Shown here: positions 1 to 32,000 of the stretch, piece by piece
How the letters are laid out: every line of letters begins with the position of its first letter
Numbering within the stretch: the stretch's first letter is position 1
DNA from: an uncultured Oceanicaulis sp.
GTDB lineage: Bacteria > Pseudomonadota > Alphaproteobacteria > Caulobacterales > Maricaulaceae
DNA length: 32,000 nt
NCBI GenBank assembly: GCA_964484345.1
Contig: CAZAGE010000015.1
Span: forward strand, 27,975 to 59,974
Direction of reading: 5' to 3'
Translations under genes and position numbers: made by a program
The notes under the pieces: generated by a model
Told to the model about the DNA's origin: nothing
What the model saw: the letters and a program-made list of their open reading frames with translations, nothing else
Databases searched by the model: none

Positions 1-247
1 GGGGAAATCCCGACCGTTCAAAGCGTGTCATACCTTCGCAGGCGCCTGCCCGCTGGACGGGCGCCATGCGCGGCGCGCCTGCGGGGCGACCGGCTGAAGC
101 TTCCCCGCCCCGCGGACCGGTCTCGCCGGCCCAGCCTAAGCGCTGCCGATCGGCGGTCGCGAACCTCTTTGCCGCGTTTCATTTTCCTGACGACCCAGCA
201 TACTCAAAGAGTTATGCTCTTAACCTGAGGCTTGGAGGTCTGCTGAC

Positions 248-1135
248 ATGCGTTTGGTCATCCCCCTGCCGGGCAATGACGCCTTCGCCGAGGCGATCGC
301 GCAGCACGCCGGTTTTGAGCTTGGCGCGCTTGAGGTCCGGCGCTTTCCCGATCAGGAGAGCTATGTACGCTTGCTGAGCGAGGTCGAGGGCCGGGATATC
401 GATTTCGCCTGCACGCTGGCCAAACCCGACCCGGGCTTTCTTCAACTGATTTTCGCCGCGGACGCGGCTCGGTCACTAGGCGCGCGCACGGTCAATCTGG
501 CCGCACCCTATCTCGCCTATATGCGCCAGGACAAGCGCTTCAAACCCGGCGAGGCGGTCACCTCGCTCAGCTTTGCGCGCCTGTTATCCTCAAGCTTCGA
601 TCATCTGGTCACCGTCGATCCGCATCTGCATCGCCACCCGTCGCTGGACGCGCTCTACACCCTATCCTCCACGACCTTGCACGCTGCGCCTGTGCTGGCT
701 GGGTGGATTGGTCGTGAAGTCGAGGCTCCGCTGTTGATCGGCCCGGATGCGGAAAGCGAGCAATGGGTTGGCGAGAGCGCGCGCGCCATCAATGCACCTT
801 ACGCCGTCTTGAGCAAAACGCGGCACGGCGATCGAAGCGTCGAGATCACCTTGCCGGATCTGTCCGTATGGGCGGGGCGCCAGCCGGTGCTGATCGACGA
901 CATCGCCTCCTCCGGCCGCACCTTGATCGAGGCGGCGAAGAAACTTGGCCAAGCCGGGTTTGCGCCGCCGGTCTGCGCGGTGGTCCATCCTCTGTTCGCG
1001 GAAGATGCGTTTGAGGCGCTGCGTGCGGTGAGCGCCGACATCATCTCCACCGATTGCGTGCCGCATCCAAGCAACCGCGTCTCGCTGGCGCCTTTGATCG
1101 CCGAAACCCTATCAGGCTTGAGGGATGCGCCATGA
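248..1135 (+). CDS. ribose-phosphate pyrophosphokinase (PRPP synthetase) family protein, short 295-aa form
   Basis: 295-aa ORF. GGAGG (234-238) lies 9 nt before ATG 248. It carries the PRPP-binding loop 'PVLIDDIASSGRTLIEAA' and has Prs-like overall layout. Its stop overlaps the next gene's start (ATGA at 1132-1135). Confidence 0.8.
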   Translation: MRLVIPLPGNDAFAEAIAQHAGFELGALEVRRFPDQESYVRLLSEVEGRDIDFACTLAKPDPGFLQLIFAADAARSLGARTVNLAAPYLAYMRQDKRFKPGEAVTSLSFARLLSSSFDHLVTVDPHLHRHPSLDALYTLSSTTLHAAPVLAGWIGREVEAPLLIGPDAESEQWVGESARAINAPYAVLSKTRHGDRSVEITLPDLSVWAGRQPVLIDDIASSGRTLIEAAKKLGQAGFAPPVCAVVHPLFAEDAFEALRAVSADIISTDCVPHPSNRVSLAPLIAETLSGLRDAP

Positions 1136-3492
1136 CCCAGAGCCCCGCTCAGCTTTGGCAAGCCGGATGCGGCCCCATCGTCCACAGGCCGGAGACGATC
1201 CAGCGCGCAGAAACCCTGCTGCACCGCCCCGGCATCGATGAAGCGACGCTATTCGGCCAGCTCGCCGCCGCAGACCGGCTGACCTGCGCCGCCATGTGGA
1301 CGATCACGCATATGACCTATGCCCGCCGCGTGGACCTGTCCGGCGCGCCGCTGCCGCGCGAGGCGTTCAAGCCCGATCCGCAGGGCCATACCGGCGGCTC
1401 GCTGAATATGGCGCCCGCCTTCGTGGGATATCTTTTGGCCAATGCGATAAGCGGCCACACCCGCGCCTGGCTGATGGGGCAGGGTCATTGCGTCGCGGCG
1501 ATTGAAGCCGTCAATGCGCTCACCGGCGATGTCTCGCCCCGACAGCGCGGACGCTATGATCGCACCCAGGCCGGCTTGTCGCACCTGGTGTCGGACTTCT
1601 ACAGCTATGCCATCGATCCCTCCGGCCGGCCCGGCGTGCCCCTGGGCAGCCATGCCGGTCCCGATACCGCGGGAGCGGTGTCTGAAGGCGGCTATCTCGG
1701 CTTCGCCGGCGTTCAATATGTGCATATGCCGCTGCCGGGCGAGCGCCTGGTCGCCTTCTTGAGTGACGGCGCCTTTGAGGAACAGCGCGGCTCGGACTGG
1801 TCGCCGCGCTGGTGGCGGGCGGAGGATTGCGGCCTGTCCGTGCCGGTGATGATCCTTAACGGGCGCCGGATCGAAGAACGCACTCAAATCGCGCAAGAGG
1901 GCGGCGCGGCTTGGTTCGCTGCTGATCTCGCCCATAACGGCTTTGACCCCATCCTGATTGACGGCCGCGACCCGGCCGCCTTCGCCTGGGCGATCTTGGA
2001 AGCGGAGGCGCGGCTAGAAGCCTTTGCGTCCGACCCAGACCGCCGCTACCCGGCGCGCCTGCCCTATATCATCGCGGAAACGGAAAAGGGGTTCGGCTTC
2101 CCGGGCGCTGACGCCAACGAAGCCCATAACCTGCCGCTGAAGGGCAATCCTTTCGATGATGCTGACGCACGTGAGGCGTTTAACGCCGGCGCCGCCAAGC
2201 TTTTCGTGCCGCCTGAGGCGCTGGAGCAGGCGGTCGGCGCGTTGGCGACCCATAGCGCGCAAGCACGGCCGCTGGAAAGCGGTCACCCTTTGGCGTCGCG
2301 CCAACCGCCTGCGCCTGATCTTCCCAGCCCGGATTGGCGCAAGCTTGAGGCGCGGTCAGCCAGCGCGATGCAGGCTTTGGATGATTGGTTCGTGCGCTTT
2401 GTCGACGCCAATCCGACGCTGCGCGTCCGCGTCGGCAATCCCGATGAGCTGCGCAGCAACAAGATGGGCGCCACGCTCGACCGGCTAAAGCACCGGGTGA
2501 ACCAGCCAGAGCCCGGCATCGCCGAAGCGGTTGATGGCGCGGTGATCACCGCGCTCAACGAAGAAGCCGTCGCCGGCGCCGCTCTGGGTAATAAGGGCGG
2601 GCTTAATCTCATCGTCAGCTATGAAGCCTTTGCGGTGAAGATGCTGGGCCTTATGCGCCAGGAGATTATCTTCGCGCGGCGTCAAAAGGAGGTCGGAGCA
2701 GCGCCGGGCTGGCTCTCAATCCCTTTGCTTGCGAGCTCCCATGTCTGGGAGAACGCCAAGAATGAGCAATCCCACCAAGATCCAACCCTCGGGGAAGCGC
2801 TGCTCGGCGAGATGTCGGACACCTCGCGCGTGATGTTCCCGGTCGACGCCAACTCGGCCATGGGGTGCCTGAAAGCGCTTTATGGCGGGCGCGGGGAATT
2901 CGCCTGCCTGATCGTGCCCAAGAAGCCCTTGCCCCATCGCTTGGGCGCCGCTGCAGCGCAAGCGCTCGCCGCCGATGGCGCGGTTCATGTCCAAGGCGAG
3001 GCGGATGCAGCGGATGTGCAGCTTGTCGCCATCGGCGGATATCAGCTCGTCGAGGTCCTCAAAGCCGCAGAGCGGCTGTCGGCGCAGGGCATCGCGCCGC
3101 TGGTCACCGTGCTGGCGGAGCCTGGCCGCTTCCGGGCTCCCCGCGACGAGATCGAGGCGGCGTTCACGGCGTCTGACGATCAGGTTGAGGCGCTGTTCCC
3201 GAGCCGAACGCCGCGCGTTCTTGCCTGCCACACCCGGCCTGAACCGATGCTCGGTGTCTTGCGCCGGATCGACGCCGGGCCAGGGCGCACAGCGGCGTGC
3301 GGCTATATCAACCGCGGCGGTACGCTGGATGTGGCCGGCCTTTTGTTCGCCAACCGCTGCAGCTGGGCGCATTTGGTGGAGGCGGCGGCCTCGGTGTTGG
3401 ATCGACCGGTTTCCGGCCTGTTGTCAGAAGACGAGATCGCAGCGCTCGCCGGGCGCGGCGATCCGACTGTCATCATGAAACCGAAAGGGTGA
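1132..3492 (+). CDS. xfp: phosphoketolase (xylulose-5-P/fructose-6-P phosphoketolase family)
   Basis: The track ORF is 1054-3492. I chose ATG 1132 because it forms an ATGA overlap with the upstream stop. The result is 786 aa, a typical Xfp length. The TPP-enzyme-like segments 'GHTGGSLNMAP', 'GQGHCVAAIEA', 'SEGGYLGF' and 'NPDELRSNKM' are consistent with phosphoketolases. Confidence 0.85.
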   Translation: MTQSPAQLWQAGCGPIVHRPETIQRAETLLHRPGIDEATLFGQLAAADRLTCAAMWTITHMTYARRVDLSGAPLPREAFKPDPQGHTGGSLNMAPAFVGYLLANAISGHTRAWLMGQGHCVAAIEAVNALTGDVSPRQRGRYDRTQAGLSHLVSDFYSYAIDPSGRPGVPLGSHAGPDTAGAVSEGGYLGFAGVQYVHMPLPGERLVAFLSDGAFEEQRGSDWSPRWWRAEDCGLSVPVMILNGRRIEERTQIAQEGGAAWFAADLAHNGFDPILIDGRDPAAFAWAILEAEARLEAFASDPDRRYPARLPYIIAETEKGFGFPGADANEAHNLPLKGNPFDDADAREAFNAGAAKLFVPPEALEQAVGALATHSAQARPLESGHPLASRQPPAPDLPSPDWRKLEARSASAMQALDDWFVRFVDANPTLRVRVGNPDELRSNKMGATLDRLKHRVNQPEPGIAEAVDGAVITALNEEAVAGAALGNKGGLNLIVSYEAFAVKMLGLMRQEIIFARRQKEVGAAPGWLSIPLLASSHVWENAKNEQSHQDPTLGEALLGEMSDTSRVMFPVDANSAMGCLKALYGGRGEFACLIVPKKPLPHRLGAAAAQALAADGAVHVQGEADAADVQLVAIGGYQLVEVLKAAERLSAQGIAPLVTVLAEPGRFRAPRDEIEAAFTASDDQVEALFPSRTPRVLACHTRPEPMLGVLRRIDAGPGRTAACGYINRGGTLDVAGLLFANRCSWAHLVEAAASVLDRPVSGLLSEDEIAALAGRGDPTVIMKPKG

Positions 3493-3496
3493 CGCC

Positions 3497-4858
3497 ATGT
3501 TGACCCTCACCTGCCTGGGCGGGGCCGGGACCGTCACCGGCTCCAAGCACCTCCTCACCCATAAGGGCCGGCGCATTCTCATCGATTGCGGCATGTTCCA
3601 GGGCTTGAAAAATCTCCGTGAGCTGAACTGGGAGCCTTTGCCGATCGCGCCGTCGAGCATTGATGCGGTGGTGCTGACGCATGCTCATCTCGATCATTGC
3701 GGCTATCTGCCCAGGCTGGTCGCCAATGGGTTTCGCGGCTCTGTCCACGCCACTTCGGCGACGGCGGATGTGGCGGAGATCATTCTTCGCGATGCAGGCT
3801 ATCTGCAGGAGAAGGACGCCGAATACGCCAACCGCAAGGGTTTCACCAAGCATAAGCCGGCCTTGCCGCTTTACACCGGCGAGGATGTCGAGCGCGCGCT
3901 GGGCCTGTTCGCGCCAGCGGGCTTTGACGAAACCATATCTCTGCCTGGCGGGGCCGAACTCAATTTCCGGCGCGCCGGCCATATCCTCGGCGCGTCTATC
4001 GTTGAGATTGAATGGGCGGGGCGGCGCATTGTGGTCTCGGGAGATCTGGGCCGCTATGGCGATCCGATGATGTTCGATCCGACGCCTGTTTCGGACGCTG
4101 ACTATGTGCTGCTGGAATCCACCTATGGCGACCGCTTGCACGAAGCTGACGACCCATTGGAGGAGCTCGGCGCCATTGTTGAGCGGACGATTAAGCGTGG
4201 CGGCACTTTGCTGATCCCGTCCTTCGCGGTCGGCCGCGCGCAGCTTATTCTCTACTATCTCTGGCAATTGAAGCGGGCGGGCCGGATGAATTCCGTGCCG
4301 ATCTATATGGACAGCCCGATGGCGATCGACGCGACGGACTTGCTGCGCGACCATATCCAGGATCACCGCCTCGACCGCGACAGTTGCCGGGAAATGTGCG
4401 CGATCGCCGAATACACGCGCGATGTCGAGCAATCCAAGGCGATCACCGCCAGCCGCTATCCCAAAGTGGTGATCTCCGCCAGCGGCATGGCGACGGGCGG
4501 CCGGATTTTGCATCATCTCAAAGCGTTCGGGCCGGATAGGCGCAGCACCATTTTGTTCGCGGGGTATCAAGCGGCCGGCACCCGAGGGCGCCGGCTGCTG
4601 CGCGGTAAGCGGGAGGTGAAAATCCATGGAAGGTGGATTCCCATTGAGGCGGAAGTCGCTGACCTGTCCCAGCTGTCCGCCCACGCCGATGCGGACGAAT
4701 TGATGCGCTGGCTGTCCGGCTTCCAACGTGAGCCGGAGCGGATCTTCATCGTCCATGGTGAGCCCGAAGCGTCCGACGCGCTGCGCGTGCGCATTCAAGG
4801 CGAGGAGCTCGGCTGGCGCGCCAGCGTGCCCCGCCCCGACCAGGTGTTTGATCTATGA
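3497..4858 (+). CDS. metallo-beta-lactamase fold hydrolase with beta-CASP domain (RNase J/CPSF-like RNA-metabolising family)
   Basis: 453 aa. Motifs: HxHxDH 'LTHAHLDHCG', 'LLESTYGDRLH' (beta-CASP ESTYG signature) and 'LSAHADADEL' near the C-terminus. An AAGGGTG SD precedes the start, and only 4 nt separate it from the xfp stop. Confidence 0.85.
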   Translation: MLTLTCLGGAGTVTGSKHLLTHKGRRILIDCGMFQGLKNLRELNWEPLPIAPSSIDAVVLTHAHLDHCGYLPRLVANGFRGSVHATSATADVAEIILRDAGYLQEKDAEYANRKGFTKHKPALPLYTGEDVERALGLFAPAGFDETISLPGGAELNFRRAGHILGASIVEIEWAGRRIVVSGDLGRYGDPMMFDPTPVSDADYVLLESTYGDRLHEADDPLEELGAIVERTIKRGGTLLIPSFAVGRAQLILYYLWQLKRAGRMNSVPIYMDSPMAIDATDLLRDHIQDHRLDRDSCREMCAIAEYTRDVEQSKAITASRYPKVVISASGMATGGRILHHLKAFGPDRRSTILFAGYQAAGTRGRRLLRGKREVKIHGRWIPIEAEVADLSQLSAHADADELMRWLSGFQREPERIFIVHGEPEASDALRVRIQGEELGWRASVPRPDQVFDL

Positions 4859-6370
4859 GCCTTCTCGACATCCCTTCCGAAGCCCGAGAGCGTCGTCCTA
4901 CCTTGCGCGCCAAGCGGCTGCATTTGAACACGCAGAGCGAGCCGGTCGTGGTGATGCGGACCGATTGCCATGTCTGCCGGTCCGAAGGCCTGTCCGCCCG
5001 CTCGCAAATTCTGCTGTCCAATAACAGCCATCAGGTGCAGGCGACGCTGTATCAGATTGAAGGCGGCGACCTGCTCGCGCCCGATGAGGCGGGTCTGTCT
5101 GAAAGTGCCTGGGATATTCTCAACATCGAGGATGGCGAGGCGGTCGAAGTTAGCCACGCGCCGATGTTGGAATCGCTCGCCCATGTGCGCCGTCGGATTT
5201 ATGGTGCGCGGCTGGACGGTGCGGCCTTTGACGCCATCGTGCGCGACGTGGTCGCCGGACGCTATACCGAGGTCCACCTGGCCGCCTTCCTGACCGGCAG
5301 CGCGGCCTTTCCCCTGGACGAGGCGGAAATCTATGAGCTGACCCGCGCCATGGTTGAAGTGGGCGATCGGCTCGATTGGGACTCTGATCTGGTGATGGAT
5401 AAACATTGCGTCGGGGGGGTGCCGGGTAACCGGACGACCCCGATCGTGGTGTCGATCGTCGCCTCTCACGGCCTTTTCATTCCCAAGACTTCCTCGCGCG
5501 CCATCACCTCACCGGCGGGGACGGCTGACACCATGGAGACGCTCGCGCCGGTGGACCTGGACATGACCGAGCTCAAGCGGGTGGTGGAGGCGGAGAATGG
5601 CTGCATCGCCTGGGGCGGCGCGGTCCATCTCAGCCCGGCCGACGACCGCTTTGTGAAGATCGAGCGGGAAATGGACATCGACACCGAAGGCCAGCTAATC
5701 GCCTCGGTCCTGTCGAAAAAAATCGCCGCAGGCGCGACCCATGTCGTCTTCGACATTCCCATCGGGGTGACAGCCAAGGTGCGCACCCAGGAGGATGGCG
5801 ACCGTTTGGCGCGGCTGACCGAAGCCGTCGCCGCACGCTTCGGCCTGAAGGTGCAGTGCCTCAAAACCGATGGGTCGCAGCCGGTCGGCCGCGGCATCGG
5901 ACCGGCGCTGGAGGCCCACGACGTGCTCGCGGTTCTTAAGAACCAGGCCGGCGCGCCAGATGACTTGCGGCAGCGCGCGGCTCTAATCGCGGGCGCGGCT
6001 CTCGAAATGGGCGGCAAGGCGGGCGCCGGGGCCGGCGCGCCGCTCGCGCTGGAGACGATCCGTGACGGCCGGGCCTGGTCGAAATTCCAGCGCATTTGCG
6101 AGGCGCAAGGCGGGCTGCGCATGCCGCCGCGCGCCCGGTGCCGACAGGCATTGCTGGCCCCTGTTTCGGGCCGGGTCGTGCATATCAATAGCCGTAAGCT
6201 CGCCAGACTGGCCAAACTCGCGGGCGCGCCCAAGGCGCAGGCGGCGGGCGTTCTGATGGAGATTCGCTTGGGCAGCGAGATCGAGCGCGGCCAACCCATG
6301 CTGCATGTCCACGCCGACACGCCCGCGGAGCTCGATTACGCGCTCGACTATGCCGAGCGCAGCCCGGACA

Positions 6371-6396
<26 letters not shown>
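4855..6396 (+). CDS. thymidine phosphorylase family protein, long form with N-terminal extra domain (archaeal AMP-phosphorylase-like)
   Basis: 513 aa. ATGA start/stop overlap at 4855-4858. The core glycosyl-transferase family 3 segments are 'DKHCVGGVPGNRTTPIVV' and 'SSRAITSPAGTADTME'. An extra N-terminal domain of about 90-100 aa precedes the helical domain, as in the roughly 500-aa 'putative thymidine phosphorylase'/AMP phosphorylase subgroup. Confidence 0.85.
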
Positions 6397-9037
<2,641 letters not shown>

Positions 9038-9161
9038 TGCGTCAGCAGGCTATGTTGGCGCCCGCCACTTTTACACGGTTGAGCGGAGGATTCATGGCGC
9101 GCGGCTTGGCTCGCTCCGCGAGGATCCTGGCTCATAGTGCGGGTCGGGTGCAGAGGATGGA

Positions 9162-9710
9162 TCAGGCGGCGACATGCCCGGCGATAAAATCATCAACAAA
9201 GGCGTAGAGCGCGGGCCAGTCAGTGAACTCCACGTCTTTGCCCGGGTCCACGGACATATCGAGCGTTTTCACCAGGCGCTTCGCCATCCAGCGTTTGAAG
9301 AAATCGAACTCGGTGAATTTCAGAGCGCCTGCGGCGTAGTGTACAGCGCGGGGCAGCCATTTCGTCTCGCCGCACAGAATATCGACATACTGCCGCATCT
9401 CTTCGACGTCTTCCGCTTCGCCGCTGGCGGCGTGAAGCGAGACGGAGACCAGCGCACAGGGCATGCGGGTAAGCGTTTCCGCGTTCTCACTGAGAAAGCG
9501 CCGGGCGGCGGGATGGTGCGCCTGGGCATGGACCGGCGCGACGACGATCACGCCGTCATGGTCGGAAAGGGCGGGTTGTTCCGCGTGGGGCGCTGAGGCG
9601 TTGAACCCATTGGCGGCATGTTTGCTGCGGGTCAGATGATCGACAATCAAACCCGCAATCCGTGCGGATTGGCCCTCCACCGTGGCATAGACAACAAGAA
9701 TGTCGGCCAT
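9162..9710 (-). CDS. flavodoxin-like protein of the HemG (menaquinone-dependent protoporphyrinogen oxidase) family
   Basis: The track ORF starts at TTG 9716. ATG 9710 is preferred because GAGGAG lies 6 nt upstream. The N-terminus 'ILVVYATVEGQSARIA' is a flavodoxin-type FMN loop. 'AGALKFTEFDFFKRWMAK' and 'VEFTDWPALYAFVDDF' parallel E. coli HemG 'AGALRYPRYRWYDRFMIK' and 'VVYTDWEQVANFAREI' (recalled from memory). Confidence 0.65.
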   Translation of the reverse strand: MADILVVYATVEGQSARIAGLIVDHLTRSKHAANGFNASAPHAEQPALSDHDGVIVVAPVHAQAHHPAARRFLSENAETLTRMPCALVSVSLHAASGEAEDVEEMRQYVDILCGETKWLPRAVHYAAGALKFTEFDFFKRWMAKRLVKTLDMSVDPGKDVEFTDWPALYAFVDDFIAGHVAA

Positions 9711-9756
9711 CCTCAACTCCTCATGATCTCGTCACCCGCGGCGCGGAGCCACAAAA

Positions 9757-9770
9757 TTGAACGCGTTCAA
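9757..9770. promoter_or_regulatory. perfect 14-bp palindrome TTGAACGCGTTCAA (FNR/FixK/CRP-type TTGA-N6-TCAA box)
   Basis: Read directly from the sequence. It is centred about 53 nt upstream of the hemG-like ATG (9710), in the divergent region shared with lacI. It matches 8/10 positions of the FNR consensus TTGAT-N4-ATCAA. Confidence 0.35.
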
Positions 9771-9949
9771 AAGGTAAGGCGGGCGCCTGGGCGGCGCAAC
9801 GCGGCGAGCCGCGGCAAAGTGTGCGTGAATCGAGGCGCGCACCCCGCACAAAAGCCGGCGTCTGCGGCCCGGCGCAATGACATGCTTGTCAATTTCGAGT
9901 TAGCAGGTGAGGTTTACGTGCTCTTTGACGCCGCCTGCAGGACAGAGGC

Positions 9950-10972
9950 ATGACGACGATCATTGATGTGGCGAAACGGGCCGGGGTCTCGATCAAGACC
10001 GTTTCGCGGGTCATGAACAACGCCGAGAATGTGCGCCCCGCCACCGCGGAGCGGGTGCGCCAAGCCATGGCTGAGCTGAACTATCAGCCCAGCACCGCCG
10101 CGCGCGAACTGCGCAGCGGACGCTCGCGCTTTATCGGCATGTTGTTCTCCGATCCGTCCAGCGGCTTCCAGGCGCGCCTGCATCACGCGGCCCTAAAGGC
10201 ATGCGCGGAAGCGGGCTATTTTCTCGCAGCGGGCCTGTTCGACGAATCCGATCCTGATTGGCGACGCCAGTTCAGTGATTTTCGACGCAAGACGCGCGCC
10301 GATAGTCTGGTCCTGGTGCCGCCGTTGTGCGATTCCGAGGAGCTTCAGCAGGAGCTTGCCGAACATAGGGTGGCGGCGGTGACCATCGCGCCCAGCAAAC
10401 CATCTGCTTATGCGCATACCGTGCGGATGGATGATTATGGCGCGGCGCGGGAGATCACCGAGCATTTGCTCGACTTGGGCCATGTGCGCCTGGGCCACCT
10501 GTCCGGGCCGGCCGGACACACCGCATCCAGTCAACGCCGCGCCGGTTTTGAGGACGCCATTAGGGCTCATGGCCGCGCGCAGGTGCGCGAGGATTGGATC
10601 CTTCCCGGCCTGTTCCGGTTTAAAGAGGCCATCGCCTCGGCCGAGCAAATGCTGGAGGGGCCGGAGCGGCCCACCGCCATTTTCGCCGCCAATGACGAAA
10701 CCGCGGCGGCCGTCTGCTTCACCGCAGGACGAATGGGTTTGCGGGTGCCGGAAGATCTTTCGGTCGCCGGATTTGACGATGTTCCGATCGCCACCACGCT
10801 GTGGCCGCCGCTCACCACGATTGCTCAGCCCTTTGATGCGATGGCGCGGGCCGTGGTCGAGCTGATTTCCCAGACGCCAACAGATCCAGGCGTGTCCTGG
10901 ACACCACAGACGCGAACGCTCGAGCACGCATTAAAAATCCGCGCCTCGACCGCGCCTCCCATAAAGCGCTGA
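9950..10972 (+). CDS. LacI family transcriptional regulator
   Basis: 340 aa. N-terminal HTH 'TIIDVAKRAGVSIKTVSRVMNN', followed by a periplasmic-binding-protein-like sugar-binding core ('IFAANDETAAAV', 'SVAGFDD'). Confidence 0.9.
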   Translation: MTTIIDVAKRAGVSIKTVSRVMNNAENVRPATAERVRQAMAELNYQPSTAARELRSGRSRFIGMLFSDPSSGFQARLHHAALKACAEAGYFLAAGLFDESDPDWRRQFSDFRRKTRADSLVLVPPLCDSEELQQELAEHRVAAVTIAPSKPSAYAHTVRMDDYGAAREITEHLLDLGHVRLGHLSGPAGHTASSQRRAGFEDAIRAHGRAQVREDWILPGLFRFKEAIASAEQMLEGPERPTAIFAANDETAAAVCFTAGRMGLRVPEDLSVAGFDDVPIATTLWPPLTTIAQPFDAMARAVVELISQTPTDPGVSWTPQTRTLEHALKIRASTAPPIKR

Positions 10973-11120
10973 TTTTTATGCGTTAAATGGCGACCCTGGT
11001 TCGGTCAGACGTCATGACAACGCGAGACAAAGAAATTGACAAGGATAGACATTTGCGGCTGAGTGATGGGATCGAGCGCACCGTCAGCCAAAATGATCGG
11101 GCGCATTCGGGGAGGTAATT

Positions 11121-13973
11121 ATGATTCATTCACGACGCATGGCGTCGCTTCTTTCGGCCTGTTCCGCTTCTGCATTAATGCTTGCCGCCGCGCCTGGGGC
11201 TCTCGCGCAGGGAGCGGACGAAAACGATGACGCAGAGACGGAAGTCCGGGACGTTATCACCGTCACAGTTGAACGTCGTGAGCAATCCATTCAGGACGTC
11301 GCCGCTACGGTGGCCTCGTTCGATGGCGAAAGCCTGAAGGATCTTGGCATCCAGACCTTCGCCGACCTCAATGGCCGCTATCCGGGCCTGCAGGTTGCGA
11401 ATAATCAGGGCAATATCGAGGTTTATATTCGCGGTGTCGGCTCGTCGAACAACACCGAACTCGGCGAGCCGGCGGCGGCGACCCACTTGGACGGCATTTA
11501 TATTCCGCGCCCGTCTGGCTTCGGCGCGGCCTTTTTCGACATTCAGCGCGTTGAAGTGAATGTCGGTCCGCAAGGTACGCTGCGCGGTCGTAACGCGACG
11601 GCCGGGTCTGTGAACGTGATCCCTTGGCGTCCCGGCATCGGCCAGTTCAACGCGGCGCTTGAAGCCAGCATCGGCAATTACAATGAGCGCACGCTCGAAG
11701 GCGTGGTCAATATTCCGGTGACCCAGAATTCCGCCTTCCGTCTGGCGGGCTCTTATCTGGAGCATGATAGCTATTTCACCAATGTGAACCCGCCGAGCAC
11801 CCAGCTTGGCACAAGCCTTGGGATCGCGGAGTCTGAGGGGATCGGCGTTGCTGAGGCGGCTGAGAATTTCGGTTTGCGGGCGTCCTATCTGATCGAGCCG
11901 ACGGACCGCTTGCGCGTTACCTTGACCGCCGACTGGCTAGGCGAGAACGGTTCTGGCTATACCGGCGTGAACTACGCCAACCCGCTCGGCAACGGGATCA
12001 ATCCTGACGACATCTCCAATCCGCGCGACGTCGTCGGCCGCGCCTTCACCCCGGAGCTCGACACCGATCACTACGGCTTCAAAGCCCATCTGGAATATGA
12101 CACCGACTGGTTCAGCATTGAGTATATCGGCGGGTATCGCGACCTGGTTTACGATTATCGCGCCGCGACCCCGCTCTCGCCGTTCTATGACGGGGTCTAC
12201 GACAATCTGCGTAACCCGGTGGACGGCAATCTGGACGAGGCGTTCGACAACTTCTCCTGGTTCCAGTCCATCAACGACTCCGAGTCGCAGGTTCACGAAC
12301 TTCGCCTATTCAACCAGTATGACAACGGCGCGGTCTGGAATGCGGGCGTCTTCTACTTTGAAGAAGACCAGCGCACCTTCCTGGGCGCGACGGGCGACCG
12401 CGGCCCGTTTTTCTCAGGGCTGGAATTCAATCAGCGCACGCAGACGGAATCCATCGCCTTCTACGCCGACGCGACCTATCCGGTCACCGACACCTTCCGC
12501 GTGACGGCCGGTATCCGATACTCGGACGAAGACAAAGAGCGCCAGGGCGTCAACGCCCGCTACGGCTTCGCCATCGGCGGCGCAGGGTACAACTGCTGCG
12601 GCGGTGTGCGGATCGGTACGGAAGGCTTCGAGTTCAACGTCTTCGACCGCTCGATCTTCAATCCGGACACCGATGGCGACGGTCAGGTGACGGACCAGGA
12701 GACGCTGGAATTCTTCTTCGACGGCGTGAGAACCTTCGGCGCGCGCGACAATGTGGATGACATCTTCATTGATCCGGTGACGGGTCAAATTCGCGGTCTG
12801 GTCGGCGTTGATCTGGGCAATCCGGGTCAGATCGCCAGCTATCCCGATTGTTTGGACACGATTGTCGGGGATTTCTGGGACTGCCCGTCAGCCACCGACG
12901 GCATTCCGTGGGACAACGCGGCCGCGGGCAAGCTCACCTTCGCGCTGCCCTTCCTCGGTCAGATCGCCCCGCAGAACGGGTTTGCGAACTACAACTTCGT
13001 GGACTGGCGTTTGCGCTTTGAGTGGGACGTCACCGATCGCAACCTGGTTTATGGCTCGGTCAGCACCGGCCATAACGGCGGCGGCTTCAACGACAACCTG
13101 CCCGATGTCAGCGGTGTGAGCTTCAACGTCACCGGCGGCGGGTCGACGCCGTTCGACACCTCCACGTTGGCGCCGACTTTCGATGAAGAAAGCGTCATCG
13201 TCTACGAGCTCGGCTCGAAGAATGAGTTCGACACCGAGTGGGGGACAGGTTACTTCAACGCTTCGGTTTTCTATTATGATTACCAGGACTTGATCCAAAA
13301 CGTCCTGCTGTCCGTGGGGCAGATTCTGGACGGTGAAGGGCTCGATACGTCGGGCGCGGACGCAAACGAGCTCGGCCTGGTGGTGAACTTCAACTTCAAC
13401 GCCGCAGACGCTGAGATCTACGGCGCCCAGTTCGAAGCTGGTTTTGATCTTCCCGCAAACATGCAGTGGAAGGGCACGTTGTTGCTGATGCCGGAAGCGC
13501 GGATTGTGGACGCGGAGCTGATCCAAGACTCCCGCTTCCAGGCGGACGTTGCGCCGGACCAAGCGATCCCGCAGTCCATCGACGGCTTCCGTCTGCGCCG
13601 CACGCCGGAAGTGTCGATCCAGACCTCGCTCAGCCAGCGCATCTTCATGGATATCGGCGAGTTCGACTGGATCGTCTCGCTCGGCTACCGCACGTCTCAG
13701 AACCAGGATTTGTTCAACGGCGTCGTCTACCCGGAGTTTGACCTGGCCAATGACGATCCGCTCCGTTTGAACGATACGACGGAGGCGTATGCGACGATTG
13801 ACGCGGGCGCCGGCTTCACGCCGTCCCGCTTCCCGAACCTGGACCTCGAGGTCTATGTTCAGAACCTGACCGACGAGCAGAAGGAAGCGGCGATTATCAT
13901 CACCCAGTTTGATAACACCCGCTTCTTCACCCGTCCGCGCACCTATGGCGCGCGGGTCCGCTGGGTCTATTAA
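11121..13973 (+). CDS. TonB-dependent outer-membrane receptor
   Basis: 950 aa. GGGGAGG SD. Signal peptide ending 'APGALAQG', TonB-box-like 'DVITVTV', plug motifs ('IEVYIRGVGS', 'RVEVNVGPQGTLRGRNATAGSVN'), and a C-terminal beta-barrel ending 'RTYGARVRWVY' (terminal aromatic residue). Confidence 0.9.
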   Translation: MIHSRRMASLLSACSASALMLAAAPGALAQGADENDDAETEVRDVITVTVERREQSIQDVAATVASFDGESLKDLGIQTFADLNGRYPGLQVANNQGNIEVYIRGVGSSNNTELGEPAAATHLDGIYIPRPSGFGAAFFDIQRVEVNVGPQGTLRGRNATAGSVNVIPWRPGIGQFNAALEASIGNYNERTLEGVVNIPVTQNSAFRLAGSYLEHDSYFTNVNPPSTQLGTSLGIAESEGIGVAEAAENFGLRASYLIEPTDRLRVTLTADWLGENGSGYTGVNYANPLGNGINPDDISNPRDVVGRAFTPELDTDHYGFKAHLEYDTDWFSIEYIGGYRDLVYDYRAATPLSPFYDGVYDNLRNPVDGNLDEAFDNFSWFQSINDSESQVHELRLFNQYDNGAVWNAGVFYFEEDQRTFLGATGDRGPFFSGLEFNQRTQTESIAFYADATYPVTDTFRVTAGIRYSDEDKERQGVNARYGFAIGGAGYNCCGGVRIGTEGFEFNVFDRSIFNPDTDGDGQVTDQETLEFFFDGVRTFGARDNVDDIFIDPVTGQIRGLVGVDLGNPGQIASYPDCLDTIVGDFWDCPSATDGIPWDNAAAGKLTFALPFLGQIAPQNGFANYNFVDWRLRFEWDVTDRNLVYGSVSTGHNGGGFNDNLPDVSGVSFNVTGGGSTPFDTSTLAPTFDEESVIVYELGSKNEFDTEWGTGYFNASVFYYDYQDLIQNVLLSVGQILDGEGLDTSGADANELGLVVNFNFNAADAEIYGAQFEAGFDLPANMQWKGTLLLMPEARIVDAELIQDSRFQADVAPDQAIPQSIDGFRLRRTPEVSIQTSLSQRIFMDIGEFDWIVSLGYRTSQNQDLFNGVVYPEFDLANDDPLRLNDTTEAYATIDAGAGFTPSRFPNLDLEVYVQNLTDEQKEAAIIITQFDNTRFFTRPRTYGARVRWVY

Positions 13974-14001
13974 TCGAGCAACGTCCTTAAAGGAGAGCGA
14001 G

Positions 14002-14985
14002 ATGATTTTGTCATCCCTGCTCGCCGGCCTTGGGGGGACGCTGGCGCTGTCCACGGCGGAAGCCGTGGACAGCAGCCAAGCAGAGCCCGGCTGGCGTCTT
14101 GTCTGGTCTGATGAGTTCGAAGGTGAAGCCCTCGACGAGACCAAGTGGAACCGTGAAGTCGATTGCTGGGGCGGCGGCAATGAAGAGCGCCAATGCTACA
14201 CGGCGCGAGAGGAAAACGCCCGCGTCGAAGACGGCATGCTGATCCTGGAGGCGCGTTTGGAGGAGGCCACGGGCCCGGCCCTGCCGCAGCGTCTGTGGAC
14301 CACCGAAGAAGACCGCACCAACACCAATACCCAGCCTTTCACCTCCGGCCGGATCAACACGGCGGGCAAAGGCGATTGGACCTATGGCCGGATCGAAGTG
14401 CGCGCGCGCCTTCCCGAAGGTCAGGGCACCTGGCCAGCGATCTGGATGCTGCCCACCGACGAAGTTTATGGCGGCTGGGCGCTGTCGGGCGAAATCGACA
14501 TTCTGGAAGCGGTCAATCTCGGCGCGGAATGCCGAGAGTGCCGCGGCCGCGTTGAGAACCGCATCTTCGGCACGCTCCACTTCGGCGGCGCCTGGCCGCA
14601 AAACACCTATCAGAACCGCGAAACCACTTTGCCCACGGGCGAAAACGGTGAGCAGATCTTCCATGACTTCGCTATCGAGTGGAGTGAGGGACGGATCGAG
14701 TGGTTCTTGAACGGGGAATCCTACGGCTATCTGACCCAGCGCCGCTGGCGCACCCTATCGGACGCCGCGGAAGCCCGGGGCAATCCCTATGCGCCGTTTG
14801 ATCAGCGTTTCCACCTGATCTTGAACCTCGCCATCGGCGGGCATCTGGCGGAAAGCCGGTCGGCGGGCGGGGTTGATCCGCAAGGCTATCCCAAGCAATT
14901 CGAGATCGATTATGTGCGGGTCTATGACTGCCCGAGAGATCCGGAAACGGCCGTGGCGTGCCGCAACGCGGCTGTGCAGCGCTAA
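14002..14985 (+). CDS. secreted glycoside hydrolase family 16 (laminarinase / beta-1,3(-1,4)-glucanase type)
   Basis: The track ORF begins at 13909. ATG 14002 was chosen because AAGGAG lies upstream and it yields the signal peptide 'MILSSLLAGLGGTLALSTAEA'. GH16 catalytic motif 'GEIDILEA', plus 'WPAIWMLP' and 'HLILNLAIGG'. Confidence 0.9.
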   Translation: MILSSLLAGLGGTLALSTAEAVDSSQAEPGWRLVWSDEFEGEALDETKWNREVDCWGGGNEERQCYTAREENARVEDGMLILEARLEEATGPALPQRLWTTEEDRTNTNTQPFTSGRINTAGKGDWTYGRIEVRARLPEGQGTWPAIWMLPTDEVYGGWALSGEIDILEAVNLGAECRECRGRVENRIFGTLHFGGAWPQNTYQNRETTLPTGENGEQIFHDFAIEWSEGRIEWFLNGESYGYLTQRRWRTLSDAAEARGNPYAPFDQRFHLILNLAIGGHLAESRSAGGVDPQGYPKQFEIDYVRVYDCPRDPETAVACRNAAVQR

Positions 14986-15022
14986 GCGCGCCATACCAGT
15001 AGCGCATAAAGGCGCCTGATCC

Positions 15023-16480
15023 ATGACTGAAGCCCGACGCGTCACCGCGCCGGAGGACCGCGTGTCCTTCCTCCACCGGCTGGCTTATGGGTCAGGCGCC
15101 TTCGCCAATAATCTTCTGGCGGGCGCGATCACCGGCATGATCGTGCTGCTTCACGAAAATCTCGGCGTCAGCCTGGTTATGCTCGGCGTGATCACCGCAG
15201 CCCCGCGCTTCTTTGATGCGCTCACCGACCCGATCGTCGGCTACATCTCCGATAACTTCAAATCCCGCTGGGGGCGGCGTCGCCCCTTCATCTTCGTCGG
15301 CGCCATTTTAGTGGGAATCTGCTTCTTCCTGCTTTGGCAATTCCCAGAAGGCCAAAGCCCGGAGTTTTACGTCTGGTGGTATACCGCCGGGTCAATCATC
15401 TTCTTCCTGGCCTACACGATTTACGCCACACCCTGGGTGGCGCTGGGCTATGAGCTGACCCCGGACTACGATCAGCGCACCCTGCTCATGGGGACGCAGA
15501 ATTTCATCGGCCAGCTGGCCTTCTTCCTGCCGCCCTACATGCTGGTCATCGCCAAGCAGAGCGAGTGGTTCGCCGATCCGATCGATGGCGCGCGCCTGGT
15601 GGCCGCCGGCGTCGCGGTGGTGGTCATCATTTGCGGAGTCATCCCGGCGATTTTCCTGAAAGAGCGCATGGCCGATATCGCCCTGGAGGAAAGCGAACGC
15701 ACCGGGCATGGCCGTAATCTGGTCAACGAGCTCAAAGGCTTTTTCGTCAGCATGGCGCAGGCGCTGAGCTTCGTGCCTTTCTTGAAGATCTGCTTCGTCA
15801 CCTTCCTGGTCTTCAACGGCTTCATCTTGATCGCGTCTTACGGCTATTTCGTTCTGAGCTATTACGTGTTCGCCGGTGATACTGAAGCCGGCGCCGAACT
15901 CGGCGCCCTCGTCGCGACTGTGGGCTCGCTAGCGAATTTCGCCATTGTGGCCTTCGTGACATGGCTGGCTTCCCGCATCGGGCAGAAACGCACCTTCATC
16001 ATCGCCATCTCTCTGGCGATGCTGGGGTATGCGCTGAAGACTTTCGCTTACAGCCCCGAGCACCCTTGGCTGATTTTGTTGCCGGCGCCGCTGATGGCGT
16101 TTGGTTTGGGCTCTCTCTTCACCTTGATGCCATCGATGATGGCGGACGTGGTCGACCAGGACGAGCTGCGGACCGGGCAGCGCCGCGAAGGGATGTTCGC
16201 GTCGATTTATTGGTGGGTGGTCAAGCTTGGTCAAACCGCCGCCGCCATGGTCGGCGCCTGGCTCCTGGCGAGCACGGGGCTGGACGTGGACCTGGGCGGG
16301 GACCAAAGCGACGCGACCTTCCTGCTGCTGCGCGTTTACGATATCGGCTTGCCGATTTTGCTCTACGCTCTCGCGATCGGCGTCGTCTTGACGCTGAACG
16401 TCTCGCGCGAGAAGTCTGAAGCCGTTCGCACCGAGCTTGAATTGCGCCGCGGCGCGCCCGACCCGCATCCGGCCGAGTAA
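15023..16480 (+). CDS. MFS transporter, glycoside-pentoside-hexuronide (GPH):cation symporter family
   Basis: 485 aa with about 12 hydrophobic segments. GPH signature 'DALTDPIVGYISDN..RWGRRRPFI'. Confidence 0.85.
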   Translation: MTEARRVTAPEDRVSFLHRLAYGSGAFANNLLAGAITGMIVLLHENLGVSLVMLGVITAAPRFFDALTDPIVGYISDNFKSRWGRRRPFIFVGAILVGICFFLLWQFPEGQSPEFYVWWYTAGSIIFFLAYTIYATPWVALGYELTPDYDQRTLLMGTQNFIGQLAFFLPPYMLVIAKQSEWFADPIDGARLVAAGVAVVVIICGVIPAIFLKERMADIALEESERTGHGRNLVNELKGFFVSMAQALSFVPFLKICFVTFLVFNGFILIASYGYFVLSYYVFAGDTEAGAELGALVATVGSLANFAIVAFVTWLASRIGQKRTFIIAISLAMLGYALKTFAYSPEHPWLILLPAPLMAFGLGSLFTLMPSMMADVVDQDELRTGQRREGMFASIYWWVVKLGQTAAAMVGAWLLASTGLDVDLGGDQSDATFLLLRVYDIGLPILLYALAIGVVLTLNVSREKSEAVRTELELRRGAPDPHPAE

Positions 16481-16565
16481 CAGGCGGGACAAGCGGAGGG
16501 AAACCGGTTTAAAACCCCAATGACAACGTTTACCTACAGCGCTCAGAGGTTCGAGGAAGACGATA

Positions 16566-18791
16566 ATGGCCAACGCCATGCGCACTGAAGACAGGGAGCC
16601 GATGGACATCGCATCCCGGGTGGAGGCGGTTCTGGCGCAGATGACGCTGGAGGAAAAGGCGGGCCAGCTGAACAGCGTCGACGCCTCCAGCCCCGATCCG
16701 TCCAGCCGCCTGGCCGACGATATCCGTGCGGGCCGGATCGGCGCGGTGCTCAACCAGGTCGAGCTGCCGGAAATCTGCGCCCTTCAGCATATTGCGCTGG
16801 AAGAAAGCCGTCTGGGCATCCCGCTCCTGTTCAGCCGGGACGTCATCCACGGCTTCAACACCGTCTTCCCGCTGCCCTTGGGCCAAGCGGCCAGCTGGAA
16901 CCCCGATATCGTGCGTGAGGGCGCGCGCATCGCCGCCCATGAAGCCGCCGCGGTGGGCATTCGCTGGACCTTTGCGCCCATGGTCGACATTTCCCGCGAC
17001 GCCCGCTGGGGCCGGATCGCGGAATCGCTGGGCGAAGACCCCTATCTCGCCTCCGTGCTGGGCGCGGCGATGGTGGAGGGCTTTCAGGGCGAGGACCTGT
17101 CCGCCCCAGGCAGCATCGCCGCCTGCGTGAAGCATTTCGCCGGCTATGGCGCGTCCGAAGCTGGGCGCGACTACGCCGCCACGACGATTCCCGACAATGA
17201 AATGCGCAATGTCTATCTGCCGCCGTTCAAGGCGGCGCTGAAGGCGGGCGCGGCGACCTTCATGACCTCCTTCGGGGATATCGACGGCATTCCGGCGACC
17301 GGCAACGACTATCTGATAAACGGCGTTCTGCGCGATGAAATGGGCTTTGACGGCCTGATGATCAGCGATTGGGATTCCATCGGCCAACTGATCATCCACG
17401 GCTTCGCCGAAGACCCTAAGGAGGCGGCGCGCATCGCGGCTGAGGCCGGTGTCGACATGGACATGATGTCCTCCGCCTTCGTGGACTATTTGCCTAAGCT
17501 GGTGCGCGAAGGCCTGGTCCCTGAAGACGTGTTGGACGAGATGGCGCGCCGGGTGCTGACCTTGAAATTCACCCTCGGCGTGGTGGACGACCCCTATGCC
17601 GACATCCATCGCGGCGGCACGCCGGATCGCGAAAAGGCGCTCGCGCTGGCGCACGAGGCTGCCGTTCAGTCTCTCGTTTTGCTCAAGAATGAAGGCGAGG
17701 TGCTGCCGCTCGATTTCAAAGCGCTCGACGGCCTTGCGCTGATCGGTCCGCTCGCCGATCAGCCGGTGGAGCAGATGGGCACCTGGGTGTTTGACGGCGA
17801 AGCCGAGCGCAGCGTGACGCCGGCGGCGGCATTTAAAGACGCGCTGGGGTCCGACCGTCTGCGCTTCGTACCGGGCCTGACCCATTCCCGCGACACGAGC
17901 CATGAGGCCTTCAAGGCCGCCGTGCACGCGGCTGAGGCCAGTGACGCTGTGGTGCTCTGCCTTGGCGAAGAAGCCATCCTGTCCGGCGAGGCGCATAGCC
18001 GCGCCGACATCACCTTGCCAGGCGCCCAGGTCGAGCTGGCGCGGGCGCTGAAAGCGACCGGCAAGCCGGTGATCGGCGTGGTGCTGGCGGGGCGGCCGCT
18101 GGTGCTGTCCAATGTCGACGAGTGCTTCGATGCGCTGATCTATGCCTGGCACCCCGGCAATCGGGGCGGCACGGCGCTTGTCGATGTGATCTCAGGCAAG
18201 GTCAGCCCCTCCGGCAAGCTGCCGCTCAGCTTCCCCAAATCGGTCGGCCAAATCCCGATCCACTATAACCGCAAGAATTCCGGCCGCCCGGCCGAGCCGG
18301 ACAAAGTCGTGCATATCGACGACATTCCGGTCGGCGCCCCCCAGACCTCGCTGGGCATGAGCTCCTTCCATCTCGATGACGGCTATGAGCCGGCCTACGT
18401 CTTCGGCCATGGCCTGAGCTACACGCAATTCCACTATGGCGCGGTACGGCTCAGCACCCATGAGATGGGCGCCGGCGAAGCGCTGGAGGTCACCGTGGAG
18501 CTCTCCAATACCGGCGAGCGCGAGGCGGTGGAGATCGCCCAGCTTTATATCCGCGACCGCGCCGCCAGCCTGACCCGCCCAGTGCGGGAGCTTAAAGCGT
18601 TCCAGCGCGTCAGCCTGAAGCCGGGCGAGCGGACGACCTTGCGCTTTGCGCTGGCCGAGGCCGATCTCGCCTTCAGCCGCCGGGACAAGAGTTTCGGCGC
18701 GGAGCCCGGCATGTTCGATGTCTGGGTGGGCGGCGACAGCAAGGCCTCGGCGCATGCCGAATTTCGCCTAACTGCGGTGAGCGAGGCCTAA
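16566..18791 (+). CDS. bglX: glycoside hydrolase family 3 beta-glucosidase (BglX-like), no signal peptide
   Basis: 741 aa. GH3 motifs 'KHFAGYG', 'FDGLMISDWDS' (nucleophile Asp region), 'LLKNEG..LPL', and a C-terminal fibronectin-like domain ('AQLYIRD..SLTRPVRELKAFQRVSL'). The N-terminus 'MANAMRTEDREPMDIASR' is hydrophilic. Confidence 0.9.
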   Translation: MANAMRTEDREPMDIASRVEAVLAQMTLEEKAGQLNSVDASSPDPSSRLADDIRAGRIGAVLNQVELPEICALQHIALEESRLGIPLLFSRDVIHGFNTVFPLPLGQAASWNPDIVREGARIAAHEAAAVGIRWTFAPMVDISRDARWGRIAESLGEDPYLASVLGAAMVEGFQGEDLSAPGSIAACVKHFAGYGASEAGRDYAATTIPDNEMRNVYLPPFKAALKAGAATFMTSFGDIDGIPATGNDYLINGVLRDEMGFDGLMISDWDSIGQLIIHGFAEDPKEAARIAAEAGVDMDMMSSAFVDYLPKLVREGLVPEDVLDEMARRVLTLKFTLGVVDDPYADIHRGGTPDREKALALAHEAAVQSLVLLKNEGEVLPLDFKALDGLALIGPLADQPVEQMGTWVFDGEAERSVTPAAAFKDALGSDRLRFVPGLTHSRDTSHEAFKAAVHAAEASDAVVLCLGEEAILSGEAHSRADITLPGAQVELARALKATGKPVIGVVLAGRPLVLSNVDECFDALIYAWHPGNRGGTALVDVISGKVSPSGKLPLSFPKSVGQIPIHYNRKNSGRPAEPDKVVHIDDIPVGAPQTSLGMSSFHLDDGYEPAYVFGHGLSYTQFHYGAVRLSTHEMGAGEALEVTVELSNTGEREAVEIAQLYIRDRAASLTRPVRELKAFQRVSLKPGERTTLRFALAEADLAFSRRDKSFGAEPGMFDVWVGGDSKASAHAEFRLTAVSEA

Positions 18792-18846
18792 ACCGCGACC
18801 TTGCGCTGGATCGGCCTAAATTCCGTCGCACCCACGGCGGAGCGTA

Positions 18847-20160
18847 ATGCCCATGTCCGATCAAACCGGCCGCAAAGTCCCCACTGGACGATTGAATCGC
18901 CTGGCGCGCCTGGGCGCCTGGGGTGTCGGCACGGCGGGCTCAGCGGCGGTGCAGGGCGCAAGCGCCGTGATGACCGGGCGCAAGACCAGCTTTTCGGATT
19001 TGATCATGACGCCGCGTTCGGTCCAGCGCTTGGGCGAAGAACTCGCGCGCTTGCGCGGCGCCGCGCTGAAAGCCGGGCAGATGCTGTCTATGGACGCGGG
19101 CGATTTTCTCCCGCCTGAGCTCGCTGAGCTGACCGATCACCTGCGCGACGGGGTGGAGCCGATGGCGCCGCACCAGCTGCGCCGGTCGCTCGACCGGGCG
19201 TGGGGGCCGGGCTGGCTAATGACCTTCAAACGCTTCAGCGCCCGGCCCGCCGCCTCCGCCTCCATCGGCCAGGTTCATAAAGCGATCCTGAAAGATGACC
19301 GCGTCGTCGCCGTGAAGGTTCAGCACCCCGGCGTCAAAGAGAGCATCGACAGCGATGTCGACAATGTCGGCGTGCTGGTGCGGATGTCGGGCCTGGCGCC
19401 CAAAGGGATCAATATGGCGGCGCTATTGGACGAGGTTCGGCGCCAGCTCCATGACGAGACGGATTATGTTCGCGAAGCCGACAATGCCCGGCGCTACGCT
19501 GCGGCGATTGGCGAGGACGAGCGCTTCACCATCCCAGGCGTCCATGCCGACCGATCCGGCGCGACGATCTTGGTGCTCGACTGGATTGACGGTGGCGGTA
19601 TTGAGCGCGCGGCCGATCAGTCGATGGCAGAGCGGGAGCGCGTCTTCAGAGCCTTCTTCGATCTAACGCTGGCGGAATTGTTCCACCTCGGTTTGATGCA
19701 AACCGATCCGAACTTCGCGAACTTCCTTTATGCCGGACCCGGCCAGCCTCTGGGTCTCATTGATTTTGGCGCGGTGCGCGATATTCCTATCGAAGTTTCA
19801 AAGGGCTATCGCACCGTGCTCGGCGCTGCGCTGGACGGGACCCGCGCCGATCTGGACGCAGCCTTGGAGGGGCTGGGCGTCTTGGCCGACAGCATGGATG
19901 CGCAACTGCGCGCCTCCATCCTTGATCTCACCGAACAAAGCTTTGCGCCCTTGCGCGAAGGCGGCCTTATCGACTTCACCGATCGCTCCATGGCGGCAGG
20001 TATCCGCGACGACGCCCTGCAAATGCGCAATCGTGATCTTAGCCATACGCCGCCGCCCGCGCTGATCTTCATTCAACGAAAACTGGCGGGCGTTTACCTC
20101 TTGGGCGCGCGCCTGGGTTTGAAAGTTGACCTCACCAATCCCCTCCGCGCGGTTTTGTAG
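18847..20160 (+). CDS. ABC1/AarF/UbiB atypical kinase family protein
   Basis: 437 aa. ABC1-domain segments 'ASIGQVHKA', 'VAVKVQHPGV' (catalytic Lys), 'GLMQTDPNFANFLY' and 'LIDFGA'. I saw no C-terminal TM segment. ATG 18853 is an alternative start. Confidence 0.8.
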   Translation: MPMSDQTGRKVPTGRLNRLARLGAWGVGTAGSAAVQGASAVMTGRKTSFSDLIMTPRSVQRLGEELARLRGAALKAGQMLSMDAGDFLPPELAELTDHLRDGVEPMAPHQLRRSLDRAWGPGWLMTFKRFSARPAASASIGQVHKAILKDDRVVAVKVQHPGVKESIDSDVDNVGVLVRMSGLAPKGINMAALLDEVRRQLHDETDYVREADNARRYAAAIGEDERFTIPGVHADRSGATILVLDWIDGGGIERAADQSMAERERVFRAFFDLTLAELFHLGLMQTDPNFANFLYAGPGQPLGLIDFGAVRDIPIEVSKGYRTVLGAALDGTRADLDAALEGLGVLADSMDAQLRASILDLTEQSFAPLREGGLIDFTDRSMAAGIRDDALQMRNRDLSHTPPPALIFIQRKLAGVYLLGARLGLKVDLTNPLRAVL

Positions 20161-20202
20161 CGGCTAAATCCCTATTTCAACCAGGGAAAAGAATTGTCCA
20201 AC

Positions 20203-20220
20203 TGTCCAGTTTGTTGGACA
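20203..20220. promoter_or_regulatory. PpsR/CrtJ-type operator TGT-N12-ACA (TGTCCAGTTTGTTGGACA) upstream of bchI
   Basis: Perfect TGT-N12-ACA, extended inverted repeat TGTCCA/TGGACA, 32 nt upstream of the bchI ATG. An additional TGTCCA copy at 20195-20200 forms a nested palindrome with TGGACA at 20215-20220. Confidence 0.6.
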
Positions 20221-20251
20221 CTTGGGTCGTTAAGCGGCCCGAGGCGTGTCC

Positions 20252-21259
20252 ATGACTCTATCCTTTCCCTTCCCCGCCATCGTTGGGCAGGAGGAAATGA
20301 AACAGGCCCTGCTCATCGCTTGTGTGGAGCCGCGGATCGGGGGCGTTTTGGTATTCGGCGACCGCGGCACGGCGAAGTCGACCGCGGTTCGCGCTCTGGC
20401 TGATCTTCTTCCGCCGATCAAGACTTATGAGTCCTGCCCGTATAACTCCGCGCCCGGCTCCCAGCCGATCAACGGCCATGATAAGAATCGCGGGCCGGAG
20501 GTGACCAAGCCGACGCCGGTTGTCGATTTGCCGCTTGGCGTCACCGAAGACCGGGTCGTCGGCGCGCTCGACATCGAAAAGGCCATGCGCAGGGGCGAAA
20601 AGGCGTTTGAGCCTGGGCTATTGGCCAAGGCCAATCGCGGTTTTCTTTATATCGACGAGGTGAACCTGTTGGAGGATCACATCGTCGACCTTCTGCTCGA
20701 CGTCGCCGCCACCGGCGAGAATGTCGTCGAGCGCGACGGGCTCTCCGTCCGCCATCCCGCCCGCTTCGTCCTTGTGGGCAGCGGCAATCCGGAAGAGGGC
20801 GAGTTGCGGCCGCAGCTCTTGGACCGCTTCGGCCTGTCGGTGGAGGTGGAGACCCCGCGCGATATCGAAGACCGCATCGAAGTCGTGCGCCGCCGCGATG
20901 CCTTTGAGCGCGACCCCGACGCTTTCCGCGCCGAGTGGGCCGAGCCTGAAGCCGAGCTGCGCAATCGCATCGCCGAAGCCCAGGCGCGGGTCAACGCGCT
21001 GGAGGCCTCTGAAGCTGTGCTGCGCAAAGCGTCCGAGCTTTGTCTCGCCATGGGCGCAGACGGTCTTCGCGGCGAGTTGACCCTCATTCGCGCCGCCCGC
21101 GCCAAGGCGGCGCTGGATGGCGACGACACGGTGGAGATCGAGCATCTCAAAGCCGTCGCGCCCTCCGCGCTGCGCCACCGTCTGCGCCGTGACCCGCTGG
21201 ATGAGGCTGGCTCCACCGCCCGCATCGAGCGCGGGCTCTCAGAGGTTTTCGCCGCGTGA
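20252..21259 (+). CDS. bchI: magnesium chelatase ATPase subunit I
   Basis: 'FPFPAIVGQEEMKQALL', Walker A 'GDRGTAKST', 'GFLYIDEVNLLEDHIVDLLLDV' and 'LLDRFGL'. ATG 20252 (GAGG 7 nt upstream) is preferred over GTG 20246. Confidence 0.95.
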   Translation: MTLSFPFPAIVGQEEMKQALLIACVEPRIGGVLVFGDRGTAKSTAVRALADLLPPIKTYESCPYNSAPGSQPINGHDKNRGPEVTKPTPVVDLPLGVTEDRVVGALDIEKAMRRGEKAFEPGLLAKANRGFLYIDEVNLLEDHIVDLLLDVAATGENVVERDGLSVRHPARFVLVGSGNPEEGELRPQLLDRFGLSVEVETPRDIEDRIEVVRRRDAFERDPDAFRAEWAEPEAELRNRIAEAQARVNALEASEAVLRKASELCLAMGADGLRGELTLIRAARAKAALDGDDTVEIEHLKAVAPSALRHRLRRDPLDEAGSTARIERGLSEVFAA

Positions 21260-22986
21260 GCGGGAGCGGCCATACGCGAAGCCCTTGGGCTCAAGCGCGT
21301 CTGGTCGCAGGCCTGCTGGCGATTGATCCTGGTCTTGGCGGCGTCGTGCTGCGCGCGCGGGCTGGTCCTGTGAGGGACGCCTGGCTGTCGCTGTTTCAAA
21401 GCCTCATCAACGAGGACACGCCCTGGCGGCGCATCCCGGCGGGGGTGACGGACGAGGCCTTGCTCGGCGGGATTGATCTTGCCGCCACGCTCAAGACCGG
21501 CCGCGCGGTGCACCGCTCCGGCCTGCTGGACGCCATTGGGTCGGGTGTCGGCGTGCTCGCCATGGCCGAACGCGCCGAGGCTGGCCTCGCGGGTCGCCTG
21601 GCGGCGGCGCTGGACGGCGAAAACCCGCCCCTGATCGTCGCGCTGGATGAAGGCGCTGAGCCGGATGAAGTCGTGCCAGCCGCCCTGGCGGAGCGCCTCG
21701 CCTTCCATCTTGATCTCTCCGACATCGCCCTTGGGGCGCTCGATGAGGACACGCGTGAGATTGACCGCGAAACCCTGGCCATGGCACGCATGCATTTGCC
21801 CCATGTGCTTAATGGCGGGGCGGAGCCGGCGCTGACCTCGGCGGCGCTGGCGCTGGGCGTCGACAGCTTGCGGCCGCCGATTTTCGCGCTACGCGCCGCG
21901 CGCGCGGCCGCGGCGCTGGATGGCCGGGACGAGATCGACGAAGACGACGCCTCCCTTGCCGCGAGGCTGATCCTCGCCACCCGCGCCACGCGCTTGCCCG
22001 CCGTGGAGGAGGACGAGCCGCAAGAACCTGAAGCGCCGGACGAGGGCGAGGCGGAAGCGCGCGCCGATACGCCGGAGGGCGACGCCGATGACGCGCCCGC
22101 GCCCGACGCCCTGACCGAAATCACCACCGAAGCCGCCCAAGCCGCCATCCCGCCCGGCCTGCTCGCCAAGCTGGAGGCGGGCGCCCAAGCGCCGAAGTCG
22201 CGCGCCGCCGGCAAGGCGGGCGCGGTCCAGAAGGACGGCGTGCGCGGCCGCCCGGCCGGCTCGCGCCGCGGCGAGGTGGGGCAGGGCCGGCGGCTCGATC
22301 TTATGGCGACATTGCGCGCCGCCGCCCCCTGGGGCCGAGCGCGCCGCCGGGGCTGGAAACGCTTCAAACCGGGACCCTCGGTGGAAGTGCGCAAGGAAGA
22401 CTTCCGCATCAAACGCTTCAAGCAAAAGGCCGAGACCGAGACGATTTTTGTCGTCGACGCGTCTGGGTCTCTGGCGCTGAACCGTTTGGCCGAAGCCAAA
22501 GGCGCGGTCGAGCTGATGCTGGCGGAATCCTATGTGCGCCGCGACCAGGTGGCGGTGATCGCGTTTCGGGGCCGGGGCGCAGAAATGCTGTTGCCGCCGA
22601 CCCGCTCGCTGACCCGCGCCAAGCGCAGCCTGGCGGCCTTGCCGGGCGGCGGCGGCACGCCGCTCGCCGCGGCGATCGAAGCGGCGGAAGCCGCCGCCCA
22701 CGCCGCCACGCGCCAGGGCCGCAGCGTGACGCTGGTCTTCCTCACCGATGGCGCAGCCAATGTCACCCGGGAGGGCGAACCAGGCCGGGAGATGGCGCAA
22801 GCCGAAGCCCGCCAGGCCGCCAAGAATCTGCGCGCCCAGGGCCACGCGGCGATCGTCGTCGACGTCTCCAAGCGCGGCGCGGAGGCGGCGCGGTCGATGG
22901 CCTTGGATATGGGCGCACGCTATGCGCGCTTGCCGACCAATAATCCCGGCGCGCTGGCCGATCTGGCGCGGGAGGCGGCGGCATGA
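21256..22986 (+). CDS. bchD: magnesium chelatase subunit D
   Basis: 576 aa. GTGA overlap with bchI. Degenerate AAA-like N-domain, acidic/Pro-rich linker 'EEDEPQEPEAPDEGEAEARADTPEGDADDAPAPD', and a C-terminal vWA domain with MIDAS 'VVDASGS'. Confidence 0.95.
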   Translation: MSGSGHTRSPWAQARLVAGLLAIDPGLGGVVLRARAGPVRDAWLSLFQSLINEDTPWRRIPAGVTDEALLGGIDLAATLKTGRAVHRSGLLDAIGSGVGVLAMAERAEAGLAGRLAAALDGENPPLIVALDEGAEPDEVVPAALAERLAFHLDLSDIALGALDEDTREIDRETLAMARMHLPHVLNGGAEPALTSAALALGVDSLRPPIFALRAARAAAALDGRDEIDEDDASLAARLILATRATRLPAVEEDEPQEPEAPDEGEAEARADTPEGDADDAPAPDALTEITTEAAQAAIPPGLLAKLEAGAQAPKSRAAGKAGAVQKDGVRGRPAGSRRGEVGQGRRLDLMATLRAAAPWGRARRRGWKRFKPGPSVEVRKEDFRIKRFKQKAETETIFVVDASGSLALNRLAEAKGAVELMLAESYVRRDQVAVIAFRGRGAEMLLPPTRSLTRAKRSLAALPGGGGTPLAAAIEAAEAAAHAATRQGRSVTLVFLTDGAANVTREGEPGREMAQAEARQAAKNLRAQGHAAIVVDVSKRGAEAARSMALDMGARYARLPTNNPGALADLAREAAA

Positions 22987-23885
22987 GGATTTTGCCTGTC
23001 CCGCAAGACTGGCCCCACAAAGGCGCCAGCGAAACCATCGAAGCGGGCGGCGTCGCCTGGCATGTCCAGCGTTTCGGGACCGGCCCGGCGCTGCTGCTGA
23101 TCCATGGTACCGCGGCGTCGACCCACTCCTTCCGCAGCCTCGCCGATCAGCTCGCGAGTGATTTTGAAATCATCATGGTCGACCTGCCGGGTCACGGCTT
23201 TTCCAGCCCGCTTGATGCACCCAGCCTGCCGCGTGTGGCGGAAGCGCTGGGCGCGTTGATAAAGAAACTGGGCGTGTCGCCGGCTCTGGTGGCCGGCCAT
23301 TCCGCCGGTGCGGCGGTGGCGATCCGCATGGCGCTGGATGGCTGGATCGACCCTAGCGGTGTGATCGGCCTGGCCCCGGCGCTCAAGCCTTATGGCGGAT
23401 CCGTTGACGGTCTTGCGTCGCGCCTGGCCAAGCTGGTCTTCTTCAATCCAATCGCGCCGCGCCTGCTCGCGATGCAGGCGAGCGAGAAGCGAGTGACGAA
23501 GCTGTTGGGCAGCACGGGATCTCGCCTCGATCCGGCCGGGACCGACTATTATGTCCGCCTGTTCAAACGGCCCGAGCATCTGGCCGGGGCGCTGCGCCTG
23601 ATGGCGAACTGGAATCTGCGGCCGCTGTTGGAAGACCTGCCCCAGCTTGCGCCGAAGCTGACCCTGATTGTCGGCGACCGGGACAAGGCCACGCCCGTGC
23701 GCGACGCGGAACAGGCTGCGCGTCTCGCGCCCCGTTCAGAACTCATTCGCCTCACCGGCTTCGGGCATCTCGCTCATGAAGAAGCGCCGGAAAAGGCCGC
23801 CGAGATTATCCGCCAGGCCGCTGAGCGGCATGGCCTCATCACTCACATCGCCGAAGACGCGCCCCTGCTTGAGTTGGCGCGGTAA
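22983..23885 (+). CDS. bchO: alpha/beta hydrolase, magnesium chelatase accessory protein BchO
   Basis: 300 aa. ATGA overlap with bchD. 'LLLIHGTAAS', nucleophile elbow 'GHSAG', C-terminal 'GHLAHEE'. Its position after bchI-bchD matches Rhodobacter bchO. Confidence 0.8.
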   Translation: MRILPVPQDWPHKGASETIEAGGVAWHVQRFGTGPALLLIHGTAASTHSFRSLADQLASDFEIIMVDLPGHGFSSPLDAPSLPRVAEALGALIKKLGVSPALVAGHSAGAAVAIRMALDGWIDPSGVIGLAPALKPYGGSVDGLASRLAKLVFFNPIAPRLLAMQASEKRVTKLLGSTGSRLDPAGTDYYVRLFKRPEHLAGALRLMANWNLRPLLEDLPQLAPKLTLIVGDRDKATPVRDAEQAARLAPRSELIRLTGFGHLAHEEAPEKAAEIIRQAAERHGLITHIAEDAPLLELAR

Positions 23886-23895
23886 GGAGCCCCCC

Positions 23896-25416
23896 ATGTT
23901 GAAACGCACCGATGATGAAACGCCTGAGGATGACCGGCCCCACGCCGTCGTGATCGGGTCGGGCTTTGGCGGTCTCGCCGCCGCGGTTCGGCTGGGCGCG
24001 CGCGGCTACCGCGTGACGGTTCTGGAAAAGCTCGATGCGCCGGGCGGCCGGGCCTACGTGTTTAAAGACGGCGGCTATGTCTTCGATGCGGGGCCCACCA
24101 TTATCACCGTGCCCTTTCTGCTCGAAGAGTTATGGGAGCTGGCCGGCCGCAAGTTCGAAGACGATATCGAGCTACGCGAGATGAATCCCTTCTACGGCAT
24201 CCGCTTTGATGACGGCGATGTGGTCCATTGCTATCGCGACGCCAATGTGATGCGCGAAGAGGTCAAACGCATCTCGCCCGGCGATGTCGAGGGCTATGAG
24301 CGCTTTTTGAAGAAGAGCAAGGACATCTTCGAGGTGGGCTTCAAACAGCTCGCCCATGTGCCCTTCCACACGCTCAAATCCATGGTCGACGTCACGCCCG
24401 ATCTGATCCGGCTGGAGTCCTATCGCTCGGTCCATGCCCTGGTCTCGCGCTATGTGAAGAACCCCAAGCTACAGGTGGCGCTGAATTTCCACCCGCTTTT
24501 GGTGGGCGGCAATCCCTATGCGGCCAGCTCGTTTTACTGCCTCATCTCCTATCTCGAGCGCGAATGGGGCGTGCATTTCGTCATGGGCGGCACCGGCAAG
24601 CTGATCGAGGGCCTGGTCAAGCTGATCGAGGGCCAAGGCGGTCAGGTTTTGTGTGACAGCGAAGTCGCCCAGATCACCACCGAGAACGGCAAAGCGACCG
24701 GCGTGCGCCTGGCCGATGGCCGGCAGGTGCGGGCCGATATCGTCGTCTCCAACGCCGAAGTGGGCCACACCTATAAATATCTGTTGTCGGAGACCAAGCG
24801 GAAACGCTGGACCGACCGCAAGGTCGACAATGCCCGCTACTCCATGAGCCTCTTCCTCTGGTATTTCGGCACCAAGAAGAAATACCCGGACGTCGATCAC
24901 CACACGATCATATTGGGGCCGCGCTATCGCGGGCTTTTGAACGACATCTTCAAGAAAAAGAAGCTGGCGGATGATTTCAGCCTGTATCTCCATCGGCCCA
25001 CCGCCACTGATCCGTCCATGGCCCCGGAAGGGTGTGAAGCCTTCTACGTCCTCTCCCCGGTGCCCAATCTGAAAGGGGATACGGATTGGGAGTCGATGGC
25101 CGAGCCCTATCGGCAGGCCGTGGAACAGCGGCTGGAGGAAACGGTGCTGCCCGGCCTGAAGGAGAATGTGACGGTGTCTCGCGTTCTCACTCCGATCGAT
25201 TTCCGCGATCGCTTGAACTCCATTGACGGCGCCGCTTTCGGGCTGGAGCCCTTGCTGACCCAGTCGGCCTGGTTCCGGGCGCACAACAAGTGCGGCGATG
25301 TGGAGGGGCTGTATCTGGTCGGCGCGGGCACCCATCCGGGCGCGGGCGTGCCTGGCGTGTTGTCTTCGGCCCGGGTGCTCGACGCCGTAGTGCCTGACGC
25401 CAAGGTCCATGGCTGA
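23896..25416 (+). CDS. crtI: phytoene desaturase
   Basis: The track ORF starts at 23668. ATG 23896 was chosen because AAGGAG lies upstream and the start is 10 nt after the bchO stop. FAD fold 'VVIGSGFGGLAAAVRLGARGYRVTVLEKLDAPGGRA' and C-terminal 'LYLVGAGTHPGAGVPGV'. Confidence 0.92.
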   Translation: MLKRTDDETPEDDRPHAVVIGSGFGGLAAAVRLGARGYRVTVLEKLDAPGGRAYVFKDGGYVFDAGPTIITVPFLLEELWELAGRKFEDDIELREMNPFYGIRFDDGDVVHCYRDANVMREEVKRISPGDVEGYERFLKKSKDIFEVGFKQLAHVPFHTLKSMVDVTPDLIRLESYRSVHALVSRYVKNPKLQVALNFHPLLVGGNPYAASSFYCLISYLEREWGVHFVMGGTGKLIEGLVKLIEGQGGQVLCDSEVAQITTENGKATGVRLADGRQVRADIVVSNAEVGHTYKYLLSETKRKRWTDRKVDNARYSMSLFLWYFGTKKKYPDVDHHTIILGPRYRGLLNDIFKKKKLADDFSLYLHRPTATDPSMAPEGCEAFYVLSPVPNLKGDTDWESMAEPYRQAVEQRLEETVLPGLKENVTVSRVLTPIDFRDRLNSIDGAAFGLEPLLTQSAWFRAHNKCGDVEGLYLVGAGTHPGAGVPGVLSSARVLDAVVPDAKVHG

Positions 25417-26443
25417 GCGTTTCGCCAGCGATGACGATCTAAAGGCCTGCCGCACGGCGATCCGCGGGGGCTCGAAGAGCTTTTTCGCCGCCTCGCTGCT
25501 GCTGCCGCGCAAGACCCGCGACCGTGCGTATGCGCTTTATGGCTTCTGCCGGTTCGCCGACGACGCGGTGGATGAGGGCGAGGACCCGGCGGCCGCGTGC
25601 GCCCGGCTGTCCGAGCGGCTCGATTTGATCTATGGCGGCGAGCCTGGCGATGATCCTGTCGATCGCGCCTTCGCCGATGTCGTGCGCGACTGCGGCATCC
25701 CCCAAGAGCTGCCCGCCGCTCTTATTGAAGGCTTCGCCTGGGACGCCGAGGAACGGCGCTATGAAACCCTCTCTGATGTCCGGGCCTATGGCGCGCGCGT
25801 GGCGAGTTCGGTGGGGGCCATGATGGCGCTGGTCATGGGCGTGCGTAGTGCGGAAGCTCTGGCGAGAGCCTGCGACCTGGGCGTCGCCATGCAGCTCACT
25901 AATATCGCCCGCGATGTTGGCGAAGACGCCCGGCTGGGCCGGCTTTATCTGCCGCGCGAGTGGTTCATCAAGGCGGATCTCGACCCAGACGCCTGGCTCG
26001 CCGCGCCAGTCTTTAATCCAAACATCGCCGCGTTCGTCGAACGCCTGCTCGCCGAGGCGGACCGGCTCTATACCCGCGCCCGGCCTGGCGTCGCCCTTCT
26101 GCCGGCAACGTGCCGCCCGGCCATCCACGCCGCTTCGCGGATTTATCGCGAGATCGGGGTGGAGGCGGAAAAGGCCGGCTTCAATACCGTCACCCACCGC
26201 GCCGTCACCTCCAAAGGGCGCAAGCTTCAGCTCGCCGGCGCGGCTTTGCTCGACGCCGCGTTCGGGTCAAGCGGATCCGGCAAAGCGCCGCTGGAGGAGA
26301 CTCGCTTTCTGGTCGACGCGGCGCCCAATGAGGCCCAACCTGACACCTTGCCGCCCTGGTGGCAGTCCATCGACAAGGATGTGGGCCGCATCGCGACCAT
26401 CTTCTATGATCTGGAGATGCGCCAGCGCGCGCGCCGGTATTAG
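25409..26443 (+). CDS. crtB: phytoene synthase
   Basis: 344 aa. The start overlaps the crtI end by 8 nt. Motifs 'GSKSFFAASLLLP', 'YGFCRFADDAVDE' and 'TNIARDVGEDARLGRLYLP' (the two Asp-rich squalene/phytoene synthase motifs). Confidence 0.92.
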   Translation: MAERFASDDDLKACRTAIRGGSKSFFAASLLLPRKTRDRAYALYGFCRFADDAVDEGEDPAAACARLSERLDLIYGGEPGDDPVDRAFADVVRDCGIPQELPAALIEGFAWDAEERRYETLSDVRAYGARVASSVGAMMALVMGVRSAEALARACDLGVAMQLTNIARDVGEDARLGRLYLPREWFIKADLDPDAWLAAPVFNPNIAAFVERLLAEADRLYTRARPGVALLPATCRPAIHAASRIYREIGVEAEKAGFNTVTHRAVTSKGRKLQLAGAALLDAAFGSSGSGKAPLEETRFLVDAAPNEAQPDTLPPWWQSIDKDVGRIATIFYDLEMRQRARRY

Positions 26444-26473
26444 ACGGGCTGCGTTCCGCGTGGAGAAGACGCG

Positions 26474-26593
26474 ATGACGCTCTATCTCTTGCTCTTCATG
26501 GAAGCCTTGCCCTTTCTCGCTCTCGTGGCCTTCGGCGTCCGAGAGCTGGTGCTGCTGGATCGGCTAAAGAAAGACCAGGACGGAGCTGAGTGA
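26474..26593 (+). CDS. unannotated micro-ORF, 39-aa single-pass membrane peptide (MTLYLLLFMEALPFLALVAFGVRELVLLDRLKKDQDGAE)
   Basis: Below the ORF-track length cut-off; I translated it by hand. GGAGAA SD lies 6 nt before ATG 26474. The stop TGA (26591-26593) shares one base with the tspO ATG (TGATG). It has one hydrophobic helix followed by a charged tail. Hand-counted third-position GC is about 74%, similar to tspO. Confidence 0.45.
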   Translation: MTLYLLLFMEALPFLALVAFGVRELVLLDRLKKDQDGAE

Positions 26594-27057
26594 TGGACGC
26601 CCCCTTTTGGACCGCCATTCCCTTTCTCCTTCTGGTGCTGCTGGCCTCATCGACGGGGGCCATTTTCAAGCCCGGCGTCTGGTATCGCGAGCTGGATAAA
26701 CCCAGCTGGACGCCGCCCAACTGGCTTTTCCCCGTCGCCTGGGCGGGGCTTTTCGTGATGATGGCCTATGCCGCTTGGCGGGTCTGGCAGCTCGATGGCG
26801 TCGGCGTGCCGCTGGTTTTGTGGGGCGTGCAGCTGGGCCTCAACGCGCTGTGGTCGGCGATCTTCTTTGGGATGAAGCGCTTGGGGCTGGCGCTGGTTGA
26901 GCTGATGGCGATGTGGGTCGCCATCGCCGCCACCTTGATCGCCTTTGCTCAGATCGATCTGCTCGCCGCGGCCCTGCTTGCGCCCTATCTCGTCTGGGTG
27001 AGTTTTGCAGGAGCGTTGAACTTCGCCATATTGCGCCGACAAGGGAGCCCGGCATGA
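26593..27057 (+). CDS. tspO: tryptophan-rich sensory protein (TspO/CrtK)
   Basis: About 154 aa with five TM segments. 'WYRELDKPSWTPPNWLFPVAWAGLFVMMAYAAWRVW' and 'LAPYLVWVSFAGALNFAI'. The start is ATG 26593 (or GTG 26590). Confidence 0.9.
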   Translation: MDAPFWTAIPFLLLVLLASSTGAIFKPGVWYRELDKPSWTPPNWLFPVAWAGLFVMMAYAAWRVWQLDGVGVPLVLWGVQLGLNALWSAIFFGMKRLGLALVELMAMWVAIAATLIAFAQIDLLAAALLAPYLVWVSFAGALNFAILRRQGSPA

Positions 27058-27206
27058 GCGTTGATAGCTATTATCTGGTCAAAGGCCTGCTGGTCTTCGG
27101 CGGCCTGTTCGCCTTTTTGGGCTGGCAGTATTGGGATGTCAGCCGCGACATCCGGCGCGCCAAGGCCAAAGAGGCCTCAGAAAGCGCGGGGCATTCGGAA
27201 GGGTAG
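27054..27206 (+). CDS. unannotated micro-ORF, 50-aa single-pass membrane peptide (MSVDSYYLVKGLLVFGGLFAFLGWQYWDVSRDIRRAKAKEASESAGHSEG)
   Basis: ATGA overlap with the tspO stop (27054-27057). GGGAG SD (27043-27047) lies 6 nt upstream. It has one hydrophobic helix followed by a basic/acidic tail. Hand-counted third-position GC is about 74%. Its 3' end overlaps the convergent crtC by 30 nt. Confidence 0.5.
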   Translation: MSVDSYYLVKGLLVFGGLFAFLGWQYWDVSRDIRRAKAKEASESAGHSEG

Positions 27207-28226
27207 CAGCAGGCGCACCCAGTTTGACGAAAAGCGCTTGAGATCCAGGCTTTCATGCATGGAGATGCGCCGTTCGCCCAATAACTCCGTCTCGATCATC
27301 GAGCGGGTGTAAAAGGGCGTATCCTCCAGCGTCTTCACCACGCGGCCGTCGCCCTCTGAACGGGACGGCCTTGCGACGCCCCACATCACATTGGGCAAGG
27401 CGATCTCCGGCGGCGCCTCGAAATGCTCTATTCCGCCGTCCTCGCGGATCCGCAGGGCCAAGCCATGCTCGCCGCCGCCGGCGGGCTGACAGTCATAAAG
27501 GATCGCCGCGCCGTCCGGCATCGCCGTACGCGCCCAGCTCCAGGATTTGAAGCCTGCCTCCAGCGGTTCCAGCCCCGCATTCATGTCGACATAGCCATCG
27601 CCCGACCAATCGAGCTCCGGCTTGTCGAATTTGGCGCTGACGCGGGCCTTGGGCCAGACCGGCCGCCAGGCATGGCGGCCATGGGGGTCGAGGGTGAATT
27701 GCTCGCTTTGTTGAACCTCGGGCTCGATGACGATCTGGCCGCGCACCGGATAGGGAATGGGGGCGGCGGTCTCGCGGATATTGAAAATAAGCTTGCCGTC
27801 TTCAAAGCGGACGCTGCTGGGGCCGAAGACAAAGTGATCCTCGCCCCGGTCGATCGCCTTGGACGTCCGCTCCGTCATGGCCCAGCGGGTCTTGCCGCCG
27901 CCGTAAAGCCCGACATTGAGCGCGCAATGGTTTTCCGGCCGGCCCCGTCCGGACCAGGCGTAGTAGGGGGAGAACACGCTGCCGATCAGCGCGATCAGGA
28001 TCAGGCCGAAGCATCCGTCGTCGCTGAAGGCGTCGGCGTAGAGCCAGCGGTAGCCGCCGGGCGGGATCTCGGCCTGAAAGCCAAATCGGCTAAGATCGAG
28101 CGCGCCGCCGTGCGGCCCGACAGCATCGAGGTGGGCACCCCGGGCCCCGGATGCGTCCCGCCGCCGGCCAGATACAGCCCCGGAATCTTGCTGCGCGCCC
28201 CCGGCCTTTGAAACGCCGACTGCCAT
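27177..28226 (-). CDS. crtC: acyclic carotenoid 1,2-hydratase (hydroxyneurosporene synthase); start codon unresolved
   Basis: CrtC-like sequence 'PPGGYRWLYADAFSDDGCFGLILIALIGSVFSPYYAWSGRGRPENHCALNV ... FYTRSMIETELLGERRISMHESLDLKRF'. The conserved part begins near 28080. In this frame the only canonical starts are ATG 28226 (226-nt overlap with crtD) and GTG 27977 (which truncates the conserved N-terminus). See findings. Confidence 0.8.
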   Translation of the reverse strand: MAVGVSKAGGAQQDSGAVSGRRRDASGARGAHLDAVGPHGGALDLSRFGFQAEIPPGGYRWLYADAFSDDGCFGLILIALIGSVFSPYYAWSGRGRPENHCALNVGLYGGGKTRWAMTERTSKAIDRGEDHFVFGPSSVRFEDGKLIFNIRETAAPIPYPVRGQIVIEPEVQQSEQFTLDPHGRHAWRPVWPKARVSAKFDKPELDWSGDGYVDMNAGLEPLEAGFKSWSWARTAMPDGAAILYDCQPAGGGEHGLALRIREDGGIEHFEAPPEIALPNVMWGVARPSRSEGDGRVVKTLEDTPFYTRSMIETELLGERRISMHESLDLKRFSSNWVRLLLPFRMPRAF

Positions 28227-29563
28227 CCGTGCAGCGCGCGGCCGTAAATCGCTCCGCTGGACCCGGGAAACAGCTTGGCGAAGCCGTCCGGGGCGGTGGC
28301 CACGGCGTCGTCCAGGGACAGCTCCAGCCCGCAAGCCTTGAGCCGGTTGAGCGTGAGATCGAGCCATGGGCCGGTTTCCTCCGCCGTATAAGTGTGGGTG
28401 TCCCCGTCGGCGGGGGCGTTGATCAGGATTAAGAAGCGTTCCGGGCCGTCCGGCTCGGCGTCGACGCCGCGATCCTGCGCGCAGATATAAATGGTCGGAT
28501 CGTCCGGAATCCGGCGCTCTTCAAACAGCGCCTGGAATTCCGCCGCATAGTTCGGACTGAACACCACATTGTGCCGGTCGAGCGCAAAGCCGTCGGGGCG
28601 GCCGACCGCCGTCCAGACCATGGCGGAAAGGCTGCGCTTCATCTTCGCCGGGGGCAGCGCCCAGCTCGCTGGATCGCCCAGCAGGCCGTCGCGCAGCGCG
28701 TCGGGGTCCGCGTTCGACAATACGGCCCGCGCGCGGATCGTTTCGCCGGATTGAAGCCTGACGCCGACCGCCTCGGCGCCCTCAATGAGGATTTCTTCAA
28801 CGCCGTCGCCATAGCGAATGTCTGCGCCCAGCTGGCTGGCGAAATTCGCCATGCCATGGGCGAGGCGGCTCATCCCGCCTTTGACATACCAGACCCCGCG
28901 CTGCTCCAGCTCCGCAATCATCATCAGCGTGGCCGGCGCGTTATAAGGCGAAGCCCCGCAATAGGTGGCGTAGCGTCCGAATAGCTGTCGCAGGCGCTTG
29001 TCCGGGAAATAGTCGCCGAGGGCCCCCCAAAGTGTGGAGAAGGGCCGCAAGGTGAAGGCGCCGCTGGGATTATTCATCAGCATGCGCGTGGTCAGGCCGA
29101 CCGGCGAAGCTTGCGGCGCCTGGACGAAATTGCGGTCCAGCGCCTCATAAAGCCGCGCGCCATCCTTGAGGAATTTGCGGAACAGGCCCGCCTGGTCTCC
29201 GCCGAAGAAGCGGTGGACCTCCTCTACAGACTCATCAGGGTCCGCGAACAGGTCAAAGGTGTCCGTATCGTCCCAGGCATGGCGCGCCAGGCGTGTCGCG
29301 GTGATCAGCGGGACATGATCGTCGAAGCTGGCGCCCGCGTCTTCGAACAAGGCGTCAAACGCGCTCTTGAGCGTCATCACGGTGGGGCCGGCGTCGATAG
29401 GCTGCCCGCCCACCTCGATGGTGCGCATCTTCCCGCCGGGCGCTTTTTCCTTCTCTACAAGGGTTACCGGGACGCCGCGCGCGGCCAGATCGATGGCGGC
29501 GGAAAGCCCGCCCATGCCCGCGCCGATAACCACCACGCCGTCTTGCGATCGCGCGCTGGTCAT
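28001..29563 (-). CDS. crtD: hydroxyneurosporene/methoxyneurosporene desaturase (CrtI-family FAD oxidoreductase)
   Basis: 520 aa. 'VVVIGAGMGGLSAAIDLAARGVPVTLVEKEKAPGGKM' and C-terminal 'LYLAGGGTHPGPGVPTSMLSGRTAARSILADL'. The last ~24 codons are low-complexity and overlap the crtC N-terminal coding frame. Confidence 0.9.
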   Translation of the reverse strand: MTSARSQDGVVVIGAGMGGLSAAIDLAARGVPVTLVEKEKAPGGKMRTIEVGGQPIDAGPTVMTLKSAFDALFEDAGASFDDHVPLITATRLARHAWDDTDTFDLFADPDESVEEVHRFFGGDQAGLFRKFLKDGARLYEALDRNFVQAPQASPVGLTTRMLMNNPSGAFTLRPFSTLWGALGDYFPDKRLRQLFGRYATYCGASPYNAPATLMMIAELEQRGVWYVKGGMSRLAHGMANFASQLGADIRYGDGVEEILIEGAEAVGVRLQSGETIRARAVLSNADPDALRDGLLGDPASWALPPAKMKRSLSAMVWTAVGRPDGFALDRHNVVFSPNYAAEFQALFEERRIPDDPTIYICAQDRGVDAEPDGPERFLILINAPADGDTHTYTAEETGPWLDLTLNRLKACGLELSLDDAVATAPDGFAKLFPGSSGAIYGRALHGWQSAFQRPGARSKIPGLYLAGGGTHPGPGVPTSMLSGRTAARSILADLAFRPRSRPAATAGSTPTPSATTDASA

Positions 29564-29581
29564 TGACAGGTCCGGTCAGAG

Positions 29582-29599
29582 TGTCCAGTCTTCATGACA
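29582..29599. promoter_or_regulatory. PpsR/CrtJ-type operator TGT-N12-ACA (TGTCCAGTCTTCATGACA) in the crtD/crtE divergent region
   Basis: Perfect TGT-N12-ACA in the 85-nt divergent intergenic region. It shares the 8-mer TGTCCAGT with the bchI site. A degenerate partner, TGT-N12-GCA, lies at 29617-29634. Confidence 0.6.
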
Positions 29600-29648
29600 C
29601 ATAAGTTGACAGGTTATGTTGACGCCTGCAAGCAAGGAGGAGTGTGGC

Positions 29649-30515
29649 ATGGACGCCGACGCACGTATCGAAGCCGAGCTTCACGCTGCTATCGATCGCG
29701 CCGGGGGCAGAGGATGCCCGCCGCGCTTTTCAGAAAGCTTAGCCTATGCCGTCTTCCCAGGCGGGGCGCGGGTTCGGCCCCAGCTCTTGCTGGCGGTGTC
29801 AGGGGCCTGCGGAGACCCGGACCCTAACCTGACCGATGCCGCCGGCGCAGCGCTGGAGCTGCTGCATTGCGCGTCGCTGGTTCATGACGACCTTCCCGCC
29901 TTTGACGACGCCGACCAGCGCCGGGGCAAGCCCTCGGTCCATGCGGTTTTCGGTGAGCCCTTGGCGATCCTGACCGGCGATGCGCTGATCGTGCTCGCCT
30001 TTGAAACCATCGCGCGGGCGGGGGTGGCGACGCCTGATCGTATGCCAGCCCTGACCTCCCTGGTCGCCCGCGCGGTGGGCGCGCCCATGGGGATCGCCGC
30101 CGGCCAGGCTTGGGAGAGCGAGCCCACAGTGCCGCTCCAGCACTATCACCAGTCCAAAACCGGGGCGCTGTTCGTCTGCGCCACCATGGCCGGCGCGGTC
30201 GTCGCCGGCGAAGATCCGCGCCGCTGGCGCACGCTGGGTGAAAAGATCGGCGAAGCCTATCAGGTCGCCGATGATCTATTGGACGCGGCGGGCGAGGATG
30301 AGGGCGGCAAGGGTGTCGGCAAAGACGCCGCGCTGGGTCGCCCCAATAGCGTTGCGGAGCTGGGTATTGACGGCGCCGTGGCGCGGCTGAAGACGCTGGT
30401 CCATGACGCGGTGGAGTCTGTTCCGGAAGTCTACGGCTCGGACACGCTGCGCGAGCTGGTTCTGGCGCAGGCCCATCGCTTGGTGCCGAAGAATCTCGCT
30501 GTCGCAGCAGAGTGA
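29649..30515 (+). CDS. crtE: geranylgeranyl diphosphate synthase
   Basis: The track ORF starts at 29616. ATG 29649 is preferred because AAGGAGG (29633-29639) lies 9 nt upstream. Polyprenyl synthase Asp-rich motifs 'LVHDDLPAFDDADQRRG' and 'YQVADDLLD'. 288 aa. Confidence 0.9.
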   Translation: MDADARIEAELHAAIDRAGGRGCPPRFSESLAYAVFPGGARVRPQLLLAVSGACGDPDPNLTDAAGAALELLHCASLVHDDLPAFDDADQRRGKPSVHAVFGEPLAILTGDALIVLAFETIARAGVATPDRMPALTSLVARAVGAPMGIAAGQAWESEPTVPLQHYHQSKTGALFVCATMAGAVVAGEDPRRWRTLGEKIGEAYQVADDLLDAAGEDEGGKGVGKDAALGRPNSVAELGIDGAVARLKTLVHDAVESVPEVYGSDTLRELVLAQAHRLVPKNLAVAAE

Positions 30516-30525
30516 GCGCGGACTG

Positions 30526-31629
30526 ATGGGTTGGCCGGACGCGCTCGGCGATTTTCGAAACAAGCTGGTCTCTGATCCAGGCTTTCGCCGCTCGGCCAAA
30601 GCTTTCGCCCCGACCCGGGCCAAGGCGCGCGACAACGCCCGCGCCCTGTTTGATCTGATCGCGGGCTTTGTTTATTCCCAAACCGTGCTCGCCTGCACCC
30701 AGATCGACCTGTTCAACTTCCTCAAAGCCGGCCCCCAGCCGATCAGCGCCATCGCGGCCCAGGGCGATCTGCCTGTGGAAGGCGCAACGCGTCTCGCGCG
30801 GGCGGCCGCCTCGATCGAACTGTTAGAGCCGAGGGGCGAAGACTGGTTCGCCTTGGGTCCGCTGGGCGCAGCTCTGGTCGATGAGCCCGGCCTCGGCGCG
30901 ATGGTCCAGCATCACCAGCTTTTCTACGCCGATCTCGCCGATCCTTTGGCGCTGCTGCGCGGCGAACGCCATGGCGCGCTCGCCAAGTTTTGGGGCTATG
31001 GCGAAGAGTCCGGTGAAGCCGGACGCCCGGACGCCTATTCCCAGCTGATGGCGGACACCCTGCCCATGGTGGCGGAGGAGATTTTCGCTGCGGTCGATCT
31101 TTCCAAGTTCAACCGGCATCTTGATGTCGGCGGCGGCGAGGGCGCCTTCGTGAGTGAAGTGGCCGAGCAGGCGCCCAATCTGGCTCTGTCGCTTTTCGAT
31201 CTGCCGCCCGTGGCCGCCCGTGCCGAGAAAAAACTCGCCGAGAAGGGCCTCGCGGACCGGGTCGAGATCCATGGCGGCAGTTTCCTGTCAGATCCGCTGC
31301 CGACGGGCGCCGATCTCATTTCCCTGGTCCGGATCATTCATGACCATAGCGATGAAGACGCGATGGCGTGCCTGAGGGCCTGCCGCGCCGCCATCGCGCC
31401 GGGCGGGACTCTGCTCTTGGCCGAGCCCATGGCCGAAGCGCGCGGCGCCGCGCCTATGGGGGAGGCGTATTTCGGCTTTTATCTGATGGCGATGGGTGGG
31501 GGACGTCCGCGCAATGCGCAACGTCTGACTGAAATGCTGGGCGAGGCGGGGTTTGGCGCCGTTCGCGTGCACCGGTCCCGCATTCCTTTGATAACTGACG
31601 TGATTACAGCTCAAGCGGGTGCGGCGTAA
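30526..31629 (+). CDS. crtF: demethylspheroidene / hydroxyneurosporene O-methyltransferase
   Basis: The track ORF starts at 30403 inside crtE. ATG 30526 lies 10 nt after the crtE stop. It has an N-terminal dimerisation-type domain and a class I SAM-MTase core 'LDVGGGEGAF ... LFDLP ... ISLVRIIHDH'. 367 aa. Confidence 0.9.
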   Translation: MGWPDALGDFRNKLVSDPGFRRSAKAFAPTRAKARDNARALFDLIAGFVYSQTVLACTQIDLFNFLKAGPQPISAIAAQGDLPVEGATRLARAAASIELLEPRGEDWFALGPLGAALVDEPGLGAMVQHHQLFYADLADPLALLRGERHGALAKFWGYGEESGEAGRPDAYSQLMADTLPMVAEEIFAAVDLSKFNRHLDVGGGEGAFVSEVAEQAPNLALSLFDLPPVAARAEKKLAEKGLADRVEIHGGSFLSDPLPTGADLISLVRIIHDHSDEDAMACLRACRAAIAPGGTLLLAEPMAEARGAAPMGEAYFGFYLMAMGGGRPRNAQRLTEMLGEAGFGAVRVHRSRIPLITDVITAQAGAA

Positions 31630-31636
31630 ATCTGAA

Positions 31637-31664
31637 TTGACTGTAGAGAGTGTCAATGTAAACT
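31637..31664 (+). promoter_or_regulatory. sigma70-like promoter candidate for bchC (-35 TTGACT, 16-nt spacer, -10 TAAACT)
   Basis: Read directly: TTGACT at 31637-31642 and TAAACT at 31659-31664. It lies about 45 nt upstream of the bchC ATG and is overlapped by the PpsR-type palindrome. Confidence 0.4.
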
Positions 31665-31668
31665 GACA
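31651..31668. promoter_or_regulatory. PpsR/CrtJ-type operator TGTCA-N8-TGACA (TGTCAATGTAAACTGACA) upstream of bchC
   Basis: Perfect extended palindrome covering the spacer and -10 of the candidate promoter. PpsR/CrtJ control of bchC promoters by TGT-N12-ACA sites is established in Rhodobacter. Confidence 0.65.
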
Positions 31669-31706
31669 CTCTTATTGGGGGCTTTCCGGCCCTCGGGGAG
31701 GCTGAA

Positions 31707-32000
31707 ATGGACGCGCTTGCCGTCATACTGGAACAGCCAAAACATATTGCGCTGCATCGCTTGGCGATTGCGGCGCCCGGCGACGAGGATGTCGTTGTCG
31801 AAATCGCTTGGAGCGGAATCAGCACCGGAACCGAGAGGCTGCTCTGGACCGGCGCCATGCCGAGCTTCCCCGGCATGGGATATCCCCTTGTTCCTGGATA
31901 TGAATCGGTAGGTCGTGTTGTCGAAGCCGGCCCGGCTTCCGGTCGGAGCGTCGGCGACTGGGTCTTCGTGCCCGGCGCGCAATGCTATGGCGAAGTTCGG
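31707..32000 (+). CDS. bchC: 3-hydroxyethyl-bacteriochlorophyllide a dehydrogenase, 5' partial (runs off the window)
   Basis: Absent from the ORF track because it is open-ended; I translated it by hand: 'MDALAVILEQPKHIALHRLAIAAPGDEDVVVEIAWSGISTGTERLLWTGAMPSFPGMGYPLVPGYESVGRVVEAG...'. This is the BchC/MDR signature 'SGISTGTE..LW.G.MP.FPGMGYPLVPGYE'. GGGGAGG SD lies upstream. Confidence 0.9.
   Translation, partial: MDALAVILEQPKHIALHRLAIAAPGDEDVVVEIAWSGISTGTERLLWTGAMPSFPGMGYPLVPGYESVGRVVEAGPASGRSVGDWVFVPGAQCYGEVR

Follow-up and report, generated by a model that had tools for sequence, protein, structure and literature searches.

A mobile bacterial gene module centred on an AMP-phosphorylase-like protein and a Prs-like partner, and a candidate route from nucleotides to acetyl phosphate

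The window, a stretch of 32,000 nucleotides from an uncultured Oceanicaulis sp., contains four plus-strand open reading frames within positions 248-6396, as seen in an ORF listing and by direct reading. They encode a Prs-like protein (248-1135, 295 aa), a phosphoketolase-family protein (1132-3492, 786 aa counted from the ATG), a predicted beta-CASP ribonuclease (3497-4858, 453 aa) and a phosphorylase (4855-6396, 513 aa). The longest form of the phosphoketolase frame begins with TTG at 1054; the ATG at 1132 is preferred because homologues and independent gene calls also give 786 aa. ATGA overlaps join the Prs-like to the phosphoketolase gene (1132-1135) and the ribonuclease to the phosphorylase gene (4855-4858). 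Between the two middle genes, CGCC (3493-3496) separates the stop codon TGA (3490-3492) from the ATG at 3497. Ribosome-binding sites were recognized by eye before 248 (GGAGG), 1132 (GAGGGA) and 3497 (AAGGG). A preliminary description of this DNA had given the same layout, with two ATGA junctions and a 4-nt gap, and it is exact. The description had also read stoichiometric co-expression from the junctions; overlapping stop and start codons permit translational coupling, but alone they do not prove stoichiometry.

Positions 1-247 (plus strand), which include the GGAGG, are the 3' part of a 348-nt spacer between the operon and an Fe-alcohol dehydrogenase gene. This gene is divergent, on the opposite strand, and lies outside the window (source contig L083). 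A scan of the region upstream of the operon found no sigma-70-like promoter, and neither an FNR/FixK box (TTGA-N6-TCAA) nor another recognisable control element is present there. Downstream, a P2-type (Ca/Mg-like) cation P-type ATPase is encoded on the minus strand (6371-9037; Pfam Cation_ATPase_N, E1-E2_ATPase, Hydrolase and Cation_ATPase_C). Its top NCBIfam match is TIGR01522, with 662 bits under a cut-off of 798. The ATPase gene is convergent and shares 26 nt with the 3' end of the phosphorylase gene, so it is outside the operon. This arrangement is kept in an 86%-identical relative (L085). A more general association of such gene sets with a P-type ATPase, proposed in the preliminary description, is at best weakly supported, as homologues of the window's ATPase (32-41% identity) occur near the module in just about 10 of 160 loci. 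Upstream of the ATPase gene, also on the minus strand, is a HemG-like Flavodoxin_5 gene (9162-9716; PF12724, 84.6 bits), which has an equivalent position in L084 and L085. A perfect FNR/FixK-like palindrome, TTGAACGCGTTCAA (9757-9770), is located 41 nt upstream of this pair; the motif search counted no more such matches in the window than expected by chance, and the palindrome is not conserved in L085, which makes it weak evidence. Ribose-1,5-bisphosphate isomerase, RuBisCO and acetate kinase, which had been listed as missing, are indeed absent from the 20 large window ORFs scanned (the window's last two ORFs, at 29616-31629, were outside the scan).

The 513-aa phosphorylase, of the glycosyltransferase-3 family, scores 666.8 bits (cut-off 434) with the NCBIfam model NF003338. 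Since this match spans residues 17-508, the extra N-terminal stretch is genuine and has its homologue in the archaeal long form. The protein also exceeds the cut-off of TIGR02645 (573.9 bits; 434.6), while it remains under that of the AMP_phos equivalog TIGR03327 (478.1 bits; 535) and under those of the DeoA models (130-185 bits); the match to TrpD is weak (44 bits). Among solved structures, the AMP phosphorylase of T. kodakarensis (4GA5) shares 42% identity with it over 434 aa and gives 338 bits, as compared to about 125 or less for TP and PyNP structures. Hence the proposal that this is the long form and not DeoA stands; the name AMP phosphorylase agrees with the 42% identity, but the equivalog threshold is missed. 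The loops GGVPGNRT and PKTSSRAITSPAGTAD are very similar to their T. kodakarensis counterparts. We take them to be unlike classical TP/DeoA loops and, judging from TP structures, to contact phosphate and ribose. In the D-x-H-S motif, presumably a phosphate contact in classical TP, the window protein has Cys where the T. kodakarensis enzyme has Ser. These comparisons make the protein a candidate NMP phosphorylase that would yield ribose-1,5-bisphosphate.

Fusion proteins bear on the same chemistry. Among the 150 phosphorylase-family representatives listed, 14 are fused to PhnN ribose-1,5-bisphosphokinase and one (P0256) to a Prs-like domain. The PhnN domains are bona fide (TIGR02322, 160-199 bits; cut-off 156), and PhnN converts ribose-1,5-bisphosphate to PRPP. 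The PhnN fusion genes are located directly downstream of a NadC-like (PRPP-using) phosphoribosyltransferase gene, with a TRAP transporter adjoining. Both kinds of fusion point to ribose-1,5-bisphosphate/PRPP chemistry.

The Prs-like protein has the Pfam domains Pribosyltran_N and Pribosyltran and passes the cut-offs of NF005537 (PRK07199 subfamily; 409.8 bits, cut-off 322) and TIGR01251 (187.8 bits, cut-off 113). The motifs FPDxE, PYLAYMRQD, DPHLHR, GPDxESxQW, KxRxGDR and DDIxSSGRT are kept in 69 family members, and among solved structures M. jannaschii Prs (1U9Y) is the nearest, with 140 bits. By homology, the protein belongs to the ribose-phosphate diphosphokinase family and is nearest to archaeal class III Prs. 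Enzymes of this class are not known to have the allosteric ADP inhibition that would stop the housekeeping Prs when the energy charge is low. The canonical Prs reaction converts ribose-5-phosphate and ATP to PRPP and AMP; because it consumes ATP and is directed away from catabolism, it is ill-suited to a catabolic route.

The 453-aa protein combines Lactamase_B, Beta-Casp (121 bits) and RMMBL (69 bits) domains. Its close kinship (275 bits) to the solved T. thermophilus chain 2DKF/3IEK, whose deposited name is 'Ribonuclease TTHA0252', confirms the earlier assignment to the beta-CASP MBL family. The HAHLDH metal motif and the SAHAD and VHGE motifs are seen in this alignment, and the protein is a predicted TTHA0252-type beta-CASP ribonuclease.

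The phosphoketolase-family enzyme is the most divergent of the four. Pfam detects XFP (140 bits) and XFP_N (38 bits) but not XFP_C. The scores reach at most 135 bits with NCBIfam phosphoketolase models (cut-offs 777-1518) and about 76 bits with phosphoketolases in the PDB. The equivalents of His64, His97, His142, Asp182, Asn215, His320, Glu437, Ser440, Glu479, Tyr501, Asn549, His553 and Lys605 are all kept. Within this clade His548 is invariantly replaced by Lys and Gln546 by Asn, and Arg442 is variable. Because these changes lie near the active site and the scores are below the cut-offs, the substrate may differ. The enzyme is thus a very divergent, TPP-dependent member of the phosphoketolase family with intact catalytic residues, and the earlier name phosphoketolase holds for the family though far under every curated cut-off. 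Relatives form at least 3240 clusters at 90% identity (E<=1e-10), and RefSeq wrongly names this clade 'xylulose 5-phosphate 3-epimerase'. Canonical phosphoketolases (GHWGTSPG, FRSHQVPL, SHTWRQDHNGYSHQGPG) occur directly upstream of TP-PRS-MBL in two loci (L068, L077), and also in the strings MBL-TP-PRS-PK-ACK (L133) and PRS-PK-ACK (L158); therefore two phosphoketolase clades were recruited independently.

The gene neighbourhoods were analyzed in 80 species genomes, starting from the phosphorylase, and in 43 metagenome loci from a reciprocal search with the Prs-like protein. Of the 80 genomes, 69 have the Prs-like gene near the phosphorylase, 58 the ribonuclease and 20 the phosphoketolase; the reciprocal search gave the phosphorylase in 37, the ribonuclease in 28, the phosphoketolase in 17 and acetate kinase in 8 of the 43 loci. 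The commonest strings in the species genomes were MBL-TP-PRS (22), TP-PRS (20) and PRS-PK-MBL-TP (8). The module families adjoin in most of 160 independent loci, so the arrangement is no chance event. The four families named in the preliminary description are repeatedly syntenic, yet the phosphoketolase belongs to only 25-40% of the loci and is absent within 6-10 kb in 60-75%. The conserved core is the phosphorylase plus the Prs-like protein, with or without the ribonuclease. Acetate kinase, missing from the scanned window, is the fifth commonest neighbour family (13 loci) and the next most recurrent metabolic neighbour elsewhere; in L133 the ribonuclease, phosphorylase, Prs, canonical phosphoketolase and acetate kinase genes are consecutive.

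The syntenic families are found in Alpha-, Beta- and Gammaproteobacteria, Gemmatimonadales and on plasmids. Matches to the module occur in 139 plasmids, of which 58 are conjugative, and P. putida and Thauera are 96% identical in nucleotide sequence across 10 kb. The module is thus widespread, mobile bacterial cargo. Many loci are part of plasmid islands that confer resistance to copper, mercury or heavy metals, with MerR/CueR, P1B ATPases, multicopper oxidases, CzcN-like methyltransferases and HlyD/RND genes adjoining; in one such island, on an Agrobacterium plasmid, cop and mer genes accompany a Crp/Fnr regulator. Other recurrent neighbours are of a hypoxia type (Hsp20, USP, PhaC, type II GAPDH, Fe-ADH, a PAS kinase with a NarL-type regulator, hmpA and truncated haemoglobin).

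Expression data come from B. diazoefficiens, in which the TP-Prs-MBL operon bll3117-3116-3115 and the phosphoketolase-acetate kinase operon bll2518-2517 are both induced under microoxia, depend on FixK2 and have their own FixK2 boxes (PMC6515984, PMC9104804). In Bradyrhizobium the phosphoketolase is encoded away from the module yet co-regulated with it, which qualifies the view of the phosphoketolase as an add-on. The putative phosphoketolase Rpal_1869 of R. palustris is a FixK target (PMC3050613). Upstream of the modules, exact TTGA-N6-TCAA boxes occur in 5 cases (6 sites vs 1.06 expected); when up to one mismatch is allowed, 19 of 76 loci contain a total of 22 sites (9.3 expected). Low-oxygen control is hence shown only in Bradyrhizobium, and the neighbours and FNR-like boxes suggest it elsewhere; the low-oxygen role proposed earlier agrees with these data, but the window operon itself has no such box upstream.

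Our preferred reading, held with middling confidence, is that the operon follows, as a bacterial variant, the archaeal logic of nucleotide degradation ('pentose bisphosphate'), with phosphoketolase in place of RuBisCO at the end, and that it serves under oxygen or energy limitation. The TTHA0252-type ribonuclease, judged by homology, would free 5'-nucleotides from RNA. The AMP-phosphorylase-like enzyme would then convert NMP and phosphate to base and ribose-1,5-bisphosphate, as its 42% identity and the PhnN fusions suggest, and the dedicated archaeal-type Prs-like partner would in some way, and in one direction or the other, link the ribose-1,5-bisphosphate/PRPP pool with ribose-5-phosphate. 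Housekeeping isomerase and epimerase are assumed to provide xylulose-5-phosphate, the putative substrate from which the divergent phosphoketolase would make acetyl phosphate and glyceraldehyde-3-phosphate; ATP would come from acetate kinase, encoded beside the module in other genomes. Synteny, protein families and acetate kinase neighbours favour this salvage route, but the module encodes no step from ribose-1,5-bisphosphate to a substrate of the phosphoketolase. None of its enzymes has a known activity that turns ribose-1,5-bisphosphate into a pentose monophosphate, and no isomerase for this compound is among the annotated recurrent neighbours. Because phosphoketolase is absent from most loci, the acetyl-phosphate end may have been attached to a core whose purpose is a different one.

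Such a purpose could be PRPP-centred nucleotide remodelling, which we consider possible, if rather unlikely. The phosphorylase and Prs-like protein would recycle the ribose-phosphate of unwanted, ribonuclease-supplied NMPs into PRPP or ribose-1,5-bisphosphate, and the aim, put just as tentatively, would be base salvage in growth arrest (e.g. to maintain adenine nucleotides or NAD), with phosphoketolase and acetate kinase as an optional outlet. This fits the invariant phosphorylase/Prs-like core, the 14 representative clusters with PhnN fusions next to a NadC-like gene, the full set of Prs catalytic motifs and the kinship to archaeal class III Prs. However, to release a base only to attach it to PRPP again gains nothing unless the type of base or nucleotide is altered. 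Among the annotated recurrent neighbours of the Prs-type module there is no phosphoribosyltransferase, and the fact that phosphoketolase, acetate kinase and type II GAPDH were gained repeatedly and independently indicates a flux of carbon and energy. It is improbable that the 513-aa protein is itself a PRPP-dependent, TrpD-like phosphoribosyltransferase that acts on some other acceptor in a biosynthetic or detoxifying operon, with the Prs-like protein as its private PRPP supplier. The glycosyltransferase-3 fold does include anthranilate phosphoribosyltransferase, weak TrpD matches occur and both fusion partners form PRPP; against this, the archaeal phosphorylase and AMP-phosphorylase models give 478-667 bits vs 44 for TrpD, the loops are nearly identical to those of a characterised AMP phosphorylase, and acceptor-producing genes are not conserved nearby.

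The mobility of the module and its metal-resistance neighbours could also mean that it is cargo of stress islands tied to copper or heavy metals, e.g. for clearing damaged RNA or nucleotides. We judge this improbable as well, since genes can come to share an island by hitch-hiking, the Agrobacterium island has its Crp/Fnr regulator too, other contexts are of NO or hypoxia type, the scanned ORFs of the window locus include no metal-resistance genes, and the sole expression data tie the genes to microoxia. Hardly credible is an anti-phage or other nucleic-acid-targeting system built on the nuclease and nucleotide depletion. Although the module is mobile and the MBL protein resembles the type VII CRISPR protein Cas14 below threshold (NCBIfam, 392 bits; cut-off 800) and has a weak precomputed Pfam match to Anti-Pycsar_Apyc1, none of the four proteins matches any PADLOC model. 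The Cas14 likeness reflects the common beta-CASP fold, the nearest structure is the stand-alone ribonuclease TTHA0252, and the neighbours are metabolic and stress genes.

The nucleotide-to-acetyl-phosphate reading can be set against known systems. The AMP/pentose bisphosphate pathway of T. kodakarensis consists of AMP phosphorylase, ribose-1,5-bisphosphate isomerase and type III RuBisCO. Shared with it are an N-terminally extended enzyme of the thymidine-phosphorylase superfamily with nearly identical loops (GGVPGNxT, PKTSSRAITSxAGTAD) and, as proposed here, phosphorolytic removal of the base with passage of ribose bisphosphate to central metabolism. Unlike it, the module is without the isomerase and RuBisCO in the scanned window ORFs or annotated recurrent neighbours, has the Prs-like protein as obligate partner and, as its recurrent outlet, phosphoketolase either alone or together with acetate kinase, places its phosphorylase in the TIGR02645/PRK04350 group, and is a plasmid-borne, mobile element of mesophilic Proteobacteria. 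With the Xfp and acetate kinase pathway of bifidobacteria, lactic acid bacteria and cyanobacteria it has in common an XFP-family TPP enzyme whose catalytic His, Glu, Tyr, Asn and Lys residues are kept and, often, an adjoining acetate kinase; the window enzyme differs by its distance from solved phosphoketolases, its clade-invariant substitutions at His548 and Gln546, and its place in a nucleotide-degrading operon with no sugar-fermentation context. The PhnN-phosphorylase fusions imply that ribose-1,5-bisphosphate is an intermediate shared with the end steps of the C-P lyase pathway (PhnP/PhnN), but the window operon has a Prs-family protein in PhnN's place and no phn genes, and the fusions themselves stand in another context.

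The lxa locus of B. cenocepacia, the low-oxygen locus that the preliminary description had in mind, contains the MBL-superfamily metal-dependent RNase BCAM0300, acetate kinase and a cation P-type ATPase, as well as alpha-crystallin, USPs, PHA synthase and alcohol dehydrogenases, whereas phosphorylase, Prs-like protein and phosphoketolase are unmentioned in the text of that paper (PMC3721108). The lxa families recur around the module elsewhere and in the window relative L085, as in lxa/DosR-type dormancy regulons; the likeness is one of neighbourhood and regulon type, not of the core module.

A literature search found no paper describing a four-gene pathway of this kind, in line with the earlier statement that no single described pathway uses the combination. 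The module is a real, uncharacterised pathway variant, and the reading given in the preliminary description is upheld in part. If the proposed route is true, its hosts would burn RNA or nucleotides for ATP at low oxygen.

The four genes of the module lie on the plus strand and, in the ORF listing, comprise gene 1 (Prs-like, 248-1135), gene 2 (phosphoketolase family, 1132-3492), gene 3 (beta-CASP RNase, 3497-4858) and gene 4 (long-form phosphorylase, 4855-6396). Direct reading of the sequence confirmed the junctions that had been claimed, that is ATGA at 1132-1135 and 4855-4858 and TGA-CGCC-ATG at 3490-3499. The longest ORF listed for gene 2 opens at a TTG codon at 1054; the start was placed at ATG 1132 because homologues and independent gene calls give a protein of 786 aa. 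Purine-rich ribosome-binding sites were seen by eye ahead of three of the four starts, the start at 4855 having only a weak one. A scan of the operon for sigma-70 promoters and terminators yielded nothing informative. The GC content is even across the operon region, and neither tRNA genes nor integration-site signs of an island were found in the window. The exact window protein is present on two metagenome-assembled contigs.

The gene for a P2-type P-type ATPase (6371-9037, minus strand) converges on the operon, and its 3' end overlaps that of the phosphorylase gene by 26 nt (6371-6396). The same convergent overlap occurs in the related locus L084 and in L085, the 86%-identical relative. Because it is encoded on the minus strand, convergent and overlapping with the last gene, the ATPase is treated here as a neighbour and not as a member of the operon; convergent transcription could result in a negative coupling of phosphorylase and ATPase expression. 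On the source contig of the window a Fe-alcohol dehydrogenase gene is located divergently upstream of the operon. The upstream region of L085 contains phasin, a PAS kinase with a NarL-type regulator, PHA synthase and Fe-ADH, and its downstream region the P2 ATPase, a host-attachment protein and a flavodoxin-like gene.

Further along the window, positions 9950-18791, between the module and a set of photosynthesis genes, probably form a cluster for the utilisation of beta-glucan of the laminarin type, with a LacI regulator, a TonB-dependent receptor, a glucanase of family GH16, a glucosidase of family GH3 and a GPH/MFS transporter. An ABC1-kinase gene (18847-20160) lies just upstream of the photosynthesis genes, which make up a partial photosynthesis gene cluster at 20246-31629 with bchI, bchD, an alpha/beta hydrolase, crtI, crtB, tspO, an ORF without Pfam domain, crtD and two more ORFs. 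Pfam domains together with the order of the genes gave the names bchI, bchD, crtI, crtB and crtD; tspO was named from a direct Pfam match. Since this cluster is present, the host is probably a bacteriochlorophyll-containing alphaproteobacterium.

The preliminary description had taken the 513-aa protein to be the long form of the phosphorylase and not DeoA. Curated HMM scores, on which its placement rests, bear this out. The protein clears the NCBIfam models NF003338 (666.8 bits versus a cut-off of 434) and TIGR02645, 'putative thymidine phosphorylase, archaeal type' (573.9 versus 434.6), and misses all DeoA/PyNP cut-offs with scores of only 130-185 (NF004490, 185 versus 269; TIGR02643, 130 versus 571; TIGR02644, 170 versus 409; NF004747, 135 versus 559). 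TP/PyNP chains in the PDB reach at most 126 bits, compared with 338 for AMP phosphorylase. The score against the NCBIfam AMP phosphorylase equivalog TIGR03327 (478.1 bits) is under the cut-off of 535, and membership of this characterised equivalog is not established. The extra N-terminal domain is present; the first Pfam domain begins at residue 113, NF003338 covers residues 17-508, and the alignment to the T. kodakarensis AMP phosphorylase structure 4GA5 begins at residue 71.

Identity to the T. kodakarensis enzyme is 42% over 434 residues. The active-site loops are kept in this alignment (DKHCVGGVPGNRT opposite DVHSIGGVPGNKT and PKTSSRAITSPAGTAD opposite PKTSSRAITSAAGTAD), and the GGVPGNxT and PKTSSRAITSxAGTAD loops are near-identical between the two proteins. 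Cys185 replaces the Ser of the D-x-H-S motif of the T. kodakarensis enzyme and is invariant in the bacterial clade (23 sequences; motif residues 184-185). An N-terminal motif, D-C-H-V-C-R-S-E-G (residues 37-45), is also conserved in this clade, with Cys38 invariant and Cys41 found in at least 90% of the 23 sequences. These Cys features could have a metal- or redox-sensing function.

When 1.84 billion cluster representatives were searched exhaustively with HMMER, 593 clusters of the phosphorylase family were found at E<=1e-30. Among the best 150 of these 593, there are 14 fusions of PhnN to the phosphorylase, in which the PhnN domain is bona fide (TIGR02322, 160-199 versus a cut-off of 156), and one fusion with a PRK07199-type Prs-like domain (P0256). 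PhnN is a ribose-1,5-bisphosphokinase of the C-P lyase pathway, and ribose-1,5-bisphosphate (R15P) is its sole known substrate. The fusions therefore argue that the phosphorylase family makes or uses R15P, as an NMP phosphorylase would; the 14 representative clusters thus lend indirect support to a phosphorolysis of NMP to base and R15P by this family.

Three PhnN-phosphorylase fusion genes (L086:7133-10064, L087:7133-10064 and L088:7154-10076) are located directly downstream of a gene of the NadC-like quinolinate/nicotinate phosphoribosyltransferase family. A TAXI-TRAP transporter lies beside the fusion genes, and L088 also contains a xanthine-dehydrogenase-type molybdo-flavoenzyme. These loci look like an undescribed 'PRPP cycle' for an N-heterocyclic acid, in which base + PRPP would give a nucleotide, the nucleotide a second base + R15P, and R15P again PRPP. 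In four other scanned phosphorylase homologues (P0279, P0286, P0311 and P0337) the catalytic domain is interrupted by an intein that contains a LAGLIDADG homing endonuclease. The same split-match pattern in P0312, P0324 and P0375 (912-1006 aa) suggests an intein in these as well.

The Prs-like protein exceeds the NCBIfam cut-offs of NF005537 (PRK07199 subfamily; 409.8 versus 322) and TIGR01251 (187.8 versus 113). It fails all class I Prs equivalog cut-offs and also that of the archaeal PRK00934 (203 versus 296); among solved structures, the archaeal class III enzyme from M. jannaschii is nearest to it. Across 69 members of the Prs-like family the motifs FPDxE, PYLAYMRQD, DPHLHR, KxRxGDR and DDIxSSGRT are conserved, which we take to be the nucleotide- and ribose-phosphate-binding motifs of Prs. 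Because the gene is nearly always adjacent to that of the phosphorylase and is naturally fused to it in P0256, the data suggest a specialised role of the Prs-like protein within a family whose standard reaction is R5P + ATP -> PRPP + AMP.

The protein encoded by gene 3 has the Pfam architecture metallo-beta-lactamase, Beta-Casp and RMMBL. In an alignment scoring 275 bits, its HxHxDH and beta-CASP A/B/C motifs pair with those of a T. thermophilus chain that was deposited as 'Ribonuclease TTHA0252'. The protein stays under the NCBIfam cut-offs of Cas14 (392 versus 800) and aCPSF1 (262 versus 580). Architecture and alignment agree with the proposed beta-CASP MBL family, and by homology the protein would be an RNase.

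Gene 2 codes for a very divergent member of the phosphoketolase family. The Pfam domains XFP (140.3 bits, cut-off 22) and XFP_N (38.1, cut-off 23.7) were found in its product; XFP_C was not detected with Pfam, although the alignment to the phosphoketolase structure 8IO6 runs to residue 757. The protein reaches none of the NCBIfam phosphoketolase cut-offs (best 135 bits versus 962; others 70-116 versus 777-1518), and it scores about 76 bits against solved phosphoketolases. The catalytic set was checked by aligning the protein with the 825-aa Bifidobacterium enzyme and with two canonical phosphoketolases from related loci, using the residues that we take to be catalytic from the Bifidobacterium structural papers (B. 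longum numbering). The window protein has equivalents of His64, His97, His142, His320, Glu437, Ser440, Glu479, Tyr501, Asn549, His553 and Lys605, and these residues do not vary among 18 members of its clade. The same holds for the Asp and Asn of the TPP-Mg motif, which reads SDG...N instead of GDG...N. All clade members have Lys in place of His548 and Asn in place of Gln546; Ser often replaces His152, and Arg442 is not constant. As the catalytic set is invariant but positions 548 and 546 are changed and 442 varies, the protein looks like a working TPP enzyme of the phosphoketolase type whose substrate preference may differ. RefSeq/PGAP labels this clade 'xylulose 5-phosphate 3-epimerase', including in RefSeq plasmid records. 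The analysis gave no support for this name, and since the sequence has the motif for TPP binding and the catalytic residues of phosphoketolases, it looks like a propagated mis-annotation.

Next to these family assignments stands the conservation of the gene neighbourhood. One genome per species was scanned with a pattern from the phosphorylase alignment, which gave more than 600 matches; the best 80 loci were analyzed with tblastn for homologues of the window proteins within 10 kb of the phosphorylase. Of these best 80 of more than 600 matches, 69 have the Prs-like gene, 58 that of the RNase and 20 that of the divergent phosphoketolase. The most frequent gene strings were MBL-TP-PRS (22 loci), TP-PRS (20), PRS-PK-MBL-TP (8), which is the order of the window, PRS-MBL-TP (6) and PK-MBL-TP-PRS (4), where MBL is the RNase, TP the phosphorylase, PRS the Prs-like protein and PK the phosphoketolase. 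A reciprocal search from the Prs-like protein, with 43 metagenome loci having enough flank, found the phosphorylase in 37, the RNase in 28, a PK-like gene in 17 and acetate kinase in 8. By these reciprocal counts the Prs-like gene is no stray housekeeping gene; its product is a partner dedicated to the phosphorylase. The co-occurrence of the four families, which the preliminary description had put forward for checking, recurs in both sets of loci, with the phosphoketolase in a minority of them. Members of the module span thousands of protein clusters.

Clustering of all neighbouring ORFs identified acetate kinase as the next recurrent metabolic neighbour (13 of the 80 loci), nearly always with or near the phosphoketolase. 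In L068 and L077 a canonical phosphoketolase with textbook motifs, 24% identical to that of the window, is located directly upstream of TP-PRS-MBL. In L133 the string MBL-TP-PRS continues with a canonical phosphoketolase and acetate kinase, and in L158 the order is PRS-PK-acetate kinase, again with a canonical phosphoketolase. Since canonical and divergent enzymes occur in the same module, two unrelated phosphoketolase clades have been recruited to it. This double recruitment is the strongest comparative argument for a functional link between phosphoketolase chemistry and the module. The context, namely acetate kinase neighbours and canonical phosphoketolases in the equivalent place, is also what would point to a production of acetyl-phosphate from xylulose-5-P/fructose-6-P by the gene 2 protein.

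The other recurrent neighbours include a copper/heavy-metal group (P1B ATPases, multicopper oxidase, MerR, CzcN-like methyltransferase and HlyD) and a stress group of the hypoxia-locus type (Hsp20, tandem USP, PHA synthase, type II GAPDH, CBS and MgtC). The idea that a P-type ATPase is a consistent partner did not hold up; a cluster of 'ATPases' from 27 loci consists mostly of P1B heavy-metal pumps, and P2-type enzymes like that of the window are rare. A type II (archaeal-type) glyceraldehyde-3-phosphate dehydrogenase-like gene lies near the module in L003, L005, L006 and L024 and on a plasmid (L081:1-36). This enzyme, also archaeal-looking, could process the GAP from the phosphoketolase. No R15P isomerase or type III RuBisCO was identified among the annotated recurrent neighbour families, and neither R15P isomerase nor RuBisCO, both reported as missing from the window, occurs in its 20 scanned ORFs. 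PhnN homologues were not found near Prs-type modules in any of the 80 loci.

Published data from B. diazoefficiens bear on the regulation of the module. The core microoxic proteome includes the products of bll3115 (MBL), bll3116 (Prs), bll3117 (TP family) and bll2518 (phosphoketolase family), and these genes are also induced at the RNA level (PMC6515984). A FixK2 box accompanies each of two predicted operons, bll3117-bll3116-bll3115 and bll2518-bll2517 (phosphoketolase-acetate/propionate kinase), and their expression falls 6.6- to 30-fold without functional FixK2 (PMC9104804). A putative phosphoketolase is also a FixK target in R. palustris TIE-1 (PMC3050613). Upstream of the first module gene in 76 loci we found 6 exact TTGA-N6-TCAA sites in 5 loci versus 1.06 expected, and 22 sites with at most one mismatch in 19 loci versus 9.3 expected; the enrichment is a rough figure because the background is whole-locus sequence. 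There is no FNR/FixK box in the full 348-nt intergenic region upstream of the window operon, as taken from the source contig. Elsewhere in the window a perfect palindrome with the FNR/FixK core, TTGAACGCGTTCAA (9757-9770), is located 41 nt upstream of the minus-strand flavodoxin-like gene that precedes the P2-type ATPase. It is the sole perfect box in the region and is absent from the 86%-identical L085; the number of such boxes in the window is no higher than expected by chance.

Matches to the operon region were found on 139 PLSDB plasmids, of which 58 are conjugative. All four genes are present on 9 PLSDB plasmids from Agrobacterium, Rhizobium, Ciceribacter, Paracoccus, Pseudorhizobium and Novosphingobium. 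On an Agrobacterium plasmid the module is part of an island with copper/mercury resistance genes and a gene for a Crp/Fnr regulator; on Novosphingobium pLA4 it is found amid universal stress proteins, hmpA, truncated haemoglobin, MgtC and response regulators, an island of the NO/hypoxia type. The four-gene cassette is 96% identical in nucleotide sequence over 10 kb between Pseudomonas putida and a Thauera contig (L011, L012, L013, about 2860-13070). This identity across genera, together with the islands on conjugative plasmids (L081, L082), indicates a recent horizontal spread of the cassette.

The operon structure, the family assignments, the nearly obligate pairing of phosphorylase and Prs-like protein, the frequent RNase, the recurrent and independently acquired phosphoketolase with acetate kinase and the low-oxygen control in one organism are directly observed or strongly inferred. 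In the pathway that we propose, the RNase would cut RNA to 5'-NMPs and the phosphorylase would convert NMP + Pi to base + R15P. Pentose phosphate would then be cleaved to acetyl-P + GAP, and acetyl-P would be used for making ATP. Between these halves, the conversion of R15P to ribose-5-P or xylulose-5-P is a gap, and the Prs-like protein is the one unexplained enzyme. In the active site of Prs the C1 hydroxyl of ribose-5-P attacks the beta-phosphate of ATP and AMP leaves. From this chemistry, and from the absence of another candidate for the R15P step, we suggest that the Prs reaction could run in reverse on R15P, R15P + AMP -> R5P + ADP. Such a reaction would close the pathway and conserve energy, in that the energy of the N-glycosidic bond caught by phosphorolysis would be kept as a phosphoanhydride.

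The main rival to this pathway is that the core pair may serve PRPP/nucleotide remodelling, with the phosphoketolase as an optional outlet. The PhnN fusions of the phosphorylase family and the fact that most loci are without a nearby phosphoketolase keep this explanation alive; the recruitment of two phosphoketolase clades is the comparative argument on the side of the proposed pathway. Other readings are less likely. The HMM scores speak against the 513-aa protein being a TrpD-like transferase, and a metal-stress function of the module would have co-location in islands as its only basis. A role in defence is likewise less likely; the four operon proteins gave zero matches to the PADLOC anti-phage defence models, and the defence-system reading was discarded for this reason. 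We regard as improbable, though still worth stating, the most far-reaching version of the proposed pathway. Here the Prs-like protein would not be a PRPP synthase in vivo but would catalyse R15P + AMP <-> R5P + ADP, or PRPP + AMP -> R5P + ATP. Together with RNase, phosphoketolase, acetate kinase and (type II) GAPDH it would form a self-contained 'RNA fermentation' that yields several ATP per nucleotide without respiration, an anoxia kit of aerobic Proteobacteria spread by plasmids.

Among known systems, the archaeal AMP/pentose bisphosphate pathway comes closest. The module differs from it in being without R15P isomerase and RuBisCO, in having a Prs-like partner and in ending in a phosphoketolase. 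In context, the module is nearest to the fermentation by phosphoketolase and acetate kinase and to hypoxia loci of the lxa/DosR type. The preliminary description had cited the low-oxygen locus of Burkholderia as a precedent, and this was only partly upheld. In common with the module neighbourhoods, the lxa locus has an MBL RNase, an acetate kinase and an ATPase for cations, whereas the text of its paper does not mention phosphorylase, Prs or phosphoketolase; we therefore rejected it as a direct precedent. A literature search outside subscription journals found omics tables only, with no proteobacterial AMP phosphorylase and, in agreement with what had been stated before, no described pathway with the four-gene combination. 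The module is real, widespread and mobile, and it may encode a variant pathway so far undescribed.

Survival without respiration is an issue for strictly aerobic or phototrophic Proteobacteria, such as rhizobia in nodules, Burkholderia in cystic-fibrosis lungs and environmental persisters, and the largest dispensable reserve of a starving cell is its ribosomal RNA. If the proposed pathway is correct, the conversion of RNA to acetyl-phosphate and ATP by a mobile module would be a concrete mechanism for such survival. It would extend 'archaeal' AMP-phosphorylase chemistry to thousands of bacterial genomes, reveal a new role for a Prs paralogue and give functions to four large mis-annotated or generically annotated families, including the phosphoketolase clade named 'xylulose 5-phosphate 3-epimerase'. 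Because the module is plasmid-borne and often located beside metal-resistance genes, it may also be relevant for fitness in polluted or hospital settings.

Follow-up and report, generated by a model that had tools for sequence, protein, structure and literature searches.

The photosynthesis gene cluster (PGC) in the 32,000-nt stretch of DNA analysed here (the window) contains a tspO gene flanked by two very small open reading frames, ORF1 and ORF2, which a first-pass annotation of the sequence had described as translationally coupled to tspO and as encoding small membrane partners or modulators of TspO. The locus thus raises the question of whether ORF1 and ORF2 are genuine genes and, if so, whether their products are dedicated to TspO. 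We consider the best explanation, with a probability of roughly 0.7, to be that both are translated paralogues of a large family of bitopic peptides belonging to alphaproteobacterial PGCs, which would have an accessory role and would not be dedicated subunits of TspO. The relevant part of the window is laid out as follows.

20246-21259, + strand: bchI (Pfam Mg_chelatase/AAA_lid_2); the PGC begins here
21256-22986, + strand: bchD (Pfam VWA_2)
22983-23885, + strand: bchO (Pfam Abhydrolase)
23896-25416, + strand: crtI (ORF list and tblastn to orthologues)
25409-26443, + strand: crtB, phytoene synthase (Pfam SQS_PSY, 4.9e-73)
26462-26467, + strand: Shine-Dalgarno-like GGAGAA for ORF1 (read from the sequence)
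26474-26593, + strand: ORF1, predicted single-pass membrane peptide of 39 aa (sequence, orthologues, dN/dS, leave-out profile)
26593-27057, + strand: tspO, 154 aa from the ATG at 26593 (Pfam TspO_MBR, 3.3e-44; NCBIfam NF047825, 1.2e-53)
27043-27047, + strand: Shine-Dalgarno-like GGGAG for ORF2, within the end of tspO (read from the sequence)
27054-27206, + strand: ORF2, predicted single-pass membrane peptide of 50 aa, terminal cistron (sequence, homologues, leave-out profile, dN/dS, AlphaFold2)
27177-28367, - strand: crtC, maximal ORF with provisional start, convergent with the operon (ORF list)

No gene foreign to the PGC intervenes between bchI and crtB, the crtB stop lies 30 nt upstream of ORF1, and a promoter and terminator scan detected no promoter-like site in the gap between crtB and ORF1. 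The NCBIfam model matched by tspO is the alphaproteobacterial TspO equivalog, and the crtC orthologues in related loci match Pfam PF27123 (CrtC), with tblastn identities of 35-96%. Gene calls that give crtC a length of 266 aa were rejected because CrtC homology begins well upstream of their GTG start. Direct reading of the sequence bore out what had been reported for both ORFs. ORF1 has 39 codons, from an ATG at 26474 to a TGA at 26591-26593, with 8 nt between the end of the GGAG in its Shine-Dalgarno sequence and the ATG, and the last base of its stop codon is the A of the tspO ATG (26593-26595; TGATG). For tspO, a second GGAG (26582-26585), located within the last codons of ORF1, can act as the Shine-Dalgarno sequence. 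ORF2 has 50 codons, the ATG of which (27054-27056) overlaps the tspO stop (TGA at 27055-27057) in an ATGA behind the GGGAG, and it ends with a TAG at 27204-27206. The third-position GC content, previously put at about 74% by hand count, is indeed 0.74 in ORF1 and ORF2, compared with 0.81 in tspO and 0.78 in crtB. Each peptide has, as described, a single hydrophobic stretch followed by a charged tail that is first K/R-rich and then acidic, and the AlphaFold2 model of ORF2 consists of one helix (residues 3-47, mean pLDDT 85). At its 3' end ORF2 runs 30 nt (27177-27206) into the tail of crtC, which is encoded on the opposite strand, an overlap that the first-pass annotation does not mention. An Rfam scan of the whole window detected no RNA family, and a weak hairpin with a T-run within ORF2 (27099-27113) was dismissed because it is not kept in the related loci L001 or L088.

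Since the DNA is GC-rich (64.5%) and chance ORFs are frequent in it (58 of 25 aa or more in 4.5 kb), the size of the ORFs alone is not significant and the case for ORF1 and ORF2 rests on comparison. The reading frames, starts, Shine-Dalgarno sequences and overlaps are kept in five related loci (L001, L003, L087, L088 and L097), and the GGAG before ORF2 is found at the same place in L097. The dN/dS ratios are well below 1: 0.09-0.18 for ORF1 (Fisher p 4e-3 to 1.5e-8) and 0.09-0.3 in most pairs for ORF2, compared with 0.02-0.17 for tspO and 0.06 for the crtC core. The synonymous divergence of ORF2 is low in some pairs (0.14 between the window and L087; 0.30 between the window and L001, against 1.16 for the crtC core), which hints at some constraint at the nucleotide level. 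Besides the copies in the five related loci, orthologues of ORF1 include P0050, P0051, P0058 and P0059, and ORF2 has six called homologues with 75-82% identity. Gene callers predict both peptides on other contigs (P0044, P0001 and their homologues), and called copies carry the NCBI label ‘hypothetical protein’ (for example MCP2671191.1). Judged by these comparisons, ORF1 and ORF2 are genuine genes that code for single-pass membrane peptides, and the corresponding claim of the first-pass annotation is upheld by the conserved loci, the dN/dS ratios and the profile scores given below. Because the genes are tightly packed with stop/start overlaps, which are also kept in the five related loci, translation of ORF1 and ORF2 is probably coupled to that of tspO, as had been proposed.

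The alignments further indicate that ORF1 and ORF2 are paralogues, that is, two copies of one unnamed family of PGC membrane peptides. The family, defined here by alignments A2 and A3, has the common motif ...IE..LVFG.VLGFG.W(E/Q)L.SLRR followed by a charged tail; its members are about 35-90 aa long (median 51.5 aa) and have one transmembrane helix, with no K/R ahead of the helix and, in the 15 residues after it, a median of five. ORF1 and ORF2 fit the family in length, single helix and charge pattern, as assessed by hydropathy and charge counts. Searched among 1.84 billion proteins, the family profile matched 1,376 clusters (50% identity) at E <= 1e-3 and 65 clusters at E <= 1e-10, and all of the 150 best matches are 34-92 aa long. 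When a profile HMM of 147 sequences, from which the query had been omitted, was run against 9,470 six-frame ORFs, ORF2 was recovered with an E of 1.7e-12 (46.5 bits) and ORF1, a weak and divergent member, with an E of 2.2e-4 (20.5 bits), and the next-best ORF of the window had an E of 2.6. The motif residues are Glu10 (93%), Gly16 (89%), Trp24 (79%), E/Q25 (100%), Leu26 (90%) and Arg31 (93%). ORF1 keeps Glu10, Glu25, Leu26 and the arginine and departs from the consensus twice (Leu at 16 and Arg at 24); ORF2 keeps Gly16, Trp24, Gln25 and Arg31 and also departs twice (Lys at 10 and Tyr at 26). The change from Glu10 to Lys is present in all orthologues of ORF2, which form a lineage-specific subfamily. 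The paralogy of ORF1 and ORF2 had been missed in the earlier reading of the locus.

The family has neither a name nor a Pfam or NCBIfam model, and its members bear misleading automatic labels. No Pfam or NCBIfam model reached its threshold when ORF1, ORF2, 19 family members and 10 consensus-like members were scanned. The sub-threshold Pfam candidates LapA_dom (best E 0.0037, under 17 bits against a cut-off of 28), CcmD (13.9 against 25.6), FixQ/CcoQ (10 against 29) and DUF5516 (13.7 against 25) were rejected. Profile A3 found no small subunit of a solved structure among 177,635 distinct PDB sequences, its best matches being unrelated human receptors (E 0.095). A tblastn search of PLSDB plasmids with a consensus-like member gave no match, and a metagenome scan with a 10-sequence family alignment gave three loci. 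Searches of open-access text turned up no named small ORF between bchO, crtB or tspO and crtC and no description of the family, although one may exist in older papers.

The genomic position of the family is strikingly uniform. In 24 of 25 non-redundant contexts, which cover a minority of the 1,376 clusters of the family and were sampled unevenly (13 through tspO-seeded or close-homologue searches and 11, on longer contigs, through family-seeded ones), the peptide forms the end of a bchIDO(-crtIB)(-tspO) operon, with its last copy abutting the 3' end of a convergent crtC. The gene is present in one, sometimes two or three, terminal copies, and it starts a few bases from, or overlaps, the stop of whichever gene precedes it. 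The layout is bchIDO-peptide-><-crtCD in Pontixanthobacter aestiaquae and bchIDO-crtIB-peptide in Afifella; in locus L098 the peptide gene starts in an ATGA overlap with bchO, and L090, L095/L096, L081, L085 and L092/L093 have the operon-end layout as well. In L083/L084 the peptide follows dxs. In a scan of 9,470 six-frame ORFs from 97 sources (733 kb), the matches with E < 0.1 were without exception in this slot and on the strand of the operon, and noise appears only from E > 1. Where crtC is in reach (23 non-redundant loci and the window), the last copy ends between -65 and +250 nt from the crtC stop, mostly between -31 and +36; ORF2, which ends 30 nt inside crtC, fits this slot. ORF1 belongs to the same operon but lies upstream of tspO, an arrangement seen only in the window, the five related loci and L002. 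Carriers of the family are PGCs of at least Sphingomonadales, Hyphomicrobiales, Rhodospirillales-like and Maricaulaceae-like bacteria, and on the evidence of these loci the gene is duplicated in the Maricaulaceae-like lineage, with copies on both sides of tspO.

As to function, the peptide more probably serves pigment biosynthesis or assembly in general, as an accessory membrane subunit, than TspO in particular. In the window, ribosomes would pass from crtB through ORF1 and tspO to ORF2 by termination-reinitiation. The peptide would insert N-out/C-in, because K/R residues are absent before the helix and enriched directly after it. The conserved acidic residue would then lie one turn inside the outer leaflet, a small-residue face (F-G-x3-G/A-x-G/A) would be open to helix packing, and W-(E/Q)-L would sit at the inner interface, ahead of an RR anchor and a variable charged cytoplasmic tail. 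The glycine face may dock onto a membrane-bound partner in pigment biosynthesis or assembly that is common to PGCs. Made alongside Mg-chelatase and the early carotenoid enzymes, the peptide may anchor or organise these enzymes, or their hydrophobic products, at the membrane. We put forward only tentatively, and as somewhat improbable, a joint reading in which the family is an overlooked and widely conserved component of non-Rhodobacterales proteobacterial PGCs that is dedicated to pigment supply, either as the functional counterpart of PufQ/TspO in controlling tetrapyrrole or carotenoid flux or as an escort of carotenoid or bacteriochlorophyll intermediates, and in which, in this lineage, an ORF1/ORF2 heterodimer has recruited TspO; here Glu10 of ORF1 and Lys10 of ORF2 may pair by an intramembrane salt bridge to give the heterodimer.

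The proximity of crtC suggests a narrower function, namely that the peptide is an accessory of the carotenoid pathway, either as a membrane partner of CrtC/CrtD, which carry out the 1,2-hydration and 3,4-desaturation of acyclic carotenoids, or as an escort for their substrates or products. This would account for the small distance between the last family copy and the crtC stop in most loci, and Glu10 and E/Q25, about 15 residues apart, would flank a glycine-lined groove that could hold a polar-ended, membrane-spanning polyene. However, we regard this reading as unlikely, given that the peptide gene and crtC are convergent and not co-transcribed, that L083/L084 have the peptide and no crtC within 5 kb, and that Rhodobacterales have crtC and crtD and no peptide. 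Moreover, the bchIDO-><-crtCD layout is itself conserved, and therefore the adjacency of peptide and crtC may be uninformative and could be a by-product of the convergent arrangement.

The proposal that both peptides work specifically with TspO, as partners or modulators whose amounts are fixed relative to it by translational coupling, appears to us quite unlikely. Consistent with it, the overlaps on both sides of tspO are kept in the window and in the five related loci, ORF1-type copies are seen only directly upstream of tspO, the copy number peaks (two to three) in the tspO-containing operons of this clade, and the derived lysine kept in all ORF2 orthologues could mark neofunctionalisation. 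However, the family is found mostly without tspO: none of the 11 family-seeded contexts has tspO in the operon, and 10 of them have no tspO in reach, with L092 having one 1.1 kb away on the other strand. Where bchO or crtB precedes the peptide gene the coupling is equally tight, in locus L076 the peptide stays 11 nt from the crtC 3' end and 2.3 kb from tspO, and L085, a locus without tspO, likewise has the ‘GVRELxLL’ variant of ORF1. Conversely, among 80 tspO loci no family member was found in any locus lacking a downstream crtC, tspO loci outside crt clusters carry none, and the Rhodobacterales-type tspO-crtC loci contain no family peptide. Within the 35 tspO-><-crtC loci, 11 have a spacer of 133 nt or more, and 10 of these carry the peptide; the other 24, with spacers of -23 to +95 nt, are without it. 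Across the genomes compared, co-occurrence with tspO is therefore not obligate, and because the peptide often occurs without tspO and tspO often without the peptide, the earlier proposal holds only in part: the genes are real and tightly packed, but their dedication to TspO is not supported, since most of the sampled clusters have no tspO at that position. The ORF1-type copy may conceivably have a lineage-specific link to tspO, and ORF1 and ORF2 may have taken on a role of their own in this lineage, perhaps together with TspO, because ORF2 has a lysine in place of a glutamate that is otherwise 93% conserved.

Finally, the notion that the ORFs are translated spacers of irrelevant sequence (serving coupling, mRNA protection or a convergent terminator) or chance ORFs in GC-rich DNA can hardly be right, for although ORFs this long are common by chance in the window, ORF2 overlaps the crtC 3' end and its synonymous divergence is low in some pairs, it is already contradicted by the comparative data, namely amino-acid conservation with a defined motif across the 1,376 clusters, the dN/dS ratios, profile matches limited to one strand and one slot, and the lack of an Rfam match or a conserved hairpin.

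The gene inventory of purple-bacterial PGCs is usually regarded as essentially complete, and the additions of the last decade, BciE and protein-Y, each altered the understanding of a step. The accessory-peptide family provides a defined and testable small gene that is tightly coupled to the Mg-chelatase/early-carotenoid operon. It was probably overlooked because the peptide is absent from the Rhodobacterales-type tspO-crtC loci examined, the group to which the Rhodobacter models belong. Since cultured carriers exist (Afifella and Pontixanthobacter aestiaquae), its role is directly testable, and a family profile would recover many micro-genes that are unannotated or wrongly labelled and would mark the end of the bchIDO operon.

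Among known systems, PufQ, which modulates bacteriochlorophyll biosynthesis, resembles the family in being a small single-pass membrane protein that is PGC-encoded and co-transcribed with pigment or photosystem genes, and in having a hydrophobic helix that ends in G-W...R-E-R-R; it differs in belonging to the puf operon and not to bchIDO-crt, and in its length of 74 aa with a long N-terminal region. The first-pass annotation was correct that the peptides are not PufQ: neither matches the Pfam PufQ profile (PF05398) at E values up to 1-10, the hhalign probability is 0.8% (a lead-level test), and ORF1 and ORF2 lie between crtB and crtC and not upstream of pufBA. PufQ is not known outside Rhodobacterales. 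It is in the tspO-crtC loci of this same group that the new family is absent. TspO/CrtK, a membrane protein linked to pigment regulation, occupies the same slot in Rhodobacterales-type PGCs, where it closes the crtIB operon and converges on crtC, but it is a five-helix protein of ~155 aa with an unrelated fold and family, and the peptide is present with or without it. PufX, protein-Y/U, protein W and LH1 gamma are likewise phototroph-specific single-helix polypeptides (30-80 aa) that pack on transmembrane helices; in contrast to these RC-LH1-associated polypeptides, the family is encoded in the bch/crt part of the PGC and not in the puf/puh operons. Lastly, operon-encoded accessory micro-subunits such as CydX, KdpF and AcrZ have no homology to the family, and they join the membrane complex of their own operon, whereas a partner complex of the family is hypothetical; they share with it a length of less than 60 aa, a single helix, a place as the translationally coupled last cistron of an operon and a frequent lack of annotation.

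The left end of the photosynthesis gene cluster (PGC) lies at window position 20246, where an operon begins that converges on carotenoid genes of the opposite strand:

From 20246, + strand: bchI, bchD, bchO, crtI, crtB, ORF1, tspO and ORF2, in that order
26474-26593, + strand: ORF1, 39 aa, with GGAGAA at 26462-26467
27054-27206, + strand: ORF2, 50 aa, with GGGAG at 27043-27047
Facing the operon: crtC-crtD on the - strand; crtE-crtF come next

Reading the sequence confirmed what the first-pass annotation had described for ORF1 and ORF2, the two micro-ORFs either side of tspO: each has its own Shine-Dalgarno (SD) sequence, the tspO ATG at 26593 starts on the final base of the ORF1 TGA, and the ORF2 ATG overlaps the tspO TGA (ATGA). 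Its third-position GC of about 74% was borne out (0.74 in each), as was its single hydrophobic helix with a charged tail, since by hydropathy both peptides have one hydrophobic stretch followed by a basic-then-acidic tail and AlphaFold2 models ORF2 as a single helix (residues 3-47, pLDDT 85). The identity of tspO is secure (Pfam, 3.3e-44; NCBIfam alphaproteobacterial TspO equivalog, 1.2e-53). Unnoticed in that annotation, the 3' ends of ORF2 and crtC, on opposite strands, overlap by 30 nt (27177-27206), and their convergent transcripts would be complementary across the overlap. The same 30-nt overlap occurs in L087, L088 and L001 (L-numbers denote compared loci from other genomes or metagenomes); in L085 the peptide and crtC gene calls overlap by 62 nt, and shorter overlaps occur at other loci. 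Outside the PGC, co-oriented genes at 248-6396 encode PRPP-synthetase-like, phosphoketolase-like (XFP), beta-CASP metallo-beta-lactamase RNase and glycosyltransferase family 3 proteins; a P-type ATPase (- strand) follows, then flavodoxin, LacI, TonB receptor, GH16, MFS, GH3 and ABC1 kinase genes, the last preceding bchI. Since ORFs of this size are common in DNA of 64.5% GC (58 of at least 25 aa in 4.5 kb), the reality of ORF1 and ORF2 needed comparative testing.

ORF1, ORF2 and the peptides beside tspO in L001-L003 have a common sequence pattern, and a 19-sequence profile recovered 52 proteins of 37-73 aa. When these 52 were made into a profile and run over the full set of 1.84 billion cluster representatives, 1,376 clusters passed E <= 1e-3, of which 65 also passed E <= 1e-10; lengths were 34-92 aa throughout the best 150 of the 1,376. 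The consensus (n=150 sequences) reads M-(S/D)-x3-6-hydrophobic x4-E(93%)-x2-L-V-F-G(89%)-x-V-L-(G/A)-(F/W)-(G/A) in its N-terminal half and continues -x-W(79%)-(E/Q)(100%)-L(90%)-x-S-L-R-R(93%) into a variable-length K/R/D/E-rich tail. When ORF1, ORF2 and one near relative were left out of the profile, it still retrieved ORF2 (E 1.7e-12) and ORF1 (E 2.2e-4) among 9,470 six-frame ORFs, the next-best window ORF scoring 2.6; ORF1 is therefore a divergent family member. It keeps Glu10 (consensus numbering) and has Arg at the Trp24 position, a variant found elsewhere in the family too. ORF2 falls in a subfamily specific to its lineage, with Lys replacing the nearly invariant Glu and YYL(V/F)KG present in all ORF2 orthologues. 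Judged by sequence, ORF1 and ORF2 are paralogues within one large family. No Pfam or NCBIfam model reached threshold for any member scanned, the PDB contained no related chain, and comparison with PufQ shows no relationship. Automatic JGI names on members P0021, P0205, P0114, P0209 and P0214 include "heme/copper-type cytochrome/quinol oxidase subunit 2" and "heme exporter protein D", names that seem to have been wrongly transferred to a lone hydrophobic helix.

In a family-profile search of 97 sources (733 kb), 100% of matches at E < 0.1 lay on the operon strand between the last large bchIDO(-crtIB)(-tspO) gene and crtC, noise beginning at E > 1; relative to the crtC stop, the end of the last copy falls at -65 to +250 nt, in most cases -31 to +36. 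Contexts found via family members and not via tspO were uniform, with one exception (-><- marks convergent genes):

Pontixanthobacter aestiaquae (L089): bchI-bchD-bchO-peptide-><-crtC-crtD
L095, L096: bchI-bchD-bchO-peptide-><-crtC-crtD
L098: bchI-bchD-bchO-peptide-><-crtC-crtD, where the peptide's ATG and the stop of bchO overlap
L090: bchIDO-crtB-peptide-><-crtC
Afifella (L091): bchIDO-crtI-crtB-peptide-><-crtC
L081, L085, L093: peptide-><-crtC, without tspO
L092: tspO 1.1 kb off, on the opposite strand
L083/L084 (exception): peptide after dxs at the PGC edge, crtC absent nearby

The peptide is the terminal cistron (or cistrons) of the Mg-chelatase/early-carotenoid operon, packed against whatever gene comes before it. 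The atypical edge in L083 (1190-5129) and L084 comprises bchD, bchO, an SQS_PSY protein of 434 aa, a protein of 166 aa without a Pfam match, dxs and the family peptide, with a Tae4-domain gene next and no crtC within 5 kb. Single-helix ORFs of 36 aa also lie beside family members in Afifella (L091 6232-6342; MGEMALLPSLTLMTLGGLIALAIVFVVYKMKSRRPR; no profile match) and in L085 (2570-2680; weak match, E 0.005).

We consider the family best read as a putative small membrane subunit, accessory to pigment biosynthesis or assembly and shared by many PGCs. A role confined to carotenoids, with CrtC/CrtD, also deserves serious consideration; it is drawn mainly from adjacency to crtC, for which the conserved convergent layout could account.

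The first-pass annotation had interpreted both peptides as small membrane partners or modulators of TspO. Among 80 tspO-seeded loci, 35 have a convergent crtC downstream, and those without one contained no family member. With tspO-crtC spacers of at least 133 nt the family was present in 10/11 loci, the exception being L023, whose 220-nt spacer (4447-4668) holds neither a family ORF nor any other membrane-like ORF; the remaining 24 of the 35, mostly Rhodobacterales-type with spacers of -23 to +95 nt, contained no member. L032 and L001 have tandem copies downstream of tspO and L002 has them upstream of it, and in L076 the peptide is 11 nt from crtC but 2.3 kb from tspO. The family peptide is independent of tspO, and partnership is not supported as a general rule because members occur without tspO and the L076 peptide lies with crtC. 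The observation stood and its interpretation is partly supported, TspO partnership surviving only as a possible specialisation of the ORF1 and ORF2 copies in this lineage.

Both ORFs are present as called genes in a collection of 5.8 billion proteins (P0044, P0001), where ORF2 has six called homologues (75-82% identity) and ORF1 has orthologues P0050, P0051, P0058 and P0059; NCBI labels orthologues "hypothetical protein" (e.g. MCP2671191.1). The arrangement crtI-crtB-39 aa-tspO-about 50 aa-><-crtC recurs with identical overlaps in L087, L088, L097 and L001 (metagenomic or genomic), L001 having one additional peptide copy; L003 has an ORF1-type copy and a differing copy downstream. The proposed check for purifying selection in related clusters gave Nei-Gojobori dN/dS values mostly well below 1, with frame and overlaps kept: 0.09-0.18 for ORF1 in 5/6 pairs (the remaining pair had saturated dS; Fisher p across all six, 4e-3 to 1.5e-8) and 0.09-0.33 for ORF2 codons 1-40 in 8/10 pairs (0.51 and 0.73 in the others), beside 0.02-0.17 for tspO and about 0.06 for the crtC core. 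ORF1 and ORF2 are real, conserved, PGC-specific micro-genes, and conservation of the amino-acid sequence rules out both chance ORFs and spacers whose sequence is immaterial. Synonymous divergence of ORF2 (27054-27173) was low between the window and L087 (0.14 vs 0.80 for tspO) or L001 (0.30 vs 1.16 for the crtC core) and normal against L097 (0.64), the low estimates resting on few sites; a search for a conserved hairpin within ORF2 found none. The crtC frame (27177-28367, -) itself shares 226-367 nt with the 3' end of crtD (gene at 28001-29563, -), which is read in a different frame, and the dS of 0.02-0.15 and dN/dS of about 1 in the overlapped 130 codons are expected from dual coding. In-frame crtC starts are ATG 28367 (with a GGAGGA SD), TTG 28334 and ATG 28226; GTG 27977, the gene-caller choice in L087, L088 and L097 (266 aa), was rejected, as CrtC homology begins well upstream.

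The operon peptide is predicted to be translated in coupling with the preceding gene and, by the positive-inside rule, to sit N-out/C-in; a glycine-lined helix face may serve packing, with two conserved polar positions each predicted about one turn inside a membrane boundary. Duplication in this Maricaulaceae-like lineage has left one copy on each side of tspO. We found no description of the family in the open-access literature, and PGC surveys give only generic "hypothetical" genes. The result of greater interest is a large, unnamed PGC micro-protein family, absent from the sampled Rhodobacterales-type loci. It resembles the accessory peptides with a single helix that operons encode for PufQ, PufX, CydX and the like; by the tests run here it belongs to none of those families.
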